The notes under the pieces: model-generated
What the model saw: only the letters and a program-made list of their open reading frames with translations
Told to the model about the DNA's origin: nothing
The model's database searches: none
Part shown: positions 1 to 44,717 of the stretch, one piece after another
Numbering within the stretch: the stretch's first letter is position 1
How the letters are laid out: the number at the start of each line of letters is the position of its first letter
IMG/VR virus record: IMGVR_UViG_3300016466_000173
Span: 1-44,717 of that record
Source: a virus
Taxonomy: Duplodnaviria; Caudoviricetes
Reading direction: 5' to 3' (one strand)
Length of the DNA stretch: 44,717 bases
Made by a program: the position numbers and the translations under genes

Positions 1-558
1 GACCACGCTTGGGAGGCTGAGATGGAGACCGACTTGCAGACGACAGGTTTTATTAACAAGAGTTGGTTTGAACGTAAGGAAGCATCTTGGTATGCATTTG
101 TTCGCAACTCAGGGACCACACCTGCAAACCCCGGTCAAGAGTACCCGTTAAGGTCATTGAACGGTATAGGTAGAAGTGCTACTATAAATACTACAGTTCC
201 TTCAGCAGTTATTATTAACTTCTCAATATCTCCATTAATTTCTATTGGAAGCATTGTGAGTATAGGTGACAATCTGTACAATGCAGCACCGCCTTACACC
301 ACTCCTGTATTTATTGGTGAGATTACTGACATAGTTGTTAATTATCCTGCAGGAAATAATTATCTTGTGGTTGACACAACAGTTCCTTCAGGTTCTTTGC
401 CTACAATTCCTGATGCTTATTACTTATTTATCAAGAACTCTGTTGCTGAATCTCACGGTGTATTAGGGCACTATTGTGTATTCACAATTGAGAACGACAA
501 TGTAGATAAGACTGAACTCTTTGCAGTAGAATCTGATGTGATGAAAAGTTTTCCGTAA
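1..558 (+). CDS. C-terminal part of a tail/stabilisation structural protein (5' truncated by window edge)
   Basis: Frame is open from position 1; beta-rich composition; lies just upstream of a GNAT-like gene and ejection-protein genes, as in podovirus tail modules (inference from synteny). Confidence 0.6.
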   Translation, partial: DHAWEAEMETDLQTTGFINKSWFERKEASWYAFVRNSGTTPANPGQEYPLRSLNGIGRSATINTTVPSAVIINFSISPLISIGSIVSIGDNLYNAAPPYTTPVFIGEITDIVVNYPAGNNYLVVDTTVPSGSLPTIPDAYYLFIKNSVAESHGVLGHYCVFTIENDNVDKTELFAVESDVMKSFP

Positions 559-563
559 ATTTG
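556..563 (+). promoter_or_regulatory. Bacteroidetes-type -7 promoter box TAAATTTG
   Basis: Matches TAnnTTTG; 6 nt before the ATG at 570; the same TAAATTTGTAGTAT string precedes the giant gene. Confidence 0.6.
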
Positions 564-569
564 TAGTAT

Positions 570-980
570 ATGGTATTCAATATTCAACCATTAAAGGAAA
601 CCGATTATTCTGACATCCTTGTTGGGTGGTGGGAATCTTGGGGGTGGGAGCCACCTCACAAAGATTTTCTACCTGACAATGGGACGGGTGGAATTTGTGT
701 CTTTGAAGACACTACTCCAATCTGTGCAGGTTTCCTTTATACCACCAATAGTGGTGTGGCTTGGGTTGATTGGATAGTATCAAACAAAGAGTACAGAAAG
801 AAACCACAACGCCAACAGGCTATTGGTTTGCTTATAGAGACCCTGACCAATATTGCAAAAAATACAGGGCACAAATATTCTTACGCTTTGATAAAGCACC
901 GTGGTCTTATTGAGACATATAAGACCATTGGTTATATTGAGGCAGACAAGTACACAACTGAAATGATAAAAGTATTTTAA
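570..980 (+). CDS. GNAT-fold acetyltransferase-like protein (T7 gp13-like position)
   Basis: 136 aa; ICAGFLY..AWVDWIVSN..YRK..AIGLLI..Y..IGY pattern is GNAT-like; sits between tail and internal virion genes. Confidence 0.6.
   Translation: MVFNIQPLKETDYSDILVGWWESWGWEPPHKDFLPDNGTGGICVFEDTTPICAGFLYTTNSGVAWVDWIVSNKEYRKKPQRQQAIGLLIETLTNIAKNTGHKYSYALIKHRGLIETYKTIGYIEADKYTTEMIKVF
697..712. repeat. 16-bp palindromic motif copy 1 (GTGTCTTTGAAGACAC), intragenic
   Basis: Exact copy; read as C-V-F-E-D-T in the ORF. Confidence 0.95.
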
Positions 981-981
981 A

Positions 982-1821
982 ATGGCAATAGCAACAAGTA
1001 CCGCATTAGCAATTACAAGTTTAGCAGCAACAGGTGCTACAACAGGAATGTCGTTTGCTCAGGCTCGTAAGCAACGTAGACTGCAACAACAAGCAGAGGA
1101 CAAAGCATCTCAGATGATGTCTGAGGCTCGTAAGAAACTTGAGGTTAACTACTATGACCAATTGGCAATTCAAAAAGAACCTTATGAGTTGGAGCGTGAG
1201 GCTCTTATTGCTGCAGGTGCTCAGGCAATTGAGGCAGGTGTAGAGAGTGAGCGTGGTGCAGGAGCAGTAGCAGGTAGAGTTCAGATGGCTCAACAGGCAG
1301 GTCAACGTGATATTGCAGCAGCAATGGGTCAGGAGATGTTGGGTCTTGAGAAACTATCAGCACAGGAGGAGTCACGTCTTCGTGATGTTGGTGTTCAATT
1401 AGACTTGGGTGAAGTAGAGGGAGCACAACTTGCTGCAGCAAATGCTGCTGAGGCTGCTAATGTAGCAACTCAACAGGGGGTTCAGGGAATTGTAAGTATG
1501 GGTCAACAGGCTGCTGCTATGGCTCCGTTGTATTCACGTAATAAGGCTGCTGAGAAAGCAGCATTTAGTGGTATGGGTATGTCATCTGAAAACTTCAGTA
1601 CATTTGGTAATGTTCCTGAATATAAAGGGTCTCCATTTGGTTCTCAAATACAGGGTGGTTCAAACTTAGATTTTGGAACAGTAGGTCAAATGAGCAATGC
1701 AGAGTACAATCGTTTCTTACGTGCACTTACTCCTCAACAAAGACAGATGTTATTTATGAATCCTCAATTTCAGAAGAGATATACTCAAACATCACAATTT
1801 ATGAATCCTTTCGTTTTCTAA
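982..1821 (+). CDS. Internal virion / ejection protein (gp14-like)
   Basis: Hydrophobic A/T/G-rich N-terminus followed by Q/A/E-rich helical region; position in module. Confidence 0.6.
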   Translation: MAIATSTALAITSLAATGATTGMSFAQARKQRRLQQQAEDKASQMMSEARKKLEVNYYDQLAIQKEPYELEREALIAAGAQAIEAGVESERGAGAVAGRVQMAQQAGQRDIAAAMGQEMLGLEKLSAQEESRLRDVGVQLDLGEVEGAQLAAANAAEAANVATQQGVQGIVSMGQQAAAMAPLYSRNKAAEKAAFSGMGMSSENFSTFGNVPEYKGSPFGSQIQGGSNLDFGTVGQMSNAEYNRFLRALTPQQRQMLFMNPQFQKRYTQTSQFMNPFVF

Positions 1822-1824
1822 GAT

Positions 1825-3645
1825 ATGGCATCATACTTTAAATATGTAGAACGCAATGTTGACTCTCAGATAAATTGGGCTGAGGTAGGTAAGAACGTAG
1901 TCGATATGCTCCGTGAGGAGGATAGATTACGTGAGGAAAAAAAGGCAGCAATTGATGAAGCATCAAGACAATTTGGGGAGACATTGGCTAATGCTCCTAC
2001 AGGTGATTTTAAATCTGCAAATGAATGGATATTGGGATATGCAGCAGATGCATCTCAAGCACGTTTATTGCAGGATAGGCTTTTGAAAAGCGGTCTGCTT
2101 AAGGTAAAAGATTATACCGTTATGAGACAGAATCTTAATGATGGTACTAATCAAATGTTCCAAGTTGCTAAGGAATATCAATCTCATTATCAGGAGGTAA
2201 TGAGCAGAATGAAGAATAATGAGAGTCAAGATATAGAGAGTTTTATTGCACAACAGGTTGAAGGACTAAGTAATTTTAAAAATACGAAAGCGTATATCAA
2301 TCCAACAAACTTTAGCGTAAGCCTTGCAGGTATGAAGAAGGAGATAATAGATGGCAAGGAAGTTATGGTAATGGACAATAACCCTGATAATTATGTTACT
2401 GTCAATCAACTTAGAAACAGACTTAATTCTCGATTTGATAGATATCAATACGTTGATGCCATCAATACTCAAGTAGAAGCATTGGGTGATTTTCAAGAGG
2501 CAGACATATCAAAAGTTGCGGGTCTTTATAAAATGGCACGTGTCACAGATGTATTAGACCCTACAAATAGAACAAGATTAAGTGATGAGGCTAAAAAAAC
2601 AGTTACTACTTATCAAGATTGGGAGACTAATATGATTGGTGCTCAGTTAGAGAATCCACTTCACGTATCGAGTTTATTAACTAATGCAATTGACAAAGTT
2701 CCCGGAACACAGGATTTCTATGAGCCAACTTTTGATGCTGAGTTAGCAAAGACTAATAAGAAGTATATTCTATTGAAAGATGATGGAACAGGTAATATTC
2801 AACCTGTTTTTACTGACGACCAAATTAACGTAGCAACTGAGTTCCTTCGTACTCAGACACGTAATGCTCTTGATAGAAAGGTTAGCATACAGGCAGTAAG
2901 TGAGCAGCAGCCATATCCTATGCAACAGTGGCAGTATGAGGCAGGTCAGGAAGGTAAGAAGGATGTAGAGATTGCAAATTTGATTGGAACACTTTATTAT
3001 GGTAACGCCAATGATGTTGATGCAGCACTTGAATATTTCCGTGATTCAATACCTAATGCTAAGAAAGTTACAAGAACAGATGATGGAGTCGTTGTTCTAT
3101 TTAACAATGGAGAAGTAAGAGATGCTTCATTTAAAAATGAAGATGGTTCAATTAAGTCTCTTCAAATGTTCATTAAAGGAGCAGGTCCATTGTTAGCAGG
3201 TCAAGCAGATATTAATACCGCATTGAAACGTGGTGGCTATAGAAAGGGAGCACAGTTAAGTACATTGGGTAGTGAAAGAATGAGAGAAGTTACAGGAGGA
3301 AATACTACTACTAATGCCCCTGTTCAACAACAAGCAACATCATATTTAAGTACTAAAATAACTCCTACAGTTGTTAATCAAACTGAATCTGTTGCAGTTC
3401 CATTAATTAATTCAATTATCCAACCTCTTGGTTTTATAGGTGAAGAAACAGGTGTAGGTAGTTATATAGAAATTACCGCACCTGATGGAAAAACTAAAAA
3501 AACATTTTCATTGAATGACGGTGAAGCAAAGGGAAGGGGAACAGTAAGAGATATTTTATCTTGGATGAAGGGTAATTACAATGCAGATAAATTGAAGGAT
3601 GCATTAATGGCAGGTACTTTTAAGAGTGGTGCAGAATTAGATTAA
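1825..3645 (+). CDS. Internal virion / ejection protein (gp15-like position)
   Basis: 606 aa helical ORF between the gp14-like gene and the giant gene. Confidence 0.5.
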   Translation: MASYFKYVERNVDSQINWAEVGKNVVDMLREEDRLREEKKAAIDEASRQFGETLANAPTGDFKSANEWILGYAADASQARLLQDRLLKSGLLKVKDYTVMRQNLNDGTNQMFQVAKEYQSHYQEVMSRMKNNESQDIESFIAQQVEGLSNFKNTKAYINPTNFSVSLAGMKKEIIDGKEVMVMDNNPDNYVTVNQLRNRLNSRFDRYQYVDAINTQVEALGDFQEADISKVAGLYKMARVTDVLDPTNRTRLSDEAKKTVTTYQDWETNMIGAQLENPLHVSSLLTNAIDKVPGTQDFYEPTFDAELAKTNKKYILLKDDGTGNIQPVFTDDQINVATEFLRTQTRNALDRKVSIQAVSEQQPYPMQQWQYEAGQEGKKDVEIANLIGTLYYGNANDVDAALEYFRDSIPNAKKVTRTDDGVVVLFNNGEVRDASFKNEDGSIKSLQMFIKGAGPLLAGQADINTALKRGGYRKGAQLSTLGSERMREVTGGNTTTNAPVQQQATSYLSTKITPTVVNQTESVAVPLINSIIQPLGFIGEETGVGSYIEITAPDGKTKKTFSLNDGEAKGRGTVRDILSWMKGNYNADKLKDALMAGTFKSGAELD

Positions 3646-3657
3646 CTGTAAAACCCA

Positions 3658-3665
3658 TAAATTTG
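3658..3665 (+). promoter_or_regulatory. Bacteroidetes-type -7 promoter box TAAATTTG
   Basis: TAnnTTTG 4 nt before the ATG at 3670, implying a near-leaderless mRNA. Confidence 0.6.
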
Positions 3666-3669
3666 TAGT

Positions 3670-6600
3670 ATGGATGAGTTGAGAAAACTATATGATGCAC
3701 TGATAAGAGATGGTTATTATACCAAGTCTTTTGAGGAGTTTCAAAAACAATTTCAGGATACATCATATCAGGATAAAGTATACGGTGTTGTTTCTCGTGA
3801 TGGTTTATTTACAAAGCCTAAGGATGATTTTTTAAAACAATATGCCGTTGGTCCTGCAAAGCCAATCATTGAGCCATTAAAAAAAAAAGAAGAGCCAACA
3901 CTCAGCGACATACAGTCAGGATATACAGATATGGCATCTTCCTCGGAAGGTGGTTCATCGGTTTCATCAGGTACTAAAGGAGACCCTAATGACCCTAATT
4001 GGGGATGGGAAGACGATGAGCCAAAACCATATCAACGGACATTTATACCTCAGTTTGAGAAGCGTCCAATAGTTACTCAGGACAATACCTACGTAGCCAA
4101 ACCAATTGATATGGTTGGTATGAAAAGGTATCAAGAGTATCAACAACAGACTAAGGCTTTACTTGAACAGGCAAAGAAAGAGGAAAGGGCTAAGGCTCAG
4201 GAGGAGGAGCAGATATTCAAATCTCAAAACCTCGCTGCTATAAAAGACGAGCAGTTCCAAAAGTATCTTGCAGATGTAAATGCTAATCTGATTGACAAGT
4301 CAGAGGAAGAAGTTGTGCCTGAACTAAACAGAAGGTTTAGTGCTTATGGGTTTCACTTTGAAGAGGCAGCCCCCGGAGCAGACGCAATGTATGTTCGTAC
4401 TTCCGATGGTAAACACGAACTATATATTGACCTTGACCCATTTACTACCGCAACAGAAGTAGTCGAGTCTAAGAAACTCCGTGACTTTATCAACTTATAT
4501 GCACGTGGTAAAGAAGAGGAAAAGTCTGAGGATTATATAGGCAAAGCAGTACGTGCTCAGAAGATGAGGAATGTTGGTATGCGTAATGATGATGGTACGT
4601 ATTCAACTGTTAAGTTCGCATCGTTTGAGCAAGACGGTAAATACTTTGTAGTTCCTACCCTTTTCCCTAAGGACCCAAATGCCACATATACCACCAATAA
4701 AAAAGATTGGATGGAATTGCCCCTTGAAGAGGCTATTGCTGAGGCTCGTAAACGTGGTGAACTATTTCAGTTTGACAATGACAAAGAAGCAAAAGAGTTT
4801 GCTGAGGGAGATTGGAAAGATGTAAATGCTTTTGACATTGAAGGACAAAAGTTTTACAAGGAGAAAGGTTTAGACTACTACGCTGAGAAAAAGAAGTATA
4901 AGAACTATATTCAATTGCAGGATGAACTCGATTTGATTGATAAGATACTTGAAGGAGAATCAATAACTCCTGAGGAGAAGATGAACAATCCGAGATATTT
5001 TGCCAAGGATATGAGGCGTTTGTATACCAATGAAATGCTTGAGCAAAAGAGAGAAGAGGTATTGAAGAAAAAGGACAATCTTCTTGAACAGGTATATGAC
5101 CTTGAGTTTATGGGTATTGACGAGGGAAATGTTCAGAAGACACGTGAAGACTTTGACTTAGTTCTTGGTAAGCGTCAGAACGAAATTGCAGGAGAGGCTA
5201 TCAAAGTAAATGCTGCAGCAAAGCAAGAGTATGAGGCATTGAATCAAACGGCATTATCAGTTTATAATGTACCCATTGATAAGATAAGCACGATTGTCCC
5301 AAAGACACCACAGGATGCAGAGAATATAAAGAACCTTACTTCTCAGTTGGTAAAAGTTAAGGCTGCTCAAAACACTGCTGCTACAAAGTTTGAGATAGCA
5401 AAGACATACTATGATGCTAAGTGGAATAAAGGCATTAACAGTGAATATGAGGAGAATTGGTCCGGGTTTGTTACGTCAGTATCAGACGCTTGGAACAATG
5501 GTCAAGCAGCAGAGCAAATACTTTTATTGACATTAGGCGTTAAGGATGCTGCTAATGTAAAAGATAGACAAGAGGCTGCTCGTTTGATTGTTGAGAATCT
5601 ATCTGATGTTTCGGGGAAACAGTCAAGAGTTTTGACAAGGACTAATCTTGCACGTGATGGTGAATTTTTAAAGGCAGTTCTTTCTGACCCACTTGAAGCA
5701 ATATCTACTCTTACTGCTACATCACTAACTCAGATGCTGCCATATGGTAGTTATATTGTTTCAAGTGCAGCAGCAGCAGGGACTGCTGCGGGTGCAGCAG
5801 CAGGACTTGCAGGTGGACCATTTGCTGAAGTAACTGTTCCCGGAGGTGCAGTCACAGGTTTGGGATATGGGCTTAGAACAGGTATGGCTGCCACTATGTT
5901 TGCTATGGAGTATACCAACTCAATCCTTGATGTTATGCGTGAGAAGGGATATGACCTTATGGACCCTGCTCAGGTTGAGGCTGCTCTTTCTGATGAAACA
6001 GTATGGGCTGAAGGTGGAGAAAGAGGTACTCTAAGAGGTGTGCCTATTGCAGTGGTTGATTTCTTATCTGCAGGACTTGCAGGTAAAGTTTTCAAAACAA
6101 GCAAATTAGCATCAGTTCCCGTAAGAGTAGGGGCACAGGTTGCGGAACGTGCATTGTTTGACCCTGCAGCAGAAGCAGCAGGTGAATACTTGGCTCAAAC
6201 TGTAGCCGGGCAGGATATTGATTTTAAAGAAATTGCATATGAGGCATTAGGTGGTTTAGGTAGTAACACATCTCATATGGCAGTCAATCTGTATAAAGAG
6301 GCACGTAACAATTCAAATACTGCCTTAGCATACGAACTGACAGACATTAATCGTGTAGCACGTGAGAGTGTAAGTGATGAGCGAATTTCTCAGTGGGCAA
6401 ATAATATGCATCAACTTGGAAAGATTGACGCTGATGTTAATCAACGCATACAGGCGAATGTTGGTCTCCGTAGAGAGGCACGTGAACTTGTATCAGTTGG
6501 TAGAGCAAGTCGTCTTCTTGGTGATGGTAAAAAAGTTGAGGCACGTGTAATGGAATTGTTGGCAGCAAGAAATGAATTGTCTGCCACTCAGAACCGCAGG

Positions 6601-9600
6601 GAAATAAACCGTAATAAGATTTCTCAGATAAACCAAGAGATTGCTACCATATCTGAGAGCAAGAAACTTCTTCCTGAGAATAAGGAAGTAGCAGGAGACG
6701 GTGTAAGCACTGCAGTTAATCTTGATGCTATTCTTGGTACAACTCGTGAAGGTGTATCAAGATTTGTAATAAGCGGGAAAACCTTGACCCGTGAACAGTT
6801 TCTCAAGGAGTTGGATAATATGAGCAACCGTAGGCTTCTTCGTGCTCCTGTCTTTGTTGACAATGACGAAGAGGCTCAGAAGTTGTACGAACAAAAAGTA
6901 AAAGATGCCATTCAAAAGCAAAGCCCAAGTCAAGTTTCTGTACAGTCAGAAGCCGGAGTTAGCGAAACGGTGGAGGAAAGAAAACCCGAAACAAAACCTG
7001 AAGTCGCTACCCAAAAAGATTTCCAAAAAGAAATAGACGCTATAGAAGAGCGTAGGAAGAAAGAACTTTCTGATTATTCAGAAGACCAACTCGATGAGAT
7101 TTATTCTATTGGTGATACAAAAAGAACTATCAGAGACTTCGTTAATGCTAAGTATGACAAAGAGATTGCTGACTTAAAGCCAAGTGCAGCAGTAACTACT
7201 GAAGAAGTAACTCAAGCAGAAGAAGATTTAGTGTCTTCAAAGACACGCCTTGATGAACTTGCAGAAGCAATTCCTCAGCGTATTGACTATACTGAGGAAG
7301 ACATTACAAACTTCGATACCTTAGAAGAAGATAAAGCCAAGGGTATAATTACTGCATTGGCTGAGAAGATTAATGATGGAACCAAGTTAACACCTGTTGA
7401 GAGGTCATTGTATGATGCGAACAAAGCACAGGTCGATGAGGTAAGTGGTTTAGTTGCTGAGCGTACTGCAATACAGGAAGAGGTTGCTGACCTTGAGGCA
7501 TTGATTTCAGAAAGCCAACCTACACGTGCTGAACTAACCGATGAGCAAATAGTTGAATATGCTCCTGATGAAGATGTAAGGGATAAAAACAATGATGTAC
7601 TTTTAAAAGCACTTCAATCAAAAAATGTTTCACCACAGGCAGAGCCAATTGTAACTGACCTTGGTGATGTAGTTGTTTTTGAGTACAACAATTTTGATGA
7701 GAACGAAACAAGGACACGTCTTACATTCAAGAAAAAAGCAGATGGAACAATAATCTCAAGAGGTGTTAAGGTAGAAAGAAGTACGGGAGATATACGTGGT
7801 ACTGATTTATTCAAGAACTACGTTGAATCTCAGAGACGTAAAAGAAGAGCAGAGTTCCGTGCTGAAGAAGTTTTAGCAGAAACAACACTTCCACCTAATG
7901 AAACATCAGATTTTAACAGAGGGGTAGCAGAGGTTAAAAAGAATGCTGAAGAGTATCGTAAGTTAAAAAACATAAAAAGGATACCCAATCCTGCACAAAA
8001 GAGTCTATTTACAATAGTATCTGAGATGATGGCTAAAGCATATGAAAAGGTTTTAAACAAACCAAATGATGCTATAGTTAAAAAAGCATATGATGCTATG
8101 ATTGAAGAAACTCTTCAGCAATATGACTTCATTGTATCAAAGGGTTTAAAAGTAGTAAGACATACAGGTAAAGGAGAGCCATATGCCAACTCAAATGAAA
8201 TGCTAAAAGACTTGAGAGATAATAATACTCTCAAATTTTTGCCTAATGATGTAGCATTTGGACAAGATGTAACTGCTGCCACAGATAACATTGGTCTACA
8301 ACCAAGTGGTAGAAAATTACCTGATGGATATGAGATGACTAATTCTGAGGTATTCAGAGTTGTGCACGATTATTTTGGTCACGGAATTTTAGGTAATCAA
8401 TTTGGTCCTATTGGTGAAGAGAATGCAACACTTCAGCATCTTGATTTATACAGTGATATTGCTGCACCTGCAGTTATATATCAGACAAGGGGACAAAATT
8501 CTTGGGTTAATTTTAGTGGAGAAAATTCACGTGCAAATGAACTCAGAAAACAAGCACGTGAGTTAAAGAAACAAGGTAAAGAAAAAGAAGCAAATTTATT
8601 ATTGGAAGAAGCAGATAAAATATTTAAATTTGCAGAACCAAAAATTGGTTTATTCCCAAATATATTTAATTTCAAAAGATATGAATCAGCGAGAAGAATT
8701 AGAGACAAACAAATCCTTGACAATAGACCAAATAAACGAAATTCTGACTTACCCGACTTATTGGCAGCCTATTCTAACAGAAGCCGTTCAACGAGGGGAG
8801 TCAATAAAAGAGACATACGAGAGACTAAAACCATTAGAGGATTTAGTTTAAATGTAATTGCTGAATATAAATTAGACAATCGTATAGAAAGGGGAATTAA
8901 AAAAGCATTCCCATTATTCAAAGGAGTTCAAAAGATTTATGAAATAACTGACGGTGATAAGTATCGTCAGATGATGATTGATGCCTTAAAGGATAATCCC
9001 TATGGTTCATCAGCAACCATATACTCTGCTGAAGATTTCAGTAAAATGAGATTGTTTATAACAGAGGATGGGTCTACAGGTTTTACATTAAGAGAAGATG
9101 GTTTTTTAGGGGGTGGATTTTCTGACCCTAAATTTAATAGACCACAAAATATTGCTCAGTTATTAATTTTAGGTATAAAAGAAGGAGGAACTACTGTTGA
9201 ATGTTTTGATACTATTCTTCCTGATTATTATTCTTATTTCGGATTAAAAGCAGTATCAAGAAATACATTCAACGATGAGTACAGACCAAAAGAATCAAGT
9301 GGTACTGCAGTAAAAGATTGGGATTATCAAACATATAGGAACTTTAATAATGGTAGACCCGATGTTGTATTTATGATTTATGATGGAGGAGATAGAAATA
9401 CCATTGAAGACAGGTTAGGTATTTTTGATGAATACAAAAATTACGAGAAGGATAATACTAAGTCTTTTGATAGTTATGATGATGCTGAAGAGTTTATGAA
9501 GCAGGAGGCAGTTAAGAGACTTGAGTTAGACTTTGAACAATCAACAGATACAACAAAACTAAAAGAAGATGGCAAAAAAATTACTAAGCCCGGCAACAGA

Positions 9601-12600
9601 CTCTTCAATCAGTCTATCCCGGAAGTTTCGGAAATTGCGGATAGATATTTCCAAGGAGCCTTTGGGAGACAACGTCCTCAGTTCTATGGCACAAGGTCAA
9701 TCGACAAAGAAAGAGCCAAAAGAATCTCAGATGCCTTTAAAAGATTAGTCGATAATCCAACTGCTCCCAATGTAAAAAGAGCATACGAGGCAATGGCTCG
9801 TGAGACAATTGAGCAGTATAAATTTATGCTTGATGCAGGTTACTTTGTTGAGATAAACAATGAAGAGCCTTATGGTAACTCAAATGAAATGATTGAGGAC
9901 CTACGCACAAACAAGCGAATGAAAATATTCTCAACCGAGTCAGGCTTTGGTGATGAAAAGATTACACCTGAACAGAGGGACCGCAATGTTCTACTGCGTG
10001 AGTCAGGATTCTATGATGTAAATGGTCAGCCTTTATTGGTTAATGATTTGTTCCGTGCAGTTCACGATTTCTTCGGTCACGCTGAATTAGGCAATTCATT
10101 TGGTCCTATTGGTGAGGAGAATGCTTGGAACGTACACGCACGTATGTATTCACCATTGGCACGTCAAGCAATGACTACTGAAACACGTGGTCAAAACTCA
10201 TTCGTTAACTTCTCCGGGGTTAATGAGCGTGTTGAGGCAATGCGTCAAGAGGCAGCGAATCTTAGGAACCAAGGAAAACTTGCTGAGGCTGAGGCTCTTG
10301 TTGGTAAGATATACGAAGAGATATCTTTTGCAGAGCAGAAGCAAGGAATACTTCCCGAAGAATTTTGGACAGTAGATACTGATGATATAGGAGATGCTGA
10401 GTTCATACCTAATACTAATTTATCTATTGATACAAAAGAATCAAATGTACAGAATGGATTGACTCAGCAGGAGTTTATTTCTGCAGCATCCAATGGTAAT
10501 ATGTCAAATGCAACTAAACTTGCAAACTTTCTGAACACTGCGTTCCCAAGTGTTACCATATCAACTGACAAAGTTTCTTTTGATAATGTAATGGCTCAGG
10601 TTGGAACCGAGATATATATGCGTGGTAACTTAATTGTCTATGGTGTAACCGTAGATGGTGACATATATATTAACCCTGACGTACACAATAGTGAGTCGGC
10701 TCTGTTCAATACAACTATTCACGAGTTTGGTCACGTATGGACAGACTATCTGCAAGGGTCTAAGAAAGGCAAAGCAATATACGCTCGTGGTGTAGAAGTT
10801 ATTCAAGAAGCCATAGCAAATGATGAGAATGTAAAGAAGATATTTTATGCTCAGATGAATAAGTATTCGGGAGACCGGGCACGTGCTATCAATGAAACGA
10901 TGGCTATTCTAATTGGCAATAAAGGTGAAGAGATTGTAAATGAAAGTGTAAAGAATAAATTCAAGGAATGGTTGCTTGATGTTTGGAAATTCATCAAAGA
11001 TAATTTCAAGATGTCAAAAGATTTGTCTGAAGAAGAGATTCAAAACCTCACCCTTGATGGATTTATTCAGACTGCATTGGCAGATATATTTAGTGGCTCA
11101 GAGATATCTCTTACAGACGTTCAGAAAAAAACACTGAAGAATCCTGATGCTATGTTCAGTAGCACTCAGTCTATGCAGTCAATCATACAACAGGCACGTG
11201 CTAATGGATTCTCTGATGCTGCTATCAAACAGGTGCTTCTCAATCGTGGATTCAAAGCAAGTGATATCAACAATGCACTCGTAGTACAGATAGATGTTAC
11301 CACTGATTTGCCACGTGAGTTTGCAAATGTTCAAGGTGGTGTACAAAAAGGGTATCAGTTATTCACAGAGGTACGTGCTGAACTGCAGAGGTTTGCTCAT
11401 ATGGGTCCACGTGGCGGTATCCGTAGAGAACGCACCAAGACGTGGTCAGAGATTCGTGAGAAGGCTATTGAACTTCTGAAGGCAAACCCAATCTATCAGG
11501 CTCAGTCAGATACTGTGCAGATGGAATTGATTAGTGCGTTTGACAGGACGCTGAATACCTCAGCCAATACGAATGTAACCCGTCAGATAAGTGCTATCAG
11601 AAACAATCTTCGTCAGCGTAAGATTGGTGCTAAAGAATTACAACAGGCTAAGATTGCAGTGAAGAACCTTATCCGTTCTGTTCTGCCAAAGTCTGATATG
11701 TATTCTCAGGCTCAGATAAACAAACTGATTTCAATCATAAGCAATGCAACCGAGGCTTCTATCCTATCTGATACAGAGAAGGTGATGAAGATAGTTGAGC
11801 AGCAGAGAGGCAAGATGAAAAAGTCTGTGCTCAAGAAGATGATTGAATTGGTAAACAAGAAGGCTAAACCTGCAATGACTACCACAGGTAAACGCAGGAG
11901 CCGTGGTCTTGACCCGGAGGGACAGGCTTTCTTTGCTCAAGTTAAACCTATCATTCGTGCGGTTATAAATGATGACGTTCAGTTCCTTTCTGATATGGCT
12001 GCTGAGTTGGCACAGGCTGACGCTGATGGCTCAATCAATGAGGCTATATTGAAACAGAACCGTGGTGAGAAACTTACTACACAGGAACAGGCTCTGTTGA
12101 ATAAGGCATATGCCTATGATACATTTGGCGACCTTATGACTATGGAATTGGAAGAAGTTGAGCAGTTATTGGCTGAACTTCAGGACGCACGTGCTGAGTC
12201 ATTGAGAAGACTGAAGACACGTAGGGAAGTAAGAGCAATGAGATATGATGCTCTTAGCCAACAGGCTACTGCACAGGTGTCTGAGTTGAACCCTGAGTTG
12301 TTTGTTGAGGAGACGGTTGAAGTAACACTGCCAAATGGAGATGTTGAAACTATTACAGTAGTTAGACCGAAGAGCCGTAACGAACTTGTTCAAGACAGGG
12401 CTGCAATACGTAGAGCATTTCAGAGTGGTAAGATATGGTCAGGCTTCAAGCAGTTGGTTGCACGTTGGGACTACACCACCATCACAGGTGTAAAGGACTT
12501 TATTCGTAAGCGTATTCTTCACTTGGGTTCAATGATGAATCTGTTTGATAATGACGCTCAAGGAATGACGTTCTTCCGTGACAATGTGTACCGTCCGCTA

Positions 12601-14805
12601 AACAGGATGGATGAGAAATCAAAGGTTGGTTACTTCTTTGAGATGGCTAACTTAGATGCTATGGCGAATAGCATACCCGGAATTACTAAAGGGTACAAAC
12701 AGATTCGCAATATGCTTCAGACAGGAATCCATACGTTTACTATCAAAGGTCAGGAGCAGATATATAATGCAGACAAACTGCTTCGCATCTACGCCTTGTC
12801 ATTGAATGATGTGCAGCGTGAGAAGTTAAAGCAGATGGGTTGGGATGATGCTCAGATACAGAAGATTAAAGATATCGTTGGTCCTGAGCCTATTGAGTTC
12901 GCAAACAAGTTGGTTGAATACTTCAGCAATGATTACTACGAGTCAATCAATAACGTATACTCTCACGTCAATGATGTGAATCTTGGGTACATACCAAACT
13001 ACTTCCCGACAATCACACAGTCTCAGAAGGTAAGTGCTAAGTTATTGGAAGATGGTGACTTCAATGGAATCTTCAATGCTGAGACTGCTCCTGCACTGAA
13101 AGAACGTAGTGACACTTCAGGGCTTATTGAATTGAACTATGACTTCTCTGATGTGGTAGAGAGTCACTTCGTAACAATGGAGAAGTATAAGGCATACGCT
13201 GAGGGTGTAAAAGAATTGAATGCAATCTTCCAAAACCCTGCGTTCAATGTACTTCTTGAGGAGTCAGGATTGAAGACCGTTGTTAAGCGTTCAGTAAACT
13301 TTGCTATTACTCCGAATGCCGGACAGAAAGAAGAGCAGACTGCACTTGGTAAACTGATGACTAAGTTCACCGGGTTTGCACTTGCATTCAAAGCGGTTCA
13401 AGTTGTTAAACAGGCTACTTCATTCGTCAATGCATACGAGGACTATAGTTATTTCCCTGCTGATTCAAGAGTACCATCAGTTATAAAAGGTCCAATCGAC
13501 CTTATGATGTTTATGGTTGACAGTGCAAAGGTTATTGCAACTATGCCAAAGCAGGTGCGTAAAGCATACGGTATGTCAGCAAATATCCGTGACCGTTTAT
13601 TGAAAGGTATTCAGGGAGATGTATATGGTCTTGAGTCAGGCTCAAATGTATTCTCTCCTATAGACAAGCGTACTGATATATGGGCACGTGCAGTACGTGC
13701 ATTCAGAACGGGTGCTGCCGGACCTACAGTTCTCGGTGACATACTTGGTGTAATGGGATATATGGTTAACTATAACCGCAACATTGCAAACGGTATGAGC
13801 GAGGCTGATGCATTAGAAGCATTCAACGATTATAACGCAACTGCTCAAAGCCGAAGGGGTACTGAGAAAATATCTCTGCAACAAAACAGTACAGAGTTGG
13901 CTCGTGCATTCACAATGTTTGGTAGCACTACATTCCTTCAGATAAACAAGGTTCTTGCTGCACAGACAAATATGTTCCGTGCACTGAAACAAGGTCAGAT
14001 GCCAAGTGCTAAAGACATTCGTGCATTTGCTATCAACCTTGGTATTGCTAACGCATTATTCGTAGGTGTATCAAATCTTGCCAAGTTTATTAAGGGTGAT
14101 GACGATGACCGTGAAGAAGTGCTGAAGCAAATGGGCAAGGCTTTGGTTGGTCTTAACCTTATCGAGTCAATACCTTTAATTGGTGCAGCAGTTGAAACTG
14201 CATTGGCTGATATTGAGGGAGAGAAAACAAGAGGCGGTGACAATGTGGTTAATCCGTATATGCAGGTGTACAAAAAAATGAAACGTGCATCTGAGGAAGA
14301 AGTGGGATTCAAGTCAGTGCAGCCTTTGATAGAGATTGTTATCGGTGCACAGGTTGACCCATTCATTGGTCTATACAATGGTGTGGCAGATGGGTTTGAT
14401 GAAGAGGCTATCTATGATTTGCTTGGTATCAGCAAGTCGTACCGTCCAACACAGGAGAAAGAGAAAGCACCACCTAAAGAAAAACCTATGGGCAAGGAAG
14501 ATATGAAACGATACTTCCCTGAAATGTACGAGCAATTGTATGGTCCCGGTGGTGCACTTGAAGAGACAGAAGAGTTCAGACTCGAACAAGAAAGAATCGA
14601 GAGAGAGCAACTCAAGCGAGAAAAGGACCTGATGTATGGATATGAAGAGTCTAATGGTGGTACTGTATGGAGTAAAGAGAAAAAGAAAAGAGGCAAAAAG
14701 GAAGAGTCGGGTACTATATGGGGTGAGAAAGATAGTAAAGGCGGTACAGTTTGGGATGAGAAAAATACTAAAGGTGGAACAGTATGGGGAGAAAAAGAAA
14801 AGTGA
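3670..14805 (+). CDS. Giant (3711 aa) polyvalent-type virion/ejection protein
   Basis: Two copies of an FRxVHDxFGH..FGPIGEENA..TRGQNS domain, a GNAT-like CFDTILPDYY..GRPDVVFM segment, a HEFGH zincin motif, a G/A-rich hydrophobic stretch and C-terminal GGTVW repeats. Confidence 0.8.
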   Translation: MDELRKLYDALIRDGYYTKSFEEFQKQFQDTSYQDKVYGVVSRDGLFTKPKDDFLKQYAVGPAKPIIEPLKKKEEPTLSDIQSGYTDMASSSEGGSSVSSGTKGDPNDPNWGWEDDEPKPYQRTFIPQFEKRPIVTQDNTYVAKPIDMVGMKRYQEYQQQTKALLEQAKKEERAKAQEEEQIFKSQNLAAIKDEQFQKYLADVNANLIDKSEEEVVPELNRRFSAYGFHFEEAAPGADAMYVRTSDGKHELYIDLDPFTTATEVVESKKLRDFINLYARGKEEEKSEDYIGKAVRAQKMRNVGMRNDDGTYSTVKFASFEQDGKYFVVPTLFPKDPNATYTTNKKDWMELPLEEAIAEARKRGELFQFDNDKEAKEFAEGDWKDVNAFDIEGQKFYKEKGLDYYAEKKKYKNYIQLQDELDLIDKILEGESITPEEKMNNPRYFAKDMRRLYTNEMLEQKREEVLKKKDNLLEQVYDLEFMGIDEGNVQKTREDFDLVLGKRQNEIAGEAIKVNAAAKQEYEALNQTALSVYNVPIDKISTIVPKTPQDAENIKNLTSQLVKVKAAQNTAATKFEIAKTYYDAKWNKGINSEYEENWSGFVTSVSDAWNNGQAAEQILLLTLGVKDAANVKDRQEAARLIVENLSDVSGKQSRVLTRTNLARDGEFLKAVLSDPLEAISTLTATSLTQMLPYGSYIVSSAAAAGTAAGAAAGLAGGPFAEVTVPGGAVTGLGYGLRTGMAATMFAMEYTNSILDVMREKGYDLMDPAQVEAALSDETVWAEGGERGTLRGVPIAVVDFLSAGLAGKVFKTSKLASVPVRVGAQVAERALFDPAAEAAGEYLAQTVAGQDIDFKEIAYEALGGLGSNTSHMAVNLYKEARNNSNTALAYELTDINRVARESVSDERISQWANNMHQLGKIDADVNQRIQANVGLRREARELVSVGRASRLLGDGKKVEARVMELLAARNELSATQNRREINRNKISQINQEIATISESKKLLPENKEVAGDGVSTAVNLDAILGTTREGVSRFVISGKTLTREQFLKELDNMSNRRLLRAPVFVDNDEEAQKLYEQKVKDAIQKQSPSQVSVQSEAGVSETVEERKPETKPEVATQKDFQKEIDAIEERRKKELSDYSEDQLDEIYSIGDTKRTIRDFVNAKYDKEIADLKPSAAVTTEEVTQAEEDLVSSKTRLDELAEAIPQRIDYTEEDITNFDTLEEDKAKGIITALAEKINDGTKLTPVERSLYDANKAQVDEVSGLVAERTAIQEEVADLEALISESQPTRAELTDEQIVEYAPDEDVRDKNNDVLLKALQSKNVSPQAEPIVTDLGDVVVFEYNNFDENETRTRLTFKKKADGTIISRGVKVERSTGDIRGTDLFKNYVESQRRKRRAEFRAEEVLAETTLPPNETSDFNRGVAEVKKNAEEYRKLKNIKRIPNPAQKSLFTIVSEMMAKAYEKVLNKPNDAIVKKAYDAMIEETLQQYDFIVSKGLKVVRHTGKGEPYANSNEMLKDLRDNNTLKFLPNDVAFGQDVTAATDNIGLQPSGRKLPDGYEMTNSEVFRVVHDYFGHGILGNQFGPIGEENATLQHLDLYSDIAAPAVIYQTRGQNSWVNFSGENSRANELRKQARELKKQGKEKEANLLLEEADKIFKFAEPKIGLFPNIFNFKRYESARRIRDKQILDNRPNKRNSDLPDLLAAYSNRSRSTRGVNKRDIRETKTIRGFSLNVIAEYKLDNRIERGIKKAFPLFKGVQKIYEITDGDKYRQMMIDALKDNPYGSSATIYSAEDFSKMRLFITEDGSTGFTLREDGFLGGGFSDPKFNRPQNIAQLLILGIKEGGTTVECFDTILPDYYSYFGLKAVSRNTFNDEYRPKESSGTAVKDWDYQTYRNFNNGRPDVVFMIYDGGDRNTIEDRLGIFDEYKNYEKDNTKSFDSYDDAEEFMKQEAVKRLELDFEQSTDTTKLKEDGKKITKPGNRLFNQSIPEVSEIADRYFQGAFGRQRPQFYGTRSIDKERAKRISDAFKRLVDNPTAPNVKRAYEAMARETIEQYKFMLDAGYFVEINNEEPYGNSNEMIEDLRTNKRMKIFSTESGFGDEKITPEQRDRNVLLRESGFYDVNGQPLLVNDLFRAVHDFFGHAELGNSFGPIGEENAWNVHARMYSPLARQAMTTETRGQNSFVNFSGVNERVEAMRQEAANLRNQGKLAEAEALVGKIYEEISFAEQKQGILPEEFWTVDTDDIGDAEFIPNTNLSIDTKESNVQNGLTQQEFISAASNGNMSNATKLANFLNTAFPSVTISTDKVSFDNVMAQVGTEIYMRGNLIVYGVTVDGDIYINPDVHNSESALFNTTIHEFGHVWTDYLQGSKKGKAIYARGVEVIQEAIANDENVKKIFYAQMNKYSGDRARAINETMAILIGNKGEEIVNESVKNKFKEWLLDVWKFIKDNFKMSKDLSEEEIQNLTLDGFIQTALADIFSGSEISLTDVQKKTLKNPDAMFSSTQSMQSIIQQARANGFSDAAIKQVLLNRGFKASDINNALVVQIDVTTDLPREFANVQGGVQKGYQLFTEVRAELQRFAHMGPRGGIRRERTKTWSEIREKAIELLKANPIYQAQSDTVQMELISAFDRTLNTSANTNVTRQISAIRNNLRQRKIGAKELQQAKIAVKNLIRSVLPKSDMYSQAQINKLISIISNATEASILSDTEKVMKIVEQQRGKMKKSVLKKMIELVNKKAKPAMTTTGKRRSRGLDPEGQAFFAQVKPIIRAVINDDVQFLSDMAAELAQADADGSINEAILKQNRGEKLTTQEQALLNKAYAYDTFGDLMTMELEEVEQLLAELQDARAESLRRLKTRREVRAMRYDALSQQATAQVSELNPELFVEETVEVTLPNGDVETITVVRPKSRNELVQDRAAIRRAFQSGKIWSGFKQLVARWDYTTITGVKDFIRKRILHLGSMMNLFDNDAQGMTFFRDNVYRPLNRMDEKSKVGYFFEMANLDAMANSIPGITKGYKQIRNMLQTGIHTFTIKGQEQIYNADKLLRIYALSLNDVQREKLKQMGWDDAQIQKIKDIVGPEPIEFANKLVEYFSNDYYESINNVYSHVNDVNLGYIPNYFPTITQSQKVSAKLLEDGDFNGIFNAETAPALKERSDTSGLIELNYDFSDVVESHFVTMEKYKAYAEGVKELNAIFQNPAFNVLLEESGLKTVVKRSVNFAITPNAGQKEEQTALGKLMTKFTGFALAFKAVQVVKQATSFVNAYEDYSYFPADSRVPSVIKGPIDLMMFMVDSAKVIATMPKQVRKAYGMSANIRDRLLKGIQGDVYGLESGSNVFSPIDKRTDIWARAVRAFRTGAAGPTVLGDILGVMGYMVNYNRNIANGMSEADALEAFNDYNATAQSRRGTEKISLQQNSTELARAFTMFGSTTFLQINKVLAAQTNMFRALKQGQMPSAKDIRAFAINLGIANALFVGVSNLAKFIKGDDDDREEVLKQMGKALVGLNLIESIPLIGAAVETALADIEGEKTRGGDNVVNPYMQVYKKMKRASEEEVGFKSVQPLIEIVIGAQVDPFIGLYNGVADGFDEEAIYDLLGISKSYRPTQEKEKAPPKEKPMGKEDMKRYFPEMYEQLYGPGGALEETEEFRLEQERIEREQLKREKDLMYGYEESNGGTVWSKEKKKRGKKEESGTIWGEKDSKGGTVWDEKNTKGGTVWGEKEK
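6905..7036 (+). CDS. Nested +1-frame small basic protein MPFKSKAQVKFLYSQKPELAKRWRKENPKQNLKSLPKKISKKK (43 aa)
   Basis: ATG after A-rich leader CAAAAAGTAAAAG; resembles small MPFKSxAQ..PE.AKRW phage proteins (from recall, not searched); the main frame is a low-complexity linker here. Confidence 0.65.
   Translation: MPFKSKAQVKFLYSQKPELAKRWRKENPKQNLKSLPKKISKKK
7231..7246. repeat. 16-bp palindromic motif copy 2 (GTGTCTTCAAAGACAC), intragenic
   Basis: Exact copy; read as V-S-S-K-T. Confidence 0.95.
8602..8632 (+). promoter_or_regulatory. Putative internal Bacteroidetes promoter (TTG-N20-TAAATTTG) inside the giant gene
   Basis: Consensus -33/-7 boxes with 20-nt spacing, 48 nt upstream of the nested ORF at 8681. 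Confidence 0.45.
8681..8851 (+). CDS. Nested +1-frame small protein MNQREELETNKSLTIDQINEILTYPTYWQPILTEAVQRGESIKETYERLKPLEDLV (56 aa)
   Basis: Globular-looking composition while the main frame becomes abnormally R/S/N-rich; AT-rich leader and upstream promoter-like motif. Confidence 0.55.
   Translation: MNQREELETNKSLTIDQINEILTYPTYWQPILTEAVQRGESIKETYERLKPLEDLV
9569..9748 (+). CDS. Nested +1-frame small ORF MAKKLLSPATDSSISLSRKFRKLRIDISKEPLG... (59 aa)
   Basis: ATGGCAAAAAAA start after an A-rich leader (ACAACAAAACTAAAAGAAG), in an interdomain linker. Confidence 0.4.
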   Translation: MAKKLLSPATDSSISLSRKFRKLRIDISKEPLGDNVLSSMAQGQSTKKEPKESQMPLKD

Positions 14806-14825
14806 GTGTCTTCAAAGACACTCAC
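14802..14825. repeat. 16-bp palindromic motif copy 3, extended to GTGAGTGTCTT-CA-AAGACACTCAC at the convergent gene junction
   Basis: Core at 14806-14821 fills the gap exactly between two convergent TGA stop codons. Confidence 0.95.
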
Positions 14826-15214
14826 ACATATCTTACGTACTTAAAGGCTTTCTGTTTGTCGAAGTAAACGATAAGTTCATCGGATGCAGTGACGTGTCTT
14901 ACTTCTCCAACAATGTCTTTTAGTTTACCGTACACAATACCATCGTCACACGCCCATACAATAGTTGGGTTCAGTCTCTTGCGAAAAAGTTTTGTCATCT
15001 CCTCCAAAGAAATCTTAAGCGGATAGGCTCTGCTTATGTTCTTCAGAGTTGGTATCACATCAATGTAGGCAATAAGTTTACCATCCTTATCAAACACTTT
15101 GAAGTCAACATCTGTTGGCGATAGTTTCTCATATGTTCCTTTGAAGATTGATACAAACTTTTCTATGGCTTTTGATTTTCTTATTTGGTCAGGGTTAAAA
15201 CTTTTTGTCTCCAT
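14822..15214 (-). CDS. Hypothetical protein, possibly a degenerate PD-(D/E)XK fold
   Basis: 130 aa; DVDFKVFDKDGKLIAYIDV segment; last gene of the - strand operon. Confidence 0.6.
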   Translation of the reverse strand: METKSFNPDQIRKSKAIEKFVSIFKGTYEKLSPTDVDFKVFDKDGKLIAYIDVIPTLKNISRAYPLKISLEEMTKLFRKRLNPTIVWACDDGIVYGKLKDIVGEVRHVTASDELIVYFDKQKAFKYVRYV

Positions 15215-15479
15215 TGTCTCTTAGGTATTCAAGATATTCAATTGCAGCCTCAACTTCATCCTGAAAGTATTGGTACTCACGGTCAACAAGATGCTCATAC
15301 ACATCGTTGAGACATTGGTGAATACGGTTTACATATACGAGAATATCTCTTGCACGTTTTACTTCACGCTCCCTTGATTCGGTAGAACTAATAACCACAT
15401 CCTGAATTATAGTTGCAGTGTTATCTGCAACATCAAAGTTCAGTGTTAGTTGTTTGACGTTATACTTCTTGATGGTCAT
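15195..15479 (-). CDS. Hypothetical protein
   Basis: 94 aa, overlaps neighbours in the operon. Confidence 0.65.
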   Translation of the reverse strand: MTIKKYNVKQLTLNFDVADNTATIIQDVVISSTESREREVKRARDILVYVNRIHQCLNDVYEHLVDREYQYFQDEVEAAIEYLEYLRDNGDKKF

Positions 15480-15876
15480 AACTTTTTTTAAGTTCTTCGT
15501 ACTTCAAATGTAGCGATGAAAGTTCTTCTCTCGTCTTTAAAAGTTCAACAATTAGTTCTTGCTTAGTATAATACTGTTCATTTATTGTTTCACCTCTGAA
15601 GATATCACTGCACATCTTGTATTTCTTTTTTAGTTCAGGTATATAGTGGATGGTGGTATCGAACAGTGAGCAGTAGTGTATTATTGTACTGTGGTCTTTT
15701 GCCAACAGGTCCCCAATCTGTGGGAAACTATATCCATTTTCTCTTAATATCTTGGCATAAACAATACGTGCATCTACTCTTTTTCTGCTCCTGTTCTTCA
15801 GCATTATGTCTAATCCAAAAACTTCTTCTATAATCTCTCTGAGTTCTCTTGCTTTTGCTATTTTATCTTTATGCAT
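15460..15876 (-). CDS. DnaA C-terminal (domain IV)-like HTH DNA-binding protein
   Basis: R.RKRVDARIV...GYSFPQIGDLLAKDHSTIIHY matches the Bac_DnaA_C signature. Confidence 0.8.
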   Translation of the reverse strand: MHKDKIAKARELREIIEEVFGLDIMLKNRSRKRVDARIVYAKILRENGYSFPQIGDLLAKDHSTIIHYCSLFDTTIHYIPELKKKYKMCSDIFRGETINEQYYTKQELIVELLKTREELSSLHLKYEELKKSYDHQEV

Positions 15877-16147
15877 TTTTGAAATAGTTGTTTTGATTTA
15901 TTGAATCTAAATACTCTTCCAATCCAATCTGTTCAATATCAAGTAGCACAGGGATATATCCTTCTTCGTTTAGGTATTCTAATTCAAAGAAGAAAGGTTT
16001 ATCACCTTTTACAACACCGCAAACTTTCTGAGGATATGCATCTTTAGTTGGTAGTTCATCAACATTATCTATTATCTGACTAAGTATATCATCAGAAATT
16101 TCCTGAGGAAGGTTTCCAATCTTTCTGTTGAACCATTCGTCCAACAT
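15869..16147 (-). CDS. Hypothetical acidic protein
   Basis: Start placed at MLDEW (16147), just after the VRR-NUC stop; start uncertain. Confidence 0.55.
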   Translation of the reverse strand: MLDEWFNRKIGNLPQEISDDILSQIIDNVDELPTKDAYPQKVCGVVKGDKPFFFELEYLNEEGYIPVLLDIEQIGLEEYLDSINQNNYFKNA

Positions 16148-16157
16148 AAACCTATTC

Positions 16158-16400
16158 TCATTCCCCTCTATAAACAATAACATCAATGTCATAATTCGAT
16201 ATTTCCTTTATGCGGTACTTCTGAAGGGCAGATAGCCTACCCTTTGGTGTCTTCACTTCTACGAATAGAACATCAGACCCCTTGGGTATGGCTATCAAAT
16301 CCGGGATTCCATTCTTGTTGGTCTTCGTCAACTTAATGACGTAGTATCCCTGCTCTTCAAGTTCTTTGATTTTCTTGGACTGTATTTGTTGTTCTGTCAT
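16158..16400 (-). CDS. VRR-NUC nuclease (Holliday junction resolvase-like)
   Basis: E..IQ..I, GIPDL, FVEVK..G.LS..Q motifs. Confidence 0.85.
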   Translation of the reverse strand: MTEQQIQSKKIKELEEQGYYVIKLTKTNKNGIPDLIAIPKGSDVLFVEVKTPKGRLSALQKYRIKEISNYDIDVIVYRGE

Positions 16401-16416
16401 ATCTGTGGATAACCTC

Positions 16417-17895
16417 CTACAATATTAACAAATCTCTTTTGAAATGTGATACAGTGTAATCCTTTTTTTTCGACACTGCTTTGTAGATAAGGTCCTCGAT
16501 TCCACCGTTTGCGAACACCCAATATATCTTGTTCTCAAGTCTATCCTTGGTGGTCATCCTATCCCGGCTCTGCCAATAACTTGTGGCACTGAAGTCGATG
16601 TTGTAGTATACAAGGCAGTCTGCTTTCTTCAAAGAGATTCCCTCACGTCCTGATACAATCTGCAAGGCTATGTTCTTATTGGTGTCTTCAAAGACACTGA
16701 GTTCTGTGGTTAGACTATCTCCAAACACCTGCTGCAGTGCACTGAGTTCTTCCTTGAACTTATAGAAGATTCCAATCTTCTGATATTTAAAACGCTCTTT
16801 AATGAACCTTGCTTTGCTCAAGTCTATAACCATTGAATTACCGCTCTCGAACTTAACTGTGCCACTGTATAGTTGGTGCAGTTTGCTCATAAGTTTGACG
16901 GGTGTGTCTGCTAAGATTGTTTCTTCTTTGCCTTCAATCACCAAGTCCTTCTGAAGTTTCTTTATCAGACCGAGAGTCTTGTCCTCAAGTTGAACCCTCA
17001 GTATTTCTTCAGTGGTCTTAACAACGAACCCTGCGTCCTGCTGAGACCAACGTATGGTATACGGAACCATTGCGTCAATGATTGTCTCATATCCGTGTGA
17101 GTAGTCGTTAATCATAACCCCATTTATTTTCTTCTGCTTCTTGTTCACGTAGTCATCAGCGAACCGATAGAAGTTTGAATACTTCTTGAATGGGTTATTA
17201 TAAATGCCATACACTTGATGATACATCTGAGAGTATGACTCAGGAGTTGGTGTCCCGGAAAGAAAGATGACACGGCTATTGTTCTTTCTAATTAAATCTC
17301 TAACCTGCATAGCCCGGAGACTTGGCTTTGGGAAAGCACCCATACTATGTGCCTCGTCACATATGATTACATCCCACTTTACATCAGGCAGTTTGTGGAT
17401 GCTCTCATAGTTCATAACGAATAGTACATACGATGGACAGAGTTTGTCGGAGTCGGCAGTAATTGAATCAATTGCCTTCTTCTTTGTCAGGAACAATACG
17501 TGCTCCACGTTTGGAAGGTTGTCACAGATACTAAGGCTTGTCAGAGTCTTCCCTGTTCTGACTTCCATCGCAAGGTACACAAAGGTGTGCTCGTTGATGA
17601 TTTCTGTTGCCCGTGAGACTATCTTCTCCTGATAGTCCCTCAATTCAATTTTATTATTCATTTCTTTTTCGTGTAAATTTTTGTAGTACTCAATACTGTT
17701 TCTTAATCTTTCAATTGTCTCTTTGTGAGTCGGGTGTTTCAGTACATTTTGAATAACATAGTCCTTGCCCCTGCCTACCTTAATCTCTTTTGTCTGAGTT
17801 ACAATCTCATATAAGATTTTGCATTGCTCAAGCATCATAAGATTAGAGTAGGCAGGTATGCGTTCAACTACATTCAGTCCGTTGTAGTCCATCAT
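16417..17895 (-). CDS. SNF2/SF2-family DNA helicase with an N-terminal extension
   Basis: LRDYQ, VRTGKT, DEAH, LSGTP, GREGISL and QSRDR motifs. Confidence 0.85.
   Translation of the reverse strand: MMDYNGLNVVERIPAYSNLMMLEQCKILYEIVTQTKEIKVGRGKDYVIQNVLKHPTHKETIERLRNSIEYYKNLHEKEMNNKIELRDYQEKIVSRATEIINEHTFVYLAMEVRTGKTLTSLSICDNLPNVEHVLFLTKKKAIDSITADSDKLCPSYVLFVMNYESIHKLPDVKWDVIICDEAHSMGAFPKPSLRAMQVRDLIRKNNSRVIFLSGTPTPESYSQMYHQVYGIYNNPFKKYSNFYRFADDYVNKKQKKINGVMINDYSHGYETIIDAMVPYTIRWSQQDAGFVVKTTEEILRVQLEDKTLGLIKKLQKDLVIEGKEETILADTPVKLMSKLHQLYSGTVKFESGNSMVIDLSKARFIKERFKYQKIGIFYKFKEELSALQQVFGDSLTTELSVFEDTNKNIALQIVSGREGISLKKADCLVYYNIDFSATSYWQSRDRMTTKDRLENKIYWVFANGGIEDLIYKAVSKKKDYTVSHFKRDLLIL
16682..16697. 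repeat. 16-bp palindromic motif copy 4, intragenic
   Basis: Exact copy inside the helicase gene (S-V-F-E-D-T). Confidence 0.95.
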
Positions 17896-20312
17896 AGTTC
17901 AAGGTTCTGCTGATAGTCTAACTCGCTTCTTCTGCGTATGCGAATCCATCTACCTTGTTGGTCTCGACCTTCTTCAGGAGGAACACCTTCCTTGAACATA
18001 CAATAAGACACCAACCACTTATAGAATCGGGTTCTGCTGATTGTCATCTTGGCTTTGGGTCCATAGTCAGGATACTCAGTAATGAACTCCACATAGAGGT
18101 CCTGCTTATACCTTCTCTCCCCCGGTTCAAGTAGACGGTTCGCTTCTCCATTGTCCACCAATCCACACCACTCGATGAAGTCGTGGCAAGTCTCGGCAGA
18201 TAGTTGACGAATCTTCAGGTTGACAAACTTAGACTTAACAAGTCCTGTATTCAGATAACCCTGCAGACAACCTATCATATAGTTATCGAACTGACACCAC
18301 TCATCATCATCCCAATCACCGAACATCAGTTTACCGAACTCATCGAGAGGCGTGAAGTTCTTTGAGTAGTACTGATGAAGTTCAAGTTCCCACTTCCTAC
18401 GTGCGAATGAATTACCTGCACCTTTGATAGCGTAGTTGGTAGTGATAGCAATCTTTGGTGACTTACTGAAAGGAATCTTAATTGCATCCTTGTTTTTCTT
18501 CTCAAGTGTCAGACCCTCAGTTACCACACTGAACAACCGCTCGAAGTCAAAGTGTTTCTTCACGTCATCGAACACAAGTATCTGTGTGTCTGCTGATACT
18601 AACTGATATGCAAATGACCTTTCAAATGTGAATGACTTACCATCAATTGTAACAACCTTCTTCATCTGAGACAGGGCATTCATAAACAATCCCTTACCTG
18701 TACCACCCTCAGGGTTGTCACTGATTACCTCATCATTCAGTATCACTGCAGGACAGTATGACAAGTTCTTATGTGCGTGTAGCAAGAACCCTATCGTTGA
18801 CTCCATAGATTGAACACGTGTATTGTCACTACCACATATGTTACTCACGAACTTTCTGAAGTTACAGTTGTCTGTTACACCGCAGTTAGAAAAGTTCCTG
18901 TCGATAACGTGGTCTTTCCATACGTAACCACCAAGGTCGAGATAGTCAATGGTGATTATCTCATCCTTGCTAATCTTTACTGCACAGTTGCGATAGTACA
19001 GATACGCTGAGTTCTTTGTGTCCTCAATGAAATAGATGTCAATGGTATTTAGCATTGACAAGAACTCTTCCTTAAAGAATCTCGTGTTGTCAGCGAAGTA
19101 GTTGTAAACTGCAGGGTCATCTAATTCCATAAGGTGACTCAGGACGAAGTCCTTTATCTCTTTGTCTGATGTATGGTCTATCAGATTGTTAGTGACCTTT
19201 ACGAATACATAGTTCTTACCACCCTCAGGACAATACTTATAGAACCCATTGTCTTCCAAGAAGTGCTTGAACAGAATGTGAACTATCTTCACAACACCTC
19301 TATCATTCTTTGTCCAAAATGTTTTCTTAGCATTGTCTTCCTCGATTTTGTTTAGGACTGCTTCAATGGTATCGGAGTCCAAGTCCGAGTCCTGCAACTG
19401 ACTCCGTACTTCCTTTTTTGATACACCCCTTCTTAGTTTGGCACGTATTGAATTGATACGCTCCTCGTCCTCGTAGTACTTAGTACCGAAGTTCTGAGTG
19501 CGTGAATACGCTGAGTCAATTGTTCTTGAGATTTCACTGATTGAGAAGTCATCACTTACGTATTGGTTAAGTATGTAAGAAGCAAGGCTTTTGTTTACAC
19601 CGAAGTCATTGAACGCAGATGCAAGTACAAATACATTTGCATTACGCTGACCTTCAACCATCGGATACTTCTTTGTCCACCACTTAACAAGAATCTCCAC
19701 TATCTTATTCTCATCTGTGATTGGAATAGTTGGTGCGTCTCTGTGTCTTGTTACCTCATTGTACTCAGGTTCCTCAATGGTGTCCCATACTGATGAGTTC
19801 TCATTGATGTATATCAGTGGGTCATATGACTCGTAACATACACGGCTGATGTTCTTAGATGTCTTGTCAAAGAACGGTGAATTGAAATACTTCTCAAGAC
19901 TATTGAAGTAGTTTGTGTGACCGTCAATGTCCTCAGGTATTTTTACCAACACCTTCAATCCGTTCCCGGATGGGCTGATGAATACTGAGTACACATACTT
20001 GTTCTTGCTCAGTGTCTCTTTGTCCTGTAGCAAATCCTTTTGTCTCTCGTACCCATCGAAGTCTAAGCATATCAAACCTGAGTGCTCGATGATTGCGTTG
20101 TCTGCCCTCTTGTTAAATGTTCCACTGAAGCAGATGGCAGGTAAGTCCTTCTTCAGTTCGTTCCGTTCAGGTTTACGCTTCTCATTGCGTATCTTCTTAA
20201 CGAGTTCCTTGGACGCTCCGTCCTTAATTCTCTCAAGTATGGTAAGCACTTCACGATGGAACGGTGTGCTTGTCTCCTTGATGTTTTGAAAGATTGTGAT
20301 TTTGTTTGGCAT
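17892..20312 (-). CDS. Primase-helicase (VirE-N/BT4734-like primase, PriCT, SF3-like P-loop)
   Basis: KKDLPAICFSG, GLICLDFD, FISPSGNGLK, GQRN, GGTGKG and FDD motifs. Confidence 0.85.
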   Translation of the reverse strand: MPNKITIFQNIKETSTPFHREVLTILERIKDGASKELVKKIRNEKRKPERNELKKDLPAICFSGTFNKRADNAIIEHSGLICLDFDGYERQKDLLQDKETLSKNKYVYSVFISPSGNGLKVLVKIPEDIDGHTNYFNSLEKYFNSPFFDKTSKNISRVCYESYDPLIYINENSSVWDTIEEPEYNEVTRHRDAPTIPITDENKIVEILVKWWTKKYPMVEGQRNANVFVLASAFNDFGVNKSLASYILNQYVSDDFSISEISRTIDSAYSRTQNFGTKYYEDEERINSIRAKLRRGVSKKEVRSQLQDSDLDSDTIEAVLNKIEEDNAKKTFWTKNDRGVVKIVHILFKHFLEDNGFYKYCPEGGKNYVFVKVTNNLIDHTSDKEIKDFVLSHLMELDDPAVYNYFADNTRFFKEEFLSMLNTIDIYFIEDTKNSAYLYYRNCAVKISKDEIITIDYLDLGGYVWKDHVIDRNFSNCGVTDNCNFRKFVSNICGSDNTRVQSMESTIGFLLHAHKNLSYCPAVILNDEVISDNPEGGTGKGLFMNALSQMKKVVTIDGKSFTFERSFAYQLVSADTQILVFDDVKKHFDFERLFSVVTEGLTLEKKNKDAIKIPFSKSPKIAITTNYAIKGAGNSFARRKWELELHQYYSKNFTPLDEFGKLMFGDWDDDEWCQFDNYMIGCLQGYLNTGLVKSKFVNLKIRQLSAETCHDFIEWCGLVDNGEANRLLEPGERRYKQDLYVEFITEYPDYGPKAKMTISRTRFYKWLVSYCMFKEGVPPEEGRDQQGRWIRIRRRSELDYQQNLEL

Positions 20313-20487
20313 ATCTATGTCGTTTTTAGTGCTGAGTTATGAATTGAAAAGCCTTGCAAATTAAGGCTTGTGTCGGAAATGTCAATTATTTTTTTCTTTT
20401 TTAATTTAAAAAAAAATAAATATATATATAATATATATATAGAGTATAGGGGATACTTATTTTAACATTTCGTCACAGTCAGGTGGT

Positions 20488-20516
20488 AAAAAAGGGGAAG
20501 CATTATGCTCCCCCTT
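20488..20516 (-). terminator. Rho-independent terminator downstream of SSB
   Basis: On - strand: AAGGGGGAGCA-TAA-TGCTTCCCC followed by TTTTTT. Confidence 0.75.
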
Positions 20517-20538
20517 CTTACTTTGATTTGGCTTTCTC

Positions 20539-20856
20539 CTAAAACGGGAGAATGTCATCTCCTTCTTCTTTGATTGGTTCTTGTTTAGGAGCACTCTGTT
20601 TGGGTGTTTGACTCCCTGCATATGAAGTACCTTCAGTCTTCTTGGTTGGCTCGTATGTATCCAATTCAACATACGGGTTACCTGACCTACCATTCATAAT
20701 GTTTAGGTTTACCCACCCATTCTTCTGATGTAACTTCATAAAGGTGATGGCTTCATCTACCTTCAGTGACAACCTGCCCACTACAAATTCAGGGGCGTTC
20801 TCTCTACGCTCGAAACGGAATCCGTCTGCGAAGATTTTTTCTTTTTGATTTGACAT
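20539..20856 (-). CDS. Single-stranded DNA-binding protein
   Basis: Small beta-rich domain, flexible linker and acidic DDILPF tail; next to the exonuclease and SSAP. Confidence 0.7.
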   Translation of the reverse strand: MSNQKEKIFADGFRFERRENAPEFVVGRLSLKVDEAITFMKLHQKNGWVNLNIMNGRSGNPYVELDTYEPTKKTEGTSYAGSQTPKQSAPKQEPIKEEGDDILPF

Positions 20857-20961
20857 TTTATTTTTGATTTAAGGTTTTGTTTCGACTTGTTTTTGTTGAT
20901 GGATTTGGTTGGCTCGAAACTTTTCCGTCCTTGTCCATTTGGTTTTTAATATCCGTAAGCA

Positions 20962-20977
20962 GTGTCTTCAAAGACAC
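20962..20977. repeat. 16-bp palindromic motif copy 5, intergenic
   Basis: Exact copy 7 nt past the exonuclease stop codon. Confidence 0.95.
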
Positions 20978-20984
20978 CTTCAGA

Positions 20985-21719
20985 TTACTCAAGTGTTTCA
21001 TCTATGTAATGGTTCTCTATATCTTCTGTTGGACTATCTCCAAAGTACTTATCCCACACACGTAGAGCACGTTCAACCTTAGCCTCTCCATTCTTTATGA
21101 AGTTCTCAGATGGTCTGAAGATACCAAGTTGACCTGATGTCTTGTCGATTACGTAGAACACTAATGGCTTATCAAACAGAGACTGATAGATGTAGCACTG
21201 CGAATCATAGTTGTACTTCTTCGCTGAGTACTTGAATGAGTTGATGTCTGACGTAGTCTTAAGGTCAATGAGCATATCATCACATACGATATCCGCTTTG
21301 CCCTTCCACTGATGACCTTGAATCACTCCTACCATAGGTACTTCATACTGATTACCGTCACGGTAGATGTCCTCATAGAACTGAATGTTACCACTCATCT
21401 TCTTGGTCAGTGCAGTTATCTCTTCCACCTCCTTTGTCAGGAGGCAGAAGGGTAACTTGTGCTCATCGAGATACTCTTTGTATGCTTTGGTAGTACGTGA
21501 CGATACGTCAACCTGTGGTACGTGCACTGCCTTCTCAGGTTCAAGAAGCAGTTGGTGAAACAGGCGACCCTCAGCCAATGCCTTGTCATCTTCTCGTGAC
21601 TTGCCGTAGTCCTGTGGATTACTGAGAAGAACACCGATGTCTGAGTTCGACAGGTAGTTCTTACCTACACCACGATAGTACTCTCTATCGTCTTTTAGAA
21701 TCTCTAAGATGTTACTCAT
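20985..21719 (-). CDS. PD-(D/E)XK exonuclease VIII/RecE-like (DUF3799-type)
   Basis: LSNS, G..FH..LLEP, KGKAD, IDLKTT and Y..Q..IY motifs. Confidence 0.8.
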   Translation of the reverse strand: MSNILEILKDDREYYRGVGKNYLSNSDIGVLLSNPQDYGKSREDDKALAEGRLFHQLLLEPEKAVHVPQVDVSSRTTKAYKEYLDEHKLPFCLLTKEVEEITALTKKMSGNIQFYEDIYRDGNQYEVPMVGVIQGHQWKGKADIVCDDMLIDLKTTSDINSFKYSAKKYNYDSQCYIYQSLFDKPLVFYVIDKTSGQLGIFRPSENFIKNGEAKVERALRVWDKYFGDSPTEDIENHYIDETLE

Positions 21720-22362
21720 TTGGTTGTTGTCTACTTAGTGTTATCATATCAGCAATCTCTCTCTTGAGTTCAGGACTGATTTTGTACTTGCGAACAAGTT
21801 GCTTACCAATCTTCTCAATACCGAGTTGCTTGTTAGTCTCTATGTACTTAACAACCTTTGTCCAATTCTCATCACCCTTAATGAGTTCGATAAGACCATC
21901 AGACTCTTGCTCATTCTTAACAGGCACTTTCTTCTGAACAGGTGCAGGTGCTGACGTTGTAAGTTCCGGGATATCCTCGCCTGTCCATAGTTGCAGACCG
22001 AGACCGTGCATTGCAATAGCCTTAGCAGTACTACGTTGGATAGCCTTGTTCACCTCAAACTGATTTACCTTGTCAATTGGAATAGCCTGATTACGGAAGT
22101 CCATAATAGGCAGGTAGTCAATGTGCTCCTGTCCTTCTACAATTACTCCAACCTTTACCCACGCTGAACGCCCGTCTGTGAAGTAGTTCCACCCTGTGGC
22201 AGGGTCTTCATACACCACACGTTGTGCAGTTGGATAGTTCTGTTTGAGCAATGACCAAGCATATGCCCACGATAGATAGTCGATGTTACCTTTACGCTCG
22301 ACCTTGTCTCTGATTGCCACTGATGATAGCGTGGCGAATACTGATTTGTTTGAATTTGACAT
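21712..22362 (-). CDS. Sak-like single-strand annealing protein (DUF1071, Rad52 family)
   Basis: YLSWAYAW, LPIMD, NKAIQR..AKAIA.HGLGL.LW.GED motifs. Confidence 0.85.
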   Translation of the reverse strand: MSNSNKSVFATLSSVAIRDKVERKGNIDYLSWAYAWSLLKQNYPTAQRVVYEDPATGWNYFTDGRSAWVKVGVIVEGQEHIDYLPIMDFRNQAIPIDKVNQFEVNKAIQRSTAKAIAMHGLGLQLWTGEDIPELTTSAPAPVQKKVPVKNEQESDGLIELIKGDENWTKVVKYIETNKQLGIEKIGKQLVRKYKISPELKREIADMITLSRQQPNE

Positions 22363-22375
22363 TTGATTAATTGGT

Positions 22376-22678
22376 TTAAATGGTTACTGATTCTTTTAGT
22401 TTGCTTACGATAGTACGATAGTCAGGGTCTTCACGAAGACGTTTAGTCACGACATTTATACCGTGAATAAGTGGTGGGTGCATTGTGTCATAGCCCTCTT
22501 CCTGAAGGAACTTCTGAATGTATATGAGTTGCATTGGTCTTGTGCTACACATATAGTAAAGCAAGTGACGTGCGTCCACGATGGTACGGTTACGAGTCTT
22601 GCTGAACAATTGCTCCTTCGTGATGCCGAACATATCGGCAATGCGTTCTGCGTACTGATTAAATACTTCTTTCTTCAT
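22376..22678 (-). CDS. Second DnaA-C-like HTH protein
   Basis: IADMFGIT..QLFSKTR.R.IVDARHLLYY..H..LIHG. Confidence 0.7.
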   Translation of the reverse strand: MKKEVFNQYAERIADMFGITKEQLFSKTRNRTIVDARHLLYYMCSTRPMQLIYIQKFLQEEGYDTMHPPLIHGINVVTKRLREDPDYRTIVSKLKESVTI

Positions 22679-22892
22679 TAGTGATTTGAGTAGTTAAGCC
22701 CGAAGCCTCAGGAGAAAAGATTCTCCCGAAGTCCTCGAACATATTGTGAATTAGATTAGTTGCGTTCTGCCGACCCTCGAAGTGGTGATGGAGAGCATAA
22801 AGGTCTTCGGCATTGGTGTCTTCAAAGACACCGTTCTCTCCGTCAGCGTGAACTTCCTGCTCACGTACTGACATAAATAGTTGTTTTGACAT
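22659..22892 (-). CDS. Hypothetical protein
   Basis: 77 aa, directly downstream of the promoter at 22923-22953. Confidence 0.6.
   Translation of the reverse strand: MSKQLFMSVREQEVHADGENGVFEDTNAEDLYALHHHFEGRQNATNLIHNMFEDFGRIFSPEASGLTTQITNEERSI
22816..22831. repeat. 16-bp palindromic motif copy 6, intragenic
   Basis: Exact copy (G-V-F-E-D-T). Confidence 0.95.
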
Positions 22893-22922
22893 TGTTGATT
22901 AGATTAGATTAGATTAGGAATA

Positions 22923-22953
22923 CAAAGATAATAAACGTACACTAAACGTCCAA
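22923..22953 (-). promoter_or_regulatory. Bacteroidetes promoter TTG-N20-TATCTTTG
   Basis: Consensus boxes and spacing, intergenic. Confidence 0.75.
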
Positions 22954-22967
22954 GAAAAGTTCAAAGA

Positions 22968-23354
22968 TTATTGAATCTTTTTTTGTACGTAGTGTTCCCA
23001 CAAGGCATCTTCAACATCAGACAATTTGTCTGACTTGAACTTTGTGCTGACCTCGTCACTCTCAGTAGCGTCATTGGTATCAAATACCCACTTGCCTGTC
23101 GGCAGTATCTGAATACAATAACCACCCGCATAACGCATTATATCCTTAACGTCTGAGAAGAAGTGCGGGTGAGCACCGAACTCAGCAAAGTAGTATTCTT
23201 TTTTCATAAGTCTACCCGTGTTGATGAAGTTCTCTTTGGTCATCTCACCCTTGTCATACAAGGCTTGAATGGATTGAATGTAATGTTTGTCAGGATTCTT
23301 ACGTAGTTTCTGTGCGAGAATCTCAGTGCTCAAAAAGTTTAATAGTTTGTTCAT
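22968..23354 (-). CDS. Hypothetical protein
   Basis: 128 aa ORF in the operon. Confidence 0.65.
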   Translation of the reverse strand: MNKLLNFLSTEILAQKLRKNPDKHYIQSIQALYDKGEMTKENFINTGRLMKKEYYFAEFGAHPHFFSDVKDIMRYAGGYCIQILPTGKWVFDTNDATESDEVSTKFKSDKLSDVEDALWEHYVQKKIQ

Positions 23355-23360
23355 AGGTTT

Positions 23361-23717
23361 TTATTTACAGAATACAAGGTCTTTGAAACGAACATACACA
23401 TTGCCCTCGTGGGTTATCTTGTCGGCAGCAGTCCACGAATCCTGAGTCACCAAGCCGAGGCTTATTGAATCAGATACCCGACCTCCATATATGCAAATGT
23501 GTTTGCCCTGCTGAAGGAACAGGTTCAGTTCGGTCTGAGTATCTACAGGAGTACGCATAAGCACGTCCTCCTCATTCTCCTTTGACCACACCGCCTGAAG
23601 GTTGAACAATCCTGTATCGAATACTGATTGTGCTTTGTCGGTCACGTCTATCCAAACGTAGCCGTCCTGTGATTTGATTAACTTGTCCATATGTTTTTCA
23701 AAATTAAGATTATCCAT
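23361..23717 (-). CDS. Hypothetical protein (start uncertain; MDNLNF chosen)
   Basis: The longer track start overlaps the upstream gene extensively. Confidence 0.55.
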   Translation of the reverse strand: MDNLNFEKHMDKLIKSQDGYVWIDVTDKAQSVFDTGLFNLQAVWSKENEEDVLMRTPVDTQTELNLFLQQGKHICIYGGRVSDSISLGLVTQDSWTAADKITHEGNVYVRFKDLVFCK

Positions 23718-24354
23718 AGATAAGTTCTCCAAGGGCGAGATATTGGAACACCACGTCACTCGATGACGCATCACCCTGTTCGTTTAACTCAGACATAATA
23801 GCCCAATGACTTTGCTCTGAGCATAAATCCATACGCTCTTGAAAAGTTTCCCTGTTCAGTTCTCCAATAGCGTCACCGTCCTCGTCCTCAGCATCGTGTA
23901 TTGGGACTACTACACCCTTGTCATAGACCGCCTCGAACATACGTTCTGATAGTGCCTTTACACCATCCCGTGGAACGGCTTCGTTGATAAGGTCAATTGC
24001 TCTGTCTGATAGGTAGTACCAATAGTTGCTACCGCCTTCCATTGCAGTGATGAAGATACTCTCCATTACTTCTCGTGTTACTTCTGTTTTGATTGTGATT
24101 TTCATTGTCTTGTTTTTATTTGGGTTATAGGTTTTGATAGTAGAAAAGTAGCATATGTCTTCAAGGATTTCTATTTGTCCGCTCTGACTGTGTATGTGGT
24201 AATCAGTACGCAAGAACTCATAGAACTTCTTTACTTCAGTTGGTGTCAGGGCGTTGAATATATCAGCGACCTGTTCGTGCTGACCGTGTTGCTTGAGCAA
24301 ACGTAGGGCAGTGAACTTTGCATTTAGTGATGGCGTTTGTTTATTGTTGCTCAT
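23710..24354 (-). CDS. Hypothetical protein (possible second start at 24105)
   Basis: Starts MSNNKQT; internal A-rich leader and ATG at 24105. Confidence 0.6.
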   Translation of the reverse strand: MSNNKQTPSLNAKFTALRLLKQHGQHEQVADIFNALTPTEVKKFYEFLRTDYHIHSQSGQIEILEDICYFSTIKTYNPNKNKTMKITIKTEVTREVMESIFITAMEGGSNYWYYLSDRAIDLINEAVPRDGVKALSERMFEAVYDKGVVVPIHDAEDEDGDAIGELNRETFQERMDLCSEQSHWAIMSELNEQGDASSSDVVFQYLALGELIYG

Positions 24355-24571
24355 TTGCTTTTGGATTTGGTTTAATATGGACAATACCATCTTCAATATA
24401 CACCCAAGTGTTTTCTATTCCTTCGTGTATAACAATAGGTAGGTTGTTCTTCTGCTCCTTTTCCATTTCTTTGGCTTGTTGGAATAACTCTTTTGAACAT
24501 CCAAATATTTCATTGTCTGCAAATAATTGCTCAACCAACCATTCTACTGCTGTTTGTTTATTGTTGCTCAT
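24341..24571 (-). CDS. Hypothetical protein with KQTAVEWL N-terminus
   Basis: MSNNKQTAVEWL..LFQQAKEMEKEQ, a motif recurrent in Bacteroidetes phage small genes (from recall). Confidence 0.65.
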   Translation of the reverse strand: MSNNKQTAVEWLVEQLFADNEIFGCSKELFQQAKEMEKEQKNNLPIVIHEGIENTWVYIEDGIVHIKPNPKANEQQ

Positions 24572-24572
24572 C

Positions 24573-24848
24573 TCAGTTCTCCCTTTTAAGTTTCTCAATG
24601 AATCCCCTTACTAATTCCTCATCCTCTTTGTTGAAGATATCATATACCTGCTGAGTCGCAAGTAAAAGAATCTCATTGTCAGACAGGTTCTCCTGAATGT
24701 ACTCACCAAGTTTGCTCATTGTCTTTACCCCATCTTGCTTCAAAAATTCAGACAGGGTGTTAGCGAGTGCATAACTTACGTGTGTGTGGTCTGTAATGCC
24801 GAAAGCCTCAGTGGTTTCCTTTGCATTGTGGTTGAATTTTACTTTCAT
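24573..24848 (-). CDS. Hypothetical protein
   Basis: 91 aa with A-rich leader. Confidence 0.65.
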   Translation of the reverse strand: MKVKFNHNAKETTEAFGITDHTHVSYALANTLSEFLKQDGVKTMSKLGEYIQENLSDNEILLLATQQVYDIFNKEDEELVRGFIEKLKREN

Positions 24849-24870
24849 TTTATATTGGTTTAAGGGTTAG

Positions 24871-24912
24871 CGGATGAGGGGGGAGTCGAACCCCCCTTGC
24901 AACCATTCATCC
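24871..24912 (-). ncRNA. tRNA-like minihelix (acceptor stem plus T-arm, no D or anticodon arm)
   Basis: GGATGA-ATGGTTGCAA-GGGGGG-TTCGACT-CCCCCC-TCATCC-G on the - strand. Confidence 0.65.
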
Positions 24913-24913
24913 T

Positions 24914-24929
24914 GTGTCTTTGAAGACAC
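24914..24929. repeat. 16-bp palindromic motif copy 7
   Basis: Exact copy abutting the GATase stop codon, 1 nt upstream of the minihelix. Confidence 0.95.
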
Positions 24930-26050
24930 TATAACAGATTGTCTACGTCCTGCTGAGTGTACCATTCGTTGCATCCTGTGCAACAATAGTTGCCATAGCC
25001 ATCGTGCTCAAGGTCACGATAGCAGGACGTGCAGTATGGCGTGTCAACAAACTTGTCCTCAGTCTCGATATCAATACCGCTTAACTGAGCGTAGTAGTCA
25101 TCGAATGAACTGAACTCTAACTGCCTGTAGGAAGGCTCCCACGTAGGCTTAGTGTAATCAACAGGCTCCCACGTGCGGACGGGCTTTGGTCTGTTATAGT
25201 TCACCTCGTATGACTCGTGCATCTTGTCTGAAGAAGTGCGTGGTGTCTGAAGGTTGAAGTAAATCCAACAGGTCACCACCTTATTCTTTTTGAGTCTGAT
25301 AGGTATCTGCTTACGGCAGTACCATCGTGGGTGTCCCTCAAGTTGGTCTAACTTGCTGAGCACCGTGTCGCTTACCTTGAACACGTCCACCTTCACGTTG
25401 TGCCCTACACCCTTCTCGTCAATCAGATACGGCAGTCCTTGAATCAGCAGTGGATACTTGTCCTCAGTCTTGCCTGACGCTACGAACTTTGAGTCAGTGA
25501 GGTATCGGTAGTAGTTGCCGTGCCCCTTCTTGAGTGTGCCGTAGACGGCAACAAGATTGTCTTGCAGTACGTTGTCCTTCGAGTACCACACCCCGTCCTT
25601 GAATGTCCATAGGTCACGGTTGTAAATCTGAAAGGTGCGGGTGCGGGTGTTGATGGTGACGAACCGAACAAGTTTGTTTTTCTCTAACTCAGACTTCCAC
25701 TTGTGGCGTGGCACTGAACCGAGTGACTCAGCCAATACTTTGGAGTCGCACTTCTCAGCATTGCCAAGCCCATAGATAGTCCCGTTCATCATCAGGTACT
25801 CATTCTTTTGAGCACCGCACCTGAACGGGTGCGTGTTGTCGAGACCGACCTTGCCGACAGTGGCGTATCGGAAGTGGGCAATGTAAGGGCGTGGTGTGTC
25901 GAGCACTGCCCAATCCTTTGACTTGTGATAGGTTACCTCGAAGGTGTCGAGCCACACAACCCCCAATCCGTGGGGGTTAATACGTGATGAGTTTTTCAGA
26001 GTCTCTGAGGGAATCTCAATGTTCCGTTGTTTGATGATGATGATGCACAT
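24929..26050 (-). CDS. Class II glutamine amidotransferase fused to gamma-glutamylcyclotransferase (AIG2-like), with C-terminal Zn ribbon
   Basis: MC start (Ntn Cys2), NPHGLG, HFRYAT, NTHPF, NG; then VAVYGTLKKG and LDQLEGHP.WY.R; then CxxC..CxxC. Confidence 0.85.
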   Translation of the reverse strand: MCIIIIKQRNIEIPSETLKNSSRINPHGLGVVWLDTFEVTYHKSKDWAVLDTPRPYIAHFRYATVGKVGLDNTHPFRCGAQKNEYLMMNGTIYGLGNAEKCDSKVLAESLGSVPRHKWKSELEKNKLVRFVTINTRTRTFQIYNRDLWTFKDGVWYSKDNVLQDNLVAVYGTLKKGHGNYYRYLTDSKFVASGKTEDKYPLLIQGLPYLIDEKGVGHNVKVDVFKVSDTVLSKLDQLEGHPRWYCRKQIPIRLKKNKVVTCWIYFNLQTPRTSSDKMHESYEVNYNRPKPVRTWEPVDYTKPTWEPSYRQLEFSSFDDYYAQLSGIDIETEDKFVDTPYCTSCYRDLEHDGYGNYCCTGCNEWYTQQDVDNLL

Positions 26051-26073
26051 AGATTTGATTTGATTTGTGGGCG

Positions 26074-26089
26074 GTGTCTTTGAAGACAC
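26074..26089. repeat. 16-bp palindromic motif copy 8, in the 5' UTR of GATase
   Basis: Exact copy between the promoter (26117-26148) and the ATG (26050). Confidence 0.95.
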
Positions 26090-26116
26090 AGAACCCTTGG
26101 TTAGACTTAGAATGTA

Positions 26117-26148
26117 CAAAGGTAATACTTTTCTTGAACATTACCAAA
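26117..26148 (-). promoter_or_regulatory. Bacteroidetes promoter TTTG-N20-TACCTTTG
   Basis: Full consensus. Confidence 0.8.
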
Positions 26149-26293
26149 TAATTGCACGAATATTTTTTCGGTTAAACTTCCACCCTGTTTGGAACATAGC
26201 CTTCTCCACTGCCTCCCACTTAGTGTGGGCGACAATGGGGAAGAGATATTGTTTCAGGTGATAAACTTTGAAGGTATATTGACGCTCCTGCAT
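26141..26293 (-). CDS. Small hypothetical protein (50 aa, MQERQYTF...)
   Basis: ATG 4 nt after the upstream stop codon. Confidence 0.5.
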   Translation of the reverse strand: MQERQYTFKVYHLKQYLFPIVAHTKWEAVEKAMFQTGWKFNRKNIRAIIW

Positions 26294-26297
26294 AGCC

Positions 26298-26942
26298 TTA
26301 AGATTTACAGGTGTACAATAGGTTAGTGTCGGTCTCCTGCAGGTGCTTGTCAATGAGTTGCTCAGCCTTCTGTTTGTCCTTTGGACGCACGATAAGGTAA
26401 TGGTGAACACAGAACACGTTGCTCGACTCACAGGTCATCAGTTTGGTTGGAATCCCCGCAGCCTTGAGCACCTTCTTGGCATCGTTCAGTTCAGCCTCAG
26501 CCACGTCTGACTTGCAGGGTGAGTCATCCCACATACCCGTGTCATTTGCACCGCACACTGCATACTCAGGCTCTGAGTATCCACGCCACCCGTCAGTTGA
26601 CTTCCACTGCTTGGCATAATTCCACGCCTCTCCGAATGACTTCTCGTCCACTGCAGGTGGGGTAATGCAGTTTGCTTTAATCCAATCACCATCCCACTCC
26701 TTGCCGTTCAGATACCACTTGCCACGGGACTGAGAGATACTGACTCCTGTCAGCCCGTTGAGTCTCTCCTTCGTGGTCTTGGAGAACCATCCTGCGTTGC
26801 TGATATGGAGACCATCCGCTCTGTGCTCAGCAATTAAGTTGTCAAAAAGATACAGGCGTTTGCCGTCCGTGAAGGTGTTGCCTACACGCTTTACTTCGCC
26901 ACGCTCGAATGCGAGGCAAGTCTGTTCAGTTGTTTTATTCAT
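26298..26942 (-). CDS. Hypothetical early protein
   Basis: 214 aa; GW.SKTTKERLNGL motif typical of phage early proteins (from recall). Confidence 0.7.
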   Translation of the reverse strand: MNKTTEQTCLAFERGEVKRVGNTFTDGKRLYLFDNLIAEHRADGLHISNAGWFSKTTKERLNGLTGVSISQSRGKWYLNGKEWDGDWIKANCITPPAVDEKSFGEAWNYAKQWKSTDGWRGYSEPEYAVCGANDTGMWDDSPCKSDVAEAELNDAKKVLKAAGIPTKLMTCESSNVFCVHHYLIVRPKDKQKAEQLIDKHLQETDTNLLYTCKS

Positions 26943-27025
26943 TTTGTTGGTTTATTAAGTTGATATACTGATATGAGTCCGATAATTACAGGGACTACTA
27001 CAAGGGTTACTATGAATGCCATCAT
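26939..27025 (-). CDS. 28-aa single-pass membrane peptide MMAFIVTLVVVPVIIGLISVYQLNKPTK
   Basis: Fills the gap exactly, with ATGA overlaps at both ends; hydrophobic core and basic tail. Confidence 0.7.
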   Translation of the reverse strand: MMAFIVTLVVVPVIIGLISVYQLNKPTK

Positions 27026-27252
27026 TGGTTGTCCTCCTTTTTAGTTAGCCCCATAGCCTCAGCAGTTAGCCCGATAGCGAAGTGTATTTGCTCCATAACC
27101 CACTCGTTTGTGAGAGCCTTAGCCAATACCTCGTGAGCCTGTTGCTCAGTGCAGTTGAATCTTGCGGTCACGTCATCCACGTGCCAAAGGTTGTCGGTTT
27201 GGTAGCCCTGCTCGTGCAGGTGCAACCTTGCTTCTTGTGTTTTGTTAGTCAT
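27022..27252 (-). CDS. Hypothetical early protein
   Basis: 76 aa in a tight operon. Confidence 0.65.
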   Translation of the reverse strand: MTNKTQEARLHLHEQGYQTDNLWHVDDVTARFNCTEQQAHEVLAKALTNEWVMEQIHFAIGLTAEAMGLTKKEDNQ

Positions 27253-27256
27253 CTTA

Positions 27257-27514
27257 TTAGTTGGTTTTAGGTTTGTTAAGTAAGTAGTCCTTCAGTTCTT
27301 GCACGTAGGTTGTCTCAAGCCCCTCGTTATGTGCCTCGTAGTGGTACACCACCTCATAGTAGTTGAAGAAGTGTCCCTTCTGTTCGTTGCCCAACAGGTT
27401 GAATAACTCACGTGCCTGTTTGTGTTGTCCGTTTGCACGGCTCTCAATAATGTAGTCAAAGTACTCGTCAATTGTGTCGAACCCGTACTCGTGAATGATT
27501 GTTTGCGTTACCAT
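27257..27514 (-). CDS. Hypothetical early protein
   Basis: 85 aa, first gene after the promoter at 27542-27573. Confidence 0.65.
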   Translation of the reverse strand: MVTQTIIHEYGFDTIDEYFDYIIESRANGQHKQARELFNLLGNEQKGHFFNYYEVVYHYEAHNEGLETTYVQELKDYLLNKPKTN

Positions 27515-27541
27515 ATGATTTGATTTAGTTTAATTTCGGTA

Positions 27542-27573
27542 CAAAGATAGTACATAAAAAGTACATATGCAAA
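27542..27573 (-). promoter_or_regulatory. Bacteroidetes promoter TTTG-N20-TATCTTTG
   Basis: Full consensus. Confidence 0.8.
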
Positions 27574-27574
27574 T

Positions 27575-27781
27575 TTATTTTTTCCACAGGTTTATGCCAC
27601 AGGCTAAGACCGTGACGTTTTCCACTGATACCTGTGCAACCCCTCGTCCACCTCGACTGAAGTAGAATAGCCTTTTGTCTGTGCTCAGCGTAGCCCACTG
27701 CTCATACAGGTGCAATGGAAGATAGGAGACAGGCTTCTCAATTCGGATAAGGTAGACATTGCTTTGTGTTGCTTGTGTCAT
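27575..27781 (-). CDS. Hypothetical early protein
   Basis: 68 aa, ATGA-coupled to the upstream gene. Confidence 0.55.
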   Translation of the reverse strand: MTQATQSNVYLIRIEKPVSYLPLHLYEQWATLSTDKRLFYFSRGGRGVAQVSVENVTVLACGINLWKK

Positions 27782-28062
27782 CTTGCACCCCCTTCCTGTA
27801 GCAGGGTCTTGAACCCCTTGTAAACTCCGCTCCTGTAGGCGTTGCTCTTGTAGTCAAACGTCCCCGACAGGATGATGCTTGTGATACTACAGAACCTCAC
27901 CTCAATTTGGTGGAGCACCTGCTCGAATGTCTTGCCCTCAAGAAGGGCTTTGATTACCTGCTCCCGTGTGCTCACAGAAGGGTTGTCAAACGTGCCGTTT
28001 GCCTTCGCCTCAATGTGTGCGTCCGCAATGGCTTTCACTTGTTTTGAAATTCGCTTTGTCAT
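27778..28062 (-). CDS. Hypothetical early protein downstream of hammerhead 1
   Basis: 94 aa with A-rich leader. Confidence 0.65.
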   Translation of the reverse strand: MTKRISKQVKAIADAHIEAKANGTFDNPSVSTREQVIKALLEGKTFEQVLHQIEVRFCSITSIILSGTFDYKSNAYRSGVYKGFKTLLQEGGAR

Positions 28063-28086
28063 ATCTGTTTTGTTTTAGTTGGTTTT

Positions 28087-28135
28087 ACGTTTCGTCCTTT
28101 CGGACTCATCAGCACAGGCACTCACCTGTGGACGT
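28087..28135 (-). ncRNA. Type III hammerhead ribozyme 1
   Basis: ACGUC^CACAGG-UGAGUG-CCUGUG-CUGAUGA-GUCC-GAAA-GGAC-GAA-ACGU; complete core and three stems. Confidence 0.93.
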
Positions 28136-28141
28136 GGGGCA

Positions 28142-28157
28142 GTGTCTTTGAAGACAC
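28142..28157. repeat. 16-bp palindromic motif copy 9 in an extended hairpin (28136-28163)
   Basis: Exact copy; flanks GGGGUG/UGCCCC pair on the - strand with G-U wobbles. Confidence 0.95.
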
Positions 28158-28184
28158 CACCCCGTTCAACACCACATTGAACTG

Positions 28185-28445
28185 TCAATTGCAACCGACC
28201 TGTATGCACAGGGTCAGCCCTGTCTGTTGCTCGTACCACTCATACGCCCGTTCATTGCGTATGTCGTACATTGTCTCAGTGTACTTGTCATATGCACCCA
28301 CTTCCCACGGGTGGTTCTTTATGTACCTCAGCCGTCCCTCACGCCCGTAGTTGTAGAAGTGTGGCAAAGTGTCGGCAGGGACGAAGTTCTCAAGGTACTG
28401 CTCAGCAGTGAACGTGTATGACGTTGGCTTATACTCAGTGTTCAT
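28185..28445 (-). CDS. Hypothetical early protein
   Basis: 86 aa, ATGA-coupled. Confidence 0.6.
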   Translation of the reverse strand: MNTEYKPTSYTFTAEQYLENFVPADTLPHFYNYGREGRLRYIKNHPWEVGAYDKYTETMYDIRNERAYEWYEQQTGLTLCIQVGCN

Positions 28446-28822
28446 ATCTCACCCCTTTCATATCTTACAAGACTCCCACTATCAGAACCTGTGCCCCACT
28501 CAATGTGGGCAAACAGGGTCTCGTCATACGCCCACCCCTCAGCAGGGGCAGGTAGCATAAGCCACTGCAGTGCGTCCGCAATGACCTCAGTTACTGCAGG
28601 GTCTCCGTCCCACTCCTTGTAGGACACCTCGAAGGCTGAAAGTTCGTCCCATACATAGCCACCCCGTGATAGCCCGTGTTGCACTTGGTTGTGCGTCAGA
28701 CGTGCGTGGTAGTAGTCAGTCACATAACCCTGTGACCCGTGGTAGAAGGCAGCCACGCCCCCGTCCTCTGTGACAATGGTGATATTGTCAATGGCTCCGT
28801 GTTGAATTACATTGTACTTCAT
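28442..28822 (-). CDS. Hypothetical early protein
   Basis: Start at MKYNV, 5 nt after the upstream stop codon. Confidence 0.6.
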   Translation of the reverse strand: MKYNVIQHGAIDNITIVTEDGGVAAFYHGSQGYVTDYYHARLTHNQVQHGLSRGGYVWDELSAFEVSYKEWDGDPAVTEVIADALQWLMLPAPAEGWAYDETLFAHIEWGTGSDSGSLVRYERGEI

Positions 28823-28827
28823 ATTTC

Positions 28828-29097
28828 TTAGAAAGTTAGGTATGTTCTGTAGTTGTGGTTGTACTGACGGCAAAAGAACTTCATAACGGAAACGTCATCT
28901 GTAAGCAGTACTACCTCATACAAGTGACCCTTTGTGCGTTTGAAGGACTCCTGTACCTCAAGTGCGTTCTCCTCGTCCGCAAGTGGTACAATAGTAAGAT
29001 TGGCTTTGTTCACCGCAATCACCCAATGGGTTGCAGTTACTTTGTCGGTCTCGTTTTCTTCCTGTGACAGGAAGAAGGTGTTTTGTTGGTTTGTCAT
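28828..29097 (-). CDS. Hypothetical early protein downstream of hammerhead 2
   Basis: 89 aa with AT-rich leader. Confidence 0.65.
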   Translation of the reverse strand: MTNQQNTFFLSQEENETDKVTATHWVIAVNKANLTIVPLADEENALEVQESFKRTKGHLYEVVLLTDDVSVMKFFCRQYNHNYRTYLTF

Positions 29098-29124
29098 ATA
29101 GTTTAAAATTAGGTTTGCTTGGTT

Positions 29125-29176
29125 GCCTGTTTCGTCCTGTTGGACTCGTCAGCACGGGCTTCACCCGTGGACAGGC
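29125..29176 (-). ncRNA. Type III hammerhead ribozyme 2
   Basis: GCCUGUC^CACGGG-UGAAG-CCCGUG-CUGACGA-GUCC-AACA-GGAC-GAA-ACAGGC; complete core, 6-bp stem III. Confidence 0.93.
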
Positions 29177-29181
29177 GGGGA

Positions 29182-29197
29182 GTGTCTTTGAAGACAC
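29182..29197. repeat. 16-bp palindromic motif copy 10 in an extended hairpin
   Basis: Exact copy flanked by CGGGGA/TGCCCCG. Confidence 0.95.
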
Positions 29198-29213
29198 TGC
29201 CCCGTTCTGTAGG

Positions 29214-30215
29214 TCACCTCACGTTTGGTGACCAAACCCCGTTGTGGGGGTCACGTGCGTCAGCGTCCCACGCAGAAAGGTGTATCTGCCTTGGGTCAAC
29301 CGCCACGGCTATCTCACGGCTCAGTTTGCCCTGCAAGATGAACCTGCGGTAGTGACGTGCCTTCTCAATCCGCTTCTCAGCCTCAGCCTCGTTGCCCCCG
29401 TACATTGACAGTATGATAGGACGGATACGCTTGAGGAAGGACTCGTGGGACGTGTTGGGTGCGTTCACCGCAGTGTCCACAAGGGCATAGAACAACTCGT
29501 ACCTGCGGATGCACTGCTTCACGCTCTCGAACCTGCTCACAACCCTAAACTCAAGCCCCTCAGAGCCGTCACTGAAAGACTTCTCAAGGGCATACTGATA
29601 GCGACCCCCGTGTCCCCCCTCACCCTGCCAATGACCTGCCTCATTGCGTCCAAAGAGCCTCAGATTGCCGTTGCAGTAGCCGTTCAGAAGACGCTTCTCA
29701 AACAGAGCGTGGATAATGCCACAAAACGGACGGATAGCCTTGCGTAGGTCATCTGAAGACATACCTTTCACGGTGATGGTCACGTGCCCACCGCACCTGC
29801 GGTCAGCAGGGCTATAGCGGGAGTCAATAATCTTCTCAGCCTGTACGAACAGGTCAAAGACCTTCGTCCGCCACTTGCCTTCGGGGAGCAGGGGCAAAAT
29901 GTGGGTGATAGCCTCATAACCGCAAGAGCCGTCACGCTCGAACCCCGCGAACAACGGGTACTCCTTCACGCTCGACCTGTGCAAGGTGTTCTTCTCAATC
30001 TCGAACCCGATAGTGAAACGGCTGATAAACTCACCCTGCTCCTGTAGGATAGCCCTACTGCGGTCTACAGGCTTCAACCCTACCACGTCCACAGGGAAGG
30101 CGGTTTTGTTGCGTTTTAGGGGCTTTGGTGCTCCGTGATAAGAGCGAATTTCGTCACGTCCGTAGTCACCTGTGTTGGTGTACGTGATACCTTGTAAAAT
30201 TTGATTGGTGTTCAT
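29214..30215 (-). CDS. Putative amidoligase (COOH-NH2 ligase, Amidoligase_2-like)
   Basis: IGFEIE, DGS..YE, CGGHVT and LEFR motifs; GATase-GGCT gene nearby. Confidence 0.75.
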   Translation of the reverse strand: MNTNQILQGITYTNTGDYGRDEIRSYHGAPKPLKRNKTAFPVDVVGLKPVDRSRAILQEQGEFISRFTIGFEIEKNTLHRSSVKEYPLFAGFERDGSCGYEAITHILPLLPEGKWRTKVFDLFVQAEKIIDSRYSPADRRCGGHVTITVKGMSSDDLRKAIRPFCGIIHALFEKRLLNGYCNGNLRLFGRNEAGHWQGEGGHGGRYQYALEKSFSDGSEGLEFRVVSRFESVKQCIRRYELFYALVDTAVNAPNTSHESFLKRIRPIILSMYGGNEAEAEKRIEKARHYRRFILQGKLSREIAVAVDPRQIHLSAWDADARDPHNGVWSPNVR

Positions 30216-30250
30216 ATCTGTGGTGTTTTTGGTTTAGTTAGTGAAGGGCA

Positions 30251-30266
30251 GTGTCTTTGAAGACAC
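30251..30266. repeat. 16-bp palindromic motif copy 11 in an extended hairpin
   Basis: Exact copy; GGGCG/UGCCC flanks on the - strand; intergenic. Confidence 0.95.
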
Positions 30267-30281
30267 CGCCCGTTGATTGGT

Positions 30282-30959
30282 TTAGTTAGATGACCCCCTT
30301 TGTGAAAGTGCACCCTGTAAGAACTGAATAGCAAGGGCTATCTCTTCCTCAGTGTTACCTGTGGTCACCTGCCCGTTCACGTCCACACGGATTGAGACGT
30401 TGCGACCTAACTGCAGGTCAGCAGCCTTGAAAGACAGGGTCAATATGGTGGGCACACGTACTTCCACTTCAGCAGCACTGCCTTCGCCTTCGCCTTCTCC
30501 GTCTCCTTCGCCTTCACTTCCACCACCTTTGGTGCTCTGTTCCGTCTCAGCCTGTGCCCTTGCGAACTTCAGCAACCCCTCAAGGGTTCTGTTCGGTTCA
30601 TTGCCTTCAGCCTCAGCCTCATCACACTTTGTGGTGAACAGGGCAATAACGTCCTGTGATAACTTCCCTGCCTTCAGCACCTTGTAAAAGTAGGACTTTT
30701 GCCACCCGAAAACTTTCTTCCCGAACTCTTCGTTTGACCACGTCACGCCTTCCTCACGGAAGACTGCCTTGCCTTCCTCAGACGTGAACCACTCGTGGGC
30801 TTTGACCACAAGGACTGACAGGGTCAGTGTGTTGTTGAACTTGCTCTTTTGAGCGTTTGTTAGTGTCCGTTGCACTCTACGGATTTCTGTGATTTGGAGT
30901 CCTGCCTTCACTGAAGGAAGGTTAAGGAGTGCCGACTCGATTTGCAATAAATTGCTCAT
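30282..30959 (-). CDS. First early gene; hypothetical with possible HTH and a G/E linker
   Basis: 225 aa; EEFGKKVFGWQKSYFYKVLK resembles an HTH; GEGDGEGEGEGS linker. Confidence 0.7.
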   Translation of the reverse strand: MSNLLQIESALLNLPSVKAGLQITEIRRVQRTLTNAQKSKFNNTLTLSVLVVKAHEWFTSEEGKAVFREEGVTWSNEEFGKKVFGWQKSYFYKVLKAGKLSQDVIALFTTKCDEAEAEGNEPNRTLEGLLKFARAQAETEQSTKGGGSEGEGDGEGEGEGSAAEVEVRVPTILTLSFKAADLQLGRNVSIRVDVNGQVTTGNTEEEIALAIQFLQGALSQRGSSN

Positions 30960-31021
30960 AATTTGTTGGTTTTTAGTTAGTTAGGTTGTTTTTAGCACCC
31001 CACTTGCGTAGCAGGGCGGTA

Positions 31022-31051
31022 CAAAGATAGTATAAAGAATGTACATTGCAA
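31022..31051 (-). promoter_or_regulatory. Major leftward early promoter TTG-N19-TATCTTTG
   Basis: Consensus with an upstream A-tract. Confidence 0.75.
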
Positions 31052-31089
31052 TACCTTTGGCAATTTTTTTTTAATTTTTTTTTCGTGCC

Positions 31090-31460
31090 CTGCAGTCACG
31101 GGCTTTGCCGTCCCTGTTTGTACGCCCTGTGGACGTGCTCTGTCCCTGCTGATTATTAAGGAAGGACAGGAGACGGGCGGTGGGCTAAAGAAGGTCTCTC
31201 TGTTTGCGTCCCTGTTTTCAGTGTCTTTGAAGACACGGGACGGGCGGAGACGGGGAAACCTGCAGGGGCGGACGGGCGGACGGCAGGGCGGAGACAGGCA
31301 GGGCAGGGCGGTGCTCCCACCACAGGCAGGGCAGGGCTGCAGGGGGCTGCGTAAAAACGTCAAAAAGTTCGGACGGGGAAACCGAAAGGTGACCCCCACC
31401 CCCTTGAGGCGGGGGGCGGTTCCGTGGGGGGTCGGCTCACGCAGGATGGCGGGGGAACCC
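31090..31460. other. GC-rich non-coding divergence region with GGGC(A/G)G repeats; possible genome terminus
   Basis: Lies between divergent promoters; repeated GGCAGGGC/GACGGGCGG units and G/C tracts. Confidence 0.55.
31221..31236. repeat. 16-bp palindromic motif copy 12
   Basis: Exact copy in the divergent non-coding region. Confidence 0.95.
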
Positions 31461-31468
31461 AAAACCTC

Positions 31469-31497
31469 TTGACATCTCACATTTTTTTGTAACTTTG
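31469..31497 (+). promoter_or_regulatory. Rightward promoter TTG...TAACTTTG
   Basis: -7 box ends 4 nt before the ATG at 31502. Confidence 0.65.
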
Positions 31498-31501
31498 TTG
31501 T

Positions 31502-31711
31502 ATGAAGAAGAATGTAATAAGCCTGATAGGCAAACCGGGTTTGACTGTAAAGAACGGTCGATTGATTAACAATATGCCTGATGGCACAATGGGTATACAA
31601 GCAGCAGCAGATGCGAGGAAGATGCGTAAGAGGGAGGAGAAGATTAGTATGATGGTGGAGGCAGATGTTAGAGCGAGTATGCGAGAGAAGATGCTTGGTC
31701 TCGAGGATTGA
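31502..31711 (+). CDS. Small hypothetical protein (monocistronic)
   Basis: Has its own promoter and terminator. Confidence 0.7.
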   Translation: MKKNVISLIGKPGLTVKNGRLINNMPDGTMGIQAAADARKMRKREEKISMMVEADVRASMREKMLGLED

Positions 31712-31744
31712 GTTGTTTGATATCTTTGGTTTTTTAGGTTAGGG

Positions 31745-31771
31745 AGAGGGCAGAGATGCCCTCTTTTTTTT
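31745..31771 (+). terminator. Rho-independent terminator
   Basis: GAGGGCA-GAGA-TGCCCTC followed by T8. Confidence 0.85.
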
Positions 31772-32063
31772 GTGTCGATTTTTTTTTGTGGGTAGTTGAT
31801 TTTCGTGTCTATAACTATATACTTTATCCACAGGGGGTAATTCTCTCTATAGTACTTATAATCTCTTTGATATATTTCTGACACTTCAATGTTGATTTAT
31901 ATGTCAATAATAAAGATATAACTTATTGATTTTCAATACTAATGTCAATAATGTCAATTTTAAGAGAAGTTTGTTACTATAAAAAAAATAATAAAAGGAG
32001 GAAAAAGAGAGAGAGAATAGGGGAGGATAAAATATGTCATTTCCATTTTGGCTTTAAAGTTTC

Positions 32064-32071
32064 TATATTTG
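32064..32071 (+). promoter_or_regulatory. -7 box TATATTTG upstream of groEL
   Basis: TAnnTTTG 22 nt before the ATG. Confidence 0.55.
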
Positions 32072-32093
32072 CACATCACTTTAATTAAATTGT

Positions 32094-33713
32094 ATGATAG
32101 ATAGTTCTGTTGGGTATTCACCTAAGGACCTTCAGTTTGGAGACGAGGGTCGCAAGAAATTAATCAGTGGCATATCAAAGATTGCCGGAGCAGTAAAGAG
32201 TACATTAGGACCGAGGGGCAATACTGTCCTGATAGAGTCAACCAATCACACGGGGGGTATAACAGTAACCAAGGATGGTGTAACTGTTGCTAAGGCAGTT
32301 GACCTGATGGACCCTGTAGAGAACCTTGCGGTGCGAATGATGAAGGAGGCAGCAGACAAGACTGCTAACTCAGCAGGTGACGGTACGACTACTGCGATTG
32401 TATTGACTGAGGCTATTGTGAAGTCAGGAGACCAACTGATGAACAGTGAGACCAATAGGACATTGGTACTGCGAGAGGTAGTGGAGATGGGCAACAAGGT
32501 GGTGGAGAACCTTACGGCAAGGCATACCAAAGTAACTGAGCAGACGTTGTTGGACGTAGCAACTATATCGGCAAATAACGATAAAGCCATTGGTGAGATT
32601 ATTGCCAATGTTTACAAGGAGATTGGCGAGAACGGTATTGTTACGGTTGAGAGGTCACAGACAACTGAGACGTATGCTGAGAGCACCCACGGGTTCAAGA
32701 TACAGAGGGGTTACTATTCGCCTTTGTTCATCAATGACCATAAGAAGGACGAGTGTGTTTATGAGGACGTGATGGTTCTGATAAGTGACGCTGAGATACA
32801 CAACCTGCTGCAGATAGAGCCTGTGCTGAAACCAATTATTTCAGAGGGGAAGAAGTTGCTTATTATAGCACCTTGCTCAGTGAACGTGGTGAACACATTG
32901 GCTGCCAATGTTGTGAAGAACAACTTGAAGGTATGTGCCATTGAGCCACCATCGTTTGGTTATAAGAAGCACGAGTTGATGCAGGACATTGCGTTGGCGG
33001 TAGGTGCAAAGTATTTCTCTGAGAAGACGGGTGACGACTTGAGTTTGATAACGTATGCTGACCTTGGTCACGCATCTAAGATTATCGTTGACTCGAAGAA
33101 CACTGTGATTATCAACTCTGAGTTTCGTACCGACTTCAATGAAGTCGAGAACAGGGTTGCTCAGTTGTGGGAGGCACATAAGGCTGCAAGTAAGAAGCAC
33201 GAGAAGGACTTCATCCTATCAAGGATAGCATCACTGACAGGTGGTGTTGGTGTCATCCACGTAGGTGGTACAACTGACATTGAGCAGAAGGAGACGTATG
33301 ACCGTGTTGATGACGCAGTGTGTGCAGTGAGGTCCGCTCTTGAGGAGGGCATACTTCCCGGAGCAGGTAAGGCGTTGTTTGAGGAGGCACTTGCTATCAA
33401 GCCTGAGGATGGTGACACCAAGGAGAGAGAGATAGCAAAGAAGATATTGCACCATTCACTTCAGATACCGCTTATGCAGATACTGCTGAACGCAGGGATG
33501 AACAGTGAGAAGGTGTATGGTCCTGAGCATATGAGAGAGAGTGGCTTCGGTTACAATGTGGTTACGGGTGAGTTAGGTGACCTGATTGAGATGGGTGTGA
33601 TTGACCCGGTGAAGGTGACACGCTCAGCATTGCAGAACGCCATCAGTGTAGCAACAACAATCCTTTCAACAAATGCCATTATCACAATGGCGAGAACATA
33701 CGAGACAAAGTAA
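32094..33713 (+). CDS. groEL: Phage chaperonin GroEL
   Basis: TLGPRG, TKDGVTVAK, GDGTTT, RVDDAV and GVIDP.KV motifs. Confidence 0.97.
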   Translation: MIDSSVGYSPKDLQFGDEGRKKLISGISKIAGAVKSTLGPRGNTVLIESTNHTGGITVTKDGVTVAKAVDLMDPVENLAVRMMKEAADKTANSAGDGTTTAIVLTEAIVKSGDQLMNSETNRTLVLREVVEMGNKVVENLTARHTKVTEQTLLDVATISANNDKAIGEIIANVYKEIGENGIVTVERSQTTETYAESTHGFKIQRGYYSPLFINDHKKDECVYEDVMVLISDAEIHNLLQIEPVLKPIISEGKKLLIIAPCSVNVVNTLAANVVKNNLKVCAIEPPSFGYKKHELMQDIALAVGAKYFSEKTGDDLSLITYADLGHASKIIVDSKNTVIINSEFRTDFNEVENRVAQLWEAHKAASKKHEKDFILSRIASLTGGVGVIHVGGTTDIEQKETYDRVDDAVCAVRSALEEGILPGAGKALFEEALAIKPEDGDTKEREIAKKILHHSLQIPLMQILLNAGMNSEKVYGPEHMRESGFGYNVVTGELGDLIEMGVIDPVKVTRSALQNAISVATTILSTNAIITMARTYETK

Positions 33714-33719
33714 AACAAC

Positions 33720-33812
33720 AGTCAGGTGGCGGAATGGTAAACGCTCGCTTCAAGGTGCGGTTAGTCAACGAAATGTAAAGCTAACGTACAGGTTCGAATC
33801 CTGTCCTGACTG
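33720..33812 (+). tRNA. Atypical tRNA (Leu-like, probably CAA) with a shortened anticodon stem and long variable arm
   Basis: Acceptor AGTCAGG/CCTGACT, D-arm GCGGAATGGTAAACGC, T-arm ACAGG-TTCGAAT-CCTGT; anticodon arm CGC-TTCAAGGT-GCG is irregular. Confidence 0.65.
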
Positions 33813-33831
33813 CAAACAAATAAATAAAAAT

Positions 33832-34230
33832 ATGAGCGGAGACGTAAAATTTGAAGGGACCCGTGAAGAATGGGAAACCTTAGTAAAAAGAAACAAAGTA
33901 TTTGCAATTGCCAAAGTTTGTCATCAAGCAAACAAAGCGTGGTGTGAGTCCCAAGGAGATTTATCTCAACCTGATTGGATTGATGCTCCTGAGTGGCAAG
34001 TAGAATCAGCAGTCAATGGTGTTAATTTTCGTTTAGACAATCCCGATGCCGGACCTGATGCTATGCACAATAATTGGAGTGCTGAGAAAGTATCTCAAGG
34101 ATGGAAGTGGGGACCCATAAAAGATGCTGACAAGAAAGAGCATCCTTGTTTGGTTCCGTTTGACCAATTACCTGAGTTTCAACAGAAGAAGGATAAGTTG
34201 TTCTCTGCTATTGTAGATGCATTAAAGTAA
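33832..34230 (+). CDS. RyR-domain protein
   Basis: HNNW..K...GW.WG..D..KK.HPCLVPF..LPE..KD signature; true start at MSGDV after the tRNA. Confidence 0.85.
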   Translation: MSGDVKFEGTREEWETLVKRNKVFAIAKVCHQANKAWCESQGDLSQPDWIDAPEWQVESAVNGVNFRLDNPDAGPDAMHNNWSAEKVSQGWKWGPIKDADKKEHPCLVPFDQLPEFQQKKDKLFSAIVDALK

Positions 34231-34239
34231 GAACGAGAA

Positions 34240-34485
34240 ATGATAAAGAACAAAAGAGATGCAATAGCACAACATCTTATGCTTGACTATTCAGAGGTTG
34301 AGGACTATAGGTATCACTATGGTCATACAACACAACCTGTTTATGCTATTACAGATTGTTACTACTGTGCAACTAAAGGGAGTCAAAAACCCGCTAAACA
34401 CAGGAGTGGTATGGAGTGGGATTGGCAAGAAGAAAAAGATTCATTCGTAAATCAGAATGGATACAAGATATGGAAATCAAATTAA
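34240..34485 (+). CDS. Hypothetical protein
   Basis: 81 aa in the operon. Confidence 0.6.
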   Translation: MIKNKRDAIAQHLMLDYSEVEDYRYHYGHTTQPVYAITDCYYCATKGSQKPAKHRSGMEWDWQEEKDSFVNQNGYKIWKSN

Positions 34486-34492
34486 TTAATTA

Positions 34493-34717
34493 ATGATAAA
34501 GAAGGTTCAGATGTTTACTGTAGTATGTGACAACTGCAAGGTTGACGCATTTGATGGACAGGAGATAACCTGTTGGAATAACAAAGACTTTACTGAGGAC
34601 GTAGCAATAGAGTCAGGTTATATCAAGGATGGTGACAAGCATTACTGTCCTGAGTGTGCATACTACGATGATGAGGACCAATTAAGAATAATCACAGACA
34701 ATGATAGCGATAGGTAA
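34493..34717 (+). CDS. Small Zn-binding hypothetical protein
   Basis: CDNC and HYCPEC motifs. Confidence 0.65.
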   Translation: MIKKVQMFTVVCDNCKVDAFDGQEITCWNNKDFTEDVAIESGYIKDGDKHYCPECAYYDDEDQLRIITDNDSDR

Positions 34718-34976
34718 AAACATAATCGTCAATGACATTGACGAGGAGATTAAGACAGAGTCCGGGTTACTTCTTTCGGCAGAGGATGCCAAAGGGTTTA
34801 GGTACAAGAAGGCTAAGGTTGTGACACCGGGCACTGACGTGACGGTCATCAATCCGGGAGATGAGATATACTATGACAAGTCGCACTCATACACGATGGT
34901 CATCGGTGACACACCGTACACCATCATTCAGGAGCGTGATGTCGTTGTTGTCTCACATAGGCATTCATCTCTTTGA
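34701..34976 (+). CDS. groES: Co-chaperonin GroES
   Basis: KTESGLLL mobile loop, V..PG, PGDEIYY and I.ERDVV motifs. Confidence 0.85.
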   Translation: MIAIGKNIIVNDIDEEIKTESGLLLSAEDAKGFRYKKAKVVTPGTDVTVINPGDEIYYDKSHSYTMVIGDTPYTIIQERDVVVVSHRHSSL

Positions 34977-35385
34977 TGAACTCTCTGTACTTACGGTCTG
35001 AGTAAGACACGTTCTTGGCAAAGATTGGATTAGTTGATTGGCTAACGGGGATTTCTTCCCCGTTTAGTTTTTTATAGATAGAGCCAATTACACGTTTGCC
35101 TTTGTATGAGATTTCGTACAGAGCCTTTTGTTTTGTCTTGGGGTTGTATGGTCTGAAGCAAGATATCCATTCATCACGCAGGAGTCTATCGAAGCGGTCT
35201 TCGTCCCACGATAGCAGTTCATCAAACTCCTCGAACTTATCCTTGTTGAAATATTTTTCTGAGTACAAGAACAGGAGAACATCAAGGTCAGACTGAGTCA
35301 AGCCATACTTGGCTTTGACAAAGTATCGGATGACTCTCCAATACTTTAGGTAGTCATTGTTTGGTTTGTTTCCACGGAATGCCAT
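34924..35385 (-). CDS. Winged-helix (MarR-like) DNA-binding protein
   Basis: KYGLTQSDLDVLLFLY..RLLRDEWI..YEISYKGK; the only - strand gene in the right arm. Confidence 0.65.
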   Translation of the reverse strand: MAFRGNKPNNDYLKYWRVIRYFVKAKYGLTQSDLDVLLFLYSEKYFNKDKFEEFDELLSWDEDRFDRLLRDEWISCFRPYNPKTKQKALYEISYKGKRVIGSIYKKLNGEEIPVSQSTNPIFAKNVSYSDRKYREFIKEMNAYVRQQRHHAPE

Positions 35386-35399
35386 TAGATTAAATTTAT

Positions 35400-35417
35400 T
35401 AACTTTGTGCAAAGTTA
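35400..35417. promoter_or_regulatory. Palindromic pair of face-to-face -7 boxes TAACTTTG-TG-CAAAGTTA
   Basis: One box per strand, between the divergent ATGs at 35385 and 35425. Confidence 0.7.
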
Positions 35418-35424
35418 TTATAAT

Positions 35425-35697
35425 ATGCCACAGAAAAAACAGGAGGAAAAGCAGGAGACTTCGGTTGCAAGGTCACCATTGACTGATGACTTGAAGACTA
35501 AGTTGTCTGATATTGCGTTCAAAAACTCCCAAGTTAAGCAGATTATGGACGAAAATGCCTCATTGAAGAAGCAATTGGGCAATCGTGGACGTACTGCAAA
35601 CCGCAAACAAGCAGGTTCAGGCAGTGCTATTCCGGGTCTTGCAAGGCTTGGAAGTGCCCCTGAAATGCCCGGTGGCTACTCTAAAAAGGGAAGATAA
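35425..35697 (+). CDS. Small basic hypothetical protein
   Basis: Start at MPQKK. Confidence 0.65.
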   Translation: MPQKKQEEKQETSVARSPLTDDLKTKLSDIAFKNSQVKQIMDENASLKKQLGNRGRTANRKQAGSGSAIPGLARLGSAPEMPGGYSKKGR

Positions 35698-35987
35698 TGG
35701 CAGATAAGAGTAAAATGAAGTGCAATGTGCCCCGTCCTTCTGACCGTCCGGGTAAGAAGATGATGGTTAAAGCCTGTTCAGGTGGCACTGAGAAACTATT
35801 GCACTTTGGTGCTAAGGGTTACGGGCACAATTATTCTGCTGCTGCACGTAAAAGTTTCAAGGCACGTCACAGTTGTGACACTGCCAATGATAAGTTGACA
35901 CCAAGGTATTGGGCTTGTAAGAAATTATGGGCAGGACCCGGAGGCTCAACACAGTCATCACCTAAATCTAAAAGAGGTAAGTACTGA
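35697..35987 (+). CDS. Small basic phage protein (HFG..ARKSFKARH.C..YW family)
   Basis: Motif recurrent in phage hypotheticals (from recall); coupled to neighbours. Confidence 0.75.
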   Translation: MADKSKMKCNVPRPSDRPGKKMMVKACSGGTEKLLHFGAKGYGHNYSAAARKSFKARHSCDTANDKLTPRYWACKKLWAGPGGSTQSSPKSKRGKY

Positions 35988-36337
35988 TGAAAGATGCCTG
36001 TTATAAAAAAGTAAAAGCACAGTACGATGTATTCCCATCGGCACGTGCATCACAGGCAATTGCCAAGTGTCGTAAAGAATCGGGTAGTGTACGCAAGGGT
36101 GAGGCAGGTACTTCACTAAAAAGATGGGAGAAGGAGAAGTGGGTTGACACCCGGACGGGTAAAGCGTGTGGTGCAGGTGGCAGCAATGAGTACTGTCGTC
36201 CATCCAAGAGAGTGTCTTCAAAGACACCCGTAACCAAATCAGAGTTGAGTCCATCCAAACTTGCAGCGAAGAAGGCTGAGAAGTCGATAGTTGGTATGGG
36301 CAATCGTGTTTCAAGCATTATAAAAAAAAATAGGTAA
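35987..36337 (+). CDS. Small basic phage protein (L.RW..EKWVD..CG..YCRP family)
   Basis: K/R/C-rich; coupled to the upstream gene. Confidence 0.75.
   Translation: MKDACYKKVKAQYDVFPSARASQAIAKCRKESGSVRKGEAGTSLKRWEKEKWVDTRTGKACGAGGSNEYCRPSKRVSSKTPVTKSELSPSKLAAKKAEKSIVGMGNRVSSIIKKNR
36212..36227. repeat. 16-bp palindromic motif copy 13, intragenic
   Basis: Exact copy (R-V-S-S-K-T-P). Confidence 0.95.
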
Positions 36338-36342
36338 CTTTG
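36335..36342 (+). promoter_or_regulatory. -7 box TAACTTTG
   Basis: 4 nt before the ATG at 36347. Confidence 0.6.
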
Positions 36343-36346
36343 CATT

Positions 36347-36520
36347 ATGGCTAAGATGAGTAAGTTTGAAAAGTTGAGCAACAAGATTGCTGAGAAACAA
36401 GGCATCAGCAAACAGAGAGCAAATGCTATCACTGCATCTATTGGTCGCAAGAAATATGGGAAGACTGCCTTCCAAGAAATGGCAGCAAAAGGAAAGTCAA
36501 AACTCAAAAACAAAAAATAA
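36347..36520 (+). CDS. 57-aa basic protein MAKMSKFEKLSNKIAEKQGISKQRANAITASIGRKKYGK...
   Basis: Below the track cutoff; translated by hand; follows a promoter box. Confidence 0.75.
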   Translation: MAKMSKFEKLSNKIAEKQGISKQRANAITASIGRKKYGKTAFQEMAAKGKSKLKNKK

Positions 36521-36525
36521 ATACA

Positions 36526-36699
36526 ATGAAAAAAATGATGACCCCCGGTGTAATGAACGCTATCAGCAACCCTAAGAAGGCAGTTGCCAAGCAAGTTGTT
36601 AAAGGTGCTGCTAAGAAAGCCGTAGGCAAAGCAGTTAAGAAAGCCGTAGGTAAGGCAGTTGCTAAGAAGGCAGTTGCTGCAGCCAAGAAGATGTATTAA
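36526..36699 (+). CDS. 57-aa histone H1-like K/A/V repeat protein
   Basis: KKAVAKQVVKGAAKKAVGKAVKKAVGKAVAKKAVAAAKK; translated by hand. Confidence 0.75.
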   Translation: MKKMMTPGVMNAISNPKKAVAKQVVKGAAKKAVGKAVKKAVGKAVAKKAVAAAKKMY

Positions 36700-36710
36700 T
36701 CTTTTTAACG

Positions 36711-36896
36711 ATGATGAAAGTTAACGGCATTGGAGTAACTCTTAGTAAGGACATTGCTAAGAACAGTTCTAACGTGATGGGCAAAATGGGTAACAAAAAA
36801 GCCCTGATGAGCCGTTCAACGTGCAAGGGTCTTAATGACCCTTGCATTATCAATGGAACTGTTGGTAAGCAATTGAGCAAGTTAATCTCTAAGTAA
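36711..36896 (+). CDS. Small basic hypothetical protein
   Basis: 61 aa in the operon. Confidence 0.6.
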   Translation: MMKVNGIGVTLSKDIAKNSSNVMGKMGNKKALMSRSTCKGLNDPCIINGTVGKQLSKLISK

Positions 36897-37024
36897 TGGG
36901 TCAATTATTTATCAAGATAGGTAATTGGTTTATAAAGGCAGGGAATCAAATCATTGCATTCTTCAAGCAGATTACTTTGACTTGGGATGCTTTTATAAAG
37001 TTGCTCATAATCAATAAAGACTAA
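36896..37024 (+). CDS. 42-aa amphipathic peptide MGQLFIKIGNWFIKAGNQIIAFFKQITLTWDAFIKLLIINKD
   Basis: TAATG coupling; fills the gap between genes. Confidence 0.55.
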   Translation: MGQLFIKIGNWFIKAGNQIIAFFKQITLTWDAFIKLLIINKD

Positions 37025-37026
37025 CT

Positions 37027-37206
37027 ATGAAGTTAAGCGAAAAAAGCAAGGGTCTTGGAGATACTATCGAGAAGATTACTACGGTAACCGGGGTAAAGAA
37101 GGTTGTCGATGCAGTTGCAGGTGCAGTTAAGAAAGACTGTGGTTGTGGCAAAAGGCGTGATACTTTAAACAGAATGTTTCCATACGAGGAAACCAATAAT
37201 AAATAA
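37027..37206 (+). CDS. 59-aa phage protein (GLGDTIEK..DCGC.KR..LN family)
   Basis: Translated by hand; recurrent phage motif (from recall). Confidence 0.75.
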   Translation: MKLSEKSKGLGDTIEKITTVTGVKKVVDAVAGAVKKDCGCGKRRDTLNRMFPYEETNNK

Positions 37207-37210
37207 ACAA

Positions 37211-37681
37211 ATGGCAAATCAAAAACTTCAAGTTGCTCGTGCGTTGCGGATATATAAGTCTGACAATGCTGATATTCCGTTCCCAAACATATCACGTTCA
37301 GGAGCGAACACAAGTGTTGTGGCAAACAAACTCGTTGTAGCAGGTGCTAACTTCACTGCTGACCAAGTTGCAGCAGGTGACATTGTGTACAATACAACTA
37401 CAGGCGTTTCTGCAACTGTTACCAACCTTGACTCTACAACTCAGATTGCATTGAACGCAGACATATTCCTTGCAACTCCAAACAACTTTGCAATTTACAA
37501 AGGTGGAGCGAATGATGGTTGCGTTATCTATGTTGGCGAAGGCGGTGACGTTGAGGTAACAACTGCCGGAGGAGACCGTGTGATTTTCTATGGTCTTCTT
37601 ACGGGTCAGTTTGTACCTGTTCAAGTTACCAAGGTATGGTCAGCAGGAACAAATGCTCTAAACCTCTTAGCCCTTTGGTAA
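37211..37681 (+). CDS. Putative virion structural protein
   Basis: Beta-rich; IYVG..G.V.V...G..PVQV.KV...GT motif. Confidence 0.65.
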   Translation: MANQKLQVARALRIYKSDNADIPFPNISRSGANTSVVANKLVVAGANFTADQVAAGDIVYNTTTGVSATVTNLDSTTQIALNADIFLATPNNFAIYKGGANDGCVIYVGEGGDVEVTTAGGDRVIFYGLLTGQFVPVQVTKVWSAGTNALNLLALW

Positions 37682-37682
37682 G

Positions 37683-37823
37683 ATGATAATCATAGGTGAC
37701 CTGATAACGATTGGTACTGACGCTGCAGTTTATGCAATAAATAACTATTTGCTTTGGAGTCCTGCTAACAGTAGTAAATTGCTTGTAAGAGCATCGAACA
37801 ACGATAAATTAATTTGGAAATAA
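37683..37823 (+). CDS. 46-aa hypothetical protein
   Basis: Fills the gap exactly between two structural genes. Confidence 0.5.
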   Translation: MIIIGDLITIGTDAAVYAINNYLLWSPANSSKLLVRASNNDKLIWK

Positions 37824-39122
37824 ATGGCTAATTTAACCATATTCGGTTTAACCCAACTCACCTCTGCAGGTGCTGATATTGTAAATGACTTAGTTCCTGT
37901 ATGGGACAATGACGTTGCAGAGACCAAAAAAATGACGTTATCAGATTTGAGGAATCTGATGTATCCTGCGAATTGGAGTGATAGTTTCTCATCTGCTACT
38001 CAGGCTACTTCATCTTGGACACCAAACAATGCAGCAGCAAATGTGAACGCTGCTATAATTCCAAAAGGAACAGGTGCAATTACTGCTGCTATTCCCGATG
38101 GAACAGTAACAGGTGGTAATGCGAGGGGTTCTTACGCTGTGGATTTTCAGATGATTAGAAACAACGCTAACCAAGTAGCAAGTGGAGGAGCAAGTGCTAT
38201 TGTTGCAGGTCAAAGAAATAGAAATGAAAGTGGTTCTGCATTTTTAGGTGCAGGAACAGATAATAGAATTACGGGTACTGCCGAGAGAGGGTTTTTAGGT
38301 GCAGGTGAAAGTAATGCAATAGACAACGGAGGAAGCCACGTTATTGTTGGAGGTCAGTCTAACGCTATTGCTTTTGCAAGTCATTCTTTTATAGGTGGAG
38401 GACAATCAAATTCAACAAATAATGGACATAATGCAATAGCAGGCGGTAGAACAAACGCTCTTAATTCACAGTCCTATCAGTTTATTGGTGGTGGACAAGG
38501 AAACACAGGCTCTGGTACTCATAGCGTAATTAGTGGAGGTCAATCCAATACTGCTTCTCAAAGCCATGCGGTTGTAAGTGGTGGTCAATCAAATACCGCA
38601 TCTGCCATAGCATCAACAGTTGTTGGTGGTTATAACGCTACGGCTTCTTTATATGGACAAGTTGCTCACGCATCGGGTAGATTTGCTGCTAATGGTGATG
38701 CTCAAGCACACGAACTTATATGGCGTAGAGCAATCACCGGGACGGCTCAAACAGAACTTTTCTTAGATGGAGCATCAGTAGCAGCAATATTGCCCGGAAC
38801 AAACTCTGTATGGAATGGAATTATTGATGTAAGTGCAGTTTGTACTGCAACAGGAGACGGAAGTACTATAGTAGGACACGTTGAGGCTACTTCTTTTAAG
38901 GTAACAATAAAGAGAATTGGTACAACCACTTCGTTAGTAGGAACTGTTCAAGAGATTGGAACTACGAATGCTGATGCTTCAATGGCTACTGCGGTATTTA
39001 CGATTGACAACAATGATACTAACGAGAGTCTCAGAGTTCTATTTACTCCTCCGGGTACTGCAGGTAGTACTACAGTGATTCGTGCTATCGCAACTTTCCG
39101 TGGACAACAGATTCAATATTAA
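37824..39122 (+). CDS. Tail fibre / receptor-binding protein with GGxxN beta-roll repeats
   Basis: About ten roughly 14-residue (I/V)xGGQSN-type repeats. Confidence 0.75.
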   Translation: MANLTIFGLTQLTSAGADIVNDLVPVWDNDVAETKKMTLSDLRNLMYPANWSDSFSSATQATSSWTPNNAAANVNAAIIPKGTGAITAAIPDGTVTGGNARGSYAVDFQMIRNNANQVASGGASAIVAGQRNRNESGSAFLGAGTDNRITGTAERGFLGAGESNAIDNGGSHVIVGGQSNAIAFASHSFIGGGQSNSTNNGHNAIAGGRTNALNSQSYQFIGGGQGNTGSGTHSVISGGQSNTASQSHAVVSGGQSNTASAIASTVVGGYNATASLYGQVAHASGRFAANGDAQAHELIWRRAITGTAQTELFLDGASVAAILPGTNSVWNGIIDVSAVCTATGDGSTIVGHVEATSFKVTIKRIGTTTSLVGTVQEIGTTNADASMATAVFTIDNNDTNESLRVLFTPPGTAGSTTVIRAIATFRGQQIQY

Positions 39123-39126
39123 TAAC

Positions 39127-39134
39127 TATCTTTG
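39127..39134 (+). promoter_or_regulatory. -7 box TATCTTTG
   Basis: Intergenic, ahead of the lysis module. Confidence 0.55.
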
Positions 39135-39156
39135 AAACAGATTAAAGAATAAAAAA

Positions 39157-39462
39157 ATGGCAATTCAAATAAACACAGACGTACAAACTGCTGATGGATT
39201 CACCGTTCAGCCTTTTGCTTTTCTTGACATTCAAATGTATCAGCCTTTCTCAAGGGCTTTGATTACCTATTATAAAGATGAGGCATCATATATAGCAGGT
39301 CAATCTCCTGTGAATGTACCATCACTTCCTAATTTGTCAGATAGTAATCTTACTGCTGAAGAGTTTTGGGGAACTGAACTTGCTACTGTAATTCATAACA
39401 GGGCTATAGCAGTTATTGAGGAAGTTACAGGTGCAGGAACTTGCACGATTGTATCTCTTTAA
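39157..39462 (+). CDS. Hypothetical (tail fibre-associated) protein
   Basis: 101 aa following the fibre gene. Confidence 0.6.
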   Translation: MAIQINTDVQTADGFTVQPFAFLDIQMYQPFSRALITYYKDEASYIAGQSPVNVPSLPNLSDSNLTAEEFWGTELATVIHNRAIAVIEEVTGAGTCTIVSL

Positions 39463-39474
39463 TTAGAGTGAGAA

Positions 39475-39777
39475 GTGAAAGAGTTTTTGATTAGTATAGG
39501 ATTAAACATAGGATTAGCAGTAAGCGGATTCTTTGGCTCATTACTTCTCGTTGGTAAACAGAAGAATCAAAACCTCAGAGAACAAGTGTTCTCAGTTATT
39601 GGTGGTACTATGAGTGCTAACTATCTTACTCCTGTAGTTATTGACTTACTTGGTGTAGATGGTGAATCATTAAAATACGGCTTTGCTTTTGTTATAGGAT
39701 TCGGTGGACTAAAAATTGTTGAAGTCGTATACGAGAAATATATTTCTAAAATAAAGTCAGGCAATGGTGATTCTTAA
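39475..39777 (+). CDS. Holin-like membrane protein
   Basis: Three hydrophobic segments, upstream of the endolysin. Confidence 0.65.
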   Translation: MKEFLISIGLNIGLAVSGFFGSLLLVGKQKNQNLREQVFSVIGGTMSANYLTPVVIDLLGVDGESLKYGFAFVIGFGGLKIVEVVYEKYISKIKSGNGDS

Positions 39778-40054
39778 TCTCATAGCAAATATCATTCTGA
39801 CATTGTCAGGTATGATTTTCTTTTTACAGTTGTATGGTAATGAATCATCAGTTGTTCATAAGTGGAAGTTCATATCTCATTGGGGATTAAAGTTTGGATT
39901 GGCTGCTCTTACTGCAGGTTCATTTTTAAACGTACTTACACTTAGCAATCCGGGATTTGGTGAGACATTAATGAATCTTGGTCTTGCTGCCATATTTACT
40001 TGGGCAGTTATGTTCCATTATAAAATATTTTCAAAGTATGGCAAAAAAGACTAA
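39764..40054 (+). CDS. Membrane protein (holin/antiholin candidate)
   Basis: Three transmembrane segments and a basic C-terminus. Confidence 0.6.
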   Translation: MVILNLIANIILTLSGMIFFLQLYGNESSVVHKWKFISHWGLKFGLAALTAGSFLNVLTLSNPGFGETLMNLGLAAIFTWAVMFHYKIFSKYGKKD

Positions 40055-40184
40055 GATATCAGAGATAAAAAAGTTTGTTGCAAAGCCTAAGGCAAGAAGA
40101 CCGGGCGTACACGCAAAGACAAAAACAAGTAAAAACAAGGGCAGTCAGAATTATCAGAAGCCCTACAATAGACAAGGGAAATGA
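40038..40184 (+). CDS. Small basic protein MAKKTKIS..RPGVHAK..Y.RQGK
   Basis: ATGA-coupled to the endolysin. Confidence 0.65.
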   Translation: MAKKTKISEIKKFVAKPKARRPGVHAKTKTSKNKGSQNYQKPYNRQGK

Positions 40185-40888
40185 ATATCAAACAAATAGA
40201 CTTTGGTGCTGCTCACTACTTTAATCAGGACACACCAAAAACACAAATTTATTTGCACCATACTGCAGGTAATGATAATGCTGAAGCAGTGTTCAAATAT
40301 TGGGAGCAGACTACTGAACGTGTAGCAACTTGTGTTGCCATTGATTCAACAGGATTAATAGTTCAAGGTTTCTCATCTAAGAAGTGGGCGTACCATTTGG
40401 GACTTGAGACCAAGACTTTTAATAACCAAGGTTTGAGATATGAGCCATTAGATAAGTTGTCTATTGGTATTGAGATATGCAATTGGGGTTATTTGACTCA
40501 GGTAGGTAAAGGCAAGAACGTAAAGTATCTTAACTACGTTGGTCGTGAAGTTCCAATTGAGCAAGTAATTAAATTAGAGCAACCATTCAAAGGTTTGCAG
40601 TATTTTCATAATTATACTGATGCTCAGATTGAAGCAGTAAAAGAATTGCTACTTTTGTGGAATGACAGATATAATATTCCGTTGGACTACAACGATGACA
40701 TATGGGGTATATCTACAAGAGCATTATCTGCTCAACCCGGTGTCTACACCCACAATTCGGTTCGCAAGGATAAGACTGACGTATATCCACACCCCGGACT
40801 GATTGAGATGTTAAAGTCACTGACTGCAAAAGAGCCGATATTGGTTGGTGAACCTAAGGCTAAGAGCAGTGGAAAAAGCAAAAAGTAA
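40181..40888 (+). CDS. Endolysin, N-acetylmuramoyl-L-alanine amidase (Amidase_2)
   Basis: IYLHHTAG, WAYHLG, SIGIEI and THNSVRKDK.D motifs. Confidence 0.9.
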   Translation: MNIKQIDFGAAHYFNQDTPKTQIYLHHTAGNDNAEAVFKYWEQTTERVATCVAIDSTGLIVQGFSSKKWAYHLGLETKTFNNQGLRYEPLDKLSIGIEICNWGYLTQVGKGKNVKYLNYVGREVPIEQVIKLEQPFKGLQYFHNYTDAQIEAVKELLLLWNDRYNIPLDYNDDIWGISTRALSAQPGVYTHNSVRKDKTDVYPHPGLIEMLKSLTAKEPILVGEPKAKSSGKSKK

Positions 40889-41441
40889 TTTATTGTTTCT
40901 TACTATAGGAGCCACTATGATGTGGCTCTTATTGAAACAATGCTCGTCACATTCTGAGACGACTATAAAATATCTTCCCGGAGATTCTATCCCATACACT
41001 GTATATAAGGGTATTCCTAAACCGTATGCAGTTCGTTATACTGATTCAATACCTTATTATGATACTGCTTGGCTACCGGGAGATACTCAGTATGTTCTTA
41101 AGCCAATTGACACAATGTTCATTCTTAGGGACTACTATGCAAAGGTGAAGTATATTGACACTGTAAAGAATGATAGCAGTGCTTTGATAGTTCTCAATGA
41201 GACAGTATTCAAGAATCGTATATCAGACAGAAGTATTATATTCCAAAACAGAAGAAAGACTGCTATCATACAAGATAGGCAGAATGCTTTTGTTTTAGGT
41301 ATTGGTGGAACACTTACAGGATTAGATGCTTCAATAGGCTATAGGCAGAACAGGAATGTGTTTAATGTAACGTATTCTATTCAAGGAATAGGGTTAAGAT
41401 ATCAGCGTGAGATAGGTTGGGGAAAGACATCAAAAAAATAA
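40845..41441 (+). CDS. Membrane-anchored spanin-like protein (start uncertain)
   Basis: N-terminal hydrophobic segment plus Cys, C-terminal beta strands; follows the endolysin. Confidence 0.55.
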   Translation: MVNLRLRAVEKAKSNLLFLTIGATMMWLLLKQCSSHSETTIKYLPGDSIPYTVYKGIPKPYAVRYTDSIPYYDTAWLPGDTQYVLKPIDTMFILRDYYAKVKYIDTVKNDSSALIVLNETVFKNRISDRSIIFQNRRKTAIIQDRQNAFVLGIGGTLTGLDASIGYRQNRNVFNVTYSIQGIGLRYQREIGWGKTSKK

Positions 41442-41442
41442 T

Positions 41443-41450
41443 TATCTTTG
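41443..41450 (+). promoter_or_regulatory. -7 box TATCTTTG
   Basis: Intergenic, 20 nt before the ATG. Confidence 0.55.
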
Positions 41451-41470
41451 TGCAACATAAATCAAATTAA

Positions 41471-41743
41471 ATGAAAACGATAAAAATGGAACCGAACAAC
41501 AAGCAGTTTTTGACTGAAGAAGAATTGGGTAAGACTCAAGCAATGCACACTGAGTTTAATAAACTCAAGACGCACCTTGCTGACGTGTCATTACAGAAGC
41601 ACGGATTGCTGAAGCAAATTGATTTGTTACGCAATGACTTTGCTCAGCACGAAAATGAACTTATGGCTAAGTATGGAACTGATGCCGTTATCAATATTCA
41701 AACAGGAGAAATAACAAGGAACGAACCCGATGGGAAAAATTAG
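41471..41743 (+). CDS. Coiled-coil hypothetical protein
   Basis: 90 aa ending KYG..VINI.TGEI. Confidence 0.7.
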   Translation: MKTIKMEPNNKQFLTEEELGKTQAMHTEFNKLKTHLADVSLQKHGLLKQIDLLRNDFAQHENELMAKYGTDAVINIQTGEITRNEPDGKN

Positions 41744-42335
41744 TACATACCCAACTGATACCAATGTATCGCTTAGCGACAGACTGATTGGTACTGATAA
41801 TGAGAATAACAATGAGACCAAGAACTTTACAGTAGGTGCATTAGCATCTACTGTATTGGGTCAACTTGATGCCACTTTGGTATTGAATGCTTCTTCAACA
41901 GTTATTCAAGCACCTTCAGCATTAAACACTCCTCTTCAAGTTACATTTGGAGGAGCACAGGGTAGTTCATCTACGCCTGTAATGATTGATGCTTTAGGCA
42001 ATATTACATTCAATCAGTCGGGATTGTACATAATTAATGCTTACGGTTCAGTTGAGAGAACAGGTTCATCAGGGGGTACTGCTATATTTTTGTTTAGAGG
42101 ACTTGTAAATGGTACTCCTTCAACAACAACAAAGGCATTCCATTTAGACACTCCTGATGTTGCATTCCCTTATGAGATAACAATTCCTTTTCAAGCAACT
42201 GCAGGTAACGTACTTACTTTTCAAGTTATGCGTGATTCATCAGGTGCAAACCACGGTGGATTATATCCTCATACGAACTTAGGTGGATGGGGTAATGTTC
42301 CCTCAACTGAGATTCTGATATGGAAGATAGGATAA
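41730..42335 (+). CDS. Putative structural / fibre protein
   Basis: KISTY..D.LIGTD..TKNF N-terminus and beta-sandwich C-terminus. Confidence 0.65.
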   Translation: MGKISTYPTDTNVSLSDRLIGTDNENNNETKNFTVGALASTVLGQLDATLVLNASSTVIQAPSALNTPLQVTFGGAQGSSSTPVMIDALGNITFNQSGLYIINAYGSVERTGSSGGTAIFLFRGLVNGTPSTTTKAFHLDTPDVAFPYEITIPFQATAGNVLTFQVMRDSSGANHGGLYPHTNLGGWGNVPSTEILIWKIG

Positions 42336-42350
42336 TCAAATTTAATTTAT

Positions 42351-42578
42351 ATGGACATAAGGAAGATATCGGTTGGTCCCGACTACAAAAACGGGGCTAT
42401 GCACTATATCGTTGGTCAGAAAGTACTTAATGATACTCAAGAGATATACCTCATAAAATACGATGAGATTAAGAAGTCTATAAAGATTTACATAATCAAT
42501 GAGAAGCAGGAAGTTGTTCTGTGGAAAGAGTTTAACGATACCGTTCCTGTTTCCATTGAGTACAACATTAATATCTAA
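42351..42578 (+). CDS. Conserved phage hypothetical protein
   Basis: IRKIS.GPDYK..AMHY.VGQ. Confidence 0.7.
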   Translation: MDIRKISVGPDYKNGAMHYIVGQKVLNDTQEIYLIKYDEIKKSIKIYIINEKQEVVLWKEFNDTVPVSIEYNINI

Positions 42579-43141
42579 TGCAATCTCCTTTTTATTTTAT
42601 AGCCAAACCCATAGATGGTAAGCGGTATTATAACACGAGAGATATCGCAGGAGTTGAACTAATAGTCAACGTATCAGAGGAAGACCATCGTTTCTCAAAC
42701 AGACACGCAGAAGTAATTGAACTTCCATTGGGTTATAATGGACCCATAAAGAAGGGAGATACTTTACTTGTTCATCATAACACATTCAAATTTTACAACG
42801 ACATAAAGGGTAGAAGGAAGAGTGGTAAGAGTTTCTTTAAGGAAGACTTATTCTTTATAGAGCCTGACCAATTCTTTTTATACAAGAGTGGTGATGATTG
42901 GAATGCGTATGATAAGTATTGTTTTGTAAAACCGATACCACCTGAGGAGTCTTATATAAAGAAGCCTACTACACACGAGCCTCTTATGGGGGAGATGGTG
43001 TATCCAAATGCAGAACTGAAAAGACACGGTATTGTCAAGGGTGATAAGGTTTGCTTTCATCCGGACAGTGAATATGAATTTTATGTCGATGGAGAGAAAC
43101 TCTATCGTATGTTTGACCATCAAATAACAATCAAATTATGA
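42578..43141 (+). CDS. Tandem GroES-like protein
   Basis: Two FxxKP..V...KGD.(L/V) GroES-fold-like halves. Confidence 0.6.
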   Translation: MQSPFYFIAKPIDGKRYYNTRDIAGVELIVNVSEEDHRFSNRHAEVIELPLGYNGPIKKGDTLLVHHNTFKFYNDIKGRRKSGKSFFKEDLFFIEPDQFFLYKSGDDWNAYDKYCFVKPIPPEESYIKKPTTHEPLMGEMVYPNAELKRHGIVKGDKVCFHPDSEYEFYVDGEKLYRMFDHQITIKL

Positions 43142-43632
43142 ATCTAATCGTATTGGACAATGTATTGACAGACCCTATCTCTTATGTTAGAGACGCTCTG
43201 TCTTATGGCTTTGAAGAAGTCTTTGATGCTGATAAAGTATTCAAGGGTATTCAGCCAAGGAGTGATGACGAGTTTCAGCACTTCATTGAAGATTATTTAT
43301 CACTGCAGTATGAGACTGTTTACAACTTCATACGTCAATCTCCTGAGGGTCAGGACGAACCAAACTTTATTCATACCGATGAAGGTATGGGTGATATACT
43401 TGCTTTGTTATATTTGAATGAGAATCATCCTGAAGATGGTACAGTCATCTATGATAATGATGGAAAAAAGATGTGCTCTGTTCATATGAAGTTTAATAGA
43501 GCAGTTATATTCGGAACTCGTTACCCACATTCTCGTGCATTATTTGAAAACTTTGGTGAAGGAGATGATTCACGTCTCGTTCAAGTTTTATTCTTAAAAT
43601 TGCGTAAGGATGGACCCGAAACAGTTGCGTGA
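43138..43632 (+). CDS. 2OG-Fe(II) oxygenase-like protein
   Basis: IHTD, LLYLN..GT, FNRAVIF..HSR and RLVQV.F motifs. Confidence 0.7.
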   Translation: MNLIVLDNVLTDPISYVRDALSYGFEEVFDADKVFKGIQPRSDDEFQHFIEDYLSLQYETVYNFIRQSPEGQDEPNFIHTDEGMGDILALLYLNENHPEDGTVIYDNDGKKMCSVHMKFNRAVIFGTRYPHSRALFENFGEGDDSRLVQVLFLKLRKDGPETVA

Positions 43633-43891
43633 GAAAATTATTCAAGCCGGGTATATAGCGGTTGAGCAATTAATCAAGGTTGCCAAGGAGGATATTATAA
43701 AGCCTGACCCTGAGGATGATTTGTCTGCAGATAAATTAAAGAACGCTGCAGCGTCTAAGAGGTTGGCAATCTTTGATGCTTTTGAGATTCTTGCAAGAGT
43801 TGAAGCAGAAAAGAATATATTAGAAGGGAATGACAAAGGTGTCGAAAGAGTCGAGACAAAACAAGGATGGGCAGAACGAAGGGCAAAGTAG
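43610..43891 (+). CDS. terS: Terminase small subunit (putative)
   Basis: Helical 93-aa ORF overlapping the start of the large subunit. Confidence 0.55.
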   Translation: MDPKQLREKIIQAGYIAVEQLIKVAKEDIIKPDPEDDLSADKLKNAAASKRLAIFDAFEILARVEAEKNILEGNDKGVERVETKQGWAERRAK

Positions 43892-44717
43892 TATATACTA
43901 CGTAGTCCCGGACTATATCCCTAAGCAGGTTCTTTCAAATAAGAACCGCAATCGTAGTTGGGCGTATGGCTACAATGACCAATACGATGTTGTCGTAATA
44001 TCTAAGACAGGTCAGATAGGTGAGGTAGTAAACATATCAGGACTTCACATAGCATTACCTGCAGCACCTGATAAGTGTCTTCAAAGACACTCAAGTCCAT
44101 CTGAGCAATATTGGGAGAGAGAGGAATTACCTGCTCCGTTGTCAAAGATAAGTTCCATCTTTCAGTGGAATGAAATGCCCAATGATTTCAAGAACAAGTG
44201 GGTTGACTATATAGAGCAGGAGTTCGATAGGAGAGAGCAGGGGATGTGGTTTATGAACAATGGTAAACCAACATACATCACAGGGGCACACTATATGTAT
44301 CTGCAATGGTCCAAGATTGACATAGGATACCCTGACTATCGTGAAGCCAATAGGATATTCTATTTGTTTTGGGAGGCTTGTCGTGCTGACTTTAGGTCAT
44401 TTGGAATGATATACCTCAAGATAAGGCGTTCAGGCTTTTCATTTATGTCATCATCAGAGTGCGTCAATATTGCTACACTTGCAAGAGACTCACGCATAGG
44501 AATCCTTTCTAAGACAGGTGCTGATGCTAAGAAGATGTTTACTGATAAGGTAGTACCAATTAGTTCAAATCTTCCGTTCTTCTTTAAACCTGTGCAGGAC
44601 GGTATGGACAAGCCTAAGACTGAATTGGCTTACCGTGTTCCTGCATCAAAGATTACTAAGAAGAATATGTCAGAGTCCTCAAGTGAGGAGATTGATGGAT
44701 TGGATACCACCATAGAT
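43830..44717 (+). CDS. terL: Terminase large subunit, N-terminal part (runs off the window; absent from the ORF track)
   Basis: Open frame from the ATG at 43830; YITG.HY.YL and YLKIRRSGFS Walker A-type motifs. Confidence 0.85.
   Translation, partial: MTKVSKESRQNKDGQNEGQSSIYYVVPDYIPKQVLSNKNRNRSWAYGYNDQYDVVVISKTGQIGEVVNISGLHIALPAAPDKCLQRHSSPSEQYWEREELPAPLSKISSIFQWNEMPNDFKNKWVDYIEQEFDRREQGMWFMNNGKPTYITGAHYMYLQWSKIDIGYPDYREANRIFYLFWEACRADFRSFGMIYLKIRRSGFSFMSSSECVNIATLARDSRIGILSKTGADAKKMFTDKVVPISSNLPFFFKPVQDGMDKPKTELAYRVPASKITKKNMSESSSEEIDGLDTTID
44075..44090. repeat. 16-bp palindromic motif copy 14, intragenic
   Basis: Exact copy (K-C-L-Q-R-H), a third reading register. Confidence 0.95.

Follow-up and report, generated by a model that had tools for sequence, protein, structure and literature searches.

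The window analysed here is the whole of a 44,717-nucleotide stretch, IMGVR_UViG_3300016466_000173 (positions 1 to 44,717), from an uncultured Caudoviricetes phage whose early genes lie on the minus strand. The features to which we refer are as follows.

697..712, minus strand: palindrome in gene 570-980, from the exact-copy search
7231..7246, plus strand: palindrome inside the gene for a 3711-aa protein, from the same exact-copy search
14802..14825, minus strand: palindrome 14806-14821 extended to a terminator-like stem with a U tract, between convergent stop codons
16682..16697, plus strand: palindrome inside the helicase gene, at the same spot in 30 of 38 sequences
20962..20977, plus strand: palindrome just 3' of the exonuclease gene, within a 47-aa ORF
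22816..22831, plus strand: palindrome inside small ORF 22659-22892
24868..24912, minus strand: tRNA-like minihelix with a 6-bp acceptor, a 10-11-nt linker with GGU, a 6-bp T stem, a UUCGACU loop and a GCUA tail
24914..24929, minus strand: palindrome, unextended, 1 nt 5' of the minihelix
24929..26050, minus strand: amidotransferase-like + GGACT gene, its stop codon overlapping the palindrome
26074..26089, minus strand: palindrome in the leader of a gamma-glutamylcyclotransferase/amidotransferase-like gene
26117..26124, minus strand: internal TAnnTTTG promoter box, 27 nt 5' of palindrome 26074-26089
27542..27549, minus strand: internal TAnnTTTG promoter box
28084..28138, minus strand: type III hammerhead 2 (Rfam RF00008), GUC triplet, predicted cut 28131/28130
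28136..28163, minus strand: hairpin extending palindrome 28142-28157, with two G-U pairs, from folding
29124..29177, minus strand: type III hammerhead 1 (Rfam RF00008), GUC triplet, predicted cut 29170/29169
29176..29204, minus strand: hairpin extending palindrome 29182-29197, from folding
29214..30215, minus strand: e2, second early gene, 333 aa, with no PHROG or Pfam family
30246..30271, minus strand: palindrome 30251-30266 as an 11-bp hairpin in the e1/e2 gap, without a cleavage element here
30282..30959, minus strand: e1, first early gene, 225 aa, with a predicted helical DNA-binding domain (residues 33-140) and a C-terminal three-strand/helix dimer domain
31022..31029, minus strand: TAnnTTTG box upstream of e1
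31221..31236, minus strand: palindrome ~190 nt 5' of the first early promoter
33720..33813, plus strand: pseudo-tRNA between groEL and the next gene, with D arm, T arm and acceptor, without a palindrome
36212..36227, plus strand: palindrome inside DUF5872 gene 35987-36337
44075..44090, plus strand: palindrome inside a terminase-like gene (named from the relative MW202828), at the same spot in 22 of 34 sequences

The TAnnTTTG boxes we take to be the Bacteroidota -7 promoter element. The palindrome, GTGTCTT-CA-AAGACAC, is a 16-bp imperfect repeat with 7-bp arms and a CA centre; the window holds 14 exact copies, compared with a mean of 0.00 in 100 shuffles. A cleavage element follows directly in 3 of the 14 and is absent at the other 11, points that the original prediction, made from this sequence, had left out along with the imperfect symmetry. 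The layout that it gave for the three minus-strand junctions is as we read it: stop codon, palindrome, hammerhead or minihelix, A-rich leader, ATG. At the first, the stop at 29214-29216 is followed by palindrome 29197-29182, hammerhead 29177-29124, the leader and the ATG at 29097; at the second, the stop at 28185-28187 by palindrome 28157-28142, hammerhead 28138-28084 and the ATG at 28062. At the third, the stop at 24929-24931 overlaps palindrome 24929-24914, and the acceptor/T helix (24912-24872) and the ATG at 24848 come next. Recomputation from the sequence returned the same predicted breaks, 29170/29169, 28131/28130 and 24913/24912.

The two elements proposed as full hammerheads both match RF00008, with 44.5 bits (E 1.2e-6) for hammerhead 1 and 41.1 bits (E 1.1e-5) for hammerhead 2. 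Neither reaches the gathering score of 48.5; the score is lowered by how little of stem III lies in the flank. Both have the published core (C3 U4 G5 A6 N7 G8 A9, G12 A13 A14 A15, U16 H17; PMC3088659), as CUGACGA or CUGAUGA, GAAA and GUC. Stem I has 6 bp, stem II 4 bp and stem III, which is open, 4-6 bp, and the core-flanking positions are paired; stem III is absent from the predicted MFE fold of hammerhead 2, and from that of hammerhead 1 in a longer context. Relatives supplied a set of 53 type III hammerheads, many of which come from two homologous junctions and are not independent. Across this set stems I-III vary in sequence yet stay paired, the core CUGA(U/C/A)GA is kept in 51 of 53 (the others have CUGAGGA and CUGAUGU), and the distances from stop and start codons are fixed. 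Loop I starts with U and loop II ends in A in all 53, presumably reflecting a loop-loop contact. Cleavage in vivo at the hammerheads is very probable.

The adjacency of palindrome and cleavage element, for which conservation in related phages had been set beforehand as a check, is kept in this ~60-kb Bacteroidota phage family: in 42 of the 53 type III hammerheads the predicted cut lies 5-15 nt 3' of a palindrome. Nine of the 11 unlinked ones have another strong upstream hairpin (MFE -15 to -22), which leaves two (G021, G024) with a weak one alone; the upstream mean MFE is -18.6, compared with -5.2 for random 45-mers. The extension of the hairpin through G-U pairs on the transcribed strand, claimed for 28142 and 30251, is likewise present, with 12 and 11 uninterrupted pairs on the minus strand and interrupted pairing on the plus strand. 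The flanks of the 42 linked palindromes contain 53 G-U against 11 C-A oppositions on the transcribed strand, and the sense strand folds better than the antisense in 36 of the 42. Type I hammerheads number 18, in 11 of 38 sequences, and in one genome (G001) the palindrome itself is stem III.

The third element is indeed an acceptor/T-arm minihelix, with the 12-bp helix (6+6 bp) and T loop of a bacterial RNase P substrate. A single-stranded 5' leader is also required of such substrates. The window minihelix has 1 nt between the palindrome hairpin and +1, and the eight of the family's 12 minihelices that are palindrome-linked have leaders of 1-5 nt. The 3' RCCA motif is absent from the window minihelix, whose tail is GCUA, and a GCCA tail occurs in 2 of the 12 (G007, G014). 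With no RCCA tail and a 1-nt leader, the window minihelix is predicted to be cut at 24913/24912 with less certainty than the hammerheads at their own sites. The 12 minihelices come from 9 genomes and their GGT linker is invariant; the conservation of T-stem and acceptor pairing is circular, since both pairings served as filter criteria. Alone, the window minihelix folds no better than shuffles (z -1.46). Cleavage there in vivo is predicted with fair probability. The minihelix does not cleave itself; a cut there would depend on host RNase P and/or RNase Z, and on this point the original proposal is not borne out in its stated form.

The pseudo-tRNA at 33720-33813 and the minihelix belong to one structural series: the middle part of the pseudo-tRNA ranges from 18 to 78 nt in relatives, and in the tRNA-like elements of G049 the palindrome is the middle arm. 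ARAGORN reports the pseudo-tRNA as tRNA-???, and the canonical anticodon stem-loop of a decoding tRNA is missing from it. Hammerheads and minihelices substitute for each other at the same gene junctions. After e2, 30 junctions comprise 22 type III hammerheads, 3 T-arm elements and 5 with the palindrome only; after the GGACT gene, 30 comprise 11 hammerheads, 6 T-arm elements and 13 with neither. Dicing of the early mRNA is thus the best reading of these cassettes as predicted from sequence: the conserved cassette, the exchange of elements and the selection of the hairpin on the transcribed strand all favor this part of the original proposal.

Across the family the palindrome takes the form GT(G/C/A)TC(T/C/G)T-YR-A(A/G/C)GA(C/G/T)AC, and its distribution bears on what it does. 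Of 376 copies in the family set, 293 stand alone, 137 lie in coding sequence and 25 are terminator-like stems, and hammerheads also occur in palindrome-free relatives. Protection of 3' ends, once offered as its role, is therefore not its main job, and capping of RNA does not account for most of the palindromes; a protective role of the upstream 3' hairpin nevertheless has better than even prospects. We think it unlikely that the palindrome serves mainly as an RNA hairpin for a phage protein, either in boxB/nut-like antitermination or in 3'-end capping, the direction in which the original prediction tended. The bias of the centre toward the sense orientation speaks for such a hairpin, with 126 CA and 37 TG among intergenic copies and 36 CA, 5 TA and 1 TG among hammerhead-linked ones, and counts against a pure DNA site, which would not predict bias. 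In favor of an RNA hairpin, too, are the 11 copies found 20-29 nt 3' of a promoter box, where 1.5 would be expected (most of them probably represent a single homologous site), and the palindromes that form stem III or the middle arm of a tRNA-like element. Coding copies, however, show no strand bias (56 CA, 51 TG) and no bias in folding (71 sense, 59 antisense, n=137), and their flanks extend the hairpin by 1.98 of 6 pairs compared with 4.98 for linked copies. Moreover, the centre is a symmetric YR step in 747 of 752 half-sites, 25 of the 376 copies are stems of terminator type, and the candidate binding protein is modelled as resembling a duplex-DNA binder. The terminase and helicase copies of G025, and the helicase copy of G049, alter the encoded amino acids in a way that fits that genome's own palindrome variant. 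The palindrome is thus likely to be a DNA-level site, and the earlier suggestion of a protein-binding site is probably right, but on DNA rather than RNA. An operator distributed genome-wide and put to a second use as an RNA hairpin is the most likely description, a single short sequence seeming to serve both on DNA and in RNA.

The candidate binder, with somewhat better than even odds, is the product of e1, which co-occurs with the sites across genomes. In a set of 32 genomes chosen by their primase, each of the 12 that have e1 contains 5-16 copies, and 18 of the 20 that lack it contain 0-1. Where e1 was not detected, G046 has 4 copies, G012 one and G050 9, in a sequence that ends 0.6 kb after its last copy. 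G039 and G049 have e1 and arrays while lacking e2 and GGACT. The e1 replicon carries 14 palindromic sites, of which those in terminase and helicase are at conserved positions. The family, unannotated, forms 339 clusters when grouped at 50% identity. For e1 there were no matches by Foldseek or in Pfam and PDB sequence searches, and no ParB-family Pfam match appears among 131 members. A DUF3102 lead (0.91) applies to 29% of that cluster. Five DNA-binding chains of the ParB family can be superposed on residues 7-108 of the domain model (pLDDT 94.8) over 73-75 residues (rmsd 3.0-3.3 A): KorB 8qa8 (Z 5.4, rmsd 3.0, 74 aligned) and 1r71 (4.8), VirB (4.3), ParB 1zx4 (4.1) and Spo0J (3.8), a weak similarity whose Z of 3.8-5.4 is within the noise band. 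Only helices precede the DNA-binding-like domain; without an N-terminal CTPase domain e1 cannot be a CTP clamp. A low-confidence linker (144-161) leads to the C-terminal domain. The homodimer model scores 0.42 (best control 0.00), exactly at a pass mark that 20 of 30 solved homodimers attain, as does 1 of 23 monomers. Contacts agree between runs to at least 88%, with pLDDT at least 75 and the tightest contacts at 171-178 and 211-218. The models thus suggest a homodimer with weak KorB/ParB-like DNA-binding similarity.

The best explanation, and a reasonably probable one, has two layers on one palindrome. As a double-stranded operator spread genome-wide and dense in the early region, it would be read by a homodimer, most likely the e1 product, KorB/ParB-like without a CTPase domain, whose binding probably damps or organises early transcription. 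Host RNA polymerase would make a long early transcript, cut at chosen junctions just 3' of the stop codon and ~20-80 nt 5' of the next start. Either a hammerhead would cut in cis, leaving a 2',3'-cyclic phosphate upstream and a 5'-OH downstream, or host RNase P and/or RNase Z would act at a tRNA mimic. After a type III cut the upstream piece would keep only ~5 nt of the hammerhead stem and so would need a separate 3' hairpin, which the palindrome, lengthened by GC/G-U flanks, would supply; type I hammerheads need no extra hairpin because stem III stays upstream. The mRNA pieces might then gain separate stabilities and translation levels.

It is improbable that the cuts instead destroy or silence early mRNA, or uncouple translation, with the hairpin merely insulating ribozyme folding. 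The hairpin does adjoin stem III and could block mispairing by upstream RNA, and cleavage can trigger decay, as in glmS (PMC6765202). Every architecture, however, leaves an upstream 3' hairpin and a downstream piece with its A-rich leader (51% A, 5% G) whole, and RNase P/Z-type elements take the ribozyme's place at the same junctions. Recombination is a very doubtful basis for the repeats. PeSL-like cassettes shuffle genes, and repeats of this kind might shuffle small early genes with ribozymes and tRNA mimics as mobile passengers; the genes that the junctions enclose vary in presence from one relative to another, a Sak annealing protein and an exonuclease are among the phage's products, and MW202828 has the palindrome 5' of most early genes with no hammerhead in the 49.9 kb examined. 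Yet hammerhead cores are intact at their fixed positions, and terminase and helicase copies are retained at the expense of amino-acid changes. Phage N4 uses hairpin promoters for a virion RNA polymerase, and the MW202828 copies stand shortly before start codons, the 3711-aa protein is of similar giant size, and hammerheads could trim new 5' ends; we consider such promoters scarcely credible here. The giant protein has no polymerase family match in PHROGs or Pfam and homologues in palindrome-free genomes, host-type promoter boxes precede the early genes, and copies occur in late genes, in both orientations and as terminator-like stems.

The preferred two-layer reading resembles several known systems in part. 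The early polycistron of T7 is also cut at gene junctions, there by host RNase III on long stems. Mycobacteriophage stoperators are likewise many genome-wide repressor sites, but they are asymmetric sequences with a set orientation, found in temperate phages. Elemovirus (Flavobacterium phage elemoE_6-9C, NC_055854) has similar gene order, size, GroEL/GroES and a ~3700-aa protein, and its early region has one type I hammerhead-like motif near-identical to one in G002; its sequence match is limited to the primase N-terminus (43.5% over 35% of query), it has neither e1 nor a palindrome array, and the patterns used found no minihelix in it. KorB acts at 12 OB operators of plasmid RK2, ~60 kb in length (PMC13768133, PMC11790492), and would share with modelled e1 a dimeric form, a central HTH domain, a long linker and a C-terminal dimer domain, as well as palindromes at conserved positions on a ~60-kb replicon; e1 differs in lacking the CTPase domain, its binding and repression are predictions, and its sites double as RNA hairpins. 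RNase P cleaves model substrates made up of no more than acceptor stem, T stem and T loop, with the 12-bp helix as a ruler, and the C4 RNA of phages P1/P7 is a non-tRNA substrate and antisense RNA precursor (PMC11143913); the window minihelix differs in its missing RCCA, its 1-nt leader and its place inside an mRNA. Plant mitochondrial t-elements resemble tRNAs, lie at the ends of mRNAs and probably guide cleavage by RNase Z and/or RNase P (PMC1920247); they are organellar, whereas the elements here are phage-borne, form a pseudo-tRNA-to-minihelix series and alternate with ribozymes.

Hammerhead processing of phage polycistrons was proposed in 2011 by Perreault et al. (PMC3088659), who described several hammerheads flanking single prophage/phage genes or gene blocks, proposed gene- or operon-length mRNAs, found three tandem sets cleaved in vitro and noted that an early transcript of a halovirus ends no more than 3 nt from a hammerhead site. 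Such clusters are shared with the present family; the fixed upstream hairpin, operator palindrome and tRNA-mimic exchange belong to this one, and none is reported in the parts of that paper drawn on here. Our literature searches found no report of the hammerhead/tRNA-mimic swap or of the operator link. It is tempting, though speculative, to regard the palindrome as an operator for the first early protein that also becomes the 3' hairpin of processed mRNA. Binding on DNA would then halt or slow transcription a few bases short of the cut and be coupled to cleavage during transcription; the ribozymes, in their two topologies, and the tRNA mimics cut by host enzymes would be interchangeable punctuation, a phage counterpart of organellar t-elements.

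The findings give an unannotated early-protein family a candidate site whose natural variants permit a swap test, and tests can draw on predictions at base resolution and on a relative in culture that has a hammerhead-like motif. The compact hairpin-ribozyme-leader cassettes could become expression parts for Bacteroidota. What self-cleaving ribozymes are for when they lie beside phage genes has been an open question since 2011 (PMC3088659), and their biological role was later called still undefined (PMC6765202). This family narrows the question, since a type III hammerhead with hairpin, a type I hammerhead or a tRNA mimic can stand at the same junctions, similarly spaced, which suggests that selection acts on the cut and the ends it produces.

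Fourteen exact copies of the 16-nt palindrome are present in the window, as against none in shuffled sequence, and a cleavage element follows only three of them. The original prediction had described these three junctions as a palindrome, a structured RNA and an A-rich leader in that order, and all three layouts were reproduced as described. The features to which we refer are as follows.

30282-30959, minus strand: e1, the first early gene
29214-30215, minus strand: e2, the second early gene
29124-29177, minus strand: hammerhead 1
28084-28138, minus strand: hammerhead 2
24929-26050, minus strand: GGACT gene, amidotransferase-like
24868-24912, minus strand: minihelix, an acceptor/T-arm tRNA mimic without the other arms
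33720-33813: pseudo-tRNA

Related sequences were collected in two ways. An exact search with the 16-mer gave at least 163 viral loci, from which 24 long contigs were chosen and 23 used (without G020). To avoid selection on the palindrome, a control sample of 32 long contigs was taken from 80 primase relatives (80 of 517 matches); 13 of the 32 were analysed as sequence, with G056 represented by its first 20 kb and G026 from 30 kb onward. The full script set was run on 38 sequences, some limited to 60,000 bases, including the window and 49.9 kb of the annotated relative MW202828.

This set contains 53 type III hammerheads, distributed over 26 of the 38 sequences. The predicted cut lies 5-15 nt past a palindrome in 42 of them and at 33 nt in 2, while 9 have no palindrome, so the hammerhead and the palindrome, which were expected to be linked, are not unlinked in relatives. 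Another strong hairpin is present in 9 of the 11 that fall outside the 5-15 nt range, and none in the other two (G021 and G024). The 45 nt preceding the predicted cut fold with a mean of -18.6 kcal/mol, compared with -5.2 for random 45-mers. The stems vary in sequence and keep their pairing, although pairing of stems I and III was itself a filter criterion. In the type III set the next ATG lies 13-55 nt downstream of the motif and the leader is 51% A and 5% G. A preference of the hairpin flanks for the transcribed strand, first noticed in the window, extends to the family: among 210 flank pairs from the 42 linked hairpins, read on that strand, 129 are Watson-Crick, 53 are G-U and 11 are C-A, and the sense fold is the better one for 36 of the 42 copies. 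Palindromes within coding sequence exhibit no folding preference (sense 71 vs antisense 59, n=137). These pairing patterns indicate that the hammerhead-linked hairpins are selected as RNA.

Type I hammerheads number 18, in 11 sequences that include all six lacking e1. In this type, stem III remains with the upstream piece, and in G001 stem III is the palindrome. Hammerhead cores also match in palindrome-free primase-picked genomes, and the pattern used gives chance matches as well. The Rfam scores of both window hammerheads fall below threshold, and minimum free energy models omit stem III from hammerhead 2, and from hammerhead 1 in a longer context; the Rfam scan of the window detected no ribozyme class beyond the hammerhead. 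Two further observations concern the motif itself. A 10.1-11.1 mismatch occurs in 17 of the 53 type III cores, being U-U in 15, all with H17 = A (14 GUA, 1 UUA), and A-A in 2, both with GUU; all 28 GUC sites have G-C. This pattern possibly reflects a compensating core variant, or shared descent. A type I hammerhead-like motif missed by Rfam is present in the cultured phage elemoE_6-9C (NC_055854, 16360-16304, minus strand), where it underlies an annotated 35-aa ORF of the opposite strand.

The same gene junction may carry different elements in different sequences. Following e2 (n=30 sequences) we found type III hammerheads in 22, a T-arm element in 3 and the palindrome only in 5. The corresponding numbers following the GGACT gene (n=30) are 11, 6 and 7, with none of these in 6, and following e1 (n=30) they are 2, 2 and 17, with none in 8 and one type I, as scored in this tally. 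Our filters missed some structured elements after the GGACT gene in G001 and G015 and after e1 in G003: a T-arm element with a longer linker, a minihelix in degenerate form and a hairpin that fits no class. Twelve minihelices were found in 9 genomes, with linkers of 9-13 nt containing an invariant GGT (pairing was a filter criterion for their alignment), and 8 of the 12 begin 1-5 nt after a palindrome. One genome, G004, has four minihelices and zero type III hammerheads. Minihelices grade into pseudo-tRNAs, which have a D arm, a variable middle and linkers of 18-78 nt. Members of the pseudo-tRNA family keep the acceptor, D and T arms, are hypervariable in the middle and occupy different gene junctions (window 33720-33813, G014 57372, G003 1443, G005 2105, G006 5048, G046 57501, G049 54507, G017 27837). 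On the minus strand of G049, near 59028, 58135 and 56606, three tRNA-like elements have a palindrome variant in place of the anticodon arm.

According to one report, RNase P cuts acceptor/T-arm substrates by using a 12-bp helix as its ruler and RCCA as its anchor (PMC11143913). The window minihelix has the helix, lacks RCCA and has a leader of 1 nt. Canonical-length tRNA genes of the related phages also end without CCA (ACAA, ACTA, ACGA), and therefore, given the substrate rules of RNase Z, a 3' cut by this enzyme, some 20 nt upstream of the ATG, and a 5' cut are equally plausible. Such a candidate 3' cut would fit most type I cuts, which are spaced at 18-32 nt. The RNase Z model TIGR02651 matched all 14 control genomes, Bacteroides thetaiotaomicron among them, but exceeded its cut-off in only 9, so that a host RNase Z is not established.

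Most palindromes lie elsewhere. Among 376 copies in the 38 sequences, 44 lie ahead of a type III hammerhead and 14 ahead of a T-arm element, 25 are terminator-like stems and 293 stand alone; 137 are coding, 209 intergenic and 30 ambiguous, as assigned by a crude ORF caller that gave 36212 the wrong strand and misplaced 20962 and 22816 between genes. The two central bases are CA/TG, TA or CG, and lineage variants are symmetric: GTCTCTT-YR-AAGAGAC in G025 and G049, GTGTCGTTAACGACAC in MW202828 and a GTCTCG form in G039. At the terminase site, five codons are identical over the palindrome in 19 of 34 sequences and the adjacent codons vary. In G025 the residue changes match that genome's own variant, CLQRH becoming SLQRD in terminase and SVFEDT becoming SLFEET in helicase. 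This pattern of codons and residues therefore argues for selection on the palindrome nucleotides, in either orientation. A search of a bacterial genome collection gave at least 128 loci, and the 80 listed are scattered singles apart from two contigs, one with 5 copies and one with 2, from Bacteroidota bins; among these listed matches there is no sign that the palindrome is a high-copy host site. Multi-copy contigs from Cytophagales and Flavobacteriaceae bins (L258-L261, L290, L313-L314) are possibly related phages.

A candidate binder is the product of e1. All 12 of the 32 primase-picked genomes that have e1 carry 5-16 palindromes. Of the 20 without detected e1, 17 have zero copies, G047 has 1, G046 has 4, of which two are deviant, and G050, the sequence of which stops near the expected position of e1, has 9; for 15 of these 20 the evidence is a fixed palindrome pattern and the search tool's own e1 search, and 5 are less than 90% complete or fragmentary. 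The sister genomes G046 and G047 have few and partly decayed palindromes, and the hairpin that precedes the G046 hammerhead is this genome's sole exact copy. On a midpoint-rooted FastTree primase tree of 57 sequences, in which several nodes are weak, e1-negative genomes form one large clade plus several separate spots among e1-positives, and G039 is positive within the negative clade, so the link between e1 and the palindrome does not reflect one event. By mosaic exchange of the early module, the gene and the early sites could still move together. G049 also has another e1-like match of lower strength (E 4e-10).

The e1 domain was modelled with a pLDDT of 94.8, and this domain model, over its full length, weakly matches the DNA-binding domains of KorB, VirB, ParB and Spo0J, with fold matches (Z 3.8-5.4) within the noise band. 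Foldseek found no PDB match for the full model or the domain, sequence searches of Pfam and PDB gave nothing or noise, helix noise dominated the full-length VIA search, and a viral library returned unnamed homologues only. The homodimer model scored 0.42 (best control 0.00; contact agreement at least 88%, pLDDT at least 75), exactly at a pass mark that 20 of 30 solved homodimers reached, as did 1 of 23 monomers. The CTPase domain is absent and e1 is therefore not placed in the ParB/KorB family. By analogy, e1 may work as KorB does at its operators, of which there are twelve on about 60 kb (PMC13768133). Two other kinds of candidate were rejected: genes for DnaA_C-type HTH proteins (PF08299; small proteins at 15460-15876 and 22376-22678 in the window) also occur in palindrome-free genomes, and e2 and the GGACT gene are both missing from the array-bearing G039 and G049.

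The window, a 44.7-kb fragment that is 74% complete, encodes helicase, primase, Sak, GroEL/GroES, lysis genes and a 3711-aa protein. Among annotated records MW202828 is the closest (60.9 kb; primase identity 79%), size and gene order are shared with Elemovirus phages of Flavobacterium, and we infer a host among the Bacteroidota. Early genes are preceded by TAnnTTTG, which we take to be the promoter-box consensus, at these positions.

31022: TAnnTTTG box
27542: TAnnTTTG box
26117: TAnnTTTG box
22923: TAnnTTTG box

The count of this motif is only mildly raised (53 vs 39 expected by chance) and the promoter calls thus rest on position; a sigma-70 scan of the window was at chance level (34 vs 32.7). 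From 31000 to 14825 on the minus strand there is no convincing terminator, apart from weak intragenic matches, and a long early-middle transcript is therefore plausible. Elsewhere in the window, GroEL and two GroES-like genes are at 32094-33713, 34701-34976 and 42578-43141, and an RyR-domain protein comes after the pseudo-tRNA. The 3711-aa protein (3670-14805) has no Pfam match and contains an internal duplication whose copies lie about 1.7 kb from each other (8170-8428 vs 9859-10126). A non-coding, GC-rich stretch with CCGCCC-type repeats (31060-31500) separates the divergent early and late arms and is possibly a genome end or origin, and the very AT-rich gap ahead of the primase gene (20313-20460) is a candidate replication origin.

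Processing of phage polycistrons by hammerheads is a published proposal with in vitro cleavage (PMC3088659), the purpose of such hammerheads has been called undefined (PMC6765202), and t-elements provide an organellar parallel to the tRNA mimics (PMC1920247). Our search of the accessible literature found nothing on the palindrome, the hairpin-hammerhead cassette or the exchange of hammerheads and tRNA mimics in phages; supplements to hammerhead surveys may list such motifs. The present analysis adds the primase-selected control, the residue changes that track site variants and the logic that distinguishes type I from type III, and it names a candidate binder. Most likely, dimers of e1 would occupy the palindrome array and modulate early transcription, and the early mRNA would be cut at selected junctions. 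RNA can be protected by a hairpin at its 3' end and by a 5'-OH end. At a type III junction the operator sequence, with its GC and G-U flanks, would supply the upstream piece with its 3' hairpin.

Follow-up and report, generated by a model that had tools for sequence, protein, structure and literature searches.

A type III hammerhead ribozyme fused to a repeated palindromic hairpin as a candidate punctuation mark in early phage mRNA

The window, by which is meant the whole stretch of 44,717 nucleotides that was analysed, is a partial phage genome encoding GroEL/GroES, Sak, an exonuclease, a primase-helicase, a helicase and a 3,711-aa protein. The last (3670-14805, plus strand) follows the virion-protein genes and has no Pfam match; within its gene are two long DNA repeats, spaced 1.69 kb from each other. 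The locus described here lies on the minus strand, where a type III hammerhead motif (HH1; 28087..28135) is located between an 86-aa ORF upstream (28185..28445) and a 94-aa ORF downstream (27778..28062), the latter with no family match and with homologs in three relatives. HH1 is preceded, without any gap before its stem III, by a 12-bp hairpin (28136..28163), in which G-U and G-C pairs lengthen a 16-bp palindromic core (28142-28157). A preliminary description of HH1 omitted this hairpin, and thus covered one half of a larger cassette. About 1 kb upstream, a second type III hammerhead (HH2; 29125..29176; Rfam 44.5 bits, E 2.8e-7) adjoins another palindrome hairpin, identified by sequence and fold (29177..29203), which stands right after the stop codon of a 333-aa ORF (29214..30215). 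The predicted cut in HH2 falls after C29170 and leaves a 72-nt leader to the ATG at 29097. Farther upstream are a palindrome hairpin that has no cutter, hammerhead or tRNA-like, in this genome (30246..30272), and ORF 30959 (30282..30959), the first gene past the promoter, which encodes a helical, HTH-like protein. Pfam, PHROGs and NCBIfam returned no significant family for ORF 28062 (the 94-aa ORF), ORF 30959 or the 333-aa ORF. From motifs in its sequence, we take the 333-aa ORF to be amidoligase-like; together with a GATase/gamma-glutamyl cyclotransferase (GGCT) fusion (24929-26050, minus strand), it belongs to the early genes that are conserved across the family.

Read along the minus strand, HH1 consists of the 5′ strand of stem III, ACGU (28135-28132), C17 (28131), stem I with the strands CACAGG (28130-28125) and CCUGUG (28118-28113) around a UGAGUG loop, the CUGAUGA core (28112-28106), stem II, GUCC-GAAA-GGAC (28105-28094), the GAA core element (28093-28091), and the 3′ strand of stem III, ACGU (28090-28087). 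Every core, stem and loop element listed in the preliminary description was recovered at these positions. The core matches the class pattern (C3 U4 G5 A6 N7 G8 A9, G12 A13 A14, A15.1-U16.1, H17), and helices I, II and III comprise 6, 4 and 4 bp, with I and II closed by loops and III open. The two loops fit the hammerhead tertiary motifs, UNmYN for loop 1 and RNnA for loop 2, given in the available text of PMC2632901. The proposed loop-loop contact, between a U at the start of loop I and an A at the end of loop II, is likewise borne out by the pattern in HH1 and by the same U and A in 114/114 metagenome hammerheads among the matches listed, while a purine at the start of loop 2 is not universal in the family. 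By its sequence, its match to Rfam RF00008 and its covariation, HH1 is a canonical type III hammerhead with predicted self-cleavage between C28131 and C28130. Such a cut would leave the 68-nt leader (28130-28063) that had been proposed for the ORF starting at ATG 28062, and the last part of this leader, from HH1 to the ATG (28063..28086), is an A-rich initiation region without a Shine-Dalgarno (SD) sequence that is unpaired in the centroid fold. These properties match the Bacteroidetes translation-initiation features described in the available text of PMC6847099.

The comparison with Hammerhead_3 (RF00008) suggested in the preliminary description gave a full-model match of 41.1 bits (E 2.5e-6), which lies under the gathering score of 48.5, so that HH1 is assigned to the hammerhead class rather than to the curated family, and a scan at the gathering threshold misses it. 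At that threshold, the sole match in the window was a tRNA-like gene, and among 25 Hammerhead_3 matches in 11 relative loci, two passed. A hammerhead descriptor matched the window twice, at HH1 and HH2, and had no match in 300 order-2 Markov copies. ViennaRNA calculations, in which the hammerhead core and the loop-loop contacts are ignored, placed the HH1 hammerhead fold at -37.7 kcal/mol, 2.3 kcal/mol less stable than an alternative (-40.0) that pairs a stem III ACGU strand into the core and reduces the probability of stem III to 0.01. Low stem III probabilities are found family-wide in these calculations (mean 0.15 over 81 cassettes), and for HH2 the minimum free energy (MFE) structure is the hammerhead fold itself.

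The hairpin and HH1 fold together with a z-score of -4.4. The 16-bp palindrome GTGTCTTYRAAGACAC occurs in 14 exact copies between 697 and 44090, in both orientations, intergenic as well as inside genes (at 697, 7231, 14806, 16682, 20962, 22816, 24914, 26074, 28142, 29182, 30251, 31221, 36212 and 44075), where 0.00 were expected from 100 shuffles. Base pairing at the six flanking positions distinguishes the hammerhead-linked copies (n=32; 117 Watson-Crick, 42 G-U and 5 A-C) from those in genes, as delimited by crude ORF calls (n=38; 64 Watson-Crick, 11 G-U and 25 A-C), and the flanks of the metagenome set show 127 G-U against 42 A-C among the matches listed. This bias of G-U over A-C indicates, as far as sequence comparison can, that the hairpin is under selection as RNA. 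No gap separates hairpin and stem III in 44/56 palindrome cases and in 18/26 others. In ViennaRNA, the native upstream sequence lifted the probability of stem I from 0.78 to 0.90, with a rise in 72/81 cassettes, whereas stem III was not stabilised by the hairpin (improved in 34/81, p 0.19). A scan of viral contigs for the core alone revealed the same layout with unrelated hairpins (at least 125 loci, 46 of them scored type III, with at least 2 spurious), indicating that the ribozyme needs a hairpin, not GTGTCTTYRAAGACAC itself. Among these core-only hits (L072-L196), 79 of the at least 125 are type I/II-like, several adjoin the end of a tRNA or precede a start codon, and a few come from viroid-like records. 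A reading of the palindrome purely as an RNA loop was rejected, since its central six bases vary freely in three relatives (G041, G042 and G054) and palindromes occur within genes in both orientations. In some copies the palindrome forms part of a longer hairpin with a U-tract behind it, making these copies intrinsic terminators as well, including one at a convergent junction (window 14802-14825; G012 62499, G015 41599, G019 35081).

A scan for sigma-70 promoters and terminators performed at chance level (15 versus 16.5 and 15 versus 11.9), and the Bacteroidota consensus, taken from the available text of PMC6847099, was used instead. On the minus strand it located TTG-N19/20-TAnnTTTG promoters with -7 positions at 31029, 27549, 26124 and 22930, the first of which belongs to a -33/-7 promoter (31022..31051) that is the predicted driver of the HH2 and HH1 unit. 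No TAnnTTTG element was found on this strand between 31029 and 27577, which places both hammerheads inside one predicted transcript, and in 25 records of the family just 2/62 hammerheads have such an element within 150 nt upstream. The location of HH1 in an early-gene 5′ region, as given in the preliminary description, is correct in that the cassette precedes ORF 28062, but the site is internal to a predicted polycistron and not promoter-proximal; the term "early" itself rests on gene content and on promoters of the host type. The region 31050-31450, ahead of the first early promoter, is GC-rich, strand-skewed and non-coding, carries short repeats and a palindrome copy, and lies at a GC-skew switch, possibly marking an origin or genome end. 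The promoters, the A-rich leaders lacking SD sequences, and a cassette on a 56-kb contig in a Cytophagales bin point to a Bacteroidota host, which we infer from sequence; a second binned match to the cassette falls in a Verrucomicrobiales bin. Among GenBank phages no isolated relative was found, with one weak match of 4%.

The palindrome-plus-core pattern was found at 31 loci in 29 viral contigs, all of which hold 3-16 palindromes, with up to four hammerheads per 6 kb. The order of the module in the family is hairpin, hammerhead, A-rich leader and ATG. In 83 distinct cores, a set pre-selected by a pairing filter, 96.2% of cells were paired, double changes occurred at 13/15 pairs, stem I was 100% paired, and stem covariation was 0.746 compared with 0.222 after shuffling. 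Without the pairing filter, 81/84 palindrome-plus-core matches in the fetched loci form all three stems, as do 114/136 distinct matches among those listed from the metagenome scan; of the 22 listed misses, 20 resemble chance matches and two are near-complete hammerheads. At the orthologous site in the relative G021, the 86-aa ORF ortholog, the hairpin and the ACGU stem III are all kept, five of the six stem I pairs have both bases replaced, and the gene downstream is not the same. The distance from cut to ATG is 45-94 nt, mostly 60-76 (112 cases among the matches listed). Most relatives do not keep the HH1 junction, and members of 28 gene clusters are found downstream of cassettes. No individual placement is therefore essential, and this range of downstream genes is what an insulator serving a shuffled array of genes would be expected to show. 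The 10.1-11.1 position carries U-U in 35 and A-A in 10 metagenome hammerheads, 45 of 114 among the matches listed, and activity across the family therefore probably varies; these variants are found at loci L240-L379 and at L003, L005, L009, L014 and L223. U10.1-U11.1 variants were described in PMC3088659, the relevant section of which does not mention the A-A form. In a few loci (L007, L012, L013, L019 and L020) the leader is about 90 nt long and contains an extra conserved small hairpin before the start codon. Four hairpin-hammerhead cassettes with SD-like leaders are packed into 2.4 kb of an unrelated phage, G053 (L236, 14009-16410), showing that the layout is not limited to this phage family.

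At other junctions the place of the hammerhead is taken by a tRNA-like element. The copy in the window (24872..24912, minus strand; 41 nt) begins 1 nt past the palindrome at 24914-24929 and ends 23 nt before ATG 24848; it comprises a 7-nt acceptor-like stem with six pairs, a 10-nt GG-containing linker and a T-arm, and lacks CCA. Among 19 T-arm matches, ten are such short-linker mini-tRNA elements, with varying stems. The acceptor stems are imperfect (5-7 of 7 pairs), CCA is absent, and the MFE structure of the window copy is not a tRNA minihelix. RNase P recognizes the acceptor stem and T-arm of tRNAs, and the mini-tRNA is presumably a substrate of this enzyme. Since the genomes were chosen for at least one hammerhead and some records are partial, the following counts are biased rates: a cutter follows the 333-aa gene in 23/23 genomes (21 hammerhead, 2 tRNA-like) and the GATase/GGCT gene in 18/24 (12 hammerhead, 6 tRNA-like; one of the remainder has the palindrome only and five have neither), and between the first two genes, where the window has its cutter-less hairpin (30246..30272), a hammerhead is present in 5/22 genomes and a tRNA-like element in one. 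That hammerhead and mini-tRNA replace each other at fixed junctions is the strongest indication that selection is for cutting of the RNA. A direct swap before the 94-aa gene was rejected, since an ORF of 31 or 29 codons intervenes in G024 and G005. The tRNA-like gene of the window (33720-33813, plus strand) has no valid anticodon arm (ARAGORN "???") and is flanked by groEL and, about 20 nt downstream, an ATG. Comparable pseudo-tRNAs are present in G002, G005, G009, G012 and G019, and these elements may represent yet another type of processing mark, besides the hammerhead and the mini-tRNA.

Sequence signatures make it probable that the palindrome core serves as a DNA site as well. Its centre is YR in 149/149 exact-arm copies from 15 records, and at one helicase site it fixes synonymous codons in 11 genomes. 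Relatives use other palindromes, namely GRGGGTTYRAACCCYC, present 8-11 times in 4/4 genomes tested, and three further kinds; in nine genomes with other palindromes, 12/13 hammerheads adjoin the palindrome of their own lineage. Covariation with palindrome type makes the ORF 30959 product the likely best candidate for a palindrome-binding protein. Its predicted recognition helix starts at residue 88, and the adjacent Q87 is kept in at least 14/15 genomes with the same palindrome and differs in all six other types. In total, 18 of its 33 conserved columns change with palindrome type, far above nine control proteins (e.g., 1/46, 1/24 and 15/501). The relative G014, a sister to G054 by primase-helicase, has an ORF 30959 homolog closer to that of G003 (60 versus 42%), with which it shares the palindrome. 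In G038, both the homolog and a repeated palindrome are absent and the hairpin-hammerhead is retained; no homolog was found in G042, the record of which stops before that position. Part of the covariation is explained by kinship. Structural comparison of the ORF 30959 model gave weak fold matches to KorB (Z 5.4, rmsd 2.9 over 74), SopB (4.4), VirB (4.3) and Spo0J (3.9), with an unrelated chain ranking first; Foldseek searches with the two structure models, ORF 30959 included, were negative at E≤0.001, and the Atlas match was to DUF3102 (0.91, on 29% of members). The other candidates considered, a 153-aa ORF (35385), two DnaA-C-like ORFs and a 128-aa ORF, showed no covariation with palindrome type.

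We consider it probable, with appreciable room for doubt, that the HH1 cassette punctuates a long early phage mRNA, giving the upstream message a 3′ hairpin and the downstream message a structured 5′-OH end. Host RNA polymerase would start at about 31020 and read through the cassette. The palindrome hairpin would fold first and shield the ribozyme from upstream RNA, an effect that was modest in the calculations, and the hammerhead would then cut after C28131, as its consensus predicts, with the short stem III allowing the products to separate. The upstream mRNA would retain a terminator-like 3′ hairpin plus a few bases, with no termination involved, and the downstream mRNA would begin with a 5′-OH and stems I and II, its open A-rich initiation region lying 68 nt from the end. 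By analogy with RiboJ, the processed end may stabilise the downstream mRNA and even out translation whatever gene precedes it; RNase end preferences underlie the stability benefit assumed for a structured 5′-OH end. In relatives, the mini-tRNA would give the same outcome, presumably via host RNase P. It is possible, if somewhat doubtful, that the arrangement amounts to a two-layer code, in which the palindrome serves both as a DNA site for the first early protein, as the covariation suggests, and as an RNA cap, and the cutter is swappable between a hammerhead and a tRNA mimic of about 41 nt. If so, end chemistry, 5′-OH from the hammerhead or 5′-phosphate from RNase P, would tune the lifetime of each early mRNA, and operator occupancy would decide whether the cutter is transcribed.

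The same DNA-site signatures bear on a different role, in which the first early protein, bound to the palindrome, acts as a roadblock or operator and thereby controls transcription of the ribozyme and of the gene after it, while cleavage, instead of stabilising early messages, quickly shuts them off. The YR centre of all 149 copies, the two in-gene orientations and the fixed helicase codons agree with such regulated gating, as does the correspondence between palindrome type and ORF 30959, extending to the joint absence of protein and repeated palindrome in G038; however, hammerheads also adjoin unrelated hairpins (G010, G037 and G038; 26/83 cores), indicating that the palindrome is dispensable for the cassette, the similarity to KorB, SopB, VirB and Spo0J is weak (Z 3.9-5.4), and the covariation is partly a matter of kinship; we regard this role as unlikely. 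The variability of the gene array bordered by the cassettes raises the question of whether the repeated module mainly offers homologous stretches by which small early genes are shuffled, in the manner of PeSL elements in T4-type phages, with ribozyme activity being secondary. The window and G021 share the upstream gene and differ downstream, the reverse holds for the window and G022, and an annealing protein, Sak, is encoded in the phage genome. However, conservation in the cassettes concerns the structure and the catalytic core instead of homology: copies in one genome have diverged, the longest run in common being 12 nt at the median and 32 at most, stem I is identical in 1/66 pairs, and neither promoter nor U-tract is present, which makes this explanation quite improbable.

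Lying on the same strand at a distance of 1,040 nt, the two hammerheads would free a fragment (29169-28131), and hammerhead-released fragments carry 5′-OH and 2′,3′-cyclic phosphate ends. That HH1 and HH2 excise such a fragment for religation into a circular or autonomous RNA, or that the motifs are relics of a retroelement, has very little to recommend it, since several genomes have a single hammerhead, ends of the RNase P type cannot be ligated that way, the stems III are short and non-identical, and no reverse transcriptase was found among the 55 proteins scanned in this partial genome. Three ORFs lie between HH2 and HH1, the longest shared run of which is 17 nt, at variance with a retrozyme or viroid-like unit, and no circular or spliced product was detected according to the available text of PMC3088659. 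Just as slim is the chance that this copy of HH1 is misfolded or slow and functionally idle. Its 4-bp stem III, the alternative MFE structure and the stem III probability of 0.01 would suit an idle copy, but the folding calculation leaves the core and the loop-loop interaction out of account, the hammerheads described in that text commonly have weak stems III, the core and loop motifs of HH1 are perfect, and the G021 ortholog keeps ACGU while its stem I has been rewritten. Punctuation of the early mRNA is the reading we retain. The family supplies natural controls at orthologous junctions, namely the hairpin alone, with a hammerhead, with a mini-tRNA, and with U-U or A-A core variants, which make the mRNA-processing hypothesis directly testable. 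Should processing hold, the cassettes would offer compact native insulators, as well as orthogonal protein-palindrome pairs, for Bacteroidota engineering.

Several known systems resemble parts of this arrangement. HTH proteins of the KorB/ParB family act on 16-18-bp palindromes, and mycobacteriophage L5 has stoperators; in both, as predicted here, one site recurs in many copies over a replicon and is read by an element-encoded protein. The resemblance of ORF 30959 to KorB/ParB is in fold only (Z 3.9-5.4), with no ParB N-terminal domain seen, and L5 stoperators are asymmetric, whereas the present site is palindromic. In the T7 early region, RNase III cuts the polycistron between genes and the products keep stem-loops, but the agent there is a host protein enzyme rather than an RNA enzyme or tRNA mimic. 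In mitochondria, tRNA punctuation and t-elements are cases of tRNA-like folds at which long transcripts are processed. The theta ribozymes known from gut phages mark such sites too, but are HDV-like and adjoin real tRNAs, according to the available text of PMC10879173, whereas HH1 has a hammerhead fold and no adjacent tRNA, and in the present family hammerhead and mini-tRNA alternate before protein genes. The T4-type PeSL cassettes, as described in the accessible part of PMC2839356, are repeated promoter and terminator stem-loops amid small variable early genes. The cassettes considered here share that setting but contain a ribozyme in place of both functions: a TAnnTTTG element lies within 150 nt of 2/62 hammerheads, and stem III directly follows the hairpin with no U-tract. 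In RiboJ, self-cleavage strips the upstream context and raises protein 2-10-fold and transcript about 2-fold, as reported in the portion of PMC6206723 consulted; RiboJ is, however, an engineered element, placed in E. coli at a 5′ end close to the promoter, whereas the HH1 cassette is natural and internal and would leave its hairpin upstream.

The closest precedent is the set of clustered hammerheads described in phages and prophages by Perreault and co-workers in 2011 (PMC3088659). The statement in the preliminary description that phage hammerheads are reported is correct, and the role of self-cleaving ribozymes in bacteria and phages is indeed called unsettled in the accessible part of PMC6765202, but to call their function largely unknown understated the literature, given that the available text of PMC3088659 proposes polycistron processing and reports in vitro cleavage for three arrangements. 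That text mentions no abutting 5′ hairpin, genome-wide palindrome or tRNA-like exchange, and the palindrome string is missing from 11 supplementary files of the paper, in which gapped or core-only alignments could still contain these ribozymes. The fusion to a palindrome and the mini-tRNA swap were not found described in the literature searched, which consisted mainly of papers available without subscription. As in the present family, several hammerheads in those clusters flank single genes or short blocks of varying identity, gene-length mRNAs were proposed as products, and U10.1-U11.1 variants and weak stems III occur. Hammerheads flanking phage genes, their cleavage in vitro and the processing hypothesis were thus known from the available text of PMC3088659, and HH1 is a further member of this class.

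Follow-up and report, generated by a model that had tools for sequence, protein, structure and literature searches.

We found that positions 29,125 to 29,176 of this phage genome are, by core and topology, a type III hammerhead ribozyme on the minus strand, and that this ribozyme sits in a recurring cassette in which a hairpin, a cutter, a leader and an ATG follow one another. In the reading that we prefer, and hold to be probable though well short of certain, the cassette cuts an early polycistronic mRNA constitutively and in cis and leaves protected ends.

The window, which is the whole virus record of 44.7 kb, carries genes for a primase, a helicase, Sak, GroEL, an amidase and virion proteins. 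The ribozyme (copy 2) and a second copy spaced 1 kb from it (copy 1) lie on the minus strand, as do all neighbouring genes, in the following setting:

31022 to 31051, minus strand: Bacteroidota-type promoter-like site (TTG-N19-21-TAnnTTTG), assigned by its match to the assumed consensus
29214 to 30215, minus strand: upstream gene, 333 aa, with a glutamine-synthetase-like fold, amidoligase-like or COOH-NH2 ligase-like by protein model and Foldseek
29177 to 29203, minus strand: hairpin directly 5' of copy 2, which folds and would end the upstream cleavage product
29182 to 29197, no strand assigned: 16-bp palindrome GTGTCTT-YR-AAGACAC at the tip of this hairpin, of which the genome has 14 exact copies
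29125 to 29176, minus strand: type III hammerhead ribozyme copy 2, from its Rfam RF00008 match and its own fold
29098 to 29124, minus strand: A-rich leader from copy 2 to the start codon, from sequence and leader alignment
28828 to 29097, minus strand: downstream gene, 89 aa, no family match
28136 to 28163, minus strand: palindrome hairpin 5' of copy 1 (palindrome at 28142-28157)
28087 to 28135, minus strand: hammerhead copy 1 in the same cassette, cut at 28131/28130 with the ATG 68 nt later
24929 to 26050, minus strand: class-II glutamine amidotransferase or gamma-glutamyl cyclotransferase gene, conserved as a partner to the amidoligase-like gene
24872 to 24912, minus strand: tRNA top-half mimic (6-bp acceptor-like stem and T arm), behind the palindrome at 24914-24929 and before an A-rich leader

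Sixteen of the 22 primase matches name a host, and all 16 are phages of Bacteroidota. Four sites with the sequence TTG-N19-21-TAnnTTTG, which we take to be the Bacteroidota promoter consensus, stand ahead of early-region genes. Because of the primase matches and these promoter-like sites, the host very probably belongs to the Bacteroidota. The promoter-like site next to that at 31022-31051 lies at 27542-27572, and both ribozymes fall between the two. A host-type -7 promoter box was found within 150 nt upstream of none of 41 distinct hammerheads (0/41), ruling out a ribozyme at the transcript start behind its own host promoter, and the minus strand showed no terminator-like site between the genes that flank the ribozyme; we therefore place the cut inside a transcript. 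Elsewhere in the window, a GC-rich, purine-skewed non-coding stretch with short repeats and one palindrome copy (31140-31470) separates the divergent early and late arms and is probably the genome end or a packaging region. A tRNA-like match to Rfam (33720-33812, plus strand), whose variable region is long, overlaps an ORF on the same strand (33673-34230), the phage GroEL gene spans 32094-33713, and a 3711-aa protein is encoded at 3670-14805.

The sequence-only reading had placed copy 2 just after an amidoligase gene and 72 nt ahead of the next ATG. The stop codon of the upstream gene does lie 44 nt before the predicted cut. For a confident model of its protein (pLDDT 87.7), the Foldseek matches listed were ligases of the glutamine synthetase family (GmaS, GS, YbdK and Dop), the best of them weak (E 3.3e-4, TM about 0.3). 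No Pfam profile, those of amidoligases (PF12224-like) included, matched this protein or 25 aligned members at E values up to 1, and the protein had no PHROG match and no PDB sequence match. The gene and its amidotransferase or cyclotransferase partner occur together in 26 loci, adjacent in 6 and no more than 4 kb apart in the other 20. From the weak fold match and this gene context, 'amidoligase-like' is a reasonable name for the modelled protein, below the level of a profile assignment. The distance of 72 nt holds when counted from the cut (29170/29169) to 29097, and is 28 nt when counted from the end of the motif. The 89-aa product of the downstream gene had no homologue in 36 related loci.

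Read from 29176 to 29125 on the minus strand, copy 2 consists of the 5' strand of stem III (GCCUGU), a C, stem I (CACGGG and CCCGUG, 6 bp) around loop 1 (UGAAG), the core segment CUGACGA, stem II (GUCC and GGAC, 4 bp) around loop 2 (AACA), GAA and the 3' strand of stem III (ACAGGC, 6 bp). The core is CUGACGA/GAAA and contains every element of the RF00008 core (C3 U4 G5 A6 N7 G8 A9, G12 A13 A14, A15.1-U16.1, H17), G10.1-C11.1 opens stem II, and all 16 pairs and all core bases are intact. A GUC triplet occupies 29172-29170, from the position of which we predict cleavage after C29170, between 29170 and 29169. Folded alone, the minus strand of 29125-29176 formed a three-way junction (z -3.3) that none of 200 shuffled sequences equalled in stability, and in both the MFE and the centroid structure helices I and II were closed by loops and helix III was open. 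All architectural features named in the sequence-only reading were thus found, and the strand, which it had left out, is the minus strand.

RF00008 matched copy 2 at 29124-29177 with 44.5 bits (E 4.1e-7), 4 bits below its gathering score of 48.5, and copy 1 at 28084-28138 with 41.1 bits, also under that score. An Rfam scan of the window at the gathering threshold returned a tRNA only and neither hammerhead; both appear in Rfam only in E-value mode. Since a single match passed the cut-off in seven related loci rich in such motifs, we concluded that the RF00008 cut-off misses most of this hammerhead subfamily. A structure scanner returned two matches in the window, the two copies, with 16 and 17 pairs. 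In 300 genomes simulated with the dinucleotide content of the window, it gave no match with at least 16 pairs and 12 weaker ones.

The two copies differ in ways that keep the structure. Pair 4 of stem I is G-C in copy 2 and A-U in copy 1, the compensatory change already noticed in the sequence (CACGGG:CCCGUG against CACAGG:CCUGUG). Pairs 3 and 4 of stem III, which had been described as different yet paired, are U-A and C-G in copy 2 and C-G and A-U in copy 1, both compensatory, giving three compensatory pairs in all, one in stem I and two in stem III. Stem II is identical, both loops differ and the core differs at N7 only, in agreement with the first description. Between the copies, 10 of the 32 variable positions are changed, and the nearest relatives of copy 2 sit in other phages, with 4-6 differences; a recent duplication of copy 1, against which the sequence-only reading had also argued, is thereby ruled out. 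Overall, copies diverge as much within a genome (13.3/32) as between genomes (13.1/32).

We searched with the upstream protein and obtained 35 viral loci. Type III scanner matches numbered 40, in 22 of these 35 loci, and all 40 lay on the coding strand. An alignment of 32 scanner-found rows was 98.5% paired, with two-sided changes at 12 of 15 pairs, a count that is partly circular because pairing was a requirement of the scanner that supplied the rows. Covariation was tested instead with sequence-only patterns. A scan of viral sequences gave at least 131 loci and at least 110 distinct matches; among the 110 distinct viral matches listed, 1205 of 1210 unconstrained stem cells were paired, compared with 60.9% for permuted partners, and the first four positions of stem I showed all four Watson-Crick types. 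Pairing at these loci, the loss of which would have spoken against the sequence-only reading, was thus kept. In metagenomes, a pattern made of a palindrome and half the core only gave at least 153 loci and at least 119 distinct matches, of which 3 were too short and 116 usable. All 116 usable matches listed had six of six stem I pairs, and 110 of the 116 had GAAAC exactly 12 nt after the core; an A closed loop 2 in all 110 metagenome family members listed. The pattern specified neither the GAAAC nor this A. Covariation is present in all three helices among the viral and metagenome pattern matches listed. These large sets support selection for structure on the type III family, a conclusion for which the comparison of two copies, with three compensatory pairs, is thin by itself. 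The same geometry is also common in Patescibacteria assemblies, to which 61 of the 80 genome-scan rows listed (L169-L247) belong by title. Among the genome-scan matches listed, 1354 of 1386 free cells were paired (126 distinct matches), and five genomes picked from them (G001-G005) held 1-7 hammerhead matches each. When the cassette was compared by blastn with 50,697 annotated phage records, two short matches came up, both attributable to chance.

The pair at 10.1-11.1 varies across the family. Among the 110 metagenome members listed it is U-U in 33 and A-A in 10, and it tracks the base at the cleavage site: U-U goes with A17 in 32 of 33 (GUA), A-A with U17 in 9 of 10 (GUU), and G-C with C17 (45) or A17 (20). 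The variants are carried by metagenome loci L297-L449 and by L004, L005, L009-L012, L014 and L026. U10.1-U11.1 is tolerated in hammerheads (PMC3088659), and the section of that paper on core variation makes no mention of A10.1-A11.1. The coupling of core and cleavage triplet across diverse stems may hint at tuning; shared descent may also account for it.

Copy 2 has the two bases of a conserved tertiary contact, a U at the 5' end of loop 1 and an A at the 3' end of loop 2 (UGAAG and AACA), for which the contact is predicted. In natural hammerheads this U and A form a conserved Hoogsteen-type contact (PMC3064770, PMC6155905). Because this contact is conserved, the family would appear to be selected for fast cleavage at cellular Mg2+. 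Most type III motifs, though not all, also have an extra-helical pyrimidine near the 3' end of loop 1 that forms a U:A:U triple (PMC6155905). The penultimate base of loop 1 is a pyrimidine in copy 1 and in 105 of the 110 metagenome relatives listed and a purine in 5 of 110; in copy 2 it is an A, a departure from a feature that is typical of the class rather than defining. A 5-nt loop 1 occurs in only 1 of the 110 metagenome members listed, and UGAAG recurs in three other intact members (L165, L171 and L244). Judged from these bases, the U:A:U contact cannot form in copy 2 as usual, and copy 2 may cut more slowly for want of the usual penultimate pyrimidine. This atypical loop 1 had been overlooked in the first description. 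Folded in context, copy 2 has a competing fold that hides stem III and is more stable by 0.6 kcal/mol, and the probability of stem III drops to 0.09-0.36 in a folding model without tertiary contacts. In the same model this probability is below 0.5 in 26-30 of 32 family members; the competing fold is not special to copy 2, and we rejected a riboswitch-like reading of it.

The earlier account of the surroundings had also missed the cassette. The arms of the hairpin directly 5' of copy 2 can extend, in our folds, into the 5' strand of stem III. It has no U tract on the minus strand, and we rejected it as an intrinsic terminator. Such a hairpin is a property of the family. The 35 nt that precede stem III reach a folding energy of -8 kcal/mol or better in 26 of 32 members from the protein search and in 90 of the 111 members listed from the patterns, compared with 7/32 and 5/111 for the downstream 35 nt. 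Its sequence varies widely. On the other side, the cut lies at a near-constant distance from the ATG (median 66-68 nt; among the metagenome members listed, median 66 and 10th-90th percentile 63-72, n=107/110), and the leader of copy 2 has no Shine-Dalgarno motif. The same leader also follows palindrome hairpins that have no ribozyme. Behind some ribozymes the leader contains a second conserved hairpin of the CCGGAGG/CCGTAGGG ... CCTCC/CCCTAC type, with the ATG about 90 nt from the cut (L004:12132, L005:12405, L006:10962, L007:10955, L009:10962, L011:3918 and L014:12322).

The tip of the hairpin belongs to a genome-wide repeat. GTGTCTT-YR-AAGACAC occurs in the window in 14 exact copies and in none with one or two mismatches (0.09 expected), at positions 697, 7231, 14806, 16682, 20962, 22816, 24914, 26074, 28142, 29182, 30251, 31221, 36212 and 44075. 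The copies lie in both orientations. Six of the 14 fall within ORFs; those between genes are part of longer hairpins and are joined to cutters. Related phage lineages carry their own palindrome arms, repeated likewise. The invariant arms around a variable YR centre suggest a candidate site for a dimeric phage protein that binds DNA or RNA, and a further role as an RNA hairpin is suggested by the longer arms of the copies between genes. The products of two DnaA_C-like HTH genes in the window (22376-22678 and 15460-15876) and of gene 30282-30959 are candidate palindrome binders.

We surveyed the slot behind the ligase gene in 27 loci, comprising the window, 25 of the 35 protein-found loci and one annotated phage; L003, L013, L017, L021, L024, L025, L027, L028, L034 and L035 were left out as near-duplicates or incomplete. 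A type III hammerhead lies 34-74 nt behind the ligase stop in 17 of the 27. In the 26 loci that also show the amidotransferase gene, the two genes are adjacent in 6 and separated by inserted DNA in 20, where the interval is highly variable (437-3930 nt). The 20 slots with inserted DNA hold a type III hammerhead in 16 cases, a tRNA-like element in two and nothing in two, and there is no cutter in any of the six loci with adjacent genes. The slot loci are related, and the six with adjacent genes are among the most distant, so that these counts are not independent events. Two loci, L020 and L167, each carry 14 palindrome copies, many as hairpins before genes, and have no hammerhead in the DNA examined. 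Because of these two loci and the two of 20 slots without a cutter, we concluded that the ribozyme is dispensable in this phage group. Among annotated phages the ligase-like protein matched one uncultured record; the 34 kb examined from it contain 14 of its own palindromes and no ribozyme behind the gene.

Other elements occupy the same position. The tRNA top-half mimic of the window and those at L001:10936 and 11195, L012:3336 and L023:10908 have a T arm with a UUCGA loop, a hairpin before them and an A-rich leader behind them; this element may be a signal for processing by RNase P. Longer tRNA-like sequences, which ARAGORN leaves uncalled, also lie behind the palindrome (L006:17649, L007:18139, L008:13646, L010:9352, L012:9691 and L014:18767). 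Type I hammerheads with a hairpin stem III were found at L015:9638, L016:11376 and 13106, L017:12558, L019:12201 and L002:11217, and in five of six folded examples (L015-L019) stem III is the lineage palindrome, which again puts a hairpin just 5' of the cut. On these sequences, three unrelated candidate cutters still share one position relative to hairpin and leader.

Constitutive cutting, the reading that we prefer, would proceed as follows. The early transcript would start at the promoter-like site near 31030. The ribozyme would fold during transcription, with the 5' U of loop 1 docked on the 3' A of loop 2, and would cut after C29170. The upstream piece, with a 225-aa gene and the amidoligase-like gene, would be left with a strong 3' hairpin and a cyclic phosphate, an end expected to slow 3' exonucleases. 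The downstream piece would begin with a 5'-OH and have the 5' strand of stem I in a terminal hairpin, followed by the standard leader and the ATG 72 nt on. The small inserted genes would thus gain a defined 5' end, with stability and translation independent of upstream sequence, and newly acquired small genes would be insulated from the conserved enzymes that flank them. Transcription through copy 2 and its cis-cleavage are presumed in this explanation; the protection of the ends, which we take from general knowledge of RNA decay, and the benefit to the phage are likewise presumed. For hammerheads clustered in prophages, cleavage of 2-kb transcripts has been observed both in vitro and in E. 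coli (PMC3088659).

A bolder and doubtful proposal, to which we lend some tentative credence, is that the cassettes form a modular, protein-addressable punctuation code for mRNA, in which a palindrome, swappable cutters and rate-setting core classes set mRNA level and timing separately for each early gene that is newly acquired. If so, a phage protein would read the lineage-specific 16-bp palindrome on DNA, RNA or both, the cutters would be the type III hammerhead, the type I hammerhead with the palindrome as stem III and the tRNA top-half mimic, cut by RNase P of the host, and the G-C/C17, U-U/A17 and A-A/U17 classes would cut at different rates.

We considered it unlikely that the cutter is regulated or tuned, with a palindrome-reading phage protein (acting on the RNA hairpin or on DNA) or the competing fold setting its timing or rate and the core variants giving graded rates. 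The palindrome would fit such a role, since its arms are invariant within the genome while the stems of nearby ribozymes vary freely, and since they differ between phage lineages; so would the near-isoenergetic alternative fold and the link between the 10.1-11.1 pair and the cleavage-site base among the metagenome members listed. However, many members have unrelated hairpins in this place (UUCG, GAAA or other loops), even in genomes with the palindrome elsewhere (L010-L012), and the link of core and triplet may reflect descent. The stem III strand did not pair back onto the hairpin more than in the swap control (2.97 against 2.69 +/- 0.25 of 5 nt), and we rejected a specific snap-back of this strand after cleavage.

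It seemed to us distinctly improbable that cutting makes the downstream (or upstream) message unstable or silent, in the manner of glmS, and stands in for a terminator or works as a timer that limits toxic early genes. Cleavage by glmS does lead to degradation by cellular RNases (PMC6765202), there is no intrinsic terminator between the genes, and the downstream genes are small and variable. The standard leader at a fixed distance behind almost every copy nevertheless fits translation of the 3' product, and its presence behind palindrome hairpins without a ribozyme also speaks against decay.

We gave very little weight to a reading in which the ribozyme rides along in units of palindrome, ribozyme and leader that serve as recombination joints for gene shuffling, as T4 PeSL cassettes do, or in which cleavage and ligation yield circular, gene-length RNAs. 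The highly variable gene content between ligase and amidotransferase, with the cassette marking insertions, would suit joints, yet the copies are as divergent within as between genomes, there is little homology beyond the 16 bp, and strict covariation points to selection on catalysis. As to circles, Perreault et al. raised circular products as a possibility and report having found no circular or spliced products (PMC3088659). That copy 2 is a decaying, inactive remnant, as its atypical loop 1 and competing fold might suggest, is scarcely credible given its 16 pairs and intact core, the UGAAG loop of intact L165, L171 and L244 and the occupied orthologous slot in 17 of 27 loci.

The function of bacterial and phage self-cleaving ribozymes near certain genes is regarded as open (PMC6765202, PMC6155905), and the cassette across relatives would offer a testable answer: the transcript is cut, a hairpin protects the upstream 3' end, and the downstream piece restarts from a standard leader. 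Unrelated cutters that replace one another in a single slot amount to a natural experiment, rebuildable in a Flavobacterium or Bacteroides reporter, and the family is a rich natural source of compact insulator-like parts and of core variants, among them A10.1-A11.1 with GUU.

The hammerhead class and the gene-flanking phage setting are already known, and one more hammerhead adds little. Like other type III hammerheads (RF00008; the sTRSV-type loop-loop class), copy 2 has the topology, the full core, a GUC site, short stems I and II, a loop 1 that begins with U and a loop 2 that ends with A. Unlike them, it sits in an intergenic region of a DNA phage with a fused 5' hairpin, and it has a 4-nt loop 2 and a 5-nt loop 1 lacking the penultimate pyrimidine. 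Hammerheads flanking genes in phages and prophages, with processing of polycistronic RNA as the proposed role, were described by Perreault et al. 2011 (PMC3088659). Such hammerheads come in at least two copies, intergenic and on the coding strand of an operon, as do those of the window. In both cases a long transcript carries several ribozymes among small variable genes, processing to operon- or gene-length mRNAs is proposed and U10.1-U11.1 variants occur, whereas the parts of that paper drawn on here describe no 5' hairpin, no palindrome repeated across the genome and no tRNA-like elements in this slot (PMC3088659). Its supplementary alignments may contain members of this family. In the literature searched, which holds few subscription papers, we found no paper on the fusion of hairpin and hammerhead, the tRNA-like swap or the palindrome, and none on a link between amidoligases and ribozymes. 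The gene-association tables of the twister and 2015 ribozyme-discovery papers reportedly are where such a ligase link would probably show.

Two further kinds of system resemble parts of the cassette. Dispersed palindromic phage operators, such as the conserved inverted repeats of phiC31, and the T4 PeSL cassettes are near-identical inverted repeats that occur many times across a genome, mostly before genes, as does the palindrome of the window; by contrast, 6 of the 14 window palindromes lie inside ORFs, and the intergenic ones are lengthened and fused to cutters. The RNase III sites of the T7 early transcript and RiboJ-type insulators combine an upstream hairpin with a defined downstream 5' end. 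The cassette resembles them in its cut between genes, its hairpin upstream and its defined 5' end downstream, and differs from them in that its cutter would be the RNA itself, acting without a host nuclease, leaving a 5'-OH and a cyclic phosphate, and natural in origin.
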